Source: Hydrogenophaga intermedia (GTDB taxonomy: Bacteria; Pseudomonadota; Gammaproteobacteria; Ga0077536). From it: 64,000 nucleotides of DNA. This document shows positions 1-64,000 of this stretch, piece after piece. The notes beneath the pieces were generated by a model. The model was given only the letters and a program-made list of their open reading frames with translations, was not told the origin of the DNA and searched no databases. Location: positions 89,766-153,765 of the forward strand of contig CALRPY020000002.1 in the NCBI GenBank assembly GCA_943370145.1. Direction: 5' to 3'. Made by a program: the position numbers and the translations under genes. The stretch's first letter is position 1. Each line of letters begins with the position of its first letter.

Positions 1-1455
1 CGGCGCGATCTGCACGAACCACTGGTCGGTGAGGTAGGGCTCGATGACCGCCTGCGAGCGGTCGCCGCGCGGCACCATCAGCTTGTGCGGGTCGACCCGC
101 ACGATGAGGCCCTGGGCCTCGAGATCCGCGACGATGCGCTTGCGGGCCTCGTAGCGGTCCAGCCCGCGATAGGGCGCCGGGCCGTTGTCGTTGATCGCGG
201 CGTGGTCGGTGAAGATGTTGATCTTCGGCAGGCCATGGCGTTCGCCGACCGCGTAGTCGTTGAAGTCGTGGGCGGGCGTGATCTTCACGCAGCCCGAGCC
301 GAATTCGGGGTCGACGTAGTCGTCCGCGATGATCGGGATGCTGCGGTTACACAGTGGCAGGGTGACGTACTTGCCGATGAGGCGCCGGTAACGCTCGTCC
401 TCCGGGTGCACCGCGACCGCGACGTCGCCGAGCATCGTTTCCGGCCGGGTCGTCGCGACGACGACGTGGCCCGCACCGTTCTCCAGCGGGTAACGGATGT
501 GCCAGATCTGGCCCTGCTCTTCCTGCGACACCACCTCGAGGTCGGAGATCGCGGTCGTCAGCACCGGGTCCCAGTTCACGAGGCGCTTGCCGCGGTAGAT
601 GAGGCCTTCCTCGTGCAGCCGCACGAAGACCTCGGTCACCGCCTGCGACAGGCCGTGATCCATCGTGAAGCGTTCGCGCTCCCAGTCCATCGATGCGCCC
701 ATGCGCCGCAATTGCTGGGAAATCGTGCCGCCGGACTCGCCCTTCCACTGCCAGACGGCGTCGAGGAAGGTCTCGCGGCCGAGGTCGTGGCGCGACTGGC
801 CCTTCAGGCCAAGCTGACGCTCCACCACCATCTGCGTCGCGATGCCGGCGTGGTCGGTGCCGCACTGCCACAGCGTGCGGTAGCCCTGCATCCGGTGATA
901 GCGGATCAGCGCGTCCATCAGCGTGTCCTGGAACGCGTGCCCCATGTGCAGGCTGCCGGTGACGTTCGGCGGCGGCAGCATGATGCAGTAGGGCGCGTCG
1001 CGGCCCTGGGCCGCGAAGTGGCCGGCGGCCTCCCACTGTTCGTAACGGGGGCGCTCGATGGCGTGGGGATCGTAGGTTTTCGCGATGGGCGGTTCGAACT
1101 TCATGGGCGCGTGGGGGCCTGCTGGCGTAGGTTTGGGGGCCGGTGGCGGTTCCGCCAGTTCGGCCGGGATCGTCATGCGCGCGTGCGCGGCGGGCGCATG
1201 GCTCGCCGTCGGCAGCGCGGGTGGGTGCGCGAACAGCGCCGGTGGGTGCGCGAACAGCGCCGGGTCGACGTCGGTCACGCGCTCGGTCAGCCGCGGGGGC
1301 GTGACGCCGGGCGGCGGCCGTCGCCCGCTGATGACATCGTTCAGCTCCGCGCGCTTGGTGTCGAGCAGGGTCTCGAGCTGGGCAATCGTCGCATCGAGAT
1401 CCCGCTTCCAGCTGTCGTGCGGACCTGTGCGGTCGCCGGGAGGGCTATCGGACAT
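1..1455 (-). CDS. valS: valyl-tRNA synthetase, N-terminal part (C-terminus lies beyond the left edge); start is ATG 1455 or the in-frame ATG 1104
   Basis: Own translation of the minus strand; absent from the ORF track because there is no stop in the window. Reads [81 protein letters not shown] (class I HIGH-type motif)..[21 protein letters not shown]. Canonical valS-holC-pepA order. Confidence 0.93.
1220..1261. repeat. perfect 21-bp tandem duplication (ggtgggtgcgcgaacagcgcc x2) in the open frame upstream of the conserved ValS core
   Basis: Read directly and anchored with ORF 1085..1585. On the minus strand it encodes ALFAHPP twice. Confidence 0.9.
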
Positions 1456-1463
1456 GTGCGTGC

Positions 1464-1889
1464 CTATCCATTCACCGTCGCGATTGGATAACCGCGGTCC
1501 TTGTAGAACTTGTAGCGCCCGCGCGCCAGGGCCTTGGTGTGCTCGTCCTCGCCGGTGGTTTCGATCACCTGCTCGAACTGGCTGAAGAACGGCGGCACTT
1601 CGCAGTGCAGGTTCACCAGCAGGTCGGCGGCGTCAGGCGGCAGGGTGCTCGCGGCGAGGATCACGGGCGCGTCCGCCGCCTCCGGGCTGCCGGCGACCGC
1701 GTGCGGGATGAAGCTCGTGTCGTGCCAGGTCCACAACAGGTCGTCCATCGCCGTCACCATGTCCTCGTCCAGGCAGTGCACGTGCACCCGCCGCCCGGCC
1801 CGGTAGGCCTGTTCGACCAGTTCACAGACGTAGACGTCGTGCTGGCGGCGGGCCTGCGCGGGCAGGATGTGGAAGTCGATCCGGGTCAC
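1464..1889 (-). CDS. holC: DNA polymerase III chi subunit
   Basis: 141 aa: [51 protein letters not shown]. This resembles E. coli HolC (..ARERYKAYR..). Located between pepA and valS. Confidence 0.88.
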
Positions 1890-1898
1890 GCGTGGCCG

Positions 1899-3392
1899 TC
1901 AGGCGCCGTGGCCGGCGCGGTCGAGGATGAATTCCATCAGCAGGCCCAGCGGTCGGCCGGTGGCGCCCTTGGCCTTGCCCGACGTCCACGCGGTGCCCGC
2001 GATGTCGAGATGCGCCCAGTGGTATTCCTTCGTGAAGCGCGCCAGGAAGCAGGCGGCGGTGATCGTGCCCGCCTCGCGGCCGCCGACGTTCGCCATGTCG
2101 GCGAAGGGACTGTCCAGCTGCTTCTGGTAGTCCTCCCACAGCGGCAGGCGCCACGCGCGGTCGCCGCTCTTCTCGCCGGCGGCGAGCAGTTCCTCGGCGA
2201 GGCCGTCATGGTTGCTGAGCAGCCCGCTGGCGTGGCTGCCGAGCGCCACCACGCAGGCCCCGGTCAGCGTCGCGATGTCGATTACGACGTCGGGTTCGTA
2301 GCGCGCCGCATAGGTCAGCGCATCGCACAGGATGAGCCGGCCTTCGGCGTCGGTGTTCAGGATTTCGATCGTCTGGCCCGACATGCTGGTGACGATGTCG
2401 CCGGGCTTTACCGCCTCGCCGTCGGGCATGTTCTCCACCGCCGGCACGATGCCGACCACGTTGATCGGCAGCGCCAGTTCCGCCACGGCCTGCATGACCC
2501 CCAGCACGGACGCCGCGCCGGTCATGTCGAACTTCATCTCGTCCATGCCGGCGCCCGGCTTGATCGAGATGCCGCCGGAGTCGAAGGTCACGCCCTTGCC
2601 GACCAGGACGATGGGCTTCGACTTGTCGGGGCGACCGGTGTATTCGACGGTGATGAGCTTGGGCGCCTGCGCGCTGCCGCGGGCGACCGCGAGCAGCGAG
2701 CCCATGCCGAGTTTCTGCATCTCGGCCTTCTCCAGCACGTGCACCTTGAGGCTGCGATGGGTCTTCGCGAGTTCGCGCGCGGTCGCCGCGAGGTGGGCCG
2801 GCGGACAGTGGTTGCCCGGCAGGTTCGCGAGATCCCGCATCAGGGCCATGCCGGACAGCACGCCCTTCGCGGTGTTCGCGGCCGCCTGGGCCGCGCTGGC
2901 CTCGTCCGCGCCGACCAGCAGCGTCAGGCGGGCGAACTGCGCGCGCCGCGACGGCTTGCTCTTCATCTTCTCGAAGCGATAGGCGCTCGTGCCGAAGGCG
3001 AGCGCGACCTGCCGGAATTTCCAGCCCGTGTCCCGGTCGCGGACGTGGACGTCGCCGAGGCAGCTGACGGCATTCTTCAGGCCCGCTTCGGTCACCGTGC
3101 GCGCCGCCTTCTGCACCAGTTGGCGGTATTCGGCGGCGCTGACGCCCTCGGCCTTGCCGCAGCCGATCAGCAACACCCGCTCCGCGCCGGTGCCCGCGGC
3201 CTCGGGGATCATCAGGGTTTCGGCGAGACTGCCGCTGATGTCCCCACGCTTCACCAACCGCGCCAGCAGGCCCTTGGTGGCCTTGTCCACGGCTTCGGCG
3301 GCGGCGCCGAGCTTCTTGCCGGCATGCACGCCGACGATGAGGCACGCGGTTTTCTGTTCCTGCGCGGGGCCGCGCTTGACCGTGATTTCCAT
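1899..3392 (-). CDS. pepA: leucyl aminopeptidase (M17)
   Basis: ORF 1899..3431 contains VGKGVTFDSGGISIKP and the NTDAEGRL M17 signature. Preferred start is MEITVKRG at 3392; 3431 is also possible. Confidence 0.93.
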   Translation of the reverse strand: MEITVKRGPAQEQKTACLIVGVHAGKKLGAAAEAVDKATKGLLARLVKRGDISGSLAETLMIPEAAGTGAERVLLIGCGKAEGVSAAEYRQLVQKAARTVTEAGLKNAVSCLGDVHVRDRDTGWKFRQVALAFGTSAYRFEKMKSKPSRRAQFARLTLLVGADEASAAQAAANTAKGVLSGMALMRDLANLPGNHCPPAHLAATARELAKTHRSLKVHVLEKAEMQKLGMGSLLAVARGSAQAPKLITVEYTGRPDKSKPIVLVGKGVTFDSGGISIKPGAGMDEMKFDMTGAASVLGVMQAVAELALPINVVGIVPAVENMPDGEAVKPGDIVTSMSGQTIEILNTDAEGRLILCDALTYAARYEPDVVIDIATLTGACVVALGSHASGLLSNHDGLAEELLAAGEKSGDRAWRLPLWEDYQKQLDSPFADMANVGGREAGTITAACFLARFTKEYHWAHLDIAGTAWTSGKAKGATGRPLGLLMEFILDRAGHGA

Positions 3393-3542
3393 GTTCGCTC
3401 CGGCTGGTGGTTCGGACTGGATACGCCGCACGCGGGGCGCCGGCCGTATCAGGGGCAGTGTAAAGCCAGGTAAGTGTATGCGCTGGAATTTATGGGAGCC
3501 AAGCGTGAAAACCGTATACTGTCGCCGAAATCCCGGTTACGC

Positions 3543-4607
3543 ATGAAAATCCTCGATCGCTACATCGGCTGGACCATCATCAGCGCCACGTTGACCGTGC
3601 TTGCGGTGCTGGTCGCGATCTTCAGCTTCTTCCAGTTCATCGAACAGCTCGAGGACGTCGGCCGCGGCACCTATTCGGTGTTCAAGGTGGTTGTCTTCGT
3701 GCTGTCCAGCCTGCCGGGCCTGACCTACGAACTGTTCCCGATGGCATCCCTGATCGGGGCGCTGATCGGGTTCGGCACCCTGATGCGCAACGGGGAGCTG
3801 ACCGTCATCCGCGTCTCCGGCGTGCCGAAGGCGCGCCTGCTGCTGTCGGTGGTCAAGGCCGGCAGCGTGCTGCTCGCGGCTTCGGTGCTGCTCGGTGAAC
3901 TGGTCGCGCCGCCGGCCGAGCGCTTCGCGCGGGACTTCCGCAACATGGCGATCTCCGACCGCGTGGCCTTCCGTTCCGACCACGGCTTCTGGTCGCGCGA
4001 CGGCGAAAGCTTCATCAACATCCGCGAAATCCTGCCGGGCAACCAGGTGCGTGGGCTGTACATCTACGAGTTCGACGACCTGAATCGCCTGCGCACCAGC
4101 ACCTACGCCGAATCGGCCCGCTACGACGGCCAGCAGTGGGTGCTCAAGGACATCGCGCAGACCGAGCTCGACGACGAAGGCATCCGCGAACGCCACCTGC
4201 CGGAGGCCGCGTGGGACTCCATGCTCAAGCCCGACCTGCTGTCGATGATCACGATCGACCCCGAGAGCCTCGGGATCCTGAGCCTGGTGCGCTACATCTC
4301 GTTCCTCAACCGGAATTCGCAGGACACCCAGCGCTACGAACATGCGCTGTGGACCAAGTTGACCTATCCGCTGGCGACGGTCGTCATGGTGATCCTCGCG
4401 GTGCCGATGGTGCTGCGGGCGAGTCGCTCGGTGACCATCGGCCAGCGCGTGCTGGTCGGCGCGCTGGTCGGCCTCGGCTTCCACCTGCTGAACCAGGCCG
4501 CTGGCCATCTCGGCGTGGTCTACGAGATGCACCCGATCCTGTCCGCCGCCGGTCCGGCGCTGCTGATGAGCGTGGTCGCCGCGATCCTGCTGTCGAAAAC
4601 GCCCTAG
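3543..4607 (+). CDS. lptG: LPS export ABC permease, LptG-like (YjgP/YjgQ family)
   Basis: MKILDRYIGWTII..GRGTYS..GELTVIRVSG.. and the C-terminal ..VTIGQRVLVGALVGLGFHLLNQ.. align by eye with E. coli LptG rather than LptF. Divergent from pepA as usual. Confidence 0.8.
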   Translation: MKILDRYIGWTIISATLTVLAVLVAIFSFFQFIEQLEDVGRGTYSVFKVVVFVLSSLPGLTYELFPMASLIGALIGFGTLMRNGELTVIRVSGVPKARLLLSVVKAGSVLLAASVLLGELVAPPAERFARDFRNMAISDRVAFRSDHGFWSRDGESFINIREILPGNQVRGLYIYEFDDLNRLRTSTYAESARYDGQQWVLKDIAQTELDDEGIRERHLPEAAWDSMLKPDLLSMITIDPESLGILSLVRYISFLNRNSQDTQRYEHALWTKLTYPLATVVMVILAVPMVLRASRSVTIGQRVLVGALVGLGFHLLNQAAGHLGVVYEMHPILSAAGPALLMSVVAAILLSKTP

Positions 4608-4727
4608 CGGCGTGCCGGTGGCGGCGACGCCTGCCCTCGGCAACACCCGCGGACATCACCCGCAGGACGGTCTTCCGCCCCGGCGCCGTGCTGGCCTGCC
4701 GCGTCGCCCCAGCGACTGCGGCAGGCT

Positions 4728-5171
4728 TTACGCCCTGACCACTCTCGAGTGCGAGGCCCGGTCGTGCCAGGCGCGGCGCCCGCCCGCCAGGGCCCACCAG
4801 TAACCGAGCCCCAGCGGCACCCAGGAGACCAGCGCCACCCCGAAACGCACGAGGGTCTGGCGCCAGGTCAGCCGTGTCCCGGTGTGCTCGTCGACGACCC
4901 GGATGCGCCAGCACTTCATGCCGAGCGTCTGTCCGCCGCGGTGCCAGGAAAACGCGAAGTAGGCATAGGACAGGACCAGCAGCACCAGCGAAAACACCGG
5001 GCTCCCCTCGACGGCCTCGCCGTGGTGGAAACCGACGGCGATGCCCCCGGCGACGAACCAGATGCCGATCAGGCACAGCGCGTCGTACAGCATCGACAGC
5101 AGGCGCCTCCAGAACGCGGCGGCGACCGGTGCGGTCGGTGCTTCGGCGAGCTGCGGAGGGGCGTGCGACAT
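4728..5171 (-). CDS. RDD family membrane protein
   Basis: MSHAPP..FWRRLLSMLYDALCLIGIW..GGQTLGMKCWRIRVVD..TWRQTLVRF.. is the typical RDD pattern. Start trimmed from 5342 to ATG 5171. Confidence 0.7.
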   Translation of the reverse strand: MSHAPPQLAEAPTAPVAAAFWRRLLSMLYDALCLIGIWFVAGGIAVGFHHGEAVEGSPVFSLVLLVLSYAYFAFSWHRGGQTLGMKCWRIRVVDEHTGTRLTWRQTLVRFGVALVSWVPLGLGYWWALAGGRRAWHDRASHSRVVRA

Positions 5172-5275
5172 GAGGATTTCCGGGTTCGTCGGGCGTGAAA
5201 ACCCGGGCGCGGCGAATCTGTCACAATGCGAGCGTGTCGCGCAAGGCGCGTAACGGCGGGACGAGGGAAGCAGGC

Positions 5276-6352
5276 ATGCGGTTGGCGCGTTTGTTCGCGA
5301 CGCTGATGAGCTCGCTGATCGTGGTGCTGGCCTTGGCCGCAAAGGTGCACGCGCACCCGCTCGGCGAGGCGCCCGGGCGTCTCGTCGACATCGGGGGCCG
5401 GCGCCTGCACCTGTACTGCATCGGCCGTGGCGAGCCCACGGTCGTCATCGATGCCGGGCTCGGCGCGACCGCGCTCGAATGGCAGGACGTGATGCGGCGG
5501 GTTGGCGGTCCCACCCGCATCTGCGCCTACGACCGGGCCGGCTACGGCTGGAGCGATCCCGGCCCTTATCCGCGCACCAGCTCCCGGCATGCGAACGATC
5601 TCTACCTGCTGCTGACCGCCGCCGACGTGCCCGGCCCGTACGTGCTGGTTGGCCACTCCTACGGTGGCTACACCGTGCAGCTTTTCGCCCGCCGCTATCC
5701 TTTCCTCGTCGCGGGGCTGGTGCTCGTCGACGCGTCCCATCCCGAGCAGGTCGAACGCTTCCTGGCGCCGCCCTACGCGATCCGGGTTGCGCCGACGAAC
5801 CGGCATGGCGTGGTCAGGTTCGGCGAAGTCCCGCCGCCGCACCCGGCGTTGCCGGCCTTCGCCCGCGAGGTGCTTGCCTACCAGTACCGGCACTGGCGGC
5901 CGCGGCGGGCCATTTCCAACGAGCTGCTGGGCTTTCGCGACAGCGGCCACGAACTGCTCGCCGAGCGGCCACTGGCCACGCTGCCGCTCGTCGTGCTGAC
6001 CCGCGGCAAGCGGGTGTGGCCGGCCGGCCCGCACGGGGATGCGCTCGAGGCCCTGTGGTTGACGCTGCAGTCGGAACTCGCGGCGCAGAGCCCCGTGTCG
6101 GCCCACCTGCTCGCAAGTGTCAGCGGCCACCAGATTCACCTCGATCAGCCGGATCTCGTCGCCTTCGCGATCGCGCTGGCGAGCGACGCGTGGCGCATCC
6201 GCCGCGGCGAGGGGCCGTTGCTGACGAGTCCCGGCGCGCGCTGGCTGTCCCTGCTGGACATGCAGCGCTTCACCTGGCTGCGCGACGCGCTCGACGTGCC
6301 GCTGCCGCAGCGTGTCGTGCAGCTGGAACGGCGTGCGGCGGCGGCGCCCTGA
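5276..6352 (+). CDS. secreted alpha/beta-fold hydrolase
   Basis: Signal-like N-terminus MRLARLFATLMSSLIVVLALAAKVHA and a nucleophile elbow VLVGHSYGG. Start trimmed to ATG 5276. Confidence 0.75.
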   Translation: MRLARLFATLMSSLIVVLALAAKVHAHPLGEAPGRLVDIGGRRLHLYCIGRGEPTVVIDAGLGATALEWQDVMRRVGGPTRICAYDRAGYGWSDPGPYPRTSSRHANDLYLLLTAADVPGPYVLVGHSYGGYTVQLFARRYPFLVAGLVLVDASHPEQVERFLAPPYAIRVAPTNRHGVVRFGEVPPPHPALPAFAREVLAYQYRHWRPRRAISNELLGFRDSGHELLAERPLATLPLVVLTRGKRVWPAGPHGDALEALWLTLQSELAAQSPVSAHLLASVSGHQIHLDQPDLVAFAIALASDAWRIRRGEGPLLTSPGARWLSLLDMQRFTWLRDALDVPLPQRVVQLERRAAAAP

Positions 6353-6469
6353 GCGCCGAGCCTTGCCCGACGCAGCGCGGGCATGGATCGGGGCGCGGGC
6401 ACAGGCCCAGGCGGCCGTGATTCACCGCGGGACGTCGAGGCCAGCCCGCTTCTCTGGCAGCATGGCCGG

Positions 6470-7285
6470 ATGTTGACCGATACACCTGACGACGGGCCGG
6501 CGCGCCTGCGGGATGCCGCGTGGACGGCCCTGCGGCTCGACGAGCCCGGGCGGAAAATCGCGCTGCTGGGCCGGGTCGACGCGACGACGGCGATCGTCGA
6601 TGCGCTGCGCGTCCTGCCGCCAGTCGACGAACCCGGCCGGCCACCGCTGCCCGAACTCGTGCATCCGGCGCGCGTGCCGCGGCGGAGCACCGGCAGCGAC
6701 AAGGGTCGCGCGGCGCTGCTGCACGCCATTGCGCATATCGAGTTCAACGCAATCAATCTCGCGCTCGATGCGATTGCCCGCTTTGCGGGCCTGCCCGAGG
6801 CGTATTACCGGGACTGGTGGCGGGTCGCCTGCGAGGAGGCGCACCACTTCTCCCTGCTCGCCGCGCACCTCGCCTCGCTCGGTCATGCCTACGGCGACTT
6901 CCAGGCCCACGCCGGCCTGTGGGAGGCGGCGCGCAAGACTACCGACGACCCGCTCGCGCGCATGGCGCTGGTGCCCCGCGTGCTGGAAGCGCGCGGACTC
7001 GACGTGACGCCGGGCATGCGGGCGCGCTTCGTCGCGGCCGGTGACGCGCAGGCCGCGGCCATCCTCGACGTGATCCTGCGCGACGAGATCGGCCATGTCG
7101 CAATTGGCAACCGGTGGTTCCATCACCTCTGCGTCGAGCGCGGTTTCGAACCGGTGGCGACCTTCCGCGCCCTGTGCGCCCGCTACGGCCAGCCCCCGCC
7201 CCGCCCGCCCTTCAATGTCGAGGCGAGGTTGGCCGGGGGCTTCTCCGCCGAGGAACTCGACGCGCTGTCAGCCGCGCCGCATTGA
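6470..7285 (+). CDS. ferritin-like DUF455 family protein
   Basis: LLHAIAHIEFNAINLALDA..EEAHHFSLL..RVLEARGLD..ILRDEIGHVAIGNRWF matches the DUF455 di-iron-like pattern as I recall it. Start is uncertain (6383 or 6470). Confidence 0.65.
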   Translation: MLTDTPDDGPARLRDAAWTALRLDEPGRKIALLGRVDATTAIVDALRVLPPVDEPGRPPLPELVHPARVPRRSTGSDKGRAALLHAIAHIEFNAINLALDAIARFAGLPEAYYRDWWRVACEEAHHFSLLAAHLASLGHAYGDFQAHAGLWEAARKTTDDPLARMALVPRVLEARGLDVTPGMRARFVAAGDAQAAAILDVILRDEIGHVAIGNRWFHHLCVERGFEPVATFRALCARYGQPPPRPPFNVEARLAGGFSAEELDALSAAPH

Positions 7286-7297
7286 GCGTTGGCAGCG

Positions 7298-7325
7298 GTC
7301 CCCTGCGTCGCACGTCGCGGGGGAC
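7298..7325. terminator. 10-bp GC-rich hairpin between convergent genes (possible bidirectional terminator, no U-tract)
   Basis: GTCCCCTGCG (7298-7307) pairs with CGCGGGGGAC (7316-7325) with one G-U pair and an 8-nt loop. It lies between the stop at 7285 and the stop at 7328. Confidence 0.3.
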
Positions 7326-7327
7326 GC

Positions 7328-7942
7328 TCACCGCACGCTCAGTTCCGCCCGCCGGTTGCGCGGCTCCGCGACGCCGTCGCCGGTCGGCACCAGTGGTTCA
7401 CGCTCGCCACGGCCGGCAACACTGATGCGGGCCGGATCGCCGCCCAGTTCCACGAGCCTGGCGCGCAGCGCTTCCGCGCGTTGGCGCGAGAGCTGGTCGT
7501 TGTAGGCCAGTTCGCCGGCGCGATCGGTGTGGCCGATGACGACCACGTCGGCCACGGGCCGCGCCGCGATCTCGGCCAGCACCGTGCGCGCCTGGGCGGC
7601 GGAGTCCGCGGTCAGCTGGTCGGAGTCGAGTTCGAAATAGAGCATGTAGGACACGGGCCGCGGCGGCAGCGCGGCAAGCGTGGGACCGAAGTCGCTCGCG
7701 ATCTGGGCCGCGCTGCTCGTGGCCTGTTCGACCCCGCCCTTCGCGTCGAAGCGCGCGCTCGCGTAGGCCGACGCCAGCACGGTTTCCGTGCCGCCGGGGT
7801 TCACGGCGACCGCACCGACCTTGCCGTCGGGGCCGGGCAACAGCACGACGCGGTCCTGCGGCACGGCGGCGCAGGCGCCGAGCGCGGCCGTCAGCAGCGC
7901 GAGGGCGAGCCGATGCGCCGCCGGACGCGCGCTGCGGTTCAC
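7328..7942 (-). CDS. OmpA-family lipoprotein (C-terminal OmpA-like peptidoglycan-binding domain)
   Basis: Lipobox-like LLTAALGAC; C-terminus reads VVVIGHTDRAGELAYNDQLSRQRAEALRARLV..NRRAELSV. Confidence 0.85.
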   Translation of the reverse strand: MNRSARPAAHRLALALLTAALGACAAVPQDRVVLLPGPDGKVGAVAVNPGGTETVLASAYASARFDAKGGVEQATSSAAQIASDFGPTLAALPPRPVSYMLYFELDSDQLTADSAAQARTVLAEIAARPVADVVVIGHTDRAGELAYNDQLSRQRAEALRARLVELGGDPARISVAGRGEREPLVPTGDGVAEPRNRRAELSVR

Positions 7943-8391
7943 GGCCGGGCTCCTGCTTCGACGACGAATTCCGTGCCGCGCACGCCGAGGATGCTTGCCG
8001 GCGTGCGGACTTTCATCGCGTCCGGCGCGTGCTTCGCGATCTTGCCGGACACCACCGCGAGCCGGCCCTGCTTCAGGGTCGACTCGAATCCGCCCTCGTG
8101 CGTCGTCGCGTCGAAGCGGAAGCTGTCGATGACGAGCCGGCTGTTCGGCCCCAGCGACAGCAGTGAATTGTCGCGGAAGGTCACGCCGACCCGGCCGTGT
8201 TCGCCGGTGACGAGCACGTCCGCGGGCTGCACCAGGGCGCCTGGTGTCGCGGCGAGCGTGCTGCCGCCGCGCTCGAGACTCACTTCACCGTCGGCGAGCT
8301 TGATGATGCCCGCGGCCTCGTCCGCCAGGACCGTGGTGACGGCGAGGCAGGCGCCCAGCAGCAGCGCGAGTCGACGATAAGGCGTTTGCAT
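7939..8391 (-). CDS. FecR-domain periplasmic protein
   Basis: Signal peptide MQTPYRRLALLLGACLAVTTVLA, then GEVSLERGG..PGALVQPADVLVTGEHGRVGVTFRDNSLLSLGPNSRLVI. Has a 4-nt overlap with the OmpA-like gene. Confidence 0.75.
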   Translation of the reverse strand: MQTPYRRLALLLGACLAVTTVLADEAAGIIKLADGEVSLERGGSTLAATPGALVQPADVLVTGEHGRVGVTFRDNSLLSLGPNSRLVIDSFRFDATTHEGGFESTLKQGRLAVVSGKIAKHAPDAMKVRTPASILGVRGTEFVVEAGARP

Positions 8392-8432
8392 CGGGATCTC
8401 CGCAGGGTGACTGACATCTATAATAGACAGCC

Positions 8433-8879
8433 GTGGAATCCGACGCGCAGATGCCTTCGAATGACCGCCGCTGCGCGCCGGCACCCGTGTTCCACGCGCG
8501 CGAATCCGAATTGCGCGCGATCCTCGCCCACCTCGAGGCGAGTGCGCAGGGCCTCGATCTGCCGCGCGCGCTGTGCCTGCGCCTGTGCCTTGTCGTCGAG
8601 GAACTCTTCGTCAACACGGCACGTTACGGTGGCCGGGAGGATGCCGAGGCCTGGGTCGAGCTTGCCGTCGACGCCGATGGTGTCGAACTGCGCTACGTGG
8701 ACACGGCGCTGCCCTTCAATCCGCTCGATGGCCTCGTCGTCGACTCGCTGTCGCGGCCGGTGGAACTGCGGCCCATCGGCGGACTCGGGCGCATCCTCGT
8801 CAAGGAACTGAGTTCAGCGGCGCACTATGCGCGTGACGGTGGACGCAACGTTCTCTGCCTGCGCTTCGAACGCGCCTGA
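8433..8879 (+). CDS. RsbW/SpoIIAB-type anti-sigma serine kinase-like ATP-binding protein
   Basis: N-box-like VVEELFVNTARYG, then VDTALPFNP and a G2-like IGGLGRILVKEL. Start is GTG 8433 or ATG 8451. Confidence 0.7.
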   Translation: MESDAQMPSNDRRCAPAPVFHARESELRAILAHLEASAQGLDLPRALCLRLCLVVEELFVNTARYGGREDAEAWVELAVDADGVELRYVDTALPFNPLDGLVVDSLSRPVELRPIGGLGRILVKELSSAAHYARDGGRNVLCLRFERA

Positions 8880-8889
8880 TACGCCCCGC

Positions 8890-10995
8890 TCAACGCCGGG
8901 CGACGACCAGCACCGTCATGTCGTCGGTCTGCTCGGTGCTGCCGGCATGCATGCGCACCGCGTCGCCGATCGCGTCCGCGACGGCTTGCGCGTCCGTGCC
9001 TGACGGCAGGCCGTCCACGCAGGCGAGCAGTCGCTCCCTGCCGAACATCGCGTCATCCGCCGCACGGGCATCGGTGATGCCGTCGGTGTAGACGCACAGC
9101 GCCTCGCCATGCCCGAGTTGCAGCGGCAGCGAGTCGTAGCGGAAGCCGTCGACGGTGCACAGCGGTGGTCCCCCCGCACCCGGTCCCGCGTGCACGCGTC
9201 CCGCGCTTATCCGCAGCGGGGCCTCGTGCCCGGCGTTCGCATACAGCAGCGCGCCGCTGTCGAGATCGAGGCAGCCGGCGAACACGGTCACGAACAGGAG
9301 TTCCGGATTGTCCTGCGCGATGGCGTCGTTCGCTGCGGTCAGCGCAGCGCCCGGGTCGCCCCCCGCGCGCAGGGCCGCGCTCTTGATCAGGGCTTTCGCC
9401 AGCGCCATCAGGAGCGCACTGGGAAGTCCCTTGCCCGACACGTCGCCGACGAGGAAGAACAGGCGGCGCCCGCCGACGAAGAAGAAATCATAGAGATCGC
9501 CGCCGACCGTGCGGGCCGGTTCGCTGAAGGCGGCGAGATCGAGGCCCGGCACCCCGGCGAGCGACCCGGCGCGCGGCAGCATGCCGATCTGGATGCGGCG
9601 GGCGGTGTCGAGTTCGCCCTGCATGCGCTGCTGCACATCCCGGCTCGCGCCGAGCTGTGCGCGGAGCAGCCGGCGCTGTTGCTGGACCTCCGCCAGCGAG
9701 CCTCCCAGCACGCCGATCAGCACGAGGCCGACGCCGGCGAGCGGGTTCACCGCGTCGACCAGCACGTCCTGGTTGGCGAACAGGCCCAGCGCCGTGGCGA
9801 CGAAGGCCATCGCCCCGAGCGCGACCAGGGCGAGCGTGCGGGCCGGTCCCAGCGCGGGCGCGCCGAGCACCGCCACGAGCGACAGCAGCGTCATCGCCGC
9901 GAATTCGACCCAGCGCGTCCACGTCGGCCGCGACAGCAGGCGTCCGGCGAGCGCGTTCTCGATCGCCTCCGCGTGCAGCGCGACACCTGGCATGCGGCCG
10001 ACCGGGGTCGTGACGATGTCCTGCAGCCCGAGCGCCGTGTAGCCGATCAGCACGATGCGGCCCTCGACCAGGTCCGGGTCGTAGGCCCCGGCCAGGACGT
10101 CGGCCGCCGAGAGCGTCGGCCGCGCCGCCCACGCCGAGAAATGCAGCCACCAGTCGCCGTTCGCTTCAACCGGGATTTCGATGTCGGCGATCCCGATCCG
10201 CCGCACACCTTCACGCCCGGTCTCGACCGCGATGGCGCCGCCGGCCACGACCCGCAGCGTCTCGACCGCGAGGCCGGGCAGCAGCGTGCCCGCGCCGATG
10301 GCGGCAAGCGCCGGGACCCGCCGATGCACGCCGCGCTCCGGTTCGCTGTTCAACAAGGCCTGGCCGCGCGCCGCGCCCGCAATGACGGGCAGGCTCTGCA
10401 GCAGCGTGGGGTAGCGCCGGACGAATCGCGCCGGGTCCTCGCCGAAGGTGCGAAGGGTCGCAGCCGGCACCGTGCCGCGCGGGACGCCGGCCTCGTCCGG
10501 CACGCCGGCGACGCCCAGGATCACCGGCGACCCGCGGATTGCGGAAGCAAGCCGCCGATCGCTGTCCGGCAGGTGCCGTTCCAGCGGGCCGACCGCGGCC
10601 GGCGGCAGGGCGAGCTGCCTGACGATTTCGGTCGGCGCGAAGCGGTCCGGCTCGACGAACAGGGCGTCGATCGCGATGGCCGCCGGTGCGCCGACGATCA
10701 GGCGTTCGATCAGTTGCGCGAGCCGCGCCCGCGGCCAGGGCCACTGGCCGATCTCGCGCAGGCTGCGCTCGTCGATCGCGACGATGACGACCGGGTCGCC
10801 GGTCCGTTTGCGCGGGAACGCCCGCTGGTAGGCGTCGAAGACCTCGCCGCGCAGCACCTGCTCGAACGGCAGGTCCAGCACCAGCAGCAGCACGCAGTTC
10901 AGCGCGATCAGCAGCAGGCCCAGCCGGCGCGCGAAGTGCGGCGCGGGGCGGGTGTGGGCGCGCCGCTCCGGCGTGGGCGCCGTGCCTGTGGTCAT
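8890..10995 (-). CDS. CHASE2 sensor domain / PP2C (SpoIIE-type) serine phosphatase fusion
   Basis: The N-terminus after one TM reads VVIVAIDERSLREIGQWPWPR (CHASE2-like). A multi-TM block follows. The C-terminus reads ARRIQIGMLP..VGGDLYDFF..FLVGDVSGKGLPSALLMA..ANAGHEAPL..YTDGITDA..TDDMTVLVV (SpoIIE/PP2C). Confidence 0.85.
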   Translation of the reverse strand: MTTGTAPTPERRAHTRPAPHFARRLGLLLIALNCVLLLVLDLPFEQVLRGEVFDAYQRAFPRKRTGDPVVIVAIDERSLREIGQWPWPRARLAQLIERLIVGAPAAIAIDALFVEPDRFAPTEIVRQLALPPAAVGPLERHLPDSDRRLASAIRGSPVILGVAGVPDEAGVPRGTVPAATLRTFGEDPARFVRRYPTLLQSLPVIAGAARGQALLNSEPERGVHRRVPALAAIGAGTLLPGLAVETLRVVAGGAIAVETGREGVRRIGIADIEIPVEANGDWWLHFSAWAARPTLSAADVLAGAYDPDLVEGRIVLIGYTALGLQDIVTTPVGRMPGVALHAEAIENALAGRLLSRPTWTRWVEFAAMTLLSLVAVLGAPALGPARTLALVALGAMAFVATALGLFANQDVLVDAVNPLAGVGLVLIGVLGGSLAEVQQQRRLLRAQLGASRDVQQRMQGELDTARRIQIGMLPRAGSLAGVPGLDLAAFSEPARTVGGDLYDFFFVGGRRLFFLVGDVSGKGLPSALLMALAKALIKSAALRAGGDPGAALTAANDAIAQDNPELLFVTVFAGCLDLDSGALLYANAGHEAPLRISAGRVHAGPGAGGPPLCTVDGFRYDSLPLQLGHGEALCVYTDGITDARAADDAMFGRERLLACVDGLPSGTDAQAVADAIGDAVRMHAGSTEQTDDMTVLVVARR

Positions 10996-11044
10996 GGGGC
11001 TGTCCTGCGCGTCATCGTGCGGTGCCGCCGCGACGCGCCGCTGG

Positions 11045-12028
11045 CTACAGTTCTACCTCGAGGCCGTCGTAGGCGGAGAACACGTCGAGCGGGGTGCCGC
11101 CGACGCGGGTGATTTCCTCGAAGCGGCGCGTCTCGGCTTCGATGGTGGCGATGCGCGCGTCGTCGTGGATAGGTTCGTGGTGGAAGAGGGCGAGGCGCTT
11201 CGCGTTCGCGAGCTGGCAGAGCTCGACGCCGACGACATTGCTGGAATGCCCCCAGTCCTCCTTGACCGAAATCGCGTCCGCAAAGGAGTACATCGCGTCG
11301 AAGGCGACCAGATCGGCGTCGCAGAAGAAGTCGACGAAGCCCTCCGTCACGTCGGGGTCGTCGAGCTTGTGCTCGGAGTCCGTCGAGTAGACGAACACCT
11401 TCCCGTTGCGCTCGAAGCGGTAACCGTAGGACTCCCCGGCGTGGATCTGCAGCTTCGGCAGCACGCTGAGGCCGGCGATTTCCACCTGCTCGCCCGGGTT
11501 CAGCGGGACGAACTCGATGCGCGCGGCAAGTTGCGAGAAGTCGACCGGAAAGCACGGCGCGCCGTGCTGGGCGCGAAAGGCCTCCGCGAGATTGCGATGG
11601 CAGCCGTAGATGCGGATCACGTTGCCCGGAATATAGGCTGGCGTGAACAGCGGGAAGCCCATGATGTGGTCCCAGTGCACGTGGGACATGAATACATGAA
11701 AGGTATTCGGCGTCGCCGCCCCGTGGTGGGCCAGCACCTTGCCGCCGAAGGGACGTGCACCCGAGCCGAGATCGCAGAGCACGTAATCGTGCGGGCCCGC
11801 GCCGGGAGGCGCGAGTTCGATCTCGACGCAGCTCGAGTGGCCGCCGAAGGTGCCTGCCACGTGGAACGGCAGGCCGGCGGCATAGGCACTGGCCTGTTCG
11901 AGGTTCGCGAAACGCCGGCCTGACGCGGCGAGCAGGGCCTGTGCGACCTTCGCCTGCACCTGCGGCGCGGTCAGCGCGATCGGCAGCGAACCCCGCGTTC
12001 CCCAGAAGCGGATCAGCATCTCGCTCAT
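11045..12028 (-). CDS. MBL-fold metallo-hydrolase
   Basis: LIRFWGTRGS.., the HxHxDH motif as FMSHVHWDHIMGFP, and a late ..LALFHHEP. Has a 4-nt overlap with the STAS gene. Confidence 0.8.
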   Translation of the reverse strand: MSEMLIRFWGTRGSLPIALTAPQVQAKVAQALLAASGRRFANLEQASAYAAGLPFHVAGTFGGHSSCVEIELAPPGAGPHDYVLCDLGSGARPFGGKVLAHHGAATPNTFHVFMSHVHWDHIMGFPLFTPAYIPGNVIRIYGCHRNLAEAFRAQHGAPCFPVDFSQLAARIEFVPLNPGEQVEIAGLSVLPKLQIHAGESYGYRFERNGKVFVYSTDSEHKLDDPDVTEGFVDFFCDADLVAFDAMYSFADAISVKEDWGHSSNVVGVELCQLANAKRLALFHHEPIHDDARIATIEAETRRFEEITRVGGTPLDVFSAYDGLEVEL

Positions 12029-12405
12029 GGCGTGGCGGACAGCGCCCGCAGCCCCTCATCGACCGACGAGTGGATCGGGAACACGAGATTGAACCGGGAT
12101 ATTTCAAGCACTTCGGCGACCAGCGCCTGTGGCGCGGCGACCGCCACCCTGCCGCCACGCGGCTTCGCCTGCTTGGCCGCGAGCATCAGCACGCGCAGGC
12201 CCGAACTCGATATGTATTCGACGCCGGAGAGATCGAACAGCAACGCGAGGCCACCGTTTTCGCACCGGGCGAGGTGGGGTTCGACCGCGGCGAGGAATTC
12301 GTCGGCATTGAGATGATCCACCCGCCCGGCAGGTCCCAGCACGATCACGTCGCCTTGTCGACGCGGACGAAGGTCCATGGGCGGCTCGCTCGATTGCGAA
12401 ATCAT
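12025..12405 (-). CDS. STAS-domain anti-sigma-factor antagonist (RsbV/SpoIIAA-like)
   Basis: VIVLGPAGRVDHLNADEF..LLFDLSGVEYISSSGLRVLMLAAKQ..EISRFNLVFPI. Start is ATG 12405, or 12378. Confidence 0.8.
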   Translation of the reverse strand: MISQSSEPPMDLRPRRQGDVIVLGPAGRVDHLNADEFLAAVEPHLARCENGGLALLFDLSGVEYISSSGLRVLMLAAKQAKPRGGRVAVAAPQALVAEVLEISRFNLVFPIHSSVDEGLRALSATP

Positions 12406-12524
12406 TGTCGTGCCGGGGATTCTAGGGTGCGGCGTGGGGGCGGGCAATCGTCCCGACGGCGGCAGCGGGCGCGGGGCCCACATCCCGGATTGCGGGCCGT
12501 CGTGCCGACGGCCCGCTTACCGGA

Positions 12525-14240
12525 TCAGGCGTTGGCCCACCAGCGTTCGACGGCCTGGTTGACCTCGTGGGCGTGGAAGCGGGCCACCTGGTTGGTCGGC
12601 TCCAGCGCTTCCTCGTAGAAGAAGTCCGGCAGTTCGTCGTCCTCCTCGGTGAAGCCCGCCGCGAGGTTGAAGTCGCGCTCGTAACGCAGCGTCTCGCGGC
12701 CGAGGGTGTCGAAGAAGCTGTCCGGCAGTTCGGTGCCCAGCGCCGCGTTGATCGACTCGACGACCATCGGGATGTTCATGTTGGTCGTCGAGCGCCCGAA
12801 CAGGCACAGGCCCAGCGAGTCGGCCGCGGCGCACAGGATCTGGGTGTCCATGCTGACCTTGACCAGTTCGTCGAGCGGCTTGCCGGCGCACTCGTATTTC
12901 GGCGCGTTGCCGGTGGTGTGGTCGGCGCCCTGCGCGGTCACCATCATCGAGATGCCGGTGACCTCGATCACGCGCGGGTCGTAGGCGCTGATCGCCTGTT
13001 TCTTGATGCACGGCGTGCGATGCACCCCGTAGTGGGCGCCGACGCGTGCCGTGCCCTGCGCCCAGCGGCGGCCGTCTTCAGTGCCGACGCGCATCTCCGC
13101 CATCACCTTGTGCATGAAAGCGACGTCGCCGAAGGGCGCAAGGCCCGCGTCCATCAGCACGGCGATCATCGCCCCGGTCTCGATCGTGTCGATGCCGAGG
13201 TCGTTGGCCTCGAAGTTCAGGCGCGCGAGGTCATCCGGATCGCTGAGGCCGCAGTTGGTGCCGAGCAGGCCCAGCGTCTCGTACTCGACAGGCGAGGAAA
13301 TCTCCTTGCCGTCCGCGTCGGCATAGACGTTGCTGCATTCGATCATGCAGCCCGGCATGCAGGCGTGCGAGGTCTCGCCGCCGCGCTCGAGATTCTGCTG
13401 GCGGATGAATTCGCCGCCCATCTTCAGCACGCCGTTGACCGGGTCGACCTGGCGGCCGGACGTGAAGTTGTTGGTGGGCAGGCCGCCGATGCGATTCGTG
13501 TAGTCGGCCATGATCGCCGTGCCGTAGTCGCGGTAGACGTCGATCGCGGGGTCGGCCTTCAGCAGCGCGCCGTACTGCTTCACGCCCTGCAGCACCTTCT
13601 TGCGGTCCTGGAAGGGCGGCAGCTTGTCCATGTCGCAGACGATCGCCTTGACCTTCTTGCTACCCATGACGGCGCCGACGGCGCCGCGCGCGGCGAGCCG
13701 GGACGGGCGCGCATCGGTGTCGCTGAAGGAAATGCCGGCGAGGTAACCCTGGTATTCCCCGACCGGGCCGCAGATCGCGAGGCTGACCTTCTTGCCGTAT
13801 TTCTCGTGGAGTTTCGCCGCCGTCTCGAACGTGCCCTGGCCGAGGTACTCGGCGCCGGGCTCGAAGACGATCGTGCCGTCCTTGCGCATGTGGATGACGA
13901 CCCAGTCGTTCGACGCACCATACAGCGTGAAGCCGGCGATCTGCAGGTGGCCCATCGCGAGCCCGAAGGAGCCCCCGGTGTTCGCTTCCTTGATGCCGCC
14001 CGTCAGCGGGCTCTTGCAACCAACGCTCGTGCGGTTCGCGTTCGACCAGTTGCTGCCGGCGAAGGGGCCGGCCGAGAAAATCAGCGGATTTTCCGGCGAC
14101 AGCGGGTCGACCTTCGCGGCGCCGAGCTCGAACAGCGTCCTGGCGATGAAGTAGCGGCCGGCCTTCGCGATCTGTTCGCCAGTGAAGGTTTCTTCGCGCA
14201 CGGTGTGCTGCGTGACGTCGATGTGAAGGTATTTGCGCAT
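12525..14240 (-). CDS. aldehyde:ferredoxin oxidoreductase (AOR) family tungsto/molybdopterin enzyme
   Basis: MRKYLHIDVT..GRYFIARTL..ENPLIFSAGPFAGS..NRTSVGCKSPLTGGIKEANTGGSFG.. and the Cys-rich ..HACMPGCMIEC.. are typical of the AOR N-terminal and cluster regions. Start trimmed from 14453 to ATG 14240. Confidence 0.85.
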   Translation of the reverse strand: MRKYLHIDVTQHTVREETFTGEQIAKAGRYFIARTLFELGAAKVDPLSPENPLIFSAGPFAGSNWSNANRTSVGCKSPLTGGIKEANTGGSFGLAMGHLQIAGFTLYGASNDWVVIHMRKDGTIVFEPGAEYLGQGTFETAAKLHEKYGKKVSLAICGPVGEYQGYLAGISFSDTDARPSRLAARGAVGAVMGSKKVKAIVCDMDKLPPFQDRKKVLQGVKQYGALLKADPAIDVYRDYGTAIMADYTNRIGGLPTNNFTSGRQVDPVNGVLKMGGEFIRQQNLERGGETSHACMPGCMIECSNVYADADGKEISSPVEYETLGLLGTNCGLSDPDDLARLNFEANDLGIDTIETGAMIAVLMDAGLAPFGDVAFMHKVMAEMRVGTEDGRRWAQGTARVGAHYGVHRTPCIKKQAISAYDPRVIEVTGISMMVTAQGADHTTGNAPKYECAGKPLDELVKVSMDTQILCAAADSLGLCLFGRSTTNMNIPMVVESINAALGTELPDSFFDTLGRETLRYERDFNLAAGFTEEDDELPDFFYEEALEPTNQVARFHAHEVNQAVERWWANA

Positions 14241-14609
14241 GCGTGTTGGCCTCGTCGAAAGCTGCGTGGAAGCCGGTGACCGGACGGGACTGAGCCCGCG
14301 CGGTCCGCGCCGGCGCTGTCGTGCGCCCGGCGGCGTATCCGGACTTCCGGATCTGGATTGATGTCTTCGGCCGCCGGCGACGCCGCCGGCGGGCACCTTC
14401 CTCGTTGACCGAGTCCGCCGCCCGTCACTGCAAGCCCATGAATAACCTTGCAATGACGCGGAAGATACGGTGCCGAATGGGGCGATTGTAACCCGCTGGC
14501 AGCAAGTTCCCAGCAGTAAATGGAATGAAGATCGAGGAAATTTTCCAACGGTCAGGGTCGGCGCCTGGCTGACCTTTATTCAACCGGGGACCGCGCCTGC
14601 GGGTCGGTT

Positions 14610-14685
14610 TGGTACTCCGTAGGGGAGTCGAACCCCTGTTCTCGCCGTGAGAGGGCGATGTCCTGGGCCACTAGACGAACGGAGC
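14610..14685 (-). tRNA. tRNA-Glu (anticodon CUC), CCA encoded
   Basis: The reverse complement GCTCCGTTCGTCTAGTGGCCCAGGACATCGCCCTCTCACGGCGAGAACAGGGGTTCGACTCCCCTACGGAGTACCA aligns with E. coli tRNA-Glu. The anticodon loop is CU-CUC-AC and the acceptor stem has 7 bp (G1-U72). Confidence 0.9.
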
Positions 14686-14957
14686 GTGGCGGCAAGGCGC
14701 GCAGTATACAAGCGGACAGCGCCAAAGGCAGCCATCATTTTCACTGCGGACAAGCAAAGCATCCCGTGATCGGATTAAGATGCACGCGCGCCGCACGGCA
14801 TGCGGGCCGTACGGCCCTGCGGCCCGTTTCCGGGCCCCGGTGCCGCGTCTTTGCCGTGCGCGCCAGCCGCGACGGCTACTCCGGATCCGGTCACGTCGTC
14901 GCGCTTCCGGGCGCGTCAGGCCGGCACCCCGTTTGGCGAGAGGAATCATCCGCTTTG

Positions 14958-16310
14958 ATGGAAAGACCCGAACACTCAGGCAACGTGGTGCCGCTGCGGC
15001 CACAACCGCGCATCTACGCCCGCGACGAACACTCGATCTCCCGCAAGTTCATCTCCGACAGCGCCCTCAAGGTGCTCTACCGCCTCGACAAGGCCGGCTT
15101 CCAGGCCTTCCTCGTCGGCGGCAGCGTGCGTGACCTGCTGCTCGGCCGGGAGCCCAAGGATTTCGACATCGCGACGAACGCGCTGCCCGAGCAGGTGCGC
15201 GAACTGTTCCGCAACTGCCGGCTGATCGGCCGGCGCTTCCGCCTCGCCCACGTGCAGTTCGGCCGCGAGATCATCGAGGTCGCGACCTTCCGGGCCCAGC
15301 ACGACGGCGACGCCGAGGGCGCCGCGACAAACGACGATGGGCGAATCCTGCGCGACAACGTCTACGGCGAGATCGACGAGGACGTCTGGCGCCGCGATTT
15401 CACGGTCAACGCGCTCTACTACAACATCGCCGACTTCTCGATCGTCGACTACGTCGGCGGGGTGGAGGACCTGCGCGCGGGCCGGCTGCGGCTGATCGGC
15501 GACCCGGACGTCCGCTACCGCGAGGACCCGGTGCGGATGCTGCGCGCGGTTCGCTTCGCGACCAAGCTCGGCTTCATGCTCGACCGGGCGACGCTCGAGA
15601 CCATCCCGCGCCTGCGCCACCTGCTCGAGGACATCGCCCCGGCCCGCCTGTTCGACGAGATGCTCAAGCTCTTCCAGGGCGGGGTCGGCCACCAGACCTT
15701 CGAGGCCCTGCGCCATCATGGCCTGTTCCACTGCCTGTTCCCGTTGACCGACGAGCACCTCGACGGGACGGACGGCGAGTTCGCGCAGCGCCTGATTGCC
15801 GCCGCGCTCGACAGCACCGACCGGCGCGTCGCCGAGGACAAGCCGATCACGCCGGCCTTCCTGCTCGCGGCGCTGCTGTGGCACGTGGTCGAGGACGAGG
15901 CGGAGGACCTCATCGCCGATGGCGTCACGCCGCACGATGCGTTGAACCTCGCCGCCGACACCATCATTTCGAAGCAGATTGCGCGCATGGCGATGCCGCG
16001 CCGCTTCACGAACGTCACCCGTGAAATCTGGGCGCTGCAGTCGCGGCTGGAGAAGCCGACGCCCAAGCGCGTCACGCGCGCGCTGGAGCATCCGCGTTTC
16101 CGTGCGGCTTACGATTTCCTGCTGCTGCGCGCCGAGGCCGGCGATCCGGTCAGGGAGGATGCCGAATTCTGGACGTCGTTCCTCGCCGCCGAGGACGGCG
16201 CGCGCGACGCGCTGCTGCAGGAGCTCGGCACCCACGCTCCCGAGAGCAGCAGGCCGGCCGGCGCGAAGCGTCGCCGCCGCCGTCGCCGCCGGCCGCCCGC
16301 GGCGGAGTGA
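14958..16310 (+). CDS. pcnB: poly(A) polymerase I
   Basis: ..ALKVLYRLDKAGFQAFLVGGSVRDLLLGREPKDFDIATNA..CRLIGRRFRLAHV..; followed by folK as in enterics and pseudomonads. Start trimmed to ATG 14958. Confidence 0.92.
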   Translation: MERPEHSGNVVPLRPQPRIYARDEHSISRKFISDSALKVLYRLDKAGFQAFLVGGSVRDLLLGREPKDFDIATNALPEQVRELFRNCRLIGRRFRLAHVQFGREIIEVATFRAQHDGDAEGAATNDDGRILRDNVYGEIDEDVWRRDFTVNALYYNIADFSIVDYVGGVEDLRAGRLRLIGDPDVRYREDPVRMLRAVRFATKLGFMLDRATLETIPRLRHLLEDIAPARLFDEMLKLFQGGVGHQTFEALRHHGLFHCLFPLTDEHLDGTDGEFAQRLIAAALDSTDRRVAEDKPITPAFLLAALLWHVVEDEAEDLIADGVTPHDALNLAADTIISKQIARMAMPRRFTNVTREIWALQSRLEKPTPKRVTRALEHPRFRAAYDFLLLRAEAGDPVREDAEFWTSFLAAEDGARDALLQELGTHAPESSRPAGAKRRRRRRRRPPAAE

Positions 16311-16807
16311 GCGTGGCGGGCGAGGGGCCGGTGACGGCCTACATCGGCGTCGGGTCCAACCTCGACGATCCGCGCCGGCAGGTGGCGACGGCGCTCGTCG
16401 AACTCGGCGGGCTGCCCGCGACCCGCGTCATCCACCAATCCGCGCTGTATCGCACGCCGCCGATGGGGCCGCAGGACCAGCCTGACTACATCAACGCCGT
16501 CGTCGAACTCGAGACCGGCCTCGCGCCGCTGGCGCTGCTCGACGAACTGCAGCGGCTGGAAAACCTGCATCGCCGGGTCCGCGGCAGCGAACGCTGGGGG
16601 CCGCGCACGTTGGACCTGGACATCCTGCTGTACGGTGAACTGCGCCTTGACGAGGCCCGCCTGACGGTGCCGCACCCGGGCGTCGCGCAGCGCGCCTTCG
16701 TGCTCGTGCCCCTCGCCGAGATTGCGCCAGCCCTCACGATACCGGGCCTCGGCCCCGTGCGCCGGCTGTGCGAGGCGGTGGACCCAACCGGCATGGAAAG
16801 ACTGTGA
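16307..16807 (+). CDS. folK: 2-amino-4-hydroxy-6-hydroxymethyldihydropteridine pyrophosphokinase
   Basis: AYIGVGSNL..Q..YRTPPMGPQDQPDYINAVVELET..RWGPRTLDLDILLYG..LTVPHP. Confidence 0.92.
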   Translation: MSVAGEGPVTAYIGVGSNLDDPRRQVATALVELGGLPATRVIHQSALYRTPPMGPQDQPDYINAVVELETGLAPLALLDELQRLENLHRRVRGSERWGPRTLDLDILLYGELRLDEARLTVPHPGVAQRAFVLVPLAEIAPALTIPGLGPVRRLCEAVDPTGMERL

Positions 16808-17475
16808 GCCCAGATACAGCAACCGAGCGCGCCGCGCCCGACAACACCCGTTTCATCGCGATCGAGGGCCCGATCGGTGTCGGCAAGACCAGCCTCGCCC
16901 GTCGCCTTGCCGCGACCTGGCAGACCGAACTGCTCCTCGAGGGCGCGGCCGAGAACCCGTTCCTGCCGAAGTTCTACGAGGACCCGCGGCGCTACGCGCT
17001 GGCCACGCAACTCCATTTCCTGTTCCAGCGCACCCGGGATCTGCAGGCCCGCAACCAGGCGGATCTGTTCGCGCCGCGCCTGACCGCCGACTTCCTGTTC
17101 GAGAAGGACCGCCTGTTCGCGAAGGTCGCGCTCGACGACGACGAGTACCAGCTCTACCAGGAGATCTACCAGCGCGTGGTGGAGACCCTGCCGAGCCCGA
17201 CGCTCGTGATCTACCTGCAGGCCTCGGTGCCGACGCTGCTCAAGCGCGTGGCCCGGCGGGGCATCGACTACGAGCAGCGTATCGAGGGCGAATACCTCGC
17301 GCGGCTCTGCTCGGAATACGTGGAGTTCTTCCACCGCTACGACGACGCGCCGCTGCTGATCGTCAACGCGGAGGAGATCAACCTCGTCGACAACGACGCC
17401 CACTTCAACATGCTGCTCGAGGAAATCGAGCGCGGTGTCGTCGGCCGGCGCTACTTCAATCCGGGCGTGGGCTGA
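16804..17475 (+). CDS. deoxynucleoside kinase family protein
   Basis: FIAIEGPIGVGKTSLARRL..ENPFLPKFYEDPRRYALATQLHFL. The GTG start overlaps the folK stop. Confidence 0.8.
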   Translation: MSPDTATERAAPDNTRFIAIEGPIGVGKTSLARRLAATWQTELLLEGAAENPFLPKFYEDPRRYALATQLHFLFQRTRDLQARNQADLFAPRLTADFLFEKDRLFAKVALDDDEYQLYQEIYQRVVETLPSPTLVIYLQASVPTLLKRVARRGIDYEQRIEGEYLARLCSEYVEFFHRYDDAPLLIVNAEEINLVDNDAHFNMLLEEIERGVVGRRYFNPGVG

Positions 17476-17661
17476 ATTGCCGCGCTCGAGCGGGTCGACG
17501 CGGGTGTGTCCGGCACTGGCGCCGAGGGTGGCTCGAGCCCGAGTGGTCGATGTGGGCGCCCAGGCATCGGACCCGCCCGCCGTGAGCGGTCCGCCCTGCC
17601 GACAGTCGACCTGGCCTGGGTTAGACTGGCGCCGTCATCGAGCGAACGCGAAACCCCATTC

Positions 17662-18531
17662 ATGAACACTGTCTTTTCGGTCCAGGATCTCCGCCAGGTC
17701 ATCGCCGGCTGGCGACGCGACGGCGCGACGGTCGCATTCGTCCCGACGATGGGCAACCTGCACGACGGCCACATCACGCTGCTCCGCAAGGCGCGCACGC
17801 TCGCCGACCGCACCGTCGTCAGCATTTTCGTCAACCCGATCCAGTTCGGCCGTGGCGAGGACTATGCGCGCTACCCGTCGACGCTGGAGGCCGACCAGGC
17901 GAAGCTCGGCGCCGCCGGCCTCGACCTGCTCTTCGCGCCGAACCTCGACCAGCTCTATCCGGGCGGCATCGAGGAGGACACCCGGGTCACCGTGCCGGGC
18001 CTGTCGACGATCCTCTGCGGCCAGTACCGGCCCGGGCACTTCTCCGGCGTGGCGACCGTGGTGTCCAAGCTCTTCAACAACGTGCAGCCCGACGTCGCGC
18101 TGTTCGGTGAGAAGGACTACCAGCAGCTGCTGGTCATCAAGCGGATGGTGCACGACCTCCTGATCCCGGTCGAAGTGGTCGGCCAGCCGATCGTGCGCGA
18201 AGCCGACGGGCTCGCGATGAGCTCGCGCAACGGCTATCTCAGCGCCGAGGAACGCGGCCGCGCGCCGCTGATCTTCCAGACCCTGAACAAGGCCGCCGAC
18301 CGCCTGCGCGCCCAGGACGGCTCGCTGATCGCGATCGAGACCGCCGGCATGGCGGAACTCGCCGCGGCGGGTTTCCGCCCGGAATACCTCAGCATCCGCC
18401 GGGCCGCCGATCTCACGCCGCCGCAGGCGGGCGACGCAAGCCTGCAGATTCTCGTTGCCGCCTGGCTCGGCGCCGCGCGCCTGATCGACAACATCCGCGT
18501 GGAGATGCCGACGCCCCTGCGGGCGTCGTGA
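17662..18531 (+). CDS. panC: pantoate--beta-alanine ligase
   Basis: VAFVPTMGNLHDGHITLL..VVSIFVNPIQF..GHFSGVATVV.KLFN..FGEKDYQQL. Start trimmed to ATG 17662. Confidence 0.92.
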   Translation: MNTVFSVQDLRQVIAGWRRDGATVAFVPTMGNLHDGHITLLRKARTLADRTVVSIFVNPIQFGRGEDYARYPSTLEADQAKLGAAGLDLLFAPNLDQLYPGGIEEDTRVTVPGLSTILCGQYRPGHFSGVATVVSKLFNNVQPDVALFGEKDYQQLLVIKRMVHDLLIPVEVVGQPIVREADGLAMSSRNGYLSAEERGRAPLIFQTLNKAADRLRAQDGSLIAIETAGMAELAAAGFRPEYLSIRRAADLTPPQAGDASLQILVAAWLGAARLIDNIRVEMPTPLRAS

Positions 18532-18538
18532 GCCGCCG

Positions 18539-19291
18539 ATGAGCACCCACAGCCCCGGCGCCGCGGTTCTCGTCATCGGCAACGAGATCCTGTCCGGCCG
18601 CACGCGTGACGCCAACGTCCAGACGATAGGCTCGGCGCTCGGCGAGATCGGCATCCGCCTGCGCGAGGTGCGCGTGGTCGAGGACCGTGAGCCGGCGATC
18701 GTCGAGGCGGTCAACGCGCTGCGGGCCACCTACGATTACGTCTTCACGACCGGCGGCATCGGCCCGACGCACGACGACATCACGACCGACTGCATCGGCG
18801 CCGCGTTCGGGCGCGAAGTCCGCCACGATCCGGCGGCGGTGGCGCTGCTGACGAACTACTACGGTCCCGCCGAGGCGACCGAGACGCGCCTGCGCATGGC
18901 GCGCGTGCCGGCGGGCGCGAGCCTCATCGACAATCCCGTCAGCGCGGCGCCTGGCTTCCGGCTCGAGAACGTGTTCGTGCTGCCCGGCGTACCGCGCATC
19001 CTGCAGGCCATGCTGCCCGGCGTCCTCGCGACCCTGCCTGGCGGCCCGCCGATCGTCAGCCAGTCGCTGACCGCGTGGGTCCGTGAGAGCGACGTCGCGG
19101 CGGACCTGGCCGCGGTCCAGGGCCGTTATCCGGGGCTGGACCTCGGCAGCTATCCGTTCGCCCGTGAGGGTCGCTTCGGCACCTCGCTGGTCGTGCGCGG
19201 CAACGCGCCCGATGCCGTCGTCGCGGCGGCGGCGGAAGTCGCGGACTTCCTGCGCGCGCGCGGCGTCGAGTTCGACGTCACCGGGCCCTGA
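18539..19291 (+). CDS. CinA-like molybdopterin-binding (MoCF_biosynth) domain protein
   Basis: AAVLVIGNEILSGRTRDANV..YVFTTGGIGPTHDDITTD. Confidence 0.8.
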   Translation: MSTHSPGAAVLVIGNEILSGRTRDANVQTIGSALGEIGIRLREVRVVEDREPAIVEAVNALRATYDYVFTTGGIGPTHDDITTDCIGAAFGREVRHDPAAVALLTNYYGPAEATETRLRMARVPAGASLIDNPVSAAPGFRLENVFVLPGVPRILQAMLPGVLATLPGGPPIVSQSLTAWVRESDVAADLAAVQGRYPGLDLGSYPFAREGRFGTSLVVRGNAPDAVVAAAAEVADFLRARGVEFDVTGP

Positions 19292-19375
19292 TCCGGCAGC
19301 CGTCGCGACTGCCCAATCCTTTGAACCGCAACGAGTTTGGTGTAGCTTAACCAGCCCACCCCGCCTGCCTCGCCA

Positions 19376-20719
19376 ATGACCAGACGCGTATTCATCAAGA
19401 CCTTCGGCTGCCAGATGAACGAGTACGACTCGCAGAAGATGGTCGAGCTGCTCGAAGCCAGGCACGGCTTCGCGGTGGCGGCCTCGCCCGAGGAGGCCGA
19501 CCTGCTGCTGCTCAATACCTGCTCGGTGCGCGAGAAGGCGCAGGAAAAGCTGTTCTCCGAGCTTGGCCGCTGGAAGGCGTTCAAGGATGCCCGCAAGGGC
19601 GTGGTGATCGGGGTCGGCGGTTGCGTCGCGAGCCAGGAAGGGGACCGCATCTTCGGCCGGGCGCCCTATGTCGACCTCGTGTTCGGGCCGCAGACGCTGC
19701 ATCGCCTGCCGGAGCTCTACGCCGAGGCCCTTGCCGGCCGCGGGCAGCTCGTCGATGTCAGCTTCCCGGAGATCGAGAAGTTCGATCGCCTGCCCGAACC
19801 GAGGGCCGATGGTCCCACCGCCTTCGTGTCGGTCATGGAAGGCTGTAGCAAGTACTGCACCTTCTGCGTCGTGCCCTACACCCGGGGCGAGGAATTCAGC
19901 CGCACCTTCGACGACGTCATCGCCGAAATCGACACGCTCGCGGCGCAGGGCGTGCGCGAGGTGACCTTGCTCGGGCAGAACGTCAACGCCTACCGTGGCC
20001 TGATGCACGACGGGCAGATCTGCGACCTCGCGGCGCTCATCCGCTTCGTCGCCGCCATCGACGGGATCGAGCGTATCCGCTACACGACCTCGCACCCGGT
20101 CGAATTCACCGACCGCCTGATCGCGGCCTACGCCGACGTGCCCGCGCTCGTCAGCCACGTGCATCTCCCGGTCCAGAGCGGCTCGGATCGCGTGCTCGCC
20201 GCGATGAAGCGCGGGCACACCGTGCTCGAGTACCTGTCGAAGATCCGGCGCCTGCGCCAGGCGCGGCCGGACGTGCACATCTCGTCCGATTTCATCGTCG
20301 GCTTCCCGGGTGAAACGCAGGCGGATTTCGACGCCACGATGCGGCTCGTCGAGCAGGTCGACTTCGATCACTCGTTCAGCTTCATCTACAGCCCGCGTCC
20401 CGGCACGCCGGCCTCGAACCTGCCCGACGACGTGACGCCGGAGGAGAAGAAGCATCGGCTCGCGATCCTGCAGCGCCGGCTCGAGGAGCTCGCGCAGGAG
20501 AAGAGCCGGCGCATGGTCGGCACGACGCAGCGCGTGCTGGTCACCGGCCTATCGCGCAAGAGCGCCGTCGAGCTCGCCGGCCGCACCGACAACAACCGTG
20601 TCGTGAATTTCGCGGGCGACGCGGCGCTCGTCGGCCAGTTCGTCGAGGTGAACATCACCGCGGCGCTTCCCAATTCCCTGCGCGGCGAACTCGTCGCCGC
20701 GGTCCAACTCGCCGGCTGA
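19376..20719 (+). CDS. miaB: tRNA-2-methylthio-N6-dimethylallyladenosine synthase
   Basis: [47 protein letters not shown] (radical SAM CxxxCxxC). Confidence 0.95.
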
Positions 20720-21690
20720 TGGCGGAGGGCAAGCCCATAGAACTCACCCTCGAACCGGTCGACAACGAACGTCTCGCGAATCTCTGCGGCCAGTTCGACG
20801 ACCACCTGAGGTTGATCGAGCGCCGTCTCGGCGTCGAGATCAGCAACCGCGGCAACGTGTTCGCGATCGGCGGCGACGCGGCGGCGGCCGACACCGCCGC
20901 CGGCGTGCTGCGCGACCTCTACACGTCGACCGAAGGCAGGTTCCTGGCCCCGGCCGACGTGCACCTGCGCCTGCAGGAGTCGGCCGCCGCGCTCGCGAGC
21001 CTCGGCGCGCCGACCGACGACGAGGACGTCGTCATCCATACCCGCCGCTCCGTGATCAAGGCGCGTGGCGCGAACCAGAAGATCTACCTGCGCAACATCG
21101 AGCGTTGCGACATCAGCTTCGGCGTGGGGCCCGCCGGCACCGGCAAGACCTACCTGGCGGTGGCCGCCGCGGTGGCGGCGCTGGAGCGGGATCGCGTGCG
21201 ACGCCTGTGCCTGGTACGTCCCGCGGTGGAGGCGGGCGAGCGCCTTGGCTTCCTGCCGGGCGACATGGCGCAGAAAATCGATCCGTACCTGCGGCCGCTG
21301 TACGACGCGCTGTACGAAATGCTCGGCTTCGAGCGTGTCGCGAAGCTCATCGAGCGCAACGTCATCGAGGTCGCGCCGCTCGCCTTCATGCGCGGCCGCA
21401 CGCTCAACGACGCCTTCATCATCCTCGACGAGGCCCAGAACACCACGACCGAGCAGATGAAGATGTTCCTCACGCGCATCGGCTTCGGCGCCAAGGCGGT
21501 GATCACCGGTGACGTCACGCAGATTGACCTGCCGCGTGGCCGGGAATCCGGCCTCAAGCACGCAATCGAGGTGGTGCGGAAGATCGAAGGCATCAGCTTC
21601 ACGTTCTTCCGCTCGCAGGACGTCGTGCGCCACGCGCTGGTCGGCCGCATCCTCGACGCCTACGAGGACTATGAAAACCGCGAAGGCTGA
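20719..21690 (+). CDS. ybeZ: PhoH-like ATPase
   Basis: [37 protein letters not shown]; position between miaB and ybeY. Confidence 0.92.
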
Positions 21691-22168
21691 ACCCCCGCCT
21701 GCCAGGGCGGGCACGGTGGAGATCGTCATCCAGCGCGCCTGCGCGCCACGCGGGCTGCCCACGAATGCCGACATGAGGCGCTGGCTGGTGCACGCCGTCG
21801 GGCGCATAAGGCCCGGCGCGAGCCTCACCGTGCGCATCGTGGACGCGACGGAGGGCGCGGCGCTCAACGAGCGCTGGCGCGGCAAGCAGGGCCCCACCAA
21901 CGTGTTGTCGTTCCCGCTCTCGGGGCTCGAGGACCTCGCGCCGGGACTGCTGGGCGACATCGTGCTGTGCGCCCCGGTGCTGAAGGCCGAGGCCGCGGCA
22001 CAGGGCAAGACGATCGCCCAGCACTGCGCCCATCTCCTCGTGCACGGGGCGCTGCACCTGCTCGGTTACGACCACGTGAAGCCGCGCCAGGCCCGCGTGA
22101 TGGAACAGCTCGAAACCGGGCTCCTTGCCGAACTCGAATTCCCCGACCCTTACGTGGAGCGCGTGTGA
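21671..22168 (+). CDS. ybeY: rRNA maturation endoribonuclease YbeY
   Basis: PTNVLSFP..GDIVLC.. and the zinc motif HLLVHGALHLLGYDH. Start trimmed to ATG 21671. Confidence 0.92.
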   Translation: MKTAKAEPPPARAGTVEIVIQRACAPRGLPTNADMRRWLVHAVGRIRPGASLTVRIVDATEGAALNERWRGKQGPTNVLSFPLSGLEDLAPGLLGDIVLCAPVLKAEAAAQGKTIAQHCAHLLVHGALHLLGYDHVKPRQARVMEQLETGLLAELEFPDPYVERV

Positions 22169-22172
22169 GCCC

Positions 22173-23057
22173 ATGACTTCAGAACCTGGACCTGCCACGT
22201 CGAGACCCTGGCTGAACAAACTGCTGGACCCCCTGCGTACGAGGCTCGCCGCGCTGCTGCACCCCGGTGCGCGCAGCCGCCAGGATCTCATCCGTTACGT
22301 GCACGATGCCGAGAGCCGGCACCTCATCGACGTGGACACCGCGGCGATGATGGAAGGGGCGGTGCTGGTGTCCGAGAGCAAGGTGCTGGACATCATGGTG
22401 CCGCGCTCCGAGATGGTCTTCATCGAGGCCGATTCGACGCCGGCCGAGTTCCTGCCCGGCGTCATCGAGTCCGCGCACTCGCGCTTTCCGGTGCTCGACG
22501 CGAAGCACGAGAAAGTGCTCGGCATCCTGCTCGCGAAGGACCTGCTGCCGCTGGCCGCGGACCCGGGTCAGCCGTTCAACATCCGCGACATCCTGCGCCC
22601 GGCGGTGTTCGTGCCGGAGAGCAAGCGGCTCAACATCCTGCTCCGCGAGTTCCGCCAGAGCCGCAATCACCTGGCCATCGTCATCGACGAGTACGGCGGC
22701 ATCGCAGGGCTCGTCAGCATCGAGGATGTGATCGAGCAGATCGTCGGTGAGATCGACGACGAGTACGACATCGACGACGAGGAGTTCATCCGCGTCCACC
22801 GCGCGAACCGCTACACGGTCAAGGGTCGCACGCCGATCGAATCCTTCAACGAGTACTTCAAGTCGACGCTGTCCGACGAGGATTACGACACCGTCGCCGG
22901 CCTGGTCGTGCACGAGTTCGGGCGCCTGCCGCAGCGGGGCGACGAAATCGAGTTCGGCGGCTTCCACTTCAAGGTCCTGCGCGCCGACCCGCGCCGGGTG
23001 AACCTGCTGCGCGTGATCCGCAGCGGCGACCCGCGGGCCTTCAGCGAGGACGGTTGA
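22173..23057 (+). CDS. corC: HlyC/CorC family magnesium/cobalt efflux-associated protein (CBS pair + CorC_HlyC)
   Basis: ..MVPRSEMVFIE..HSRFPV..REFRQSRNHLAIVIDEYGGIAGLVSIEDVIEQIVGEI.. Confidence 0.9.
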   Translation: MTSEPGPATSRPWLNKLLDPLRTRLAALLHPGARSRQDLIRYVHDAESRHLIDVDTAAMMEGAVLVSESKVLDIMVPRSEMVFIEADSTPAEFLPGVIESAHSRFPVLDAKHEKVLGILLAKDLLPLAADPGQPFNIRDILRPAVFVPESKRLNILLREFRQSRNHLAIVIDEYGGIAGLVSIEDVIEQIVGEIDDEYDIDDEEFIRVHRANRYTVKGRTPIESFNEYFKSTLSDEDYDTVAGLVVHEFGRLPQRGDEIEFGGFHFKVLRADPRRVNLLRVIRSGDPRAFSEDG

Positions 23058-23094
23058 GCCGCCGCCCGCGAGGCCCGCTCAAAGACCCACGACG

Positions 23095-24609
23095 ATGCGC
23101 GCCCTGAGCGTCCTGCTGGCAGGCCTGGTCCTGCCCCTGTCCTTCGCGCCCTACGGCCTGTGGCCGCTGGCCCTGCTGTCGCTCGCCGTGCTCTTCGCTG
23201 GCTGGCGCGACGTGACGCCGCGGAGCGCGGCGGTACGCGGCTACCTGTTCGGGGTCGGCATGTTCGGCCACGGGGTGTCGTGGATCCAGGTGTCGATCCA
23301 CAAGTTCGGGCTGCCGCTCTACAGCTTCTCGGTGACGATGACGGCGCTGTTCGTGCTGTTCATGGCGCTCTACCCCGCGCTCGCCGGCTGGCTCGTGCGG
23401 CGCCTGCCGGCGCGCGACGACGCCTGGCGCCTGCTGCTCGTCGCACCGGTCGCGTGGACGCTCGTGGAATGTCTCCGCGGCGCCTTCCTGTCGGGCTTCC
23501 CGTGGCTCGTGGTGGGTTATGGCCAGGTCGGGTCCTGGTTCTCCGGCTACGTCCCGCTCGGGGGGGCCTACGGTGCGAGCCTCGCGGTTGCGCTCGCCGC
23601 CGCCGCGCTGGCGCAGCTCTCGCACGCGGTCCTGCGTCGCGGCAGCGTGGCCGGGCAGGGCCGCAATCGCTGTTCGACCGGCGCCGCCGCGACGCTGATC
23701 GCGCTGCCGCTCGCCGGTGCCCTGCTCGCGCGCATCGAATGGACCACGTCCGTCGGGCCTCCGGCCCGGGTTGCCCTGGTGCAGGGCGCGGTCCCGCAGG
23801 CGGCGAAGTGGCGCCCCGAATATCGCGAGCCGACGCTGCGCCTGTATGCGGAGCTGAGCGAAGCGCATTGGGGGAAGGACGTCGTGATCTGGCCGGAGTC
23901 GGCGTTGCCGGCCTTCCCACAGGAGATCGAGGGCTTTCTGTCGACCATCGCCGACAGGGCGCGCGCGGCGGGCACCGCGTTCCTGGTCGGGATCCCGACC
24001 GGCGACGCGCGTGGCGCGTATTACAACAGCCTGCTGATGCTCGGCGCCGGCGAGGGTCGCTACGACAAGCACCATCTCGTGCCCTTCGGCGAGTACCTGC
24101 CCTTCGACGCGCAAATTCGGCCGCTGCTGAATTTCCTCGCGATCCCGATGTCCAGCTTCACCCCCGGTGACGAACTGCAGGCGCCGCTCGTGGCCGGCAG
24201 GCTGCGCTTCGGCGCTTCCATCTGCTACGAGGACGCCTACGCGGCCGAGGTCCGCAAGGCGCTGCCGGCGGCCAACGTGCTGGTGAACGTCAGCGACGAC
24301 GCGTGGTTCGGCGACAGCCTCGCGCCGCACCAGCATCTGCAGATTGCACAGGTCCGTGCGCTGGAGGCCGGGCGCCCCCTGTTGCGGGCCACCAATACCG
24401 GCATCTCCGCGATCATCGACCACCGCGGCCGCGTGCTGGCGCGCTCGCCGCAGTTCGAGCCCTACGTGCTGAGCGGCGCGGCCGACGCGCGCAGCGGCGC
24501 GACGCCGTTCGCGCGTTACGGGCACTGGCCGCTGTATGCGGTGAGCGTGCTGCTGCTCGCGCTTGCGGCGCTGACCGGCCGTCGGGACCAGGCTACGGGC
24601 CCGGGTTGA
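23095..24609 (+). CDS. lnt: apolipoprotein N-acyltransferase
   Basis: Multi-TM N-terminus, then VALVQG..KW..IWPESA..YDKHHLVPFGEY.P..SICYE; conserved miaB..lnt cluster. Confidence 0.92.
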   Translation: MRALSVLLAGLVLPLSFAPYGLWPLALLSLAVLFAGWRDVTPRSAAVRGYLFGVGMFGHGVSWIQVSIHKFGLPLYSFSVTMTALFVLFMALYPALAGWLVRRLPARDDAWRLLLVAPVAWTLVECLRGAFLSGFPWLVVGYGQVGSWFSGYVPLGGAYGASLAVALAAAALAQLSHAVLRRGSVAGQGRNRCSTGAAATLIALPLAGALLARIEWTTSVGPPARVALVQGAVPQAAKWRPEYREPTLRLYAELSEAHWGKDVVIWPESALPAFPQEIEGFLSTIADRARAAGTAFLVGIPTGDARGAYYNSLLMLGAGEGRYDKHHLVPFGEYLPFDAQIRPLLNFLAIPMSSFTPGDELQAPLVAGRLRFGASICYEDAYAAEVRKALPAANVLVNVSDDAWFGDSLAPHQHLQIAQVRALEAGRPLLRATNTGISAIIDHRGRVLARSPQFEPYVLSGAADARSGATPFARYGHWPLYAVSVLLLALAALTGRRDQATGPG

Positions 24610-24624
24610 GGTTCGTCCGGCGTC

Positions 24625-26700
24625 TCACGGCAGCGTGATGGACAGCGTCAGGCGGAAGGTGCGCGGCTCCACCGGATGAAAATGGATGTCCGGCACCGGC
24701 GACGCTTCGCCCGGCAACCGTGATTCGTAGAAATAGGTGATGTCGTTGTCCTCGCTGTCGAGCAGGTTGAAGCCGGCCAGGGTCAACGCGACGCGCGGAT
24801 CGAAGCGATAGCTCACCTGTCCATTCATCACCGTGGTGGCCGACGAACGCGCACTGTCATCCTCGATCAGCGGCGCGGCGCCAAAGCGTCGCAGGCGCAG
24901 TCCCGCCTCCCACGGCGAGTCGGTCGTGATGGTCGCGCCGACCGATGCAACATCCTCGACGGCGTTCGGGATCCGGTCCGCGCCCGGCGCATCGACGAAA
25001 CGTGCGTTCGACCACGCGTAGTCCGCGTCGATCAGCAGCCACGCCAGCGGCTGCCACAGTGCGGAGACTTCCGTGCCGTAGCGCTCGCTCTCCCCGCTGG
25101 CTTCGGTCACGCCCGCGTCGCCGACATACACGAGTTCCGAGTCCAGGTTGAGCCACCACACCGAAGTCGCCAGCTGCACGCCGGGCACCAGCGCCGTCCG
25201 GAAGCCGAGGTCCACACCGGTGGCGCCCACCAGCGGTTCGACGGCGGACGTCGGGGTCACGCCGTCCGTCGGGTCGACCCTGATTGTCGCGCCTCGTGCA
25301 TCGTTGCTGTGGAAGCCACGCCCGACATTGACGAAGAACTCCGTCTTCCGCCACGGGCCGAGCACAAAGTTGATCTTGGGGCTCCCGATCGTATCGTCGG
25401 CCTTGCCGCTGTTGGCTGCGACGATGCTCTCCACGTCGAAGCGATAGTGATCGACGCGCACACCGAATGTCGCCCGCAGCCAATCCGTCAGCGGCGCCTC
25501 GGCTTCGCCGTACAGCGCAAACGCGGACTCGCCGACATCGTCCTCGCGTACGGTCCCGAGCCGGTCGCGCGCGACGGTCCGGTAAAGGCCGACCTTGCCT
25601 ATGTCATCGTGGCGGATCTGCGCACCTGCGGTGAGACGCCCCTCACGGCCGAGAAAGTCGAAGCCGCGTCCCACGCGACTGCGAAAACCGTAGACGCGGC
25701 GCTCGTCGAACTGCTCGAACTGATCGCCATTGAACGGGTCGTCCAGGAAATAGGTGAAGTTCGAGTACAGCTGGAGGCGGTAGTCCAGCGCATACGCGGC
25801 GACGTCCCACTGGTAGTCGCCCAGGGTACCGCGCCGATCACCCGATAGGCTGTAGCGGTGGGTGTCCCCGCCGACGCCGCGATCGAGCGCGCCAAAACGA
25901 TCGATGAGTCCGCGCTGCACCGCGCGCAGCGGGATCTGGTCCGGCGACCGCCATTCGTTGTCGTAGAACATCATCGCCAGCGTGCCACCCGCGAGTTCGT
26001 CACCGCCGCTGTACTTCACGAGGCCGCTGATGCGCTGGATGGCCTGGCGCAATGCCCACGGGCCGTCGTACTCGGCATATTGCACGCCGGCGAGCAGATC
26101 GCCCTGGCCGAGGCGGAAGGACCCTGCGCCGTAGCCTTCGACGCGATCGTATTCGCCAACCGTGAACTCGGCGACCGGTGCCGGCAGCGAGCGCGCGTAG
26201 CGGAAGTCGGCCGAACCGGCGGTCGCGAAATCACCGACGCTCGCGTAATACGGGCCCTTGCGGTAGTCGAGACTCTCGACCAGCGGCGCGATCAGGAAAT
26301 TCAGATCCGCATAACCCTGGCCGTGGCCGTGCGTCGGCATGTTCACCGGCAGCCCATCGACCCACACGGCGAAGTCGGTGCCATGGTCGAGGTTGAAGCC
26401 GCGCAGGAAATACTGGTTCGCCTTGCCTTCCCCGCTGTGCTGGGTGGCGATGAGGCCGGGCGTGAACTCCAGCAACTCGGCCGCGCGCGAGACCGGACGC
26501 TGCGCGATCTGATCGGACAGCACGACACCCTCACTTGCGGAGACGGGGCGTCCGGCGAGTTCATCGGGCCTTGCGCTCACGACGATTTCCCCCAGCGACT
26601 CGGTCGGCAAACCTGCCGCGCCGGCGGCATTCGCGGCTGCCACGCAGGCCAGCGCAAGCCCGTGGCGGGCCGCTGTGGTGAGCATCGGAAAACGGGACAT
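24625..26700 (-). CDS. TonB-dependent outer-membrane receptor
   Basis: Signal peptide, then plug region EIVVSA..VVLSDQIAQRPVSRAAELLEFTPGLIATQHSGEGKANQYFLRGFNLDHGTDF, then a long beta-barrel-like, Tyr/Gly/Asp-rich sequence. Start trimmed to ATG 26700. Confidence 0.88.
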   Translation of the reverse strand: MSRFPMLTTAARHGLALACVAAANAAGAAGLPTESLGEIVVSARPDELAGRPVSASEGVVLSDQIAQRPVSRAAELLEFTPGLIATQHSGEGKANQYFLRGFNLDHGTDFAVWVDGLPVNMPTHGHGQGYADLNFLIAPLVESLDYRKGPYYASVGDFATAGSADFRYARSLPAPVAEFTVGEYDRVEGYGAGSFRLGQGDLLAGVQYAEYDGPWALRQAIQRISGLVKYSGGDELAGGTLAMMFYDNEWRSPDQIPLRAVQRGLIDRFGALDRGVGGDTHRYSLSGDRRGTLGDYQWDVAAYALDYRLQLYSNFTYFLDDPFNGDQFEQFDERRVYGFRSRVGRGFDFLGREGRLTAGAQIRHDDIGKVGLYRTVARDRLGTVREDDVGESAFALYGEAEAPLTDWLRATFGVRVDHYRFDVESIVAANSGKADDTIGSPKINFVLGPWRKTEFFVNVGRGFHSNDARGATIRVDPTDGVTPTSAVEPLVGATGVDLGFRTALVPGVQLATSVWWLNLDSELVYVGDAGVTEASGESERYGTEVSALWQPLAWLLIDADYAWSNARFVDAPGADRIPNAVEDVASVGATITTDSPWEAGLRLRRFGAAPLIEDDSARSSATTVMNGQVSYRFDPRVALTLAGFNLLDSEDNDITYFYESRLPGEASPVPDIHFHPVEPRTFRLTLSITLP

Positions 26701-26849
26701 CGGACTGTTCCTGCCGCTTGGACGACGACGCGCTTTGTAGCATCGATTTCCAAAGCCGATTAATCCTCGGACTTTTAACCGGCAGGTAACAGAATCGGCA
26801 CAGACTCCAGCGACGCATCGAATCCTCTCGCAGCTTGACGAGCACGAAG

Positions 26850-27245
26850 ATGAACTTCCGCCACTGGACACGCGCCCCGCGCTTCGGCGAGCTCGAAACG
26901 CAAATCATGGAGTGCATCTGGGCGCGCGGCGCGATGTCGGCGCGCGAGGTGCAGGATGCGCTGAGCGATCGCCAGCTGTCATTGAGCACGGTCCAGTCGA
27001 CCCTCGAGAGACTCTCCCGCAAGCACGTGCTCAGGCGCGAGAAACACAGCCGTGCCTTCGTTTATGCCGCCACCGTCGATCGGACCGAGCTGATCGGGCG
27101 CCTGCTGCGGGATTTGTCGGATGAATTCGCGACCGGCAGATTCGAGCCGCTCTTCAGTGGCTTCCTGACCCTCGTCGACGAACTCGAGCCGGCACGCGCC
27201 CAGGCCGCCCTGGAGACCTTGCGCAAGCATATCGAGGACAAGTGA
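26850..27245 (+). CDS. BlaI/MecI/CopY family winged-helix repressor
   Basis: ELETQIMECIWARGAMSAREVQDAL..LSTVQSTLERLSRKHVLRREK..AFVYAA. Start is ATG 26850, or TTG 26835. Confidence 0.8.
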   Translation: MNFRHWTRAPRFGELETQIMECIWARGAMSAREVQDALSDRQLSLSTVQSTLERLSRKHVLRREKHSRAFVYAATVDRTELIGRLLRDLSDEFATGRFEPLFSGFLTLVDELEPARAQAALETLRKHIEDK

Positions 27246-27258
27246 GGCGCGCCGCGCG

Positions 27259-28206
27259 ATGGTCGATGCGCCGCTCGTTCTGCCGCTGCTGACCTGCGGG
27301 CTCCTGTGGTGGCTCTTTGCCGCGATGGCGGCCGGCGCCTTGCCGTGGCTGCTGCGGGGGCTGCGTCGTCTCGTCCCCCACCAGCGCTCGCTGTGCCTGC
27401 TCGGCGTCGCGCTGTACCCCCCGGCCATCGCCGCAGGTTTGAGTTTCCTGGTCTACACGCCGGCGCTGACCGCGCTTGCCGTCGACGCGCACTGCCACGA
27501 TGGCGTGTGCGGACTCCACGTGCCGGTGCTCAGGGCCTCCAGCGGACTGGCCCTGCTCACCACCGCAACGCTGTTCACCACGCTGGTCGTCGCGCTGTGT
27601 TGCCTGGGCGTCGCCCTGTGGCGCAGCGCCCGCATGACGCGCCTCGTGGCGCGGCTGGCGCACCGGGACGATGGGCGCGATTTCCGGCTGATTGACAGCG
27701 ATCGCCTGATCGCCTGCTGCCTCGGGATCCTGCATCCGACGATCGTGATCTCGAGCGGCCTGCTTGCGCGCGCCGAGCCGCGCCAGCTCGACGTCATCCT
27801 GATGCACGAACATGCGCACCGCTACCGTCTCGACAACCTGCGGCACCTGCTGGCGGGAGTCTCCACGCTGGTCTGGCCGGCCGCGCGGCGCGCCCAGCTG
27901 TTGCTGGAACTGCGGCTCGCCGCCGAGCAGAGTTGCGACCACGCGGTTGCCGCGGTGGCGGGCGACACGCGAGTCGTTGCCGGCACGATCGGCCACCTGC
28001 GCGGCCTTCACCACGCGGATGGGCCTCGCGCACCGGACGCCGACCTGTTCGTGGCCGCGCGCCTCACGGCACTCGCTCGCGGCGACTGGGTGATCCTGTC
28101 GCGCGGCCGCGCCTGGTCAGCCCTCGCCCTGCTGATGAGCATGCCGCTCTGCGCGTTGAGCTACCCCTTGCATCGGCTGTTCGAATTGCTCGTCTCAACG
28201 CTGTGA
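27259..28206 (+). CDS. BlaR1-like M56 family membrane metalloprotease lacking an extracellular sensor domain
   Basis: Polytopic N-terminus, the zinc motif ILMHEHAHRYRLDNL, only 315 aa. Starts 13 nt after the BlaI-like gene. Confidence 0.78.
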   Translation: MVDAPLVLPLLTCGLLWWLFAAMAAGALPWLLRGLRRLVPHQRSLCLLGVALYPPAIAAGLSFLVYTPALTALAVDAHCHDGVCGLHVPVLRASSGLALLTTATLFTTLVVALCCLGVALWRSARMTRLVARLAHRDDGRDFRLIDSDRLIACCLGILHPTIVISSGLLARAEPRQLDVILMHEHAHRYRLDNLRHLLAGVSTLVWPAARRAQLLLELRLAAEQSCDHAVAAVAGDTRVVAGTIGHLRGLHHADGPRAPDADLFVAARLTALARGDWVILSRGRAWSALALLMSMPLCALSYPLHRLFELLVSTL

Positions 28207-28229
28207 AGGACGCTTGATGGAGCGCCGCT

Positions 28230-28856
28230 TCAGGCGTTGAGGCTGATCGCGTAACCCCAGCTGTCGAGCCGTGAAGGAATCGCGTTGAACGCGATGGACA
28301 CGCGACGGTTTCCCATGTTGGCCGGCACCTCGTGCAGCAGATAGCTCGGCCACAACGCGAGATCGCCCGGCAGCACCTTCGGCAGCACCCACTTCGTGCC
28401 GTTGTACGACCCGACCCGGGACCGCTCGTTGTTGTTGCTGAAGACGAACTCGGCCGTGCCCATCGCCCGGTGGAAAACAGTATGGGCCGATGGGTCAACC
28501 GGGGTCAGGTAGAGCACGCCGGAGATGAAACTGTTCGCGTGCGCATGCAGCGACTGGTAACCCCCCTGCTCCAGCACGTTGATCCACATCTCCTTCACGG
28601 TCCATTCCAGCATTTCACCGAACAGCGTCGCGCCGAACTGCACGATGCGCGGCATCACCAGGGCGGCGATCTGGGCATACAGCGCATCGTTGTCCGGGCG
28701 CATGATCCGCGTGTGCGACAGGTTCGTGGACCTGGCATTGGTGGCCAGCGTTTCGCCCTCGGCGCGCTCCAGCAGGGCGTCGATGAGGCCGGCGCCGAGC
28801 AAGCGCTCCACGCGCATGAAGGGCACCGGGAAAAGACCCAGGATCTGCGCGCTCAT
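28230..28856 (-). CDS. TIGR02466 / PF13759-type putative 2OG-Fe(II) oxygenase (paralog B)
   Basis: WINVLEQGGYQSLHAHANSFISGVLYL..LALWPSYLLHEVPAN matches the family pattern as I recall it. Start trimmed to ATG 28856 (ATGA overlap with paralog A). Confidence 0.65.
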   Translation of the reverse strand: MSAQILGLFPVPFMRVERLLGAGLIDALLERAEGETLATNARSTNLSHTRIMRPDNDALYAQIAALVMPRIVQFGATLFGEMLEWTVKEMWINVLEQGGYQSLHAHANSFISGVLYLTPVDPSAHTVFHRAMGTAEFVFSNNNERSRVGSYNGTKWVLPKVLPGDLALWPSYLLHEVPANMGNRRVSIAFNAIPSRLDSWGYAISLNA

Positions 28857-29539
28857 GCCGACGGGCCTTCCATCGCCAGGATGCTGACGTTGAACGCGAC
28901 ACTGATCCGCTCCGCGCTGCCGAAGTACGGATGAACGAAGTGCTGCAACCATGATGGAAACACGATCATCTGCCCCGCGCGGGGACTGAGCAGGAAGCGG
29001 CCGTAGAGATTAGTGAGGTCCGCGTAACGCAGGCTTGCGCCCGGGCGCGGATCCACGAGTTCCAGTTTGCCGCTCAGCGGGTGGCCGTCCACGGCTTCGT
29101 TGTCCGTGACGTAGTAGACACCGGACCAGAATGCGTTGGGGTGGTTGTGCAGGCTGTGGTAGCCGCCGGGTGCCAGCACATTGGCCCAGGACTCGACATC
29201 GAAGCGGATGCGCTGGGGCGCCGCCTGCGGTCGCGCGACGCGGCGCGTGAGATCGTTGATGACCCGCTCCACCCGCTGGGCCAGTTCGCGCACGCATGGC
29301 ACATCGCGCTGGAGGAATTCGAGATCCGAGTGCCAGCCGCCGACATTGCTCCGTGTCAGCCCCGCACCCTGCCTCGCTTCGTGGACAATCAGCGCCCGCA
29401 ATTCGGCATTGAGCGGCTCGCTGTCGGGCCAGACGAGATTCATCAGCGGTGTCGAGAAGCACATCAGCAAGGCATCGTCGATCGTGGTCTGCGCGGGCAG
29501 GGCCTGCGCCGCGGCGGCGGGCGTCTCATTCGTGGTCAT
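28853..29539 (-). CDS. TIGR02466 / PF13759-type putative 2OG-Fe(II) oxygenase (paralog A)
   Basis: WANVLAPGGYHSLHNHPNAFWSGVYYV..GKLELVDPR..MIVFPSWLQHFVHPY. Start is ATG 29539; the TTG at 29569 is less likely. Confidence 0.65.
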   Translation of the reverse strand: MTTNETPAAAAQALPAQTTIDDALLMCFSTPLMNLVWPDSEPLNAELRALIVHEARQGAGLTRSNVGGWHSDLEFLQRDVPCVRELAQRVERVINDLTRRVARPQAAPQRIRFDVESWANVLAPGGYHSLHNHPNAFWSGVYYVTDNEAVDGHPLSGKLELVDPRPGASLRYADLTNLYGRFLLSPRAGQMIVFPSWLQHFVHPYFGSAERISVAFNVSILAMEGPSA

Positions 29540-29565
29540 GGCATTTCCAGGCTGGGATTGATGGG

Positions 29566-32142
29566 TCAACCGCCGAACAGCGACTCGCGCAGCGCGCGAG
29601 CCTCGGTGCGGCCCGGGTTGGCCGACTCGAGTTCGCGCAGCAGCGCGAGTGTCAGTTGCGGATCGGATTCGTAGAGCGCCCCCGCGAGACCGAGCAGTGG
29701 GCGATAGGCCGGGTCGAAATCGGGACTCATGCGCACGATGCGCAACAGTGGCTCACGGGTGCGTTCGAGCAGTCGTCGCGGGTCGGGATCCGGCCGGATG
29801 CCCGCGCCAGCCCGTAGAAAGGCATCGCGCGCTTCGCGATAGCGGGCGAGGCGCCGCGTGAACTCGTCCTCGCCCGCATGGCCGGGCGCCGTCGCGCTCG
29901 ACAGCTCGTCCAGCAGCGCCAGCACGCGCCCTTCGGCGGGTGCCTGGTCCTGGTACACGAAGCTGGGCGCCTGGTAGGTGACGCGCGGCAGGTCATCCGT
30001 ATTGATAGGGCCGGAGCCGGCAAAGTCGTGCAGCCTCTCGGCGCGTGCGAGCAGGCCGCCCAGCAGCGCGAAGTCGGAATCGAGGCGCATCTCGCGCAGT
30101 TCGGCCGCCAGGCGGGGGTCCGCCAGTCTGGGGGCGAGATGGCCGGCAAGTGCCTGTGTCGGTGCGTCCCGGTAGCCGACCAGCGCGACTATCGGCATGC
30201 CGAGGCTCAGGTGACCCAGATGGAGTTCGGCGCGGGGAAATTCCTGCAGGAAGGTGCGTGCGATGAGGCGCAAGGTTGGCAGATCGAGCTGGTAGAGCGG
30301 AAGCCACTGGCAGAACAGCCCGCCCTCGCGCAGGCGTCCGCGGACCGCCGCGAAATGCTCCCGCGTGTACAGCGTACCGCCGCCATCCCGCGACGGGTGG
30401 AAGAGATCGGCGACGATGACGTCGTAGCGCTCGCGTGTCGCGCTCACGTAGCGCCTCGCGTCCGCCGCGACGACGTGCAGACGGGGCGCGTGCGCGGGCA
30501 GGTCCGCAAACAGCGGATCGAACAACGCGAGCAGTGGCAGGATTTCCGGCAGCAGCTCGACCCCTGTGGCCGCAAGGCCCGGATGCGCGGCCGCGGCCGC
30601 GAAGGTCATGCCCGGACCGAGTCCGAGGAACAGCGCATCGCGCGGTGCCGGATGCAGCAGCAGCGGGATGTGTGCCTGTCGCCGATCGGAGTAGCGGGTC
30701 GCGGTGCCGCCCATGGTGAAGCGCTCGTCCACTTTGAGCTGGCGCGTGCCCCCACCGTCATCGACCACCGACACTGCGGCCATGCTGCCGTCGACGTGGT
30801 GTAACAGTTTGCCGCCTTGCGGCACCGTCACCAGGTGCAGCGCGGGCGCGAAGGCCCATAACGCGAGGGTCGACGCAGCCAGCCCCGGCGCAGCGGGATG
30901 CCGCCACGCGCGCCCGCTCAGCAGCGGGAGGTAGCCCGAGGCAAGGGCCAGCGCCGCGAGTTTGGCGCCGGCGGTTGGCAGCACCAGGACGCCGACGACG
31001 AAGGGCGCCAGCGCCGCCCCCAGCGTGTTCGCGGCCAGCGCGCGGCCGAGGTCGATACGTGCCGCATGCACCAGGTGTGAGAACAGGGCACCCATCGCGA
31101 GCGTGGGCGCCAGCAACACGGCGGCGGCGAGGGCCATCTCGGCCGCGATGCCGGCGAAGGGACCGGCGCCGAAGGTCGAGAGCAGTACGCCGTGCAGCCC
31201 GCGGCTGAACCACAGCAGGATGATGGCCGCGAGGCAAGTCACCGTGGTGGCCAGCAGCAGGCCGTCGAGCGTGCGCCTGAAGTCCGCACCCGGTCTGCGC
31301 CGTTGCCAGTACGCGGCGCCAAGCGCGGTGCCCAGCAGGTACACGGCAAGGACCGCGCCGAAAGTGTAGACGGTGTTTTCGAGCACCTGCGCGAGTACCC
31401 GCACGACCAGCACCTCGAATCCGACCCCGAGCAGCCCGGTCGCGAACAGCACGGGCAGCAGGTGGCGCGGCGGCGCGGCGGCGTTCGGCGTATTCCCGGT
31501 AGCATGGGAGGACGCGGTGTCGCGGTGGCTCGCAAGGAAAATCGCGGCAGCGCAGCCGAGGTTCAGCAGCGCGAGCGCGCAGAGCGTGCGCGAGTTGCCG
31601 ACGGCGGGCAGCAGGACGAAGGTAGCCAGCAGGGTGCCGAATACCGCACCGGCGGTGTTCGCCGCATAGAGGCCTGGCAGGCAGCGCGGCGCACCCGTCG
31701 TCGTCGCGACGATCCGCTCCATCGCCGGCAGCGTCGCGCCCATCGCGCAAGTGGCTGGCAGCAAAAGCACGAAGCTCGCGCCGAAGGCGAGCGACCAGTG
31801 CAGCCAGGCCGCCGGCGTCGGGCCCATCGCCATCGCGAGCAGGCCTGCCGCGGTGGGCGCCGCCGCCATCAGCACCAGCGCCCACAGGGCGATGACGATC
31901 TCGAGCGCCGCGTACCAGCGGACCGGATGGGCACTGCGCCGGATGCGGTCGTGCAGGACGAGCGCGCCCAGCGCGAGCCCCGTGAAGAATGCGCTCAGCA
32001 CCGCCAGAACGGCGATCACTTCGTGCCCGAGGAAGGAGGTGAGCACGCGCGTCCACACGATCTCGTAACCGAGGCCGGCGGCGCCCGACAGCAGCATCAC
32101 CAAGTGCAGCGCTCCGCTGCGATGGTGGCCGGCAGCGCTCAT
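29566..32142 (-). CDS. membrane-fused spermidine-synthase-like (PABS-fold) protein with C-terminal helical-repeat region
   Basis: 858 aa. About 470 aa of TM helices begin LLSGAAGLGYEIVWTRVLTSFLG. A Rossmann block follows: DALFLGLGPGMT..GVELLPEI..YDVIVADLFHP..LYTREHF..LREGGLFCQW. Confidence 0.75.
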   Translation of the reverse strand: MSAAGHHRSGALHLVMLLSGAAGLGYEIVWTRVLTSFLGHEVIAVLAVLSAFFTGLALGALVLHDRIRRSAHPVRWYAALEIVIALWALVLMAAAPTAAGLLAMAMGPTPAAWLHWSLAFGASFVLLLPATCAMGATLPAMERIVATTTGAPRCLPGLYAANTAGAVFGTLLATFVLLPAVGNSRTLCALALLNLGCAAAIFLASHRDTASSHATGNTPNAAAPPRHLLPVLFATGLLGVGFEVLVVRVLAQVLENTVYTFGAVLAVYLLGTALGAAYWQRRRPGADFRRTLDGLLLATTVTCLAAIILLWFSRGLHGVLLSTFGAGPFAGIAAEMALAAAVLLAPTLAMGALFSHLVHAARIDLGRALAANTLGAALAPFVVGVLVLPTAGAKLAALALASGYLPLLSGRAWRHPAAPGLAASTLALWAFAPALHLVTVPQGGKLLHHVDGSMAAVSVVDDGGGTRQLKVDERFTMGGTATRYSDRRQAHIPLLLHPAPRDALFLGLGPGMTFAAAAAHPGLAATGVELLPEILPLLALFDPLFADLPAHAPRLHVVAADARRYVSATRERYDVIVADLFHPSRDGGGTLYTREHFAAVRGRLREGGLFCQWLPLYQLDLPTLRLIARTFLQEFPRAELHLGHLSLGMPIVALVGYRDAPTQALAGHLAPRLADPRLAAELREMRLDSDFALLGGLLARAERLHDFAGSGPINTDDLPRVTYQAPSFVYQDQAPAEGRVLALLDELSSATAPGHAGEDEFTRRLARYREARDAFLRAGAGIRPDPDPRRLLERTREPLLRIVRMSPDFDPAYRPLLGLAGALYESDPQLTLALLRELESANPGRTEARALRESLFGG

Positions 32143-32747
32143 GCGGGGGCGAAGGCGAGTCCGATCATCATGATGCCGATCGCAGCGATCCAGCTGCCCG
32201 CCGCGCGCAAGGCGATCGCGCCCCAGTCACGCAGCGCGGCGAGCCGGTGCGCACCTGCCGTGACCAGCGTCAGCGACAGGTAGGCGGCGCAGCCGACGCC
32301 GCTGACGAACAGGAGGAGATCGCCACCTGCCGCGTGCGCGAGGCCGTTGTCGTAACCGTGGGTCACCCCCACGAGCACGGCCAGTGCGACGAGGAGGCCG
32401 GCCCGCAGGCGGGGCGCAATGGCCACGACGAGGCCGAGCAGCACGAAAGAGGCGGCATTGGCGCTCGTTATCCCCGTCAGTCCCGGCAGCAGCTGAGGCG
32501 CCGCGGCACCGAGCGCGACGGCCAGCGGGAACACGACGAGCAGGACGCGCGAGGCATGGACGGTCTGCAGGCCCGCGAGCAGGGCCAGGGCGACCCACGG
32601 CAGAACGTTCTCGAAGGCTGTCAGCGGGTGCATCAGGCCGACGTAAAAGTCGCCGAAGCGCGCCGATACGAGGTGCGCGTTCGCGGAGGCGGGGAGCGCC
32701 ATGAGCAGCGCCGCCGCCCGCCATGTCCGACGAATCCGCGGCCTCAT
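32139..32747 (-). CDS. divergent HupE/UreJ-like membrane protein
   Basis: Signal peptide ..ALPASANAH, then FGDFYVGLMHPLTAFENVLPWVA and 5-6 TM helices, in HupE-like order but with altered motifs. Trimmed from ORF 32139..33311 to ATG 32747 (ATGA overlap). Confidence 0.6.
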   Translation of the reverse strand: MRPRIRRTWRAAALLMALPASANAHLVSARFGDFYVGLMHPLTAFENVLPWVALALLAGLQTVHASRVLLVVFPLAVALGAAAPQLLPGLTGITSANAASFVLLGLVVAIAPRLRAGLLVALAVLVGVTHGYDNGLAHAAGGDLLLFVSGVGCAAYLSLTLVTAGAHRLAALRDWGAIALRAAGSWIAAIGIMMIGLAFAPA

Positions 32748-33349
32748 GCGCCGAGCACGCCGGCGTGCGCGAGCAGGAACCAGCCGCCGACCAGCGCCAC
32801 GCCGCCGCCGCAGGCACGCACGAGCAGCGCCCCCGACGGGCGGTGCTCGTGCGTGCCGATCAGGATGCCGGCGAGATGCAGCAGGCCGGTGGCAAGCACG
32901 AATCCAACCCCGTAGGCGAGCGGATTGGCGGCCGCAGGGAGTTCGGCCCCATGCGCGTGGCCGTGGAAGATCGCGAAGACCGCGACGATGGTCGCCGCGA
33001 TCGGGAGTGACGGTCGTGTGCAGGTGGCGACGAGCATGCCGAGCGCGATGGCCGAGCCGGCGACTCCGACCTCGACCATCGGCAACGGCACTCGCAGCAC
33101 CCCCAGCAGACCGCCGAGGGCCATCACGCTGGGAAACGTGATCGGCAGCGCCCACACCGCCGGGCGTCCCAGCTGGGCGCCCCACAGACCGACCGCGACC
33201 ATTGCCACCAGGTGATCGAAGCCGAGCACGGGGTGCAGCACGCCGCTGACGAAGCCGCCGGCCAGTCCCTCCTGCGAGTGGGCCCGCGCGACCCCGCAGG
33301 CACAGACGCACAGCAGGGCGAGCACAGGTTGCAGGGCATGTTTCATCAT
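32744..33349 (-). CDS. hupE: HupE/UreJ family metal (Ni/Co-type) permease
   Basis: MMKHALQPVLALLCVCACGVARAH..GFVSGVLHPVLGFDHLVAMVAVG..FAIFHGHAHGAE carries the canonical HPxxGxDH and FHGxxHG motifs. A GGGAG RBS lies 5 nt upstream. Confidence 0.82.
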   Translation of the reverse strand: MMKHALQPVLALLCVCACGVARAHSQEGLAGGFVSGVLHPVLGFDHLVAMVAVGLWGAQLGRPAVWALPITFPSVMALGGLLGVLRVPLPMVEVGVAGSAIALGMLVATCTRPSLPIAATIVAVFAIFHGHAHGAELPAAANPLAYGVGFVLATGLLHLAGILIGTHEHRPSGALLVRACGGGVALVGGWFLLAHAGVLGA

Positions 33350-33359
33350 CAGGCTCCCG

Positions 33360-34316
33360 TCAGGTGTCGAGCATCATGACCAGTCGTTCGCAGAACCACA
33401 CGGTGGCGAGCGTGCCCACGCCGTAAACGGGCAGGGCCGCGCTCCAGCGCGGCAGCTGTGCTTCGAGCGTGCGATGCGCCCAGCCGAGCGCCAGCACGAG
33501 CAACACGAACGCGAGCTGGCCGAGTTCCACACCGACATTGAAGAACAACAGTGCGGCGGGAATGCCGTCGGGTGGCAGGCCGAGCTTCGTCAGCGCGCCG
33601 GCGAAGCCGAACCCGTGCAGCAGGCCGAACGCGAAGGCGACGACCCAGGGGTAGCGCACCGTCAAACCGACCTGGCCCCGCCGACGCTTCACGACCTCGA
33701 CGGCGACGAACACGATGCTCAACGCGATTACCGCGTTGACCGGTCGCTCCGGCACCCCGAGCCAGCCCAGTGTCACCGCCGCCAGCGTCAGGCTGTGCGC
33801 GACGGTGAAGGCGGTGATGGTCTTGACCAGCATCCAGGTCGATGACACCAGCCACATGAGCCCGAGCACGAACAGGAGGTGATCGACGCCGAGCATGATG
33901 TGTTCGAAGCCGAGCGGGACGTAGCCGAGGGCGGCCTGCGCCCAGCCGACCGTGCCATCGGCGGACAGCGTGAGATTGGGCTGCGCGCCGGTCAGGGTGT
34001 AGGAGCGGGTGGCGCGGTTCAGCTGGCTGAGCTGGACCACCACGCCGGAATAACGCTTGCCGAGATCCTCGACGGTAATCGTGCCACTGAGGCCGAGTTC
34101 GCCGCATTCGAGGCGCGGACTCTCGTAGCGGCAATGGTCGGGGAACACCGCCGTCGGCGCCGGCACGCCGCGATCGGACTGGAAGTTCCAGGTCGCAATG
34201 TAGCTGCCGGGCTGCGTCTCCTTCAGCTGCAGCACGCCAATCAGCGTTTCGTGCGCCGCCGCCAAGCCCGGCGCGGCGAACAGCAGCAACAGAATCGCGC
34301 GGAGCGCTCGCCTCAT
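33360..34316 (-). CDS. HupE/UreJ_2 family membrane protein with N-terminal periplasmic domain
   Basis: Signal peptide, an extracytoplasmic domain of about 120 aa, then GFEHIMLGVDHLLFVLGL..AFTVAHSLTL..GLLHGFGFAGAL..NVGVELGQL. Confidence 0.72.
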   Translation of the reverse strand: MRRALRAILLLLFAAPGLAAAHETLIGVLQLKETQPGSYIATWNFQSDRGVPAPTAVFPDHCRYESPRLECGELGLSGTITVEDLGKRYSGVVVQLSQLNRATRSYTLTGAQPNLTLSADGTVGWAQAALGYVPLGFEHIMLGVDHLLFVLGLMWLVSSTWMLVKTITAFTVAHSLTLAAVTLGWLGVPERPVNAVIALSIVFVAVEVVKRRRGQVGLTVRYPWVVAFAFGLLHGFGFAGALTKLGLPPDGIPAALLFFNVGVELGQLAFVLLVLALGWAHRTLEAQLPRWSAALPVYGVGTLATVWFCERLVMMLDT

Positions 34317-35131
34317 GAACCGAGGTCCATGCGGATTTCATAGCGGGCGCGGATCGCCGCGATCGCGTCCGCCGCCTGCTGCTTCTGCTGGAGGTGTTTC
34401 CACTCGGATTCTGCCTGGAGGCGCACCGCTTCGAGCTTGGCCTGCTCCGCCGGCAAGACCCGGCTCACGCGCGCGGCGTGCCAGCCCTCGTTCGACTGTA
34501 CGGCCTGCCAGCGCTCGCCCGGTTGGGCGAGCAGCGTGGTCGCGAATCCGGCGCCGAACATCTGTTCGATGTTGGCCCGCGGCCGACCCTCGTAGCGCTT
34601 GATGCGATCGGTGATCCCGCCCGGCAAATCGCCGCCGTTCATTTCGGCCACGCGCGCGGCGGCGTCTCCCGCCGACTCCACCGTGAGCCTCACCTGCTCG
34701 AAGTCATAGCGTTCGGGCAGTTCGTAATATTGCCTGTTCTCCTCGAACCAGCGGCGGAGTTCTTCGTCCGTGGGACGGTCGACGACGATGCTGTCCATCA
34801 TCACCTGGCGCAGCTTGGTGACCATGCGCTCGCGGATCATGTCGTCGCCCTGGTCGAGGCCGCGCGCGATGGCTTCGCGGTACAGCACTTCGTTCTGCAC
34901 CCAGCGATACAGCAGCGAATCCATTTCCCTGGTCGTCGGCGGCCTGCCCTGGCCGCTTTCGAACATCTCGCGCAGCTCGCCGACCAGCGCATCGTCGACC
35001 CTGACCACGCGCTGGTTCGCCGCACTGTCGCCCAGCGAGTAGTCGAGCGCGAACACGAGTCCGCCGAGGATCAGGAAATGCGCCAGCGGTTCGTGCAGCA
35101 CGCGGGTTGCGAAGCGTTTGAGCCGGGACAC
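34313..35131 (-). CDS. membrane-anchored PpiC/Rotamase_2-type peptidyl-prolyl isomerase-like protein
   Basis: One N-terminal TM (LAHFLILGGLVFAL), then SurA/PpiD-like ..EMDSLLYRWVQNEVLYREA..DEELRRWFEENRQYYELPERYDFEQV..GWHAARV. The GTG start at 35131 is preceded by GGAG; ORF track start 35314 is less likely. Confidence 0.6.
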   Translation of the reverse strand: MSRLKRFATRVLHEPLAHFLILGGLVFALDYSLGDSAANQRVVRVDDALVGELREMFESGQGRPPTTREMDSLLYRWVQNEVLYREAIARGLDQGDDMIRERMVTKLRQVMMDSIVVDRPTDEELRRWFEENRQYYELPERYDFEQVRLTVESAGDAAARVAEMNGGDLPGGITDRIKRYEGRPRANIEQMFGAGFATTLLAQPGERWQAVQSNEGWHAARVSRVLPAEQAKLEAVRLQAESEWKHLQQKQQAADAIAAIRARYEIRMDLGS

Positions 35132-35429
35132 GGGGCTTACTCCAGAGGACGTCGATGCTGGTGGCGGCTGGTTCGGGCGGGCGACGGGGAGACGCAATCG
35201 CGTCCCGACCCTTCGTCCCGCGCGAGGCGTCGGAGTTAACACGGCGTGTGTGAATTCTGTATGACACGCCGCTGCAAGCGGCAAATGCCGACAACTGCGC
35301 TCGCGAAGAGTCATGAAACGTTAACCCTTGCTTAATTGTGTCGTCGCGCACGCTTTTGAAACTGTCCGCAGTCGCTCGAAACACGAGTCGGCAGTACCCC
35401 CCTTGAACCGGACAACAACAATCGGAGGG

Positions 35430-36200
35430 ATGACTCTCATGTTGCCCTGTAGAACAGCTCTGAAAACCGTCGGCGCTTCGCTCGCGCTCGGCGTCGCGCT
35501 CGCGATGGCCAACCCGGCCGCGGCGGCGTCCAACTATGCGGCCTCGGCGGTCGGTAACCTGACCCTGGTGCAGATCGCGTCAGCCGGTCCGCTGGCGGGC
35601 CTCAGCTTCTCCTTTACCGATGACAGCGACTCGACCGGTTCGGTCCTCGGCGCGGCCACGAATGGCGGCGCCGCCGCGGTCGCGAGCTTCGACGACCCGC
35701 TGGGGCTCGGCGTCGGCTTCGACCTCGAAGTCAGCGCCTTCGCGGACGGCCTGGCTGGTGACGATGGCGCGCAGAGTGCCGGCTCCAGCGAACACAGCGC
35801 CTACGCGATGGGCTTCGTCAGCATCGTCAACGGCTCGGCGAACACGGTGGACCTGACCTTCGGCCTGAGCTGGCTGCTCGACACCGCGGTTGGCGCCACG
35901 GGTGGCTTGCTCGTCGAAGACGCATTCGGCGACGCGTCCTTCGAGCTGACGGTCAACGGCGCGAGCCAGTTCCTGTCGGCCATCTCGGCGGACGTGTTCC
36001 TCGGCCCGCTCGACGCCGGCGTGAACGAACTCGACGAACTCTTCTTCAGCCTTGCGCCCGGCGAAACCCTGACGCTCGACCTGAGCGCCACCGCGTTCGG
36101 CACCGCCGACGCGTCGCCGGTGCCGGTGCCCGCGGCGCTGCCGCTGCTCGGTTCCGCGCTCGCGGGCCTGTGGGGCCTGCGTCGCCGCCGGGCGGCGTGA
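35430..36200 (+). CDS. secreted acidic protein with VPLPA/PEP-CTERM-type C-terminal sorting signal
   Basis: GGAGGG RBS, signal peptide ..ALAMANPAAAA, and a mature domain of about 225 aa with no Lys or Arg. The C-terminus reads PVPVPAALPLLGSALAGLWGLRRRRAA. Confidence 0.7.
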   Translation: MTLMLPCRTALKTVGASLALGVALAMANPAAAASNYAASAVGNLTLVQIASAGPLAGLSFSFTDDSDSTGSVLGAATNGGAAAVASFDDPLGLGVGFDLEVSAFADGLAGDDGAQSAGSSEHSAYAMGFVSIVNGSANTVDLTFGLSWLLDTAVGATGGLLVEDAFGDASFELTVNGASQFLSAISADVFLGPLDAGVNELDELFFSLAPGETLTLDLSATAFGTADASPVPVPAALPLLGSALAGLWGLRRRRAA

Positions 36201-36264
36201 GCCGCCGGCCCACGCCAGACCAATCCTGTAGACAGACCGATTCCCTGAACAGAGGAAACACTCG

Positions 36265-38295
36265 ATGAAACGTAATCTCCTGCATACGGCAGTCGTTGCC
36301 GCGATGGCGGCCGGCACGCTCGGCGCCACCAGCGACAGCTTCGCCGCCAGCGGCTACCAGGCCGGCGACTTCCACAACCACACGACCTGCACCGACGGCT
36401 CGACCTCGACGAAGACGCTCGCCAACAAGTCGCTGACCTATCTCGACTGGTTCATCGACGTCGGCCACAGCGGCTCCGGCAACCGTGACTGCCGCATCGA
36501 CGACTTCGCCTACAACGGCCCGGCCGACGGCCAGGGCAACTACTGGTCGAACACGATCGGCAACGCCGCGATCGAGGGCGACCCGGTCACCTCCACCAGC
36601 AACGGCGCGCCGAGCGGCACCCGCGCGATGTGGCGCTGGCAGTCCCTGCTGCAGTTCGTGCTCCCTGACGTCCGCGAGGAGGGCATCGCGGCGGGCAAAC
36701 CGGCCTTCCTCGGCCTCGAATGGACTGTGCCGGGCCACGAGCACGCCAGCGTCAGCGTCATCACCGGCCAGTACGAAGCGACCCCCGTCTCCGAGCAGAT
36801 GGCGAAGTTCGAGTACTGCTTCGGCGGCCCGAGCAACGACACCTCGAAGGGCGGCGGCCGCGGCTGGACCTGCGAGATCAGCGCCGCGAACAACCAGAAG
36901 CTGATCGACCGCTTCACTTCGGGCAACGACCCGGTGGCCCAGGGCGCGCCGGACTACAACGGCAGCATTCCGGCCGGCGTCGGCGTGAAGACCGCCGACA
37001 ACGGCGACCACGTCAAGTCGACCGCCGGCATCCACTGGATGCAGGAAAACAACCCCGGCAAATCCTTCGCCGTCCCGGCGCACCTCGAGCGCGCCGGCGC
37101 GTTCCGCGCGGGCAACAACAACGGCTACAACATCGAGCACATCCGCGACTGGAACAACGCGGGTCCCGAAGTCGCGTTCGGCTTCGAGAGTCAGCCCGGT
37201 CACCAGGCGAGCGACGATCGCGGCGAGTACGCCGCGTCGCGGCCCACGGTCGGTCTGTTCACCTTCGGCGGCACCGGTTGCTACGCCGGCGCCGAGGCCT
37301 CGCAGCCCGGCTTCAAGTTCGACGGCACGCCGCTGACCGCTGCGGATTTTGCACCCGGTGGCGAGTTCGAGATGGTGTCCGACACGATGAGCCCGGCCCG
37401 CGTGACCGTGTGTCGCCCCGGCGTGCGCACCGCGTGGGACGCGATGCTATCCGAAGGCCGTCGCTTTTGGTTCTTCGCGAGCTCCGACTGGCACAATCGC
37501 GGCCAGTTCGCGCCCTTCGATGAACAGCGCCGCTCCACGCTCGACTTCTTCCCCGGCGAGTACCAGAAGAACCACACGTTCATCCGCGCGGCCAACAAGA
37601 GCAACCCGGCCCAGGACATCGTCGACGGCCTGCGTTCCGGCAACAACTTCGCGACCACCGGCGACCTCATCGACCAGGCCCGTTTCCGCGCCTGCGTGGG
37701 CACCCGCTGCGCGACGATGGGCCAGACGCTGAAGGTCAAGCCGGGCGACAACGTCGTCGTCAGCATCGAAGTGCGCGATCCGCCGGGCGCGAACCACAGC
37801 CCGTACAGCTTCCCGAACCCGGCCCTGCTGCAACTCGGCGTCCAGCAGCCGCTGAACAAGCCCGAGCTTGCCCAGGTCGACCTGATCTCGGGCGTCGTCA
37901 CCGGCATGATTGAAGAAGCTGCCGATCCTGTCGGCTACCGCACCCAGCTGGCGCCGCCGACGACGGTGCTCGCGAAGTCGTGGACGACCGCCGACTGGCA
38001 GCCGCGCAACAATCCGTGGAAGCGCATGAAGTACACGATCCCGGCAGTCGGCCAGGACATGTACGTGCGTGTCCGCGGCTCCAACCTGCCGGCCGGCACG
38101 CCGAACGAGCGTGACGCCAACGGCAATCCGCTGCGCGACGACCTTGCCAACAACATCGCGTGCGCCAACGCGGCGTGCCCGACGCATGTCAATGGCAAGT
38201 TCGACATGGACGTCGAAGCCTGGGGTGATCTCTCGTTCCACCTGAACCCGATCTTCATCGCGGTGGAGCAGCCGCTGCAGGCCGGCAACCCGTAA
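36265..38295 (+). CDS. secreted PHP-domain (polymerase/histidinol-phosphatase-like) metal-dependent phosphoesterase family protein
   Basis: Signal peptide MKRNLLHTAVVAAMAAGTLGATS. PHP motifs GDFHNHTTCTDGS, GLEWTVPGHEH and ASSDWHN occur in the expected order. Confidence 0.6.
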   Translation: MKRNLLHTAVVAAMAAGTLGATSDSFAASGYQAGDFHNHTTCTDGSTSTKTLANKSLTYLDWFIDVGHSGSGNRDCRIDDFAYNGPADGQGNYWSNTIGNAAIEGDPVTSTSNGAPSGTRAMWRWQSLLQFVLPDVREEGIAAGKPAFLGLEWTVPGHEHASVSVITGQYEATPVSEQMAKFEYCFGGPSNDTSKGGGRGWTCEISAANNQKLIDRFTSGNDPVAQGAPDYNGSIPAGVGVKTADNGDHVKSTAGIHWMQENNPGKSFAVPAHLERAGAFRAGNNNGYNIEHIRDWNNAGPEVAFGFESQPGHQASDDRGEYAASRPTVGLFTFGGTGCYAGAEASQPGFKFDGTPLTAADFAPGGEFEMVSDTMSPARVTVCRPGVRTAWDAMLSEGRRFWFFASSDWHNRGQFAPFDEQRRSTLDFFPGEYQKNHTFIRAANKSNPAQDIVDGLRSGNNFATTGDLIDQARFRACVGTRCATMGQTLKVKPGDNVVVSIEVRDPPGANHSPYSFPNPALLQLGVQQPLNKPELAQVDLISGVVTGMIEEAADPVGYRTQLAPPTTVLAKSWTTADWQPRNNPWKRMKYTIPAVGQDMYVRVRGSNLPAGTPNERDANGNPLRDDLANNIACANAACPTHVNGKFDMDVEAWGDLSFHLNPIFIAVEQPLQAGNP

Positions 38296-38315
38296 GCGGG
38301 AGGCCGTCAATGAAG

Positions 38316-38343
38316 AAGGGGGCCATCGGCCCCCTTTTTCTTT
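38316..38343 (+). terminator. rho-independent terminator after the PHP-domain gene
   Basis: AAGGGGGCC-atc-GGCCCCCTT hairpin (9-bp stem) followed by a T-run (tttttcttt). Confidence 0.8.
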
Positions 38344-38364
38344 GCGGCCATTGCGGGCGCGGCT

Positions 38365-38961
38365 TCAATCAGTGGTTGGACCCGCACGTTCAACCAGCAC
38401 GATCCGGCGCGAGTCACGGCCCAGACGCAGCTTCATCGGCGGGTCGCGCTCGAGCACGCGGACCTCGACGGTGTCGAGCGCCGGAAAGGCGTTGAACAGT
38501 TCGAAGCCGACCCATTCCAGGCCGGTCTGCTTGAGCGCGTCGCAATGGAACTGGAACGTGCCCGACAGCAGCGTGCCGGACGACGGCACGGGCGGCGGAG
38601 GGTTCGCGAGATCTTCGAGGGGCGACCCGGCAGCATCGACGCCGTGGGCCACGCGGACGACGGAGGCGCCGTCGCTGTGGCACTTGGATTCGACCGGGAA
38701 CACGATGTAGCCATCGGCATTCTCCAGCAGCGACACGTAGGGAGGCTGAGGTGCGGCGCCATCCTTCGGTGGGGTGCCGTGATACCTGTCGGGCACGACC
38801 GCGGCCGGCAGCAGCAGGTGCACCTCGACGTAATCGCGTGCGACCAGCAGTGTCATGCTTGCGGGCGGTACAGCACCGGTAGACTCCTGAGTGGGCGCGG
38901 CTTGTGATGCGCAAGCCAGCGGCAACAACAGACAGGCCGGCCATTTCCTGCGATTCTTCAT
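38365..38961 (-). CDS. secreted hypothetical protein, possibly DUF2796/ZrgA-like fold but His-poor
   Basis: Signal peptide MKNRRKWPACLLLPLACASQA. The C-terminal GTFQFHCDALKQTGLEWVGFELFNAFPALDTVEVRVL resembles the DUF2796 C-terminal pattern as I recall it. Start trimmed to ATG 38961. Confidence 0.35.
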   Translation of the reverse strand: MKNRRKWPACLLLPLACASQAAPTQESTGAVPPASMTLLVARDYVEVHLLLPAAVVPDRYHGTPPKDGAAPQPPYVSLLENADGYIVFPVESKCHSDGASVVRVAHGVDAAGSPLEDLANPPPPVPSSGTLLSGTFQFHCDALKQTGLEWVGFELFNAFPALDTVEVRVLERDPPMKLRLGRDSRRIVLVERAGPTTD

Positions 38962-39073
38962 GTGGGCATCCTGATTCTGCGAAAGCACGCAAGCTTCGCA
39001 GGCGCAGGTTTCAGCGCTGCGACAGGATGTCTGAAGCCGCGGCGGCCCGGGCGCGTGTCCGGGGCGCGGCCCT

Positions 39074-40114
39074 TCAGGAACGGTTTCGATGCACCGCCGC
39101 GACCAGCGCCGCGACGTGGTCGGGATCGATGTCGGGCGTGATGCCGTGGCCGAGGTTGAAGACATGCCCGGGGCCCGCGCCGAAGGACGCGAGCGTTCGC
39201 GCGACCTCGCGCTCGATCACGGGAATCGGCGCCCGCAGCACGGCCGGATCGAGGTTGCCCTGCAGCGCGCAGCGCTCGCCGATGCGGCGGCGGGCGTCGG
39301 CCAGGCTGACCGTCCAGTCGCAGCCGACCGCGCTGCAGCCGGTATCCGCAATCGCTTCCAGCCAGGCGCCGCCACCCTTGGTGAAGAGGATCGTCGGCAC
39401 TGCGTCGCCCAGCGCGTCGACTATGCGCGCCATGTAGGCCAGCGAGAATTCGCGGTAGGCGTCCGCGGCGAGCGCGCCGCCCCAGGTGTCGAAGACCATC
39501 AACGCGTCGACGCCGGCGGCGCGCTGCGCTTTCAGGTACAGGATGACCGCGTCGGTGACCTTGGTGAGCAGGGCGTGGAGATCCGCCGGCTGGCCATAGG
39601 CCCAGCTCTTGCTGCGCTTGAAGTCGCGGTCGCCGCCGCCGCCTTCGATCATGTAGGTGGCGAGCGTCCACGGGCTGCCGGCAAAGCCTATCAGCGGCAC
39701 GCGGCCCGCGAGTTCACGCTTGATGAGGCGCACCGCATCGGTGACGTAGCGCAATTCGACTTCGGGGTCCGGCACGCCGAGGCGCGCGACCTGTTCGGCG
39801 CTGCGCACCGGTGTCGCGAGACGCGGGCCCACGCCTTCGTCGATCGACAGGCCCAGGCCCATCGCGTCCGGAATCGTCAGGATGTCCGAGAACAGGATGG
39901 CCGCGTCGAGCGGGAAGCGCGCGAGCGGCTGCAAGGTCACTTCGCAGGCGAGGTCCGGGGTCTTGCACAGCGTGAGGAAATCGCCCGCGCGCTGGCGCGT
40001 TGCCCGGTACTCCGGCAGGTAACGTCCGGCCTGGCGCATGATCCAGACCGGCGTGCGGTCCACCGGCTCCCTGCGCAGCGCGCGCAGGAAGCGGTCGTTG
40101 ACGAAGCCGCTCAA
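39074..40114 (-). CDS. hemE: uroporphyrinogen decarboxylase
   Basis: [32 protein letters not shown].. Confidence 0.95.
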
Positions 40115-41556
40115 GGCAGCGGCGCGGGCAGGTCGGTGCTACCCATCAGGAAGCGGTCGATGCCGGCGGCCGCGGAACGGCCTTCGGCGATGGCCCAGAC
40201 GATCAGTGACTGCCCGCGCTGCATGTCGCCGGCGGTGAACACGCCGTTGACCGAGGTCATCCAGCTGCCGTCGCGCCAGACGTTGCCGCGGTCGGTGATC
40301 TTCACGCCGAACTGGTCGAGCATCTCCCGCGCCGGATGGACGAAGCCCATCGCGAGCAGCGCCATGTCGCAGGGGAGTTCGCGTGCCGAGCCCGCGACTT
40401 CCTCGAAGCTGACGCGGCCATTGTCGTTCTTCACCTGCACGTCGACGATTTCGATCGCCCGCACGTGGCCATTGCCGTCATCGATGAAGCGCTTGGTCGA
40501 CACGCCGTAGATGCGGTCGCCGCCTTCCTCGTGCGCGGAGGCCACGCGGTAGACGCGCGGATATTCCGGCCAGGGATTGTCGGTCGCGCGGGCCGCGGGC
40601 GGACGGGCCATGATTTCGAGCTGCGCGACGTGCTGCGCCCGCTGGCGGTGCGCCGTGCCGAGGCAGTCCGCGCCGGTGTCGCCGCCGCCGATGATGACGA
40701 CGTGCTTGCCGGTGGCGCTGAAATCCGGATCCTCCGGCAGCCGATCGCCCTCGATCTTCCGGTTCGCGAGCGTCAGGTAGTCCATCGCGAAGTGCACGCC
40801 CTTGAGTTCGCGCCCGGGCAGCGGCAGATCGCGCGGCACGGTCGAGCCGCCCGCAAGCAGCACGGCGTCGAAATCGCGCTTCAGTTCGTTGACGTCGACA
40901 TTCACGCCGACATTCGCGCTGGTGCGGAACTCGACGCCTTCGGCGCGCATCTGGCGCAGGCGGCGGTCGAGCACGCCCTTCTCCATCTTGAACTCGGGGA
41001 TGCCGTAGCGGAGCAGGCCGCCGATGCGGTCGTCACGTTCGAACACCGTGACCTTATGGCCGGCGCGGCGCAGCTGCTGGGCGGCGGCCAGGCCGGCCGG
41101 GCCGGACCCGATGACCGCGACCTTGCGGCCCGTCTCGCGCGTCGGTGGCTGGGGCTGGACCCAGCCCTCCTCGAAGGCGCGGTCGATGATCGCGAGTTCG
41201 ACGGCCTTGATCGTCACCGGGTTGTCGTTGATGCCGAGCACGCAGGCGCCTTCGCAGGGCGCCGGACACAGCGTGCCGGTGAACTCGGGGAAGTTGTTCG
41301 TCGCGTGCAGGCGGTCGATCGCGTCCTGCCAGCGATCGCGGTAGACGAGATCGTTCCAGTCCGGGATCAGGTTGCCCAGCGGGCAGCCCTGGTGGCAGAA
41401 CGGGATGCCGCAATCCATGCAGCGCGCGGCCTGGTGGTTCAGCGTTTCCGCCGGCATGGCGGCCATCACCTGCGACCAGTCGCGCAGGCGTTCGGCCACT
41501 GGCCGGTAAGGCTGCTTTTCGCGCCCGAATTCGAGAAAGCCGGTCACTTTAGCCAT
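40111..41556 (-). CDS. gltD: glutamate synthase small subunit
   Basis: ..[43 protein letters not shown].. Confidence 0.95.
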
Positions 41557-44500
41557 GGGACGCCTCCATCACCGCTTCGTCTTCAGACAGGCCGAGCTTG
41601 CGCGCACGTTCAATCGCGGCAAGGACTTGCTTGTAGTCTCTGGGCATCACTTTCACGAATTGGGCCTTGCTCGTTGACCAGTCACGCAGGATACGTTCGG
41701 CGACGGTGCTTCCGGTCAGGCGCGCGTGGTTTTCCAGCATGCGCCTGAGTTCGGCCTCGTCGGCCTCGGTTTCCACGCGCTCGAGGTCCACCATCTCGGT
41801 GTTGCAGCGCTGCGGGAAGCTGTTGTCAGGGTCGTGGACGAATGCGACGCCGCCCGACATGCCGGCCGCGAAATTGCGACCGGTCTTGCCGATGATCACC
41901 ACCCGGCCGCCGGTCATGTATTCGCAGCCATGGTCGCCGACGCCTTCGACGACGGCTTCGGCGCCGCTGTTGCGCACGCAGAAGCGTTCACCGCCGACGC
42001 CGCGGAAGTAGGCCTCGCCAGACGTCGCGCCGTACAGCGCGACGTTGCCGATGAGGATGTTCTCTTCAGGGACGAAGGTCGCCTGGCGCGGCGGGAAGAC
42101 GACGATTCTGCCGCCCGACAGCCCCTTGCCGATGTAATCGTTGGCGTCGCCTTCCAGTGTCATCGTGATGCCGCGCGGGACGAAGGCGCCGAAGCTCTGG
42201 CCGGCGGAGCCGGTGAAGTTCAGCCGGATTGTGTCGTCGGGCAGGCCGTCACCGCCATGACGCTTCGTGAGTTCATAGCCGAGAATCGTGCCGACGGTGC
42301 GATTGACGTTGCGGATCGGCAGATCCAGCGTCACCGGCTTGCCCTCTTCGAGGGCGGCCCGGCAGCCCGGCACGATGGTTGTGCGATCGAGCGAGCGATC
42401 GAGCCCGTGGTCCTGCGTGCGCATGCAGCGGATGGCCGTGTCCGGGGCGGTCGGCGGCTGGAAGAGGATCTGCGACAGATCGAGTCCCTTCGCCTTCCAG
42501 TGCGCGACGGCGCTATCGACGTCGAGGCGATCGGCGCGGCCGATCATCTCGTCCATCGTGCGGAAACCGAGTTCGGCCATGTACTCGCGGACTTCCTCGG
42601 CGATGTAGCGGAAGAAGTTCTCGACGAATTCCGGCTTGCCGGCGAATTTCGCGCGCAGCCGCGGATCCTGGGTCGCGATGCCGACCGGGCAGGTGTTCAG
42701 GTGGCAGACGCGCATCATGATGCAGCCCATCACCACGAGCGGGGCCGTGGCGAAGCCGTATTCCTCGGCACCGAGCAGCGCACCGATGATGACGTCGCGG
42801 CCGGTCTTCATCTGGCCGTCGACCTGCACCACGATGCGGTCGCGCAGCTTGTTCGCGACGAGCACCTGCTGGGTCTCGGCGAGGCCGAGCTCCCACGGCA
42901 CACCGGCATGCTTCAGCGAGGTCAGCGGGGATGCGCCGGTGCCGCCGTCGTAACCCGAAATCAGCACGACGTCGGAGAAGGCCTTCGCCACGCCGGCCGC
43001 AACCGTGCCGACGCCGACTTCGGCGACGAGCTTCACGTGCACGCGCGCTTCCGGGTTCGCGTTCTTGAGGTCGTGGATCAGCTGCGCGAGGTCCTCGATC
43101 GAATAGATGTCATGGTGCGGCGGCGGCGAGATCAGGCCGACCCCGGGCGTCGAGTAACGCACCTTCGCAATCCAGGGATACACCTTGTGACCGGGCAGCT
43201 GGCCGCCTTCGCCGGGCTTCGCGCCCTGCGCCATCTTGATTTGCAGGTCGTCGGCGTTCACCAGGTATTCGCTGGTCACGCCGAAGCGTCCGGACGCGAC
43301 CTGCTTGATCGCGCTGCGGCGCTCGTCCTTGAAACGCGACGGGTCTTCGCCGCCCTCGCCGGTATTCGAGCGGCCGCCGATGCGGTTCATCGCGATGGCG
43401 AGCGTCTCGTGCGCCTCTGAACTGATCGAGCCGTAGGACATCGCGCCCGTGTGGAAGCGCTTCATGATGGCCTCGATCGGCTCGACCTCGGCCAGCGGCA
43501 CCGGGCGCGGCGCGGTCTTGAACCTGAACAGGCCACGCAGCGTCGCGAGGTGGGTGCTCTGCTTGTCGACCAGCGCGGTGTACTCGCGGAACACCTTGTT
43601 CTGCCCCGAGCGGGTCGAATGCTGGAGCTTGTAGACGGTGTCCGGATTGAACAGGTGGTATTCACCGTCGCGGCGCCACTGGTATTCGCCGCCCCAGTGC
43701 AGTTCGGGCTTGGCGACCGGGCGGGTCGGGAACGCGTCGTGATGGCGCATGTTCATTTCGCGCTCGATCTCGGCGAGACCGATGCCGCCGATGCGTGACG
43801 CGGTATAGGTGAAGTACTTGTCGACGAAGGCCTTGTCGAGGCCGACCGCTTCGAAGATTTGCGCGCCGCGGTAGGACTGGATCGTGGAGATGCCCATCTT
43901 GGACATCACCTTGACGAGCCCCTTGTTCACGGCCTTGATGAAGTTGCGCACCGCGGCGTCATGCAGCGACTCGTCGCTCTTGCGGCCCTTGAGCGCCTTC
44001 TCCTTCAGGATGCCCTGCTGGATGAGGTCATGGAGCGTCTCGAACGCGAGGTAGGGGTTCACGGCGTCGGCGCCATAACCGATCAGGGTCGCGAAGTGGT
44101 GCACCTCGCGCGGCGAGCCGGATTCGATCACGAGGCCCACGCGCATGCGGCGGCCGTTGCGCACCAGGTGGTGGTGCGTGCCGGCGGTCGCGAGCAGCGC
44201 CGGGATCGGCGCGTGCTCGGCGTCCATGCCGCGATCGGACAGGATCACGAAGGTGTTGCCGTCGTCGATCGCACGGTCCGTCTCCTCGAACACGCGTTCG
44301 AGCGCAGCCTCGAGCCCGGCCACGCCGTCGGCGATGCGGTACAGCGTCGTGACGGTCTTCGTCTTGAAGCCGGGCAGTTCGATGTGGCGGATGCGCGCGA
44401 GGTCCTCGTTGTTGAGGACCGGCGAATCCAGCTTCAGGCGGCGGCAGCTTTGCTCGGTGGGTTCGAGCAGGTTGCTCTCCGGCCCGATCGGCGTCGACAC

Positions 44501-46147
44501 CTGGGTGACCAGCTCTTCGCGGATGCCGTCGAGGGGCGGGTTCGTGACCTGCGCGAACAGCTGCTTGAAGTAGTCGTAGAGCATGCGCGGGCGCTCCGAC
44601 AGCACGGCCAAGGCCGCGTCGGTGCCCATCGAACCGATTGCTTCCTCACCCTTTTCCGCCATCGGCAGCATCAGGATGCGCAGGTCTTCGTGCGTGTAGC
44701 CGTAGGCCAGCTGGCGGTGCAGCACGGTGTCGTGATCGACCGCGTGCACGTGGTTCGGCACCGGCAGCTTCGCGAGCGGCACGTGATTCTTCGCGAGCCA
44801 TTCCCCGTAGGGGTTCTCGTCGATGTAGCGCTGCTTCAGTTCCGCGTCGTCGATGATGCGGCCAGCCTCGGTGTCGACGAGGAAGATGCGCCCCGGATGC
44901 AGGCGTTCCTTGATGGCGATGTTCTCGGGCGGGAAGTCCAGCACGCCGACTTCCGAGGCCATCACGACCATGTCGTCCTTGGTCACGTAATAGCGCGACG
45001 GACGCAGGCCGTTGCGGTCGAGCACCGCGCCCATGATGCGGCCGTCGGTGAACGCGATGCAGGCCGGGCCGTCCCACGGCTCCATGAGGCAGCCGTGATA
45101 CTCGTAGAACGCCTTGCGCGCGGCATCCATCTGCTGGTGGCCGCTCCACGCTTCCGGAATCATCATCAGCACGGCGAGCGGCAGCGGGCGGCCGGCCATG
45201 TGCAGGAATTCGAGCACCTGGTCGAAGGTCGCGGAGTCCGAACTCCCTTCGATGACGATCGGGAACAGCTTCTTCAGGTCTTCTCCGAACACGGCGGATT
45301 CGCACAGGGCCTCACGCGCCCGCATCCAGTTCGCGTTGCCGCGCAGCGTGTTGATCTCGCCGTTGTGCGCGATGTAACGGAACGGGTGCGCGAGCGGCCA
45401 GGACGGGAAGGTGTTCGTCGAGAAGCGCTGGTGCACGAGCGCCATCGCGCTCTCGACCAGCGGGTCTGACAGGTCTGGGAACTGCTGCTTGACCTGCACC
45501 GCGTTCAGCATCCCCTTGTAGACGATCGTGCGATGCGACAGGGTCGGGATGTAGAACAGCGCCTTCTCGCGCATCGTCGAGCCCCAGATCGCGTGCTCGA
45601 TGCGCTTGCGAATCACGTAGAGCTTGCGCTCGAAGGCGTCGTTGTCGGCGATCCCGGCGGCGCGGCCGATGAAGATCTGCTTGAAATCCGGCTGGCAGGC
45701 CTTCGCCGTCGGGCCGATGGCGCTGTCGTCCACCGGCAGGACGCGCCAGCCGAGCAGGGTCTGGCCTTCCTCGGCGATGATGCGCGCGAATTCCCGCTCG
45801 CAGGTCGCGGCCTCCGCGGCGTCGGTCGGCAGGAACACGAGGCCCGTGCCGTAATGTCCGGCGGCCGGGAGCGCAATGCCGGTCTTCGCGCACTCCCGGC
45901 GCAGGAACGCGTCCGGGATCTGGATCAGGATGCCCGCACCGTCACCGGTGTTCACCTCGGCGCCGCTCGCCCCGCGATGTTCGAGGTGATCGAGGATTGT
46001 CAGCGCGCGCTCGATGGTCGTGTGCGATTTTCGACCCTTGATGTCGACCACGAACCCGACGCCACAGGCGTCGTGTTCTGTATTTGCGTCATAGAGACCA
46101 GCCTGCGGCCGGCCCTGGTGCGGGAACTGCGTGCGCGTACTCGACAT
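41549..46147 (-). CDS. gltB: glutamate synthase large subunit
   Basis: ..[15 protein letters not shown] (Ntn amidotransferase Cys1 context), plus FMN and GXGXG domains through 1530 aa. Start trimmed to ATG 46147. Confidence 0.96.
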
Positions 46148-46210
46148 CGGAGAGCGTCCTGTCGTTATAACCCCCTTGGGCAGGGGTAAAAACCGGGCCA
46201 AAGGGCTGCG

Positions 46211-46239
46211 ATTATAGCGGCAGGGGAGGGGGGTGTCAC
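46211..46239 (-). promoter_or_regulatory. near-consensus sigma70-type promoter upstream of gltB
   Basis: The minus strand reads GTGACA-N17-TATAAT (tgtcac at 46234-46239, attata at 46211-46216), about 64 nt upstream of the gltB ATG. Confidence 0.5.
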
Positions 46240-46335
46240 TCGTACCTGCTGCTGTCTCCCGGGCCGACCCGACCACGATCGCCACCGGTGCGAAAAGCGC
46301 TGCCGGCGGGCGAATTCAGTGCAGAACCGCTCGAC

Positions 46336-48099
46336 TCAGCGCGGCAGCGCGGCGAGGTCTCCGATGGTGCGGGCCCACGGTTTCACCTCTTTCAGCAGCG
46401 CCGGTGACAGCCGGGTTGCCGCGGCCAGCGCCGCCTGTCGGTTCGGGTAGTAGCCATGTACCAGCACATACCATGCCTGACCTTCCCGCCGGGTCGTCAG
46501 GATGGCGGCCTTCCCGCCGAGGCCGTGGCGCTGGATGAAGCGCTGGGCGGCGGCGCGGTCACGCACGCCCGCGAGCTGCAGCGTGTAGCTGCCGCGCGGC
46601 TGCTTGAGCAGCCACTCGGCGGAGGCGATGCCGCCGCCGGCCGGTTCGGGCGCGGGCTCGACGGTCTTCGGCACCGGCGACGGCTGTGGTGGCGGCCGCT
46701 TTTCGACCTTCGGCGCGGGCGGCACTGCGGGGGCGGGCGCCGCAGGCGTGGGCGGGGGAGGCGCTGGTTTGACGGCCGGTTCGCTCGGCTCCGGCTCCGC
46801 AGCCGGGGGCAGCGCGGGGTCCGCCACAGGCCCTGACTCGGGTTTCGCTCCGTCATCCAACGAGGGGGAGGGTTCGTCGGGCACCTCGAGCTCGATGACC
46901 TCGTAGTCGCCGCCACCGACGGGTGTCGTTGGGGGCTCTGACGCAGGTCGCTCCACCGCAGCCGGCGGCTCACTGGCCGTGATGGTCGCGACCGTCGGGG
47001 CGTCTACGGGTGCGGCTTCCCCGGTCGGCAGTTCAATCGTGACGGCGGCGGGGGCCGGCGGAGCCTCGTCCCCGGCGTCGCGCAGCAGCAACCAGGCGCC
47101 GACGGCCACTATCGGTGGCAGCAGGAACAGTGGCAGCAGGCGCGGGTCACCCAGACGCGGCCGCCGCAGCTGCCCGGCATTCAGGCGCGGCAGACGCAAT
47201 GCCTCGAGGCGGGGCAGACGCGGCAGACGCAATGCCTCGAGGCGGGGCAGACGCGGCAGACTGGGCAGGCGGGGCAGGCGGGGCAGACCGGGAAGTGATG
47301 GGAAACGGGGAATTCCTTGCCGGCCGGGGCTGCCGCGACGGGCGCCGCGTGGCGCCGCCTCGCGACCGGCCAGCTGTTGGCGGGCCAGTGCGACGATGCG
47401 GGCCGGGTTGCCGCCCGCAGCGCTGGCGATCGCGGCGACATCCGCGGCGCTGAAGCGCTCGCCCAGCGCGACACCGGCACTGGTCAGGCGCTGCGCAAGG
47501 AAATCGCCGACATGATTGTCCGATACCGGCGGGATCTCGACGACGTGCACGAGGCCGTGCTGCGGCCGGTCCCGCTGCAGGTTGGCCAGCAGGCCGGCGT
47601 GGTCCAGATCGGCAGCCATCAGGACCCTCGCTTCCGCAGTCTGGTCCTCGGTGCGCGCAAGCGCGACCAGCGCGGCGACTGCGTCCGGCGGCAGCTGGTC
47701 CGCGTCATCGACGAGCAGCACCACGAGCTTGCCGGCGCGTTCCAGCATGTTCAGGCGCAGACGCAGCATGGTCTGCGCCATGCGGGGCTCGCTGTCCGCG
47801 GACAGGTCCACGTCCAGCGCATCGGCGACCTGGGACAGCAGGGCCCGGCCGCTCAGCGCAGGCCCACCCTGGACCTGCACGCAGGCCCAGCGCTCGCCCG
47901 CCGCCACGCCGATCGCGTGCAGCAGCGTCGTCTTGCCGCTGCCCGCCGGGCCCGAGAGCACGATCAGCTGGCGGCCGAACTCGAGCAGATGCTCGATGAG
48001 GTCGATCCGTTGCTGCAGGGTGTGACTGACGTACAGCCCCCCTTCGCCGAGGCTCGAGCCGAACGGGTCGGTGCCGGGCTTGGCGCGGGGGTCGGTCAT
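46336..48099 (-). CDS. DamX-like protein: ExeA-type AAA ATPase domain, Pro-rich linker, one TM, C-terminal SPOR domain
   Basis: LSGPAGSGKTTLL..VLLVDDADQL..; C-terminal ..YTLQLAGVRDRAAAQRFIQRHGL..WYVLVHGYYPNRQAALAA. Position downstream of aroKB (dgt intervening) and upstream of gltB, similar to pseudomonads. Confidence 0.8.
   Translation of the reverse strand: MTDPRAKPGTDPFGSSLGEGGLYVSHTLQQRIDLIEHLLEFGRQLIVLSGPAGSGKTTLLHAIGVAAGERWACVQVQGGPALSGRALLSQVADALDVDLSADSEPRMAQTMLRLRLNMLERAGKLVVLLVDDADQLPPDAVAALVALARTEDQTAEARVLMAADLDHAGLLANLQRDRPQHGLVHVVEIPPVSDNHVGDFLAQRLTSAGVALGERFSAADVAAIASAAGGNPARIVALARQQLAGREAAPRGARRGSPGRQGIPRFPSLPGLPRLPRLPSLPRLPRLEALRLPRLPRLEALRLPRLNAGQLRRPRLGDPRLLPLFLLPPIVAVGAWLLLRDAGDEAPPAPAAVTIELPTGEAAPVDAPTVATITASEPPAAVERPASEPPTTPVGGGDYEVIELEVPDEPSPSLDDGAKPESGPVADPALPPAAEPEPSEPAVKPAPPPPTPAAPAPAVPPAPKVEKRPPPQPSPVPKTVEPAPEPAGGGIASAEWLLKQPRGSYTLQLAGVRDRAAAQRFIQRHGLGGKAAILTTRREGQAWYVLVHGYYPNRQAALAAATRLSPALLKEVKPWARTIGDLAALPR
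47187..47261. repeat. 33-bp tandem repeat (2 perfect copies + partial third) inside the DamX-like gene, followed by degenerate 9-bp repeats to about 47290
   Basis: gcggcagacgcaatgcctcgaggcggggcagac occurs at 47187-47219 and 47220-47252. It encodes LPRLPRLEALR repeats. Confidence 0.9.
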
Positions 48100-48111
48100 C
48101 GGCAGCGGGTG

Positions 48112-49248
48112 TCAGGCCGCATCGCGGCCGGGCTGGATACGTGCGTGTTCGGCGATGGCATACCGGTCCGTCATGCCGGCGATGTAGTCGGCAATCTGCT
48201 GCGCGCGGGCCATGGCGTCGTTCGCGAGGGGCGCCAACTGCGCGGGCCAGGTGTCTGGCCGCCGCATGAAGGCGTCGAACAGTTCGGTGACGATGTGCTG
48301 TGAGCGCTGCGCCATCTCGTAGACCTGCGCGTGTTCGTAGAGCTCGATCCTGAGAACCCGCTTCAGAGCGAGGTGTTGCTCGCGCATCGCCGGGCTGAAT
48401 TCGACCAGCGGCCTCGACAGCGCACGCACGGCCTCGATGTCGGCCGGCGCCGCCTCGCGCAGGCGCTGGGTGCTGGTTTCGATCAGGTCGAGGACGAAGC
48501 GGTTGAGCATCTCACGGATGACGGTATAGCGCAGTCGCTTGGCGTCCAGGTCGGGCCAGCGCTGCCGCGTCTCGCGTTCGACCTCGCGGAACAGCGCGAC
48601 TTCGCGCAGTTTCTCCAGCGGAATCAGCGAGGCGCGCAGGCCATCGTCGATATCGTGGTGATTGTATGCAATTTCGTCGGCGACGTTCGCGAGTTGCGCT
48701 TCGAGCGACGGCTGACGACGCTCCAGGAAGCGCCGGCCCAGCTCGCCGAGCCCCTGCGCGTGGTCGCGGCTGCAGTGCTTGAGGATGCCCTCGCGTGTTT
48801 CGTAGAGCAGGTTCAGGCCCGGGAAACCGGGGTAGCGCTGCTCCAGCAGGTCGACGACGCGCAGCGAGTGCAGGTTGTGTTCGAATCCGCCGTAAGCGCG
48901 CATGCACGCGTTCAGCGCGTGCTGCCCGGCGTGTCCGAACGGCGTGTGGCCCAGGTCGTGCGCCAGCGTGATTGCCTCGGTGAGGTCTTCGTTGAGGTGC
49001 AGGGCGCGGGCGACGCTGCGTGCGATCTGGGCGACTTCGAGGCTGTGCGTGAGCCGGGTGCGAAACATGTCCCCCTCGTGGTTCACGAAGACCTGGGTCT
49101 TGTACTCCAGGCGACGAAACGCCGACGAGTGGATGATCCTGTCACGGTCGCGCTGGAACTGGCTGCGCCAGCGGGGCGGCGGCTCCTCGTGGGTACGCCC
49201 GCGGGAGTTGGCGGTGGAAACTGCGTAGGGCGCAAGTTCTGGGTTCAC
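48112..49248 (-). CDS. dgt: dGTPase-like HD-domain triphosphohydrolase
   Basis: ..FQRDRDRIIHSSAFRRLEYKTQVF..RTRLTHSLEVAQIAR..LAHDLGHTPFGHAG.. Start is GTG 49248 (VNPELAPY), downstream of the aroB stop. Confidence 0.85.
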   Translation of the reverse strand: MNPELAPYAVSTANSRGRTHEEPPPRWRSQFQRDRDRIIHSSAFRRLEYKTQVFVNHEGDMFRTRLTHSLEVAQIARSVARALHLNEDLTEAITLAHDLGHTPFGHAGQHALNACMRAYGGFEHNLHSLRVVDLLEQRYPGFPGLNLLYETREGILKHCSRDHAQGLGELGRRFLERRQPSLEAQLANVADEIAYNHHDIDDGLRASLIPLEKLREVALFREVERETRQRWPDLDAKRLRYTVIREMLNRFVLDLIETSTQRLREAAPADIEAVRALSRPLVEFSPAMREQHLALKRVLRIELYEHAQVYEMAQRSQHIVTELFDAFMRRPDTWPAQLAPLANDAMARAQQIADYIAGMTDRYAIAEHARIQPGRDAA

Positions 49249-49300
49249 GGTGCTCGGCCGGGGTGGCGCGGGCGGGTCGGGCCGCCGGCGTCGCCGGTGC

Positions 49301-50395
49301 TCATGCGGCGCGCGGTGGCGCCGCGCCGCTGTCGAGTACCTCGAGCAGCGCATGCTGGTCATAATCCTGGCGCACCGACGCGTGCCCGACGGCATCGAGC
49401 AGCACGAGGCGGATCCGGCCATCCTGGTTCTTCTTGTCCACCCGCATCGCGTCCAGCAGTTCCTCGACGCTCGGGCCCGACGGTGGCGCGGTGGGCAGGC
49501 CGGCCCGCGCGATGAGTGCGATGATGCGGTCACGGGTGGTGGGGGCAATCATGCCGACCCGGGTCGACATGCGCGCCGCCATGCACATGCCGGCCGCGAC
49601 CGCCTCGCCGTGCAGCCAGGCGCCGTAGCCGAGTGCGTGCTCGATGGCGTGGCCGAAGGTGTGCCCGAGGTTCAGCAGGGCCCGCTCGCCACTCTCGTGC
49701 TCGTCGGCAGCGACCACGTCGGCCTTGTTCTCGCAGGACCGCTTGATCGCATGGGTGACGGCCGCGGTATCCCGCGCCATCAGCGCATCGAGGTTGAGTT
49801 CCAGCCAGTCGAAGAATTCGCGGTCGCGAATCAGGCCGTACTTGATGATTTCGGCGACGCCCGCGCGGAATTCGCGCGCCTCGAGCGTCGACAGCGTGTC
49901 CAGGTCCGCGAGCACCGCGACCGGCTGGTGGAAGGCGCCGATCATGTTCTTGCCCAGCGGATGGTTGACCGCCGTCTTGCCGCCGACCGCCGAGTCGACC
50001 TGGGCGAGGAGGGTGGTCGGGACCTGCACGAAGCGCACGCCGCGCTGGTAGCAGGCGGCCGCGAAGCCTGCGATGTCCCCGACGACGCCGCCGCCCAGGG
50101 CCACGATCGTGCATCCGCGCTCGAAGCGGTGCTCGAGCAGGGCCGTCATGATCAGGCCGAAGCTGTCGAGGGTCTTGTGCTGCTCGCCGTCCGGCAGCAC
50201 CACAGAGGCCAGTTGCCGGTCCTGCAGACCGTTGGTCAGCCGCTCGAGGTAGAGGGGGCCGACGCGGTCGTTGGTGACAATCATCACCTGGCGCGACTTG
50301 ATGGCGCGCGCGAGCAGGGCGGCATCGCCCAGCAGTCCACCGCCGATGAAAATCGGGTAGCTGCGTTCGGCAAGTTCGACGTCGACGCGGATCAC
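49301..50395 (-). CDS. aroB: 3-dehydroquinate synthase
   Basis: ..[52 protein letters not shown].. Confidence 0.95.
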
Positions 50396-50907
50396 GGCAA
50401 TGCGGCCCGAATGCTGTGTACAACGGCGGTCAATGTAAGCGCCCCGGTATCGACGATCAAATCGGCCACCTCGCGGTAGAGCGGTTCACGTGCCTTCAGA
50501 ATCTCCTGCATCCTCTTCACCCGGTCGCCGGCCTGCAGCAGCGGCCGATTGGTGTCGCCACGCGTTCTCGCCAGCAGGTGCTCCAGCGGCGCATGGAGGT
50601 AGACCACGAAGCCGCGCTCCTGCAGCACGGCGCGGTTCTCGGGATCGAGGACAGCGCCGCCACCGGTAGCTACGACGACGCCGTCCTCCCGGGTCACGTC
50701 GTCGACGACGCGCTTTTCCCGCGCCCGGAAGCCGGCTTCGCCCTCGATGTCGAAAATCAGCGGGATGGTTGCGCCGGTGCGCAATTCGATTTCATGGTCG
50801 CAGTCGACGAAGCGCAGGCGCAGCGCGCGGGCGAGTTTCTTGCCGATCGTCGTTTTGCCGGCACCCATCGGGCCCACCAGGAAAATGCGCGTGGCCGACT
50901 TGCTCAA
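50392..50907 (-). CDS. aroK: shikimate kinase
   Basis: [19 protein letters not shown]...F.D.D..IE. Confidence 0.95.
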
Positions 50908-51017
50908 AGTACGTACCCGTCCGACTGGTTGATCGCGGAATTGTTGCAGTTAAGTGCCGGACGCGCAAAAAGAACGCGGGACCGAAGTCCCGCGCGCGAT
51001 GCCCCGATCCGCGGCGC

Positions 51018-53228
51018 TCAGCGCTGCGAAACGGACAGGCCTTCCTTGAGGATTTTCGGCGTCACGAAAATCAGCAGTTCCTGCTTCGAACTGCTCGTGC
51101 CCGTGCGCTTGAACAGGTTTCCGAGGTAGGGAATATCGCCGAAGAAGGGCACGAGGTCCTTGTCCGAGCGATTCTCCGACTCGAAGATGCCGCCGAGCAC
51201 GACGGTCTCGCCGTTCTCCACCAGCACCTGCGTGTTCACCTCGTTGGTGTCGATGCTCGGCACGCCGGCGAACACCTGGCCCACCGAGTCGCGATTGACG
51301 GTCAGGTCCATGATGACCCGATCGTCCGGCGTGATATGCGGCGTGACCTTCAGGCTCAGCACGGCCTTCTTGAACGACACGTTGGTGGCGCCGCTCGACG
51401 TCGCTTCCTGGTACGGGATTTCCGTACCGGACTCGATCGTGGCCTCCTTCTGGTTCGCGGTGATCACCTGCGGGCTCGCGATGACCTCGCCGCGACCTTC
51501 GACCTGCAGGGCCGACAGCTCGAGTTGCAGCAGGTAACTGCCAATCTTGCCGATCGACCAGCGGAAGGCCGCCGCCGGGCTCGTGACGGGCAGGTTCACG
51601 ATGTAATTCTCCTCGCCCTGCGGCGTGACGAAGCCGGTGCCGCCGCCGTAGTCGACGTCGCCCTCGATGCTGCCGCCGATGATGCTGACGAGGTCCGACT
51701 GGGTGCCGCCGCCCTCGTTCAGCTGCAGGTTCTTCGGGTTGTTGATCTGGCTGTAGCCGAAGCGCACGCCGATGTCCTTGCTGAAGTCCTCGTTGGCCAC
51801 CACGATGCGCGACTCGATCAGCACCTGTCGCACCGGAATGTCCAGGGCCTCGACGACCTTGCGCACCTGGGTGATGTTGTCGGCCGTGTCCTGCACCAGG
51901 AGGGTGTTTGTGCGCTGGTCGACCGAGACGTTGCCCCGCTCGGACAGCAGGTTGTTCTCCTTGGCCTTCAGCAACGCGGAGATTTCGCTCGCCTTGGCGT
52001 AGTTCACCTGCACGAACTCGGTGCGCAAGGGCGCGAGTTCCTGCAGTTGCTTCTGGGCCTCGAGCTCGAGCTTCTCGCGGGCGGCGATTTCCTCCTGCGG
52101 CGCGACCATCACGACGTTCCCGTTCTTGCGCATGCCAAGACCCTTGGTCTTGAGGATCAGGTCCATCGCCTGGTCCCAGGGCACGTTTTTGAGGCGCAGC
52201 GTGACGTTGCCGCCGACGGTGTCGCTGGTGACGAGGTTGAACCCGGTGAAGTCGGCGATCAGCTGCAGCACCGCCCGGACCTCGATGTCCTGGAAGTTCA
52301 GCGACAGGCGTTCCCCGGTGTATCCGAACTTCTCCTTCTTGAGCTCTTCCTCCTGCTGCTTGGTCAGCGGCTTCATCTCGAGCGTGAAGATGTTGTCCGA
52401 CTGGTAGGCGAGGTGTTCGTACAGGCCGCTCGAGGTCACCACCATGCGCGTGCCGTTGCCGTGGCGGAAGGTGTCGATCTCCTTCGCCGGGGTCGCGAAA
52501 TCGGTGACGTCGAGCTTGCGGTCCAGGTCGCTGGGCAGCGAGGTGTCGACGAAATCGACGATCAGCTTCCCGCCCTTGTCATCGATGTTGATGCCGACGT
52601 TCGGATTCGACAGGTCGACGACGACCTGGGCCTCGCCGTTGGCGCCGCGGCGGAAGTCGATTGCATTGATGTTCTCGCCGGTGGCCGAGCCGGGCATCGT
52701 GAGCGCGCCAGCCGGGGGCGCCGCGGCTGGCGCCATTGTCGAGCCCGCGATCGGCCGGACAGTGCTCGACGTGATATCGGCCGGCACGCCCTCCAGGATC
52801 ACCTTGACCCAGTTGCCCTCGGTCTGCAGCGAGTAGGGCACGACCTGCACCAGGTTCATGACGACGCGGGTGCGGCCTTCGGCCTCCGCCGCGGAGACGC
52901 TTTCCACCTTGCCGACGCCGATGGTCTGGGTCTTGACCGGCAGGTTCAGCGTGGTGCCCGGGAAGTCGAGCGCGATGCGGGCCGGGTTGTCGATCGTGAA
53001 GCTCAAGGGGTCCGCGGCCAGCGGCTCGGACAGCTGCATCTCGACCTGGACGCGGTCTCCGGGCAGCGAGGTGTACCGGATGTCGTCGAGCGTCGCGGCA
53101 TCGGCGCCGGTCTGCGCAATGGCGAGCGACCCTCCGCACACCAGGCCGACCAGCGTACGTGCGATGGCCCTGCGGGCCGGCAGGTGCGCCGTCAGCCGAT
53201 TCAGCAGTTGATATGTCGCAGCTCTCAT
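51018..53228 (-). CDS. pilQ: type IV pilus secretin
   Basis: 736 aa with AMIN-like repeats, then the secretin core ..VLIESRIV.. and ..VPFFGDIPYLGNLFK.. Follows pilP. Confidence 0.95.
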   Translation of the reverse strand: MRAATYQLLNRLTAHLPARRAIARTLVGLVCGGSLAIAQTGADAATLDDIRYTSLPGDRVQVEMQLSEPLAADPLSFTIDNPARIALDFPGTTLNLPVKTQTIGVGKVESVSAAEAEGRTRVVMNLVQVVPYSLQTEGNWVKVILEGVPADITSSTVRPIAGSTMAPAAAPPAGALTMPGSATGENINAIDFRRGANGEAQVVVDLSNPNVGINIDDKGGKLIVDFVDTSLPSDLDRKLDVTDFATPAKEIDTFRHGNGTRMVVTSSGLYEHLAYQSDNIFTLEMKPLTKQQEEELKKEKFGYTGERLSLNFQDIEVRAVLQLIADFTGFNLVTSDTVGGNVTLRLKNVPWDQAMDLILKTKGLGMRKNGNVVMVAPQEEIAAREKLELEAQKQLQELAPLRTEFVQVNYAKASEISALLKAKENNLLSERGNVSVDQRTNTLLVQDTADNITQVRKVVEALDIPVRQVLIESRIVVANEDFSKDIGVRFGYSQINNPKNLQLNEGGGTQSDLVSIIGGSIEGDVDYGGGTGFVTPQGEENYIVNLPVTSPAAAFRWSIGKIGSYLLQLELSALQVEGRGEVIASPQVITANQKEATIESGTEIPYQEATSSGATNVSFKKAVLSLKVTPHITPDDRVIMDLTVNRDSVGQVFAGVPSIDTNEVNTQVLVENGETVVLGGIFESENRSDKDLVPFFGDIPYLGNLFKRTGTSSSKQELLIFVTPKILKEGLSVSQR

Positions 53229-53255
53229 GTTCGATTACCCCTTGAGTGGGTTGTT

Positions 53256-53828
53256 CTACTCATCTTCCAACAGGGCCAGGGACGCTTGGCGTTCCTCCCA
53301 GCGCCCGTCGGCGTCCTTGACGATCTCGCGCAGGTCGATGCGGTCTTCCTGGATATCGAGGATCTTGCCGAAATTGCGTCCGAGGTAATTACCGACCTGT
53401 ACGCGGTGCACGGTGCCCGCGTTGTCGCGGATGATTGCCCACAGCTCGTTGTCGTCGCGCAGCGTGCCGACCATGCGCAGGCTGTCGAGCTCGAAACCCT
53501 CCAGCTCCTCGCGGTTGTGCGCCATGATTTCGTCGGTGAAAGCCTGCTGGAGGGCATCGGTCGCCGGCGCCACCTCCTCCTGCTGCGCCTCGAGTTCCTT
53601 GAACGGCGTGAACGGATCGCGCAACTGCCGTTCGGCGGACTGGTAGAGGTAGCGCGCGTAAGGCTTGATTGGCGGCAACGGCTCGATCTGGCCGCCCTTG
53701 CGCGAGAGCACCTCCGCCGCGTAGTTCTCGAGGTCGGTCTTGTCGCGATTGACGCAGCCGCCGAGTGCGAGGCCTGCCGAGACGAGCAGGAACAGCGGAA
53801 TCGCCTTGCCGGTGGTCCTTTCGCTCAT
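53256..53828 (-). CDS. pilP: type IV pilus assembly lipoprotein PilP
   Basis: Lipobox LALGGC..; ..DPF.PF..LRMVGTL.. Trimmed from ORF 53256..54557 to the ATG that gives an ATGA overlap with pilO. Confidence 0.88.
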   Translation of the reverse strand: MSERTTGKAIPLFLLVSAGLALGGCVNRDKTDLENYAAEVLSRKGGQIEPLPPIKPYARYLYQSAERQLRDPFTPFKELEAQQEEVAPATDALQQAFTDEIMAHNREELEGFELDSLRMVGTLRDDNELWAIIRDNAGTVHRVQVGNYLGRNFGKILDIQEDRIDLREIVKDADGRWEERQASLALLEDE

Positions 53829-54469
53829 TTCCTTCCGCCCTTCTTTTTGCCCTTGGCCGCGGCGGCCTTCGCTTCTTCCGCGGCTTCCTCTTCCTCGTCC
53901 ATGTAGCGATAGGTCTTGGCCGTCGTCTCGAAGGTCAGCGGACCACCCTTGTCGTTGCTGGTGATCCTGATGTTGTGATTGGTCACGATGCGCGGCAGGT
54001 CCGACACGCCGCTGATGAAGGTGCCGAACGCATGGTAGTCGCCGAGCACGCGGATCTGGATCGGCAGCTCGACGTAGAAGTCCGACGGCTGCTCGGCGCC
54101 TGGCTTGAACAGCTGGAATTCGAGGCCGGCACCCAGGCCCTGCTGCGATATGTCGACCAGCAGCGCCGCCACTTCGGTCTTGTTCGGCAAGCGCTTGAGC
54201 AGGTCGCCGAAGGTTTCCTTGATGTCCTCGAGCTGCTCCTTGAGGGCCTGCAGGTTCGCGGCCTTCCTCTGCTTGGTCTCGAAGGTCTGCTTGAGCGTCG
54301 TTTCCTCGGCCTGCACCGTGCGCAGCTGCTCGCGCAGCGGGTTGATGTCCTGCCAGGTGGCGAGACCGAGGATTGCGGCGCAGACGATCAGCGTGAAGAC
54401 CGCCTTGACGGGCAGCGGCCACGACCCGATGTTCTGGAAATTCAGGTTGTTGAGGTCGGAGAGCTTCAT
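53825..54469 (-). CDS. pilO: type IV pilus assembly protein PilO
   Basis: MKLSDLNNLNFQNIGSWPLPVK.. with one TM and a coiled coil; position between pilN and pilP. Confidence 0.9.
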   Translation of the reverse strand: MKLSDLNNLNFQNIGSWPLPVKAVFTLIVCAAILGLATWQDINPLREQLRTVQAEETTLKQTFETKQRKAANLQALKEQLEDIKETFGDLLKRLPNKTEVAALLVDISQQGLGAGLEFQLFKPGAEQPSDFYVELPIQIRVLGDYHAFGTFISGVSDLPRIVTNHNIRITSNDKGGPLTFETTAKTYRYMDEEEEAAEEAKAAAAKGKKKGGRK

Positions 54470-55040
54470 ATCGCGTCTTCCCCTTCCTCCGTCTCGGTCT
54501 TCGGCGCCGTTTGCGAGACGCGCAGCGTGAAGTTCGCAATGCGGCGGCCGGACTCATCCGAGGACTGGATGATTTCGAGCTTCGGGTCCTTCATCCATTC
54601 CGACTTCTCGATGTTGCGCATGAAGCTCGACACGCGGGCATTCGATTCGGCGACGCCCTTCAGCATGATGACGTCCGCGTTCTGGGCGACCTCCCTCAGG
54701 TACACGCCTTCGGGCAACGCGGTCACCAGTTCATCGAAGATGCGGACGATCGTCGGTCGGCTCGACTGCAGGGTTTCGATGGCCTTCATGCGGGCGATCA
54801 AACGCTGCTTTTCCTTCTCGAGCTCCTGGATTTCCCTGATTTTCTTGTCGAGCGTGGCGATTTCGCCGCGCAGGTAACTGTTGCGCTCGCCCTGGAACTC
54901 GATCCGTTCCTGGAAGTGGTAGTGCACGAGTCCCCAGAGCAGGACGGTGAGGCCGGCGAAGGCGCCGACTATCGCCAGGTATTCGTTGCGCCGTTGCTTG
55001 CGCAGCTCCGCGCGCCACGGCAGTAGGTTGATGCGAGCCA

Positions 55041-55041
<1 letters not shown>
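54466..55041 (-). CDS. pilN: type IV pilus assembly protein PilN
   Basis: MARINLLPWR.. is the canonical PilN N-terminus. Confidence 0.92.
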
Positions 55042-56298
<1,257 letters not shown>

Positions 56299-58719
56299 AT
56301 GTTGCGCATCCCGTTCTATTTGCTGCTGGCCACCGCGATCGTTGCCGTCACCGTTACCTGCGCCGCGCTGTGGTGGGTCGTCCCGCAACTGCCCTCGGCC
56401 GCCAGCCTGCGGGATGTCCGCCTCCAGACCCCGCTGCGGGTGTACACGGCCGATGGTGCGCTGATCGCCGAATTCGGGGAGAAGCGCCGCTACCCCCTCG
56501 CTATCGGCGAAGTACCGCTTCTGGTGAAGCAGGCCTTCATCGCCGCCGAGGATGACCGCTTCTACGAGCATCCAGGCGTGGACTGGATGGCCATCGTGCG
56601 CGCGGCCGTCGAGGTTGCGCGCTCGCAGGAGAAGCGCCAGGGCGGCAGCACGATCACGATGCAGCTTGCCCGCAATTTTTTCCTGTCACGCGAGAAGACC
56701 TATCAGCGAAAACTGAAGGAAATCGTCCTGGCGATAAAAATCGAGCGCGAGCTCAGCAAGGATGAGATTCTTGAGCTGTATCTCAACAAGATTTTTCTTG
56801 GCCAGCGCGCTTACGGCGTTGGCGCGGCAGCCCAGGTCTATTACGGGACCACCCTCGACAAGCTCACGGTTGCCGAGATCGCGATGATCGCCGGCCTGCC
56901 CAAGGCGCCGTCGAACACGAACCCAATCTCCAATCCGGCTGCCGCGATGGCCCGGCGCAGCTATGTGCTGCGGCGGATGTATGAGCTGGATTACATCGAT
57001 GAAGCGACCTACCAGAACGCGCTGGACGCCCCGCAAACGGCGCGGCTGCACTCGCAGCAGGCCGAGACCAACGCGCCCTACCTCGCCGAGATGGTGCGCG
57101 CGGCGCTGCAGGAAAAGTATGGCGAGGCGGTTTACACCGCCGGTTATCGCGTCTTCACGACGGTCACGAGCGATCTGCAGGCGGCGGCGGTCAAGGCCTT
57201 GCGCACGACGCTCATCAACTACGACCGCCGGCACGGATACCGAGGCCCCGAGGGCAAGGTCGATCTCGCCGCCCTCCCGGCCGAGCGACGCACCGAGTTC
57301 CTGTTGCCCTACCCGGAGTTTGGCGGCTTGCAGGCCGTCATCGTGGAGAACGTGCGCGAGGATGCGATTGACGTCTTCGATGCGCGGGGCGAGGTGCTCA
57401 CCATCGGCTGGAAGGGCCTGGGCTGGGCCCGACCCCACCTCGGGGAAGACGCGATCGGGGCGGCCCCCAGGCGCGCCTCGGACATCGTTGCGCCAGGTGA
57501 CGTGGTCCGCATCGAGTGGTTGCCGCCGGCAGACAAGCAGGACGGCTACTGGCGACTGGCCCAGGTGCCGAAGGTCGAGGGCGCCCTGGTCTCGATTGCG
57601 ACTCGCGACGGCGCGGTGCAGGCGCTGGTGGGCGGCTTCGACTTTACGAAGAGCAAGTTCAACCGCGTGATCCAGGCGCTCCGCCAGCCGGGCTCCAACT
57701 TCAAGCCATTCATATATTCCGCTGCACTGGACAACGGCTACACGGCCGCCAGCTTTGTCAACGACGCGCCGATAGTCTTCGACGCGCCGGGGCTGGAAGC
57801 CGCATGGCGCCCCGAGAACTACAGCGGCACCTATTACGGCCCGACCCGCCTGCGCGAAGCGCTCGCGAATTCCCGCAACCTGGTGTCGATCCGCATGATG
57901 CGCGAGGTCGGCATCGACAAGACCATCGAGCACGTCAGCCGCTTCGGCTTCGACGCGAAGGCCCTGCCGCGCAACCTGTCGCTGTCCCTCGGTACCGGCG
58001 AACTCACGCCGCTGCAGCTCGTGACCGGCTACGCCGCGTTCTCGAACGGCGGTTTCCGCGTGGAGCCCTACTTCATCCAGCGCGTGGAGCTGGAAGACGG
58101 AACGCAGGTATCGGTGGCCGATCCGCTCGTCGCCTGCGACGATTGCTCTGCGCCCGCCCTCGACGAGGACGGCGAGCCGGTCGATATCGCGGCGCTCGAG
58201 GCGCAGACCACCCAGCGCATCGCGCCGCGCGCGATCGACGCCCAGAACGCCTACATGATGTATTCGATGATGAAGGACGTCATCCGGCGCGGCACCGGCC
58301 GGCGTGCGCTGGAGCTCAAGCGCAACGACCTGGCCGGCAAGACCGGCACCACCAACGACCAGAAGGACGCGTGGTTTTCCGGCCTGAACGGCCGCATCGC
58401 GACCACCGTGTGGGTCGGCTTCGATCAGGTCGCGCCGCTGGGCAACCAGGAAACCGGCGCGCGGGCCGCGCTGCCGATGTGGATCGACTACATGCGTGCG
58501 GCGCTGAAGGACATGCCGGAGTCCGAGCCGCCGCTGCCGCCGGGCGTCGTCACCGTGCGCATCGATCCAGCCACCGGCGCGGTCGCCGGTGTCGGCAATC
58601 GCAACGCCATCCTCGAGACCTTCCGCGCGCAGGACGTGCCGAAGGCGGGCGCCGCCGCGCCGTCGGCGCCGGTCGGCTACAGCGAGCCGCGCGCAACCGA
58701 CACCGAAACACTGTTCTAG
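56299..58719 (+). CDS. ponA: penicillin-binding protein 1A (bifunctional glycosyltransferase/transpeptidase)
   Basis: GT51 motifs ..FIAAEDDRFYEH.GVD.. and RQGGSTITMQLA; TP motif SxxK as GSNFKPF. Start is ATG 56299, or GTG 56272. Confidence 0.94.
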   Translation: MLRIPFYLLLATAIVAVTVTCAALWWVVPQLPSAASLRDVRLQTPLRVYTADGALIAEFGEKRRYPLAIGEVPLLVKQAFIAAEDDRFYEHPGVDWMAIVRAAVEVARSQEKRQGGSTITMQLARNFFLSREKTYQRKLKEIVLAIKIERELSKDEILELYLNKIFLGQRAYGVGAAAQVYYGTTLDKLTVAEIAMIAGLPKAPSNTNPISNPAAAMARRSYVLRRMYELDYIDEATYQNALDAPQTARLHSQQAETNAPYLAEMVRAALQEKYGEAVYTAGYRVFTTVTSDLQAAAVKALRTTLINYDRRHGYRGPEGKVDLAALPAERRTEFLLPYPEFGGLQAVIVENVREDAIDVFDARGEVLTIGWKGLGWARPHLGEDAIGAAPRRASDIVAPGDVVRIEWLPPADKQDGYWRLAQVPKVEGALVSIATRDGAVQALVGGFDFTKSKFNRVIQALRQPGSNFKPFIYSAALDNGYTAASFVNDAPIVFDAPGLEAAWRPENYSGTYYGPTRLREALANSRNLVSIRMMREVGIDKTIEHVSRFGFDAKALPRNLSLSLGTGELTPLQLVTGYAAFSNGGFRVEPYFIQRVELEDGTQVSVADPLVACDDCSAPALDEDGEPVDIAALEAQTTQRIAPRAIDAQNAYMMYSMMKDVIRRGTGRRALELKRNDLAGKTGTTNDQKDAWFSGLNGRIATTVWVGFDQVAPLGNQETGARAALPMWIDYMRAALKDMPESEPPLPPGVVTVRIDPATGAVAGVGNRNAILETFRAQDVPKAGAAAPSAPVGYSEPRATDTETLF

Positions 58720-58764
58720 GCGCGCGAACGCGCCGCATCGCGAGACCGGACCCCCACACCAGCC

Positions 58765-59421
58765 ATGCGCCGTCCCGGCAAACACGGCTCACCGCCCACC
58801 GCCGACCGGCGGCGCAGCGAAATTGCGCAGGTGGCGGCGCGCCTGCTGATGGAGGGTGAAGCCGAGGACTTCGGCGCCGCGAAGCGCAAGGCGGCGGCCC
58901 AGGTCGGCGCGCCCGATTTGCGCAGCCTGCCCGACAATATCGAAGTGCAGGCGGCGATTATCGAGAACCAGCGCCTGTTCGAACCCGAGGAGACCGCCGA
59001 GCGCACGCGCCGACTGCGCCTGGCGGCGTTGCAGTCGATGCGCTTCTTCGCGGAGTTCGAGCCCCGGCTCGTCGGACCGGTGCTGCACGGCACGCCGTTC
59101 GAGCATTCACCGGTCACACTGCACCTCTTCGCCGACGAGCTGGAGCAGGTCATCCGCCGCCTGCTCGATGCCCGTGTGCCGTACGACCTTGGCGAGCAGA
59201 CGCGCCGCACCGGTCGCCGTGATCAGGAAACCTATCCGGTCCTGGAAACCGCGATGGGCGGCATCGAGTTCGAACTCGTGGTGCTGCCCCATGCGCGGCT
59301 CGTGCATCCGCCGCTGTCGCCGCTCGACGGCGCGCCCTACCGCCGCCTCGACGCGCAGGCCCTGGCCCAGCTGCTCGACTCCCCGGAATCCGGCGAACCG
59401 TACGCCCCGCACGGCCGTTGA
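58765..59421 (+). CDS. conserved hypothetical protein, translationally coupled to priA
   Basis: 218-aa ORF with coding-like composition. Its stop TGA (59419-59421) overlaps the priA ATG by 1 nt. I recognise no family with confidence. Confidence 0.5.
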   Translation: MRRPGKHGSPPTADRRRSEIAQVAARLLMEGEAEDFGAAKRKAAAQVGAPDLRSLPDNIEVQAAIIENQRLFEPEETAERTRRLRLAALQSMRFFAEFEPRLVGPVLHGTPFEHSPVTLHLFADELEQVIRRLLDARVPYDLGEQTRRTGRRDQETYPVLETAMGGIEFELVVLPHARLVHPPLSPLDGAPYRRLDAQALAQLLDSPESGEPYAPHGR

Positions 59422-61622
59422 TGGACGCGAGCACGCGCTGCCTGCAGGTTGCCGTGCTGGCGCCGGTCCGGCAGGTGTTCGACTACCTGCCGCCGCCGGG
59501 TGAATCGCCCGCGGACCTCATCGGTCGCCGCGTACGCGTGCCCTTCGGGCGTGGCGAGCGCGTCGGCATCGTCATCGGCGACTCGCCGCCCAGCCACGAC
59601 GCCGCGAGCCTCAAGCCGGTGCTCGAACTGCTCGACGACGAAGCCCTGCTCGATGCCGGCCTCGTCGCGCTCGCGCGCTGGGCGGCCCACTACTACTGCC
59701 ATCCTGTCGGCGAAGCCCTGAGCGCGCTGCTGTCCGTCGAACTCCGGCGTGGCGAGCGCCTGCGCGTCACGACCGAACGCGGCTGGTGTCTCACCGCGGC
59801 TGGCCAGGACGTGCTGGATGCCGGCCCGCGACTGGGTGCCCGCCAGCGTGAATTGCTGCTCGCCGCGCGCCAGCGGCCGCTGGCCGCGGCGGACTTGCGT
59901 GCCTTTCCCTTCGACGCCGTTCGCGTGCTGGCCGAGCTCCGCCGCCGCGGGTGGCTGGCCGACACCGATCTCGCGGCGCCGGCGCCGGCCCGGGTCGACG
60001 AAACCCGCTTCCTGCCGCTGAACGAAGCGCAGGCCGGGGCGTTGTCCGTGCTGCTGGCGCACCGCGACGCGTACGCGGCCCTGCTGCTGCAGGGCGTGAC
60101 CGGCAGCGGCAAGACCGAGGTGTACCTGCACGCCGCACGCTCAATGCTCGCGGCCGGTCGCCAGGTGCTGATGCTGATTCCGGAAATCGGGCTGTCGGAA
60201 CAGCTCGTCCAGCGCTTCCGCGAGCGTTTCGGCAGCGCGGTCGCCGTGCTGCATTCCGAACTCACGGACCGCGAGCGGGCGCTGGTGTGGGAGCGCGCCC
60301 GGCGCGGCGAGGTCGGCATCGTGCTGGGCACGCGGTCTGCGGTGTGGACCCCGCTGCCGGCGCTCGGCCTCATCGTCGTCGACGAGGAGCACGATGCTTC
60401 GTTCAAGCAGCAGGAAGGATTCCGCTACTCCGCACGTGACGTCGCGGTGGTGCGCGCGCGCAACGCCGGCCTGCCGATCCTGCTCGGTTCGGCGACGCCT
60501 TCGCTCGAAACCGAACTCAACGTCCAGCGCGGCAAATACCAGCGCCTCGTGCTGCCTAGCCGTGCCGGCGGGGCCGTGCCGCCGACCCTGCGCGACGTCG
60601 ACGTGCGGGGACTGAAGCTTGCCGGTGGCTTGAGCGACGCCCTGTGCGCGGCGATCGGGGACCGCCTCGCGCGCGGCGAGCAGACGCTGCTGTTCCTGAA
60701 CCGGCGCGGTTTCGCGCCGCTGCTGATGTGCCACGCCTGCGGCTGGATTGCCCAGTGCGAGCGCTGCGATGCGCGGCTGGTCCTGCACCACCGGCGCGAG
60801 CGCCTGGTCTGCCACCACTGCGGCGCCGAGCAGCGCCTCCAGTCGACCCGCGCCCCCTGCTGCCCGGCACCGGACCTGTTCACGCTGGGCGTCGGCACCG
60901 AGCAGGTCGAGCAGGCCCTGAACGAGCGCTTCCCCGGCAGCCGGGTGCTGCGCATCGACCGCGACACCATGCGGCGCAAGGGCGAACTGGAAGCGGCCTA
61001 CGCCGCCGTCCGCGAGCGGCGGGTCGACATCCTGATCGGCACGCAGATGCTCGCGAAAGGGCACGATTTCCCGGCCGTGACGCTGGTCGGTGTCGTCGAT
61101 GCGGACAGCCGGCTCTTCGCCGCCGATTTCCGCGCGGGCGAGCGCTTCGCGCAGACCCTGCTGCAGGTTGCCGGGCGCGCGGGCCGCGCCGACGCGCCCG
61201 GGGAAGTGCTGGTCCAGACCCATCACCCCGCGCACCCGCTGCTGCAACTGGTCCTGCGCCACGACTATGCCGAGTTCGCGCGCGCCGCGCTCGCCGAACG
61301 CGCGGAGGCCTTGCTGCCGCCCTACGTGTCGATGGCGGTCGTGCGCGCCGAAGCCGTCGACGCGCGGGCCCCGCAGCGCTTCCTGCAGGACCTGCGCCAG
61401 GCGAGCGCCGCCCGCATCCCGCCCGACGTCGACGTCGCGGGACCGGTGCCGGCGCCGATGGAGCGCCGCGCCGGCAAGTACCGCGCGATACTGATGCTGA
61501 GTTCGGCGCGCCGTGGCGCGCTGGCCGCCGCGCTGGACGCGGTGGTCGACGCCGCCGCCGGGCTGCCCGTGCGCAATCGCGTCCGCTGGCACATCGACGT
61601 CGACCCGCAGGACGCCGGCTGA
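59421..61622 (+). CDS. priA: primosomal replication restart helicase PriA
   Basis: ..LLQGVTGSGKTEVY..VVDEEHD.S.KQ.. and the Cys-rich zinc region CHACGW..CERCD..CHHCG. Confidence 0.95.
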   Translation: MDASTRCLQVAVLAPVRQVFDYLPPPGESPADLIGRRVRVPFGRGERVGIVIGDSPPSHDAASLKPVLELLDDEALLDAGLVALARWAAHYYCHPVGEALSALLSVELRRGERLRVTTERGWCLTAAGQDVLDAGPRLGARQRELLLAARQRPLAAADLRAFPFDAVRVLAELRRRGWLADTDLAAPAPARVDETRFLPLNEAQAGALSVLLAHRDAYAALLLQGVTGSGKTEVYLHAARSMLAAGRQVLMLIPEIGLSEQLVQRFRERFGSAVAVLHSELTDRERALVWERARRGEVGIVLGTRSAVWTPLPALGLIVVDEEHDASFKQQEGFRYSARDVAVVRARNAGLPILLGSATPSLETELNVQRGKYQRLVLPSRAGGAVPPTLRDVDVRGLKLAGGLSDALCAAIGDRLARGEQTLLFLNRRGFAPLLMCHACGWIAQCERCDARLVLHHRRERLVCHHCGAEQRLQSTRAPCCPAPDLFTLGVGTEQVEQALNERFPGSRVLRIDRDTMRRKGELEAAYAAVRERRVDILIGTQMLAKGHDFPAVTLVGVVDADSRLFAADFRAGERFAQTLLQVAGRAGRADAPGEVLVQTHHPAHPLLQLVLRHDYAEFARAALAERAEALLPPYVSMAVVRAEAVDARAPQRFLQDLRQASAARIPPDVDVAGPVPAPMERRAGKYRAILMLSSARRGALAAALDAVVDAAAGLPVRNRVRWHIDVDPQDAG

Positions 61623-61697
61623 TCGCGGCGGCCGGGCGCATTCCTTCGCTTGCCGGCTGCGCGTATCCTGCCGTGACCGTCCCATCCCGGTGCCCGC

Positions 61698-62366
61698 ATG
61701 AAGCCGAATGCGCCTGTCACGCTCGCCCGCCTGTCGCTGCTCCTGATCCTCGCCGCGCCCGTCTGCGGTGCCGGCGAACCGGCGCCGCCGCCCGAAGTGC
61801 GCATCACCGCCGAGCGGCGCCAGGTCGAGGTCAGGCACGGGGGCAGGCCGGTCGTGATCGAGCGTCGGCAGGATCCGGAGTCGACGATCAACCCGGCCTA
61901 CGCGAAGACCGCGCGTCCCTGTCCGCCGTTCTGCATCCAGCCCATGTCCACCGCCCCCGGCGTCGAGACCATCGGCGAACTGGAGATGCTCGATTACCTC
62001 GAGCGCGTGTCCGCCGGTGACGAGACCGTCCTCGTCATCGACTCCCGCACGCCGGACTGGGTCGAGCAGGGGACCATTCCCGGCTCGGTCAACATCTCGT
62101 GGCAGCAGCTGAACCCGGAAGCGGGCGCCGACCCGATGGAAATCGCCGACATCCTCGAGCGCCGTTTCGGCGCGCTCAACCAGGAAGGCCTGTGGGACTT
62201 CAGCGCGGCGAAGACACTGGTGATGTTCTGCAACGGGCCGTGGTGCGGACAGTCACCGACCAACATCCGCACCCTGGTCAAGTTCGGTTACCCCCCGCAC
62301 AGGATCAAATGGTATCGGGGTGGCCTGCAGGACTGGGAAAGCCTTGGCCTGACGGTGGTCCGCTGA
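61698..62366 (+). CDS. secreted rhodanese-domain sulfurtransferase-like protein
   Basis: Signal peptide ..LLLILAAPVCGA; rhodanese block VLVIDSRT..G.IPGS.NI.. with the active-site loop MFCNGPWCGQS. Confidence 0.75.
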   Translation: MKPNAPVTLARLSLLLILAAPVCGAGEPAPPPEVRITAERRQVEVRHGGRPVVIERRQDPESTINPAYAKTARPCPPFCIQPMSTAPGVETIGELEMLDYLERVSAGDETVLVIDSRTPDWVEQGTIPGSVNISWQQLNPEAGADPMEIADILERRFGALNQEGLWDFSAAKTLVMFCNGPWCGQSPTNIRTLVKFGYPPHRIKWYRGGLQDWESLGLTVVR

Positions 62367-62449
62367 TGCGCGACGGTGCGGCCGACCGCGGTGCGGCCCG
62401 CGGCACGTGTGTGTAGAATGCGCGCCTTCTCGCCCAGCGCATTCAGCCA

Positions 62450-64000
62450 TTGAAACAGGAAATCCAGACTCTGCTCGCGACGCTCGTCGAGCGGCTCATT
62501 GGCGCCGGCGACCTGCCGATCCCCGAGGCGCCGCCCTTCGTCATCGAGCCGCCGCGCAACCCGTCGCACGGTGACTTCAGCACCAACCTCGCGATGGTGC
62601 TCGCGAAGCCTTGCCGCAAGCCGCCGCTCGAGCTGGCGGCGCGCCTGGTCGCGGCGCTCGAACTGCCGACGTTCGTCGAGACGGTCGAGGTCGCGCCGCC
62701 GGGCTTCATCAATTTCCGCCTCAAGCGCGGCGCGATGCTGGACGTGGTCGCCGACATCATCGCGCGCGGCGACGCCTATGGCGAATCGCGGCGCGCCGTC
62801 GTGGGGCCGGTCCAGATCGAGTTCGTATCCGCGAACCCGACGGGCCCGCTGCATGTCGGCCATGGCCGCGGCGCGGCCTACGGCAGCGCGCTCGCGCGCC
62901 TGCTGCGCGCGACCGGCTGCGAAGTCCACACCGAATACTACGTCAACGATGCCGGCCGCCAGATGGACATCCTGGCGCTCAGCGTGTGGCTGCGTTACCT
63001 GGAAGCGCAGGGGGTGGCCGCCGCGCTGCCCGACAACGCCTACCGTGGCGACTACATCCGGGACATCGCGCGGGCGCTCGGCGTGCGCGACGGCGCGCGC
63101 TACCTCGAGACGCCAGCGCTGCCGACCGAGGCCACGCATGCCGAGCCCGAAGCCCGGCTCGATGCCGCGATCGCGGAATGCCAGGCGCGCCTCGGCAGCG
63201 AGCGCTACCGCGCGCTGCATGCCTTCGCCTGCGACTCGATCCTCGACGGCATCAAGGACGACCTGAAGGCCTTCGGCGTCGATTTCGACCTGTGGTACTC
63301 GGAACGCAGCCTGTGGGAAACGGGCAAGATCGACGCCGCGCTCGACCGCCTGCGCGCGCACGGGCACCTGTACGTGAAGGATGGTGCGCAGTGGTTCGCC
63401 TCCAGCGCGCTCGGTGACGAAAAGGATCGCGTGGTCATCCGCGACAACGGCAACGCAACCTACTTCGCGTCCGACATCGCCTACCACGCCGAGAAGTTCG
63501 AGCGCGGTTTCACGCGCGTGCTGGATATCTGGGGTGCGGATCACCACGGCTACATTCCGCGCGTGCGCGCCGCGCTGGCGGCGCTCGGCGAGGATCCGGA
63601 TCGCCTCGAAGTGCTGCTGGTCCAGTTCGCGGCGCTGTATCGCGGCGGCGAGCGCGTCCAGATGTCGACACGCTCCGGCGAGTTCGTGACGCTGCGCGAG
63701 TTGATCGACGAGGTCGGCGCGGACGCCGCGCGGTTCTTCTACATCATGCGTCGCTCCGACCAGCACCTCGATTTCGATCTCGACCTCGCGAAATCCCAGA
63801 GCCAGGACAACCCGGTCTACTACCTGCAGTACGCACATGCGCGGATCTGCAGCATCTTCCGCCAGGCGGGCGAGGTCGATCCCGCTGCCGGCGTCGCCGC
63901 GCGCGGACTGCTCGTCGAGCAGAAGGAACAGGCGCTCGCCGCGCTGCTGCTGCGCATGCCGGACGTCATCGCGAATGCCGCCCGCGACCGCGAACCACAC
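62450..64000 (+). CDS. argS: arginyl-tRNA synthetase, N-terminal about 517 codons (continues beyond the right edge)
   Basis: Own translation; absent from the ORF track because there is no stop in the window. TTG start, LKQEIQTLLATLVERL..PSHGDFSTNLAM..IEFVSANPTGPLHVGHGRGAAYG..YYVNDAGRQMDIL. An in-frame TAG at 62414 limits upstream extension. Confidence 0.92.
   Translation, partial: MKQEIQTLLATLVERLIGAGDLPIPEAPPFVIEPPRNPSHGDFSTNLAMVLAKPCRKPPLELAARLVAALELPTFVETVEVAPPGFINFRLKRGAMLDVVADIIARGDAYGESRRAVVGPVQIEFVSANPTGPLHVGHGRGAAYGSALARLLRATGCEVHTEYYVNDAGRQMDILALSVWLRYLEAQGVAAALPDNAYRGDYIRDIARALGVRDGARYLETPALPTEATHAEPEARLDAAIAECQARLGSERYRALHAFACDSILDGIKDDLKAFGVDFDLWYSERSLWETGKIDAALDRLRAHGHLYVKDGAQWFASSALGDEKDRVVIRDNGNATYFASDIAYHAEKFERGFTRVLDIWGADHHGYIPRVRAALAALGEDPDRLEVLLVQFAALYRGGERVQMSTRSGEFVTLRELIDEVGADAARFFYIMRRSDQHLDFDLDLAKSQSQDNPVYYLQYAHARICSIFRQAGEVDPAAGVAARGLLVEQKEQALAALLLRMPDVIANAARDREPH

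Follow-up and report, generated by a model that had tools for sequence, protein, structure and literature searches.

The gene cluster

In the window, i.e. the whole 64,000-nucleotide stretch of DNA that was analysed, seven co-directional genes run on the minus strand from 35131 down to 28230 (G1 to G7, Table 1), as is apparent both from the listed ORFs and when the strand is read directly. They are linked by four ATGA stop/start overlaps (34313-34316, 32744-32747, 32139-32142 and 28853-28856), with gaps of 10 nt between G2 and G3, where a GGGAG is found, and of 26 nt between G5 and G6. This is the arrangement given in a preliminary description of the locus, which took the genes to be one unit, and on account of the overlaps and of conserved adjacency it is very likely that they form a single operon. 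Two close relatives (L084 and L085), in which G5 is 91% identical to the window copy, have gene calls in identical order with products of 272, 318, 200, 202, 862, 228 and 208 amino acids; a longer ORF for G1 from an ATG at 35314 is disfavoured by a 2-nt indel just 5' of the GTG at 35131 in these relatives. The divergent promoter region between the operon and the plus-strand genes U1 and U2 is 97% identical in the same relatives and contains an inverted repeat, and a search of it revealed no Pho box (up to three mismatches), convincing NikR site or sigma-70-like match.

Table 1. Features of the cluster, with positions in the window
Feature	Position	Strand	Length (aa)	Description	Place in the module
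D3	24625-26700	-		TonB-dependent receptor (Plug + TonB_dep_Rec_b-barrel)	recurrent accessory
D1	26850-27245	+		BlaI/MecI/CopY-family repressor (Penicillinase_R, 1.5e-23)	accessory
D2	27259-28206	+		BlaR1-like M56/M48 membrane protease, convergent with G7	accessory
G7	28230-28856	-	208	TIGR02466-type oxygenase-like protein	core; G5 usually adjacent
G6	28853-29539	-	228	TIGR02466 / 2OG-FeII_Oxy_5 oxygenase-like protein, second copy	accessory
G5	29566-32142	-	858	membrane-fused SpeE-like protein	defining core member
G4	32139-32747	-	202	divergent HupE/UreJ paralogue	accessory, accompanies G3
G3	32744-33349	-	201	classical HupE/UreJ permease	accessory
G2	33360-34316	-	318	HupE_UreJ_2 membrane protein	core
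G1	34313-35131	-	272	membrane-anchored PPIase-like (Rotamase_2) periplasmic protein; GTG start, first gene of the operon	core
Divergent promoter region	35132-35429			between the G1 operon and U1-U2	
Inverted repeat	35242-35271			CGGCGTGT-N14-ACACGCCG	
U1	35430-36200	+		small secreted protein, PEP-CTERM / VPLPA-CTERM-like tail SPVPVPAALPLLGSALAGLWGLRRRRAA	lineage-specific accessory
U2	36265-38295	+	676	PHP-like metallohydrolase, predicted to be exported	core; tightest partner of G5
U3	38365-38961	-		small exported ZrgA/DUF2796-like protein (weak match)	seen in this lineage only

Profile searches agree with the domains previously assigned to the seven products, and the calls exceed curated cut-offs for all of them except G7 against TIGR02466. 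G1 matches Rotamase_2 in Pfam (49.4 bits, cut-off 27, 1e-12), has a single N-terminal transmembrane segment (residues 11-29) and matched no NCBIfam family. Three HupE-family proteins follow. In G2 (HupE_UreJ_2, PF13795; 168 bits, 1.2e-49) a signal peptide precedes some 110 residues of periplasmic N-domain and a HupE-like transmembrane bundle with the TM1 motif EHIMLGVDH, and the predicted mature N-terminus starts with His (AAA|HETL). G3 (HupE_UreJ, PF04955; 189 bits, 7.6e-56) has the signature HPVLGFDH and the mature N-terminus ARA|HSQE, and in G4 (PF04955; 55 bits, 9.6e-15) the HupE signature is degenerate (HPLTAFEN). Both oxygenase-like proteins match 2OG-FeII_Oxy_5 (PF13759), G6 with 83 bits (1.8e-23) and G7 with 78 bits (1e-21); against TIGR02466, with its cut-off of 62.5, G6 scores 87 bits and G7 56. 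Among solved structures G6 is closest to 2rg4 and 3bvc, two uncharacterised proteins with which the HxH...H and RxS motifs of G7 align. Domain matches likewise bear out the earlier identification of the neighbouring TonB-dependent receptor and BlaI/BlaR1-like pair. D1 scores 50 bits against CopY/TcrY, under the cut-off, and the CopY Cys motif is absent from its sequence, whilst D2 (Peptidase_M56 6.5e-7, M48 1.6e-5) has an HEHAH motif and, in a loop rich in Cys and His, the sequence HCHDGVCGLH.

The membrane-fused SpeE-like protein

G5 combines some 12 transmembrane helices (residues 2-431, arranged 6+6 about a disordered central loop) with a SpeE-fold domain (approximately 445-660) and a helical, TPR-like C-terminal domain (676-856). 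The AF2 model (pLDDT 88, pTM 0.89) shows the SpeE fold in full together with the 6+6 helices, and the best 50 Foldseek matches listed are aminopropyltransferases throughout, with TM-scores on the target of 0.61-0.72. The protein matches Spermine_synth in Pfam (32.9 bits, 6e-8) and the NCBIfam "fused MFS/spermidine synthase" model NF037959 (62.7 bits vs a cut-off of 40), and the transporter-like domain gives a weak MFS_1 match in 2 of 20 family members. Scores against the SpeE equivalogs are far beneath their cut-offs (69.7 vs 472, 54.5 vs 260 and 40.8 vs 249.6). Relatives are encoded in at least 556 species-level genomes, and the family has invariant motifs of its own, LGLGxG for the GGG(D/E)G of SpeE and A(D/E)xFHP for DxxDP; Thr or Pro replaces the acidic residue of the former and an invariant His the second Asp of the latter, the catalytic Asp/Glu being retained. 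It is known from SpeE and putrescine N-methyltransferase that SAM is favoured over dcSAM once GGG(D/E)G has lost its acidic residue. Having lost this dcSAM-specific residue and one substrate Asp, G5 is, judging from its motifs, not a normal spermidine synthase. The "polyamine-derived" small molecule of the preliminary description is thus not established, since these two aminopropyltransferase hallmarks are missing, and SAM appears to be the likelier donor.

The genes upstream of the operon

In U2 a divergent domain of the PHP-like metallohydrolase type is joined to a beta-sandwich at the C-terminus; the protein also has a Sec signal and eight invariant Cys in four conserved pairs. Its invariant residues include DFHNH, H68, E152/H158/E159/H160, H273, H313 and D408/H410. 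All 20 family members examined match the CehA/McbA model NF038032 (best 3.3e-15), every one under its cut-off, and the sequence gave no match in Pfam or among PDB sequences and no significant one in a fold search. The earlier designation of U2 as a PHP protein thus stands as a remote, PHP-like match, but one scoring beneath the model's cut-off. Similarly, the reading of U3 as a DUF2796/ZrgA protein has a Pfam match behind it (6.6e-5), but at 23.4 bits this is short of the cut-off of 27.4; a 198-aa gene is called in the close relatives and tblastn found no match to U3 among the other loci. Export of U2 is predicted from the signal peptide and the eight invariant Cys, together with the PEP-CTERM tail carried by its Tepidisphaerales homologue and the type II secretion genes near the module elsewhere (GspC-like genes adjoin it in eight alpha-proteobacterial loci, with more such genes beside several).

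U1, lying between the two operons, was absent from the preliminary description. Its tail scores 16.8 bits against TIGR02595 (cut-off 16) and is under the cut-off for TIGR03370 (19.3 bits) and Pfam PEP-CTERM (14.6 bits). It has only three homologues in a collection of 5.8 billion proteins, and in at least 13 other loci the corresponding place is taken by unrelated PEP-CTERM proteins (enrichment p=4e-4).

Conservation of the module

That the combination should recur in other genomes had been named beforehand as a test, and 47 of 81 non-redundant related loci, all from other species, carry U2, G1, G2, G5 and G7-type genes. These loci belong to alpha-, beta- and gamma-proteobacteria and Myxococcota and show at least six different gene orders, in which G1 and G2 are always adjacent and G7 is usually next to G5. 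Dozens of species have these families around a G5 homologue in rearranged order, and so the association is not due to chance. The operon is one half of a larger conserved module that includes the divergent U2; the seven genes are not themselves the functional unit, the conserved core being those five, with G3, G4 and G6 as lineage-specific accessories and the TonB receptor, BlaI/BlaR and U1 as further ones. When counted over 83 loci, U2 is present in 61, some of them in lineages without any other part, G7-type genes in 57, G2 in 53 and G1 in 51, G2 directly following G1 every time; G3 (21, about a quarter) and G4 (22) are less frequent and a G6-type copy was seen in only a few. The U2-G5 pair occurs alone in delta-proteobacteria and Tepidisphaerales, and in Planctomycetota, Verrucomicrobiota and Latescibacterota G5 is found without other core genes, in some planctomycetal loci among PEP-CTERM genes.

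Links to phosphate and metals

Searching 1.58 Mb of loci for CTGTCAT-N4-CTGTCAT with up to two mismatches yielded 20 occurrences of the Pho box, 17 of them within the promoter regions of U2, G7, G5 and G1, which make up 3.7% of the sequence. The boxes are found in 16 of 158 promoter regions from at least 11 lineages, and precede U2 and G7-G5. With 420 composition-matched permutations of the motif the mean was 0.51 regions, the next best being cyclic shifts of the Pho motif itself. L047 has pstB-phoU-phoB, each exceeding its NCBIfam cut-off, some 5 kb away from the module; in L026 PhoB (above cut-off) is encoded immediately 5' of G7-G5; and L003/L005, L009 and L043 have, beside U2-G5, either pstB-phoU or PhoB-like regulators accompanied by PnpS/PhoR-like kinases. 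The Pho boxes and pho genes, overlooked in the preliminary description, are the strongest regulatory signal and point to phosphate starvation rather than metal limitation alone. Phosphate control in the window genome itself is suggested by homology only, because no Pho box with up to three mismatches was found around the cluster and the local regulators are BlaI/BlaR1-like.

The metal theme of the preliminary description gains support. The module is accompanied by a small periplasmic metal-binding protein that differs by lineage, PCuAC in 11 loci, an EF-hand lipoprotein in eight, CopC in five and the ZrgA-like protein in the window. D3 was matched in 11 loci, and in nine of them the homologue (44-51% identical) adjoins the module, with exact NikR operators 5' of the receptor gene in three related Bradyrhizobium genomes (L049, L063 and L082) and one with a single mismatch in a Steroidobacteraceae locus (L066). 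D2, with its Cys/His loop, has homologues adjoining the module in L014 and L040, as well as in the close relatives L084 and L085. Fur, Zur and CueR sites were not enriched, and a riboswitch search found none.

Possible functions of the module

In relatives the module is tied to metal handling and to the response to phosphate starvation, which suggests that it probably helps to scavenge phosphate outside the cytoplasm. The best explanation, held tentatively at a probability of roughly 35%, is a phosphate-starvation module in which an exported metallo-esterase is combined with a metal-supply branch and a branch for aminoalkylation of a small molecule or lipid; we infer the catalytic activities, the direction of transport and the identity of any metal. 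U2 would be exported by Sec, fold with the assistance of G1 and be loaded with metal outside the cytoplasm, where it would hydrolyse an ester, probably a phosphoester, and release free phosphate. Its role as an esterase or phosphatase is a prediction for a protein that is sub-threshold in every curated model and without a structural neighbour. G2-G4, the TonB receptor and the periplasmic metal-binding protein (ZrgA-like here, PCuAC-, CopC- or EF-hand-type elsewhere) would handle its metal. G5 would move a 3-amino(-3-carboxy)propyl group from SAM, not dcSAM, to an acceptor, its membrane domain serving as the route out for its own product, and G7, in the window also G6, would hydroxylate the substrate or product, which may be an exported amino-carboxylate or polyamine-like chelator feeding the metal branch, or alternatively an amino-lipid. 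Several points count against this phosphate model. The window cluster lacks a Pho box and has BlaI/BlaR1-like regulators instead, HupE-type permeases are known importers into the cytoplasm and so fit poorly with the loading of a periplasmic enzyme, nothing links the chemistry of G5 or G7 to metals or phosphate, the resemblance of the transporter-like domain to MFS_1 is weak, the lone G5 of Planctomycetota, Verrucomicrobiota and Latescibacterota is unexplained by an integrated scheme, and exact NikR operators were seen only in three Bradyrhizobium genomes, related to one another, besides the one single-mismatch site of Steroidobacteraceae.

Ordinary polyamine biosynthesis and export, with G5 a true spermidine synthase joined to an exporter and the other genes unrelated neighbours, is very improbable. 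Aminopropyltransferases are nearest to G5 in Pfam and NCBIfam, the fold search agrees and the catalytic Asp/Glu is kept, but the scores against SpeE, the family-wide replacement of two hallmark residues and the neighbours all speak against it, the last being conserved and reshuffled alongside G5 and therefore not there by chance; an unsystematic look also revealed no SAM decarboxylase among the loci. It is likewise quite improbable that G5 and G1 serve to modify or anchor surface proteins, among them U2 and those with a PEP-CTERM tail, G5 for example supplying what might be an amine-bearing acceptor for exosortase. PEP-CTERM-like genes, of families unrelated from lineage to lineage, are enriched at distances of up to 1.5 kb from core genes (17 vs 12, in 14 loci, p=4e-4, the proximal zone being 27.6% of the non-core sequence). 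In Phycisphaerae tandem G5 genes are interleaved with them, and the tail on the Tepidisphaerales U2 and the TPR-like domain of G5 would also suit such a role. A PPIase, that of the EpsD family, is known to accompany PEP-CTERM/EPS loci, but G1 lies outside that family, as it matches nothing in NCBIfam. Most full modules lack a PEP-CTERM gene nearby, no exosortase was seen among the loci examined, the background rate is high in Planctomycetota, where such genes are very numerous, and the Pho and metal signals are left unexplained.

Rather unlikely too is metal acquisition pure and simple, the first of the two options in the preliminary description, in which G5 and G6/G7 make and export a metallophore akin to nicotianamine or an opine, its Ni, Co, Cu or Zn complex is reimported by the TonB receptor and HupE proteins, U2 releases the metal and phosphate is incidental. 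The three HupE-family genes, the recurrent receptor with its exact NikR operators in Bradyrhizobium, the periplasmic metal-binding partners and the BlaR1-like sensor with its Cys/His loop would all find a place, the fusion of enzyme and transporter-like domain fits a make-and-export role, and the alkyl transfer catalysed by the SpeE fold is of the kind carried out by nicotianamine synthase or CntL. However, Pho boxes precede U2 and G7-G5 and pho genes are adjacent in many lineages, neither Fur, Zur or CueR sites nor a riboswitch came to light, no NAS/CntL- or CntM-type gene is present, most loci are without the TonB receptor or classical HupE genes, and the minimal U2-G5 pair has no importer. 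Another rather unlikely reading, one that accommodates the Pho boxes immediately 5' of G7-G5 and of U2, is phosphate-sparing remodelling of the envelope, with the cytoplasmic domain of G5 aminoalkylating a membrane lipid, the membrane domain flipping it, G7 hydroxylating it and U2 removing the phosphate head groups of lipids in the outer leaflet or of LPS. The genes downstream in Desulforhabdus include one for a metallophosphoesterase and a glycosyltransferase-like one, but lipid-related domains were not detected, small solutes are the usual cargo of MFS-like folds and the HupE proteins, metal chaperones and TonB receptor would be without a role.

In line with the preliminary description, a literature search found no characterised pathway uniting these genes and no paper on the module, which is conserved across many bacterial lineages and apparently unstudied. 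Under lipid remodelling G5, as a transferase fused to a large polytopic domain, would work like MprF or BtaA. The module has no methyltransferase partner of the BtaB kind, but without the dcSAM-specific residue G5 could transfer a 3-amino-3-carboxypropyl group from SAM, as BtaA does in betaine-lipid synthesis.

Organisation of the gene cluster

The window sequence holds seven consecutive minus-strand genes with the boundaries that had been proposed in the preliminary description: a PPIase-like protein (G1, Rotamase_2), a HupE_UreJ_2 protein (G2), two HupE_UreJ proteins (G3 and G4), a membrane protein fused to a SpeE-like part (G5, Spermine_synth) and two TIGR02466-type oxygenase-like proteins (G6 and G7, 2OG-FeII_Oxy_5/TIGR02466). 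Four of the junctions are ATGA overlaps (Table) and the remaining two are gaps, one of 10 nt that holds GGGAG and one of 26 nt. Independent gene calls in two metagenomic relatives, in which G5 is 91% identical, gave proteins of 272, 318, 200, 202, 862, 228 and 208 aa in unchanged order, and a 2-nt indel in these relatives upstream of the GTG at 35131 shows the longer G1 open reading frame to be non-coding. The reading of the window confirms the layout and junctions claimed by the preliminary description, the gene calls of the relatives give independent support to the gene boundaries, and profile searches reproduced all of its domain assignments, with G7 just under the TIGR02466 cut-off.

The operon is separated by a divergent region of 298 nt from two genes encoding a small secreted protein (U1) and a larger exported protein (U2), which are followed by a ZrgA-like gene (U3), and on its other flank lie genes for a BlaR1-like protease (D2), a BlaI-family repressor (D1) and a TonB-dependent receptor (D3). 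The whole block is flanked by lnt/corC and hemE/gltDB in a region that is otherwise housekeeping; the cluster is inserted between the corC-lnt block and a conserved gamma-proteobacterial block that runs from a DamX-like gene to pilM, together with gltBD and hemE. Other genes of the window are included in the Table.

Table. Location of the cluster, its sequence features and other genes of the window
Feature	Coordinates	Strand	Remarks
DUF455 protein	6353-7285	+	5e-94; straight after an alpha/beta hydrolase, zero gap between ORFs
CHASE2-SpoIIE (PP2C) membrane sensor phosphatase, then metallo-beta-lactamase-fold protein	8890-12055	-	8-nt overlap
Aldehyde:ferredoxin oxidoreductase (AOR) family gene (tungsten/molybdopterin)	12525-14579	-	amid housekeeping genes of a high-GC proteobacterium
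tRNA gene	14613-14685	-	adjoins the AOR-family gene
TonB-dependent receptor (D3)	24625-26700		downstream of operon
BlaI-family repressor (D1)	26850-27245		downstream of operon
BlaR1-like M56/M48 protease (D2)	27259-28206	+	convergent, downstream of operon
Operon G1-G7	35131-28230	-	seven genes
ATGA overlaps	34313-34316, 32744-32747, 32139-32142, 28853-28856		operon junctions
Inverted repeat	35242-35271		divergent promoter region
U1, small secreted protein	35430-36200	+	divergent from operon
U2, exported PHP-like protein	36265-38295		676 aa with Sec signal peptide; divergent from operon
Weak ZrgA-like gene (U3)	38365-38961		after U2
DamX-like AAA+SPOR protein, dGTPase-like HD protein, aroB, PilQ secretin with AMIN domains, pilM	46336-56111	-	conserved block

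Conservation of the module

Full-length homologues of G5 at about 50% identity number in the thousands, and a profile search of 1.84 billion representatives returned 10,622 clusters at E <= 1e-30. The family comprises at least 150 full-length 50%-identity clusters, and more than 500 species-level genomes encode a member; when each species was represented by a single genome, a pattern scan detected at least 556 carriers. The preliminary description had proposed a survey of gene neighbourhoods, and when this was run on 80 loci fetched from G5 carriers the families were found to co-occur around G5 homologues in other genomes. Searching 83 loci by tblastn with the proteins of the window recovered U2 in 61, a TIGR02466-type gene in 57, G2 in 53, G1 in 51, G3 and G4 in 21 and 22 respectively, the TonB receptor in 11 and BlaI/BlaR in two. 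Removal of duplicates left 81 loci that fall into four classes. The full core of U2, G1, G2, G5 and a G7-type gene is present in 47 of the 81, with the HupE pair as well in 19 of these 47; 12 loci are partial, about half of them on contigs of less than 10 kb; nine loci, from delta-proteobacteria and Tepidisphaerales, have U2 and G5 only; and in 13, from Planctomycetota, Verrucomicrobiota, Latescibacterota and Gemmatimonadota, G5 stands alone.

The order and strand of the module genes vary widely by lineage, with G1 and G2 constantly adjacent and G7 mostly abutting G5. Shuffled order with retained adjacency of particular pairs is the classical signature of a functional module, and therefore the seven-gene operon is to be regarded as the form that a core of five genes, together with accessories, has taken in one lineage, and this core includes the divergently transcribed U2. 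The possibility that these genes are chance neighbours was rejected on the evidence of conservation. Most members of the module carry the label "hypothetical protein" or "spermidine synthase" in the source annotations.

Regulation

Scanning the regions upstream of the core genes for known operator consensus sequences yielded two signals, the Pho box and the NikR operator. The motif CTGTCAT-N4-CTGTCAT, with up to two mismatches allowed, has 20 matches in 1.58 Mb of related loci and 17 of these lie in the promoter regions of U2, G7, G5 or G1, which make up 3.7% of that sequence. Predicted Pho boxes thus occur in 16 of 158 promoter regions, the 16 belonging to 14 related loci, compared to a mean of 0.51 regions for 420 composition-matched permutations of the half-site, among which the other high scorers were solely cyclic shifts of the motif. 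The best sites, e.g. CTGTAATAAAACTGTCAT, match the extended enterobacterial consensus. Boxes are predicted on both units, U2 and G7-G5, and the carriers include Rhodomicrobium, Bradyrhizobium, Rubrivivax, Steroidobacteraceae and several beta-, gamma- and alpha-proteobacterial MAGs. Genes of the Pho system itself are found close by: in one locus (L047) pstB, phoU and phoB, all scoring over their NCBIfam equivalog cut-offs, lie ~5 kb from the module, in another (L026) PhoB is encoded directly upstream of G7-G5 (316 bits against a cut-off of 296), and in delta-proteobacterial loci PhoB-like regulators flank U2-G5, accompanied by a PnpS/PhoR-like kinase (L009) or by pstB-phoU (L003/L005).

The second signal is more restricted. 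Three Bradyrhizobium loci (L049:7498-7525, L063:7542-7569 and L082:7490-7517) have an exact E. coli-type NikR operator, GTATGA-N16-TCATAC, ahead of the receptor-G5 unit, and a Steroidobacteraceae MAG (L066:11317-11344) has a site with a single mismatch upstream of its receptor. Scans with the Fur, Zur, CueR, Irr and CopY consensus sequences upstream of the core genes in 80 loci revealed no notable enrichment.

In the window itself the promoter regions near the cluster contain no Pho box with up to three mismatches and no convincing NikR site, one half-site only being present. An Rfam search of the window yielded one tRNA only and no riboswitch, sigma-70 promoters and intrinsic terminators did not rise over the shuffled background, and no BlaI-type operator common to the receptor/blaI and G1/U1 regions was seen. 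The divergent promoter region does contain a perfect 8-bp inverted repeat, CGGCGTGT-N14-ACACGCCG. The evidence suggests that the region of this repeat is a candidate operator, because the divergent promoter region is 97% identical in the relatives whereas their coding sequences have diverged more; at this level of identity phylogenetic footprinting of the G1/U1 region was uninformative.

The SpeE-fold membrane fusion protein

The AlphaFold (AF2) model of G5 is a confident one (pLDDT 88, pTM 0.89) and comprises 6+6 membrane helices, a disordered central loop, a complete SpeE fold, in which both the beta-hairpin N-domain and the Rossmann domain are present, and a helical C-terminal domain. The positive-inside rule would place the SpeE-like domain in the cytoplasm. 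The top 50 Foldseek matches listed were all aminopropyltransferases (E about 1e-9, TM-score 0.61 - 0.72) and a profile search of the PDB likewise returned aminopropyltransferases exclusively. G5 scores 62.7 bits against a cut-off of 40 with the model NF037959, "fused MFS/spermidine synthase", the best stretch being residues 552-640 in the SpeE-like part. MFS_1 was matched by two of 20 family members (E=0.0037), and the "MFS" label is weakly supported for the N-terminal domain. We know of no member of NF037959 or of the G5 family that has been characterised.

In SpeE structures the acidic residue of the GGG(D/E)G motif pairs with the amine of dcSAM and excludes SAM, and published work on SpeE and on putrescine N-methyltransferase points to it as the residue that selects dcSAM over SAM. 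Of the two aspartates of the D-x-x-D-P motif the first is catalytic and the second holds the distal amine of the diamine, putrescine. Both motifs have changed in the G5 family. The acidic residue is replaced by Thr or Pro, giving a family consensus of LGLG(T/P)G, and in the window LGLGPG aligns with GGGEG of 1uir; D-x-x-D-P has become (D/E)-x-F-H-P, in which the first position stays Asp or Glu and the second is an invariant His, the window protein having DLFHP against DLTDP of 1uir. The family retains the Glu that binds ribose, the Asp that binds adenine and the first acidic residue, which is the catalytic one, and a set of family-specific invariant residues (R585, D586, Y592, E595, Q612 and W613) surrounds the active site. 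G5 falls short of the SpeE equivalog cut-offs by a wide margin (PRK03612, 69.7 against 472 bits; PRK00811, 54.5 against 260; TIGR00417, 40.8 against 249.55). Because of the two motif departures and these scores, G5 should be regarded as a putative SpeE-type alkyl transferase and should not be classed as a spermidine synthase.

The exported PHP-like protein and other proteins of the locus

U2 lies outside the families covered by Pfam, a scan of 20 family members being empty, PHP included, and a profile search of PDB sequences was also empty. The CehA/McbA (PHP-like) model NF038032 was matched by all 20 family members under its cut-off, the window protein scoring 48 bits against a cut-off of 80 over residues 390-537. 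Residues invariant in the family are DFHNH, H68, E152/H158-H160, H273, H313 and D408-H410, a pattern of His, Asp and Glu that fits the metal ligands of PHP proteins (HxH ... H ... E ... H ... H ... DxH), with no significant match of fold or sequence to solved PHP proteins. Eight invariant cysteines are consistent with an oxidising compartment. The AF2 model is of moderate quality (pLDDT 74.5) and Foldseek found nothing in the PDB under E=0.01, the C-terminal domain matching beta-sandwiches only. A U2 homologue from Tepidisphaerales (L057:4207-5913) ends in a PEP-CTERM tail.

G2, G3 and G4 score 168, 189 and 55 bits with HupE-family Pfam models (PF04955 or PF13795), in each case over the gathering score. 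The HupE/UreJ signature HPxxGxDH, which sits in the first TM helix, is typical in G3 (HPVLGFDH), variant in G2 (EHIMLGVDH) and degenerate in G4 (HPLTAFEN). The mature proteins are predicted to begin with His in G2 (AAA|HETL), G3 (ARA|HSQE) and G4 (ANA|HLVS); an N-terminal His is a feature of several periplasmic metal sites, and such a site is possible in all three. G6 exceeds the thresholds of both TIGR02466 (87 against 62.5 bits) and Pfam (83 against 27), and G7 that of Pfam (78 against 27) but not of TIGR02466 (56 against 62.5). The metal-binding triad HxH...H and the 2OG-binding RxS motif, R(I/V)S, are conserved in both and align with 2rg4 and 3bvc, two structural-genomics proteins lacking an assigned function to which the likeness of G6 and G7 is confined.

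D2 combines a HEHAH zinc site with a Cys/His-rich loop, HCHDGVCGLH, at about residues 78-87 between early TM segments, and this loop could be a metal sensor. The Cys motif of CopY is absent from the BlaI-like repressor. U1 is nearly an orphan, with three homologues among 5.8 billion proteins (100%, 87% and 49% identity). Its C-terminus, SPVPVPAALPLLGSALAGLWGLRRRRAA, is a tail of the PEP-CTERM/VPLPA-CTERM type in which the motif is visible by eye; it barely exceeds the TIGR02595 threshold (16.8 against 16) and falls under those of Pfam (14.6 against 20.7) and TIGR03370 (19.3 against 25.35). U1 was not detected by an HMM of the PEP-CTERM family from other loci, and there is no exosortase among the annotated ORFs of the 64-kb window nor in the related loci examined.

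Lineage-specific accessories

Unassigned ORFs around the core were clustered de novo and scanned against family libraries. The additions that recur are a protein of the PCuAC family exported by TAT (11 loci; Pfam, 44 bits), PEP-CTERM proteins of about 215 aa that form one family (10 - 12 loci; over the Pfam PEP-CTERM cut-off), an EF-hand lipoprotein (eight loci), GspC-like genes (eight alpha-proteobacterial loci) and CopC (five loci). By these assignments the small periplasmic metal-binding protein that is added differs from lineage to lineage, and the ZrgA-like protein of the window fits the pattern. PEP-CTERM-like ORFs are concentrated around the core, 17 lying within 1.5 kb of it compared to 12 at greater distance (p=4e-4; 14 loci), the proximal zone being 27.6% of the non-core sequence, and in many other lineages the position of U1 is filled by a PEP-CTERM-tailed gene whose product is unrelated to U1. 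Further type II secretion genes are found beside several of the GspC-like loci and beside the Rhodomicrobium locus.

Several individual loci merit description. Type II secretion genes adjoin the module at L002:478-4327 and in the flanks of L042, L050, L059 and L081, all alpha-proteobacterial, and those near the Rhodomicrobium module encode the E, F and G components and a prepilin peptidase. In two Phycisphaeraceae loci (L029:4901-19221 and L074:4241-17526) several PEP-CTERM genes are interspersed among tandem paralogues of G5, the other core genes being absent. In Desulforhabdus (L003:12955-16612) phoB/phoR-like genes and pstB-phoU precede a U2-like/G5 pair, after which come a gene for a large metallophosphoesterase that is secreted, one for a second PHP-domain protein, which is cytoplasmic, and a glycosyltransferase-like gene.

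Interpretation and significance

There are a number of facts that any model of the module must cover. The tightest association is that of G5 with the exported U2, and in many lineages control by PhoB is predicted for the units of both. HupE-type permeases have been recruited repeatedly, as have periplasmic metal-binding proteins and a TonB receptor, with predicted control by nickel in one genus. The foldase-like G1 is invariably paired with the HupE_UreJ_2 protein G2, and functions of surface sorting or secretion, namely PEP-CTERM and type II secretion, cluster near the module. The reading that we consider most likely, with a probability of about 0.35, is that of a phosphate-starvation module centred on U2 as an exported metal-dependent esterase. 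U2 would be folded by G1 and would receive its metal by way of G2 to G4, the TonB receptor and the chaperones, and the cytoplasmic G5/G7 pair would make an aminoalkylated compound and pass the product outward, where it might serve as a chelator for the metal branch or as a lipid. The catalytic steps in this reading and in its rivals are all hypothetical. The preliminary description had suggested metal acquisition with a polyamine-derived molecule or metal-dependent envelope modification, an interpretation that is partly supported; its main corrections concern how far the unit extends, what kind of protein G5 is and the link to phosphate.

A wider formulation is put forward tentatively. The G5 family might represent a class of 3-amino(-3-carboxy)propyl transferases that is new, SAM-dependent and integrated in the membrane, and U2 might found a new family of secreted phosphate-scavenging metalloenzymes, the two forming with G1, G2 and G7 an unrecognised branch of the Pho regulon in which extracellular phosphate release is coupled to making and exporting either a new metallophore or an amino-lipid free of phosphorus, with a side link to PEP-CTERM surface proteins; that all of this holds jointly must be considered doubtful. 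It is similarly somewhat unlikely, if conceivable, that the module is a truly new pathway.

If the phosphate-starvation reading is true, many environmental bacteria, including alpha-, beta- and gamma-proteobacteria, Myxococcota, wastewater glycogen-accumulating organisms and sulfur-oxidising symbionts, have the same unstudied module. It would hold a new kind of secreted metalloenzyme outside any Pfam family and a SpeE-fold enzyme with a switched donor or acceptor fused to a membrane domain. A new enzyme family would join the phosphatases that serve as markers of phosphorus stress, there would be a genetic handle on the coupling of phosphorus and trace-metal limitation, and a first function would be available for three large families, the NF037959-type fusions, TIGR02466/PF13759 and HupE_UreJ_2. 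Independently of mechanism, the reshuffled yet conserved five-gene core with predicted PhoB control stands.

Comparison with known systems

The component families are all catalogued, the module itself is not, and nothing relevant emerged when the literature was searched for this combination of genes, for the names of the families, for PEP-CTERM or the Pho regulon with spermidine synthase, and for DUF3604. Ordinary spermidine synthesis is a highly improbable explanation. G5 resembles SpeE and NF037959 proteins in having a complete SpeE fold, with Foldseek TM-scores of up to about 0.7, and in passing the NF037959 cut-off, but it differs in its extra helical C-terminal domain of about 200 aa and in its conserved setting with exported and periplasmic partners, and the idea of an ordinary spermidine synthase was rejected on the evidence of conservation and motifs. 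A pure metallophore system is a better candidate, albeit an unlikely one. The cnt loci (CntL/CntM, exporter, receptor/importer) have a logic in common with the module in that both combine a SAM-dependent aminoalkyl transferase, putative in the case of G5, with a membrane domain that resembles an exporter, with a TonB receptor and with metal permeases of the inner membrane, and the module is likewise under a predicted metal repressor in one genus. However, domains of the nicotianamine-synthase-family enzyme and opine dehydrogenase are absent among the 13 genes of the locus, which has instead two 2OG-oxygenase-like proteins, an exported PHP-like hydrolase and a PPIase, and the module has Pho boxes and not Zur boxes. 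With regard to the HupE/UreJ Ni/Co permeases, G3 is typical of the group, the family models are matched by G2 and G4 as well, and the Bradyrhizobium NikR operators precede the receptor and G5 in a locus that also holds G2 to G4. The module differs in lacking a riboswitch and any context of hydrogenase, urease or B12, its conserved member being of the HupE_UreJ_2 type, with a periplasmic N-domain and a constant PPIase-like partner, and the classical HupE genes being dispensable accessories.

Phosphate-sparing remodelling of lipids or of the envelope, of the MprF or BtaA kind, also seems unlikely to be the explanation. MprF is a flippase fused to lysyl-phosphatidylglycerol synthase and BtaA is a SAM:diacylglycerol 3-amino-3-carboxypropyl transferase. 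The analogy of G5 to the former would be one of architecture, a polytopic membrane domain fused to a cytoplasmic transferase, and to the latter one of chemistry and regulation, alkyl transfer from SAM under phosphate starvation, but G5 has no relationship of sequence or fold to either. Lower still must be placed the probability of a PEP-CTERM-linked system for the maturation or anchoring of surface proteins: U1 and unrelated proteins at the same position elsewhere bear PEP-CTERM-type tails, but the module differs from PEP-CTERM/exosortase sorting systems in that no exosortase was seen among the annotated ORFs of the window or in the loci examined, and the association with the module is partial (14 of 81 loci).

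The reading of a phosphate-starvation module centred on U2 invites comparison with the secreted phosphatases of the Pho regulon, PhoX, PhoD and, in Pseudomonas aeruginosa, LapA with its dedicated Hxc type II secretion system. The likeness resides in a predicted PhoB-controlled, exported metal-dependent hydrolase, and the type II secretion genes beside the module in alpha-proteobacteria recall the Pho-regulated Hxc/LapA system. U2 differs in standing outside the PhoX, PhoD and LapA families as a divergent PHP-like protein that has neither a Pfam model nor a relative of solved structure, and in being genetically locked to G5, a partner absent from known phosphatase systems. Judged by its predicted proteins, the module does not share the defining enzymes of either the Pho-regulated secreted phosphatase systems or the cnt loci, but it resembles both in its logic.
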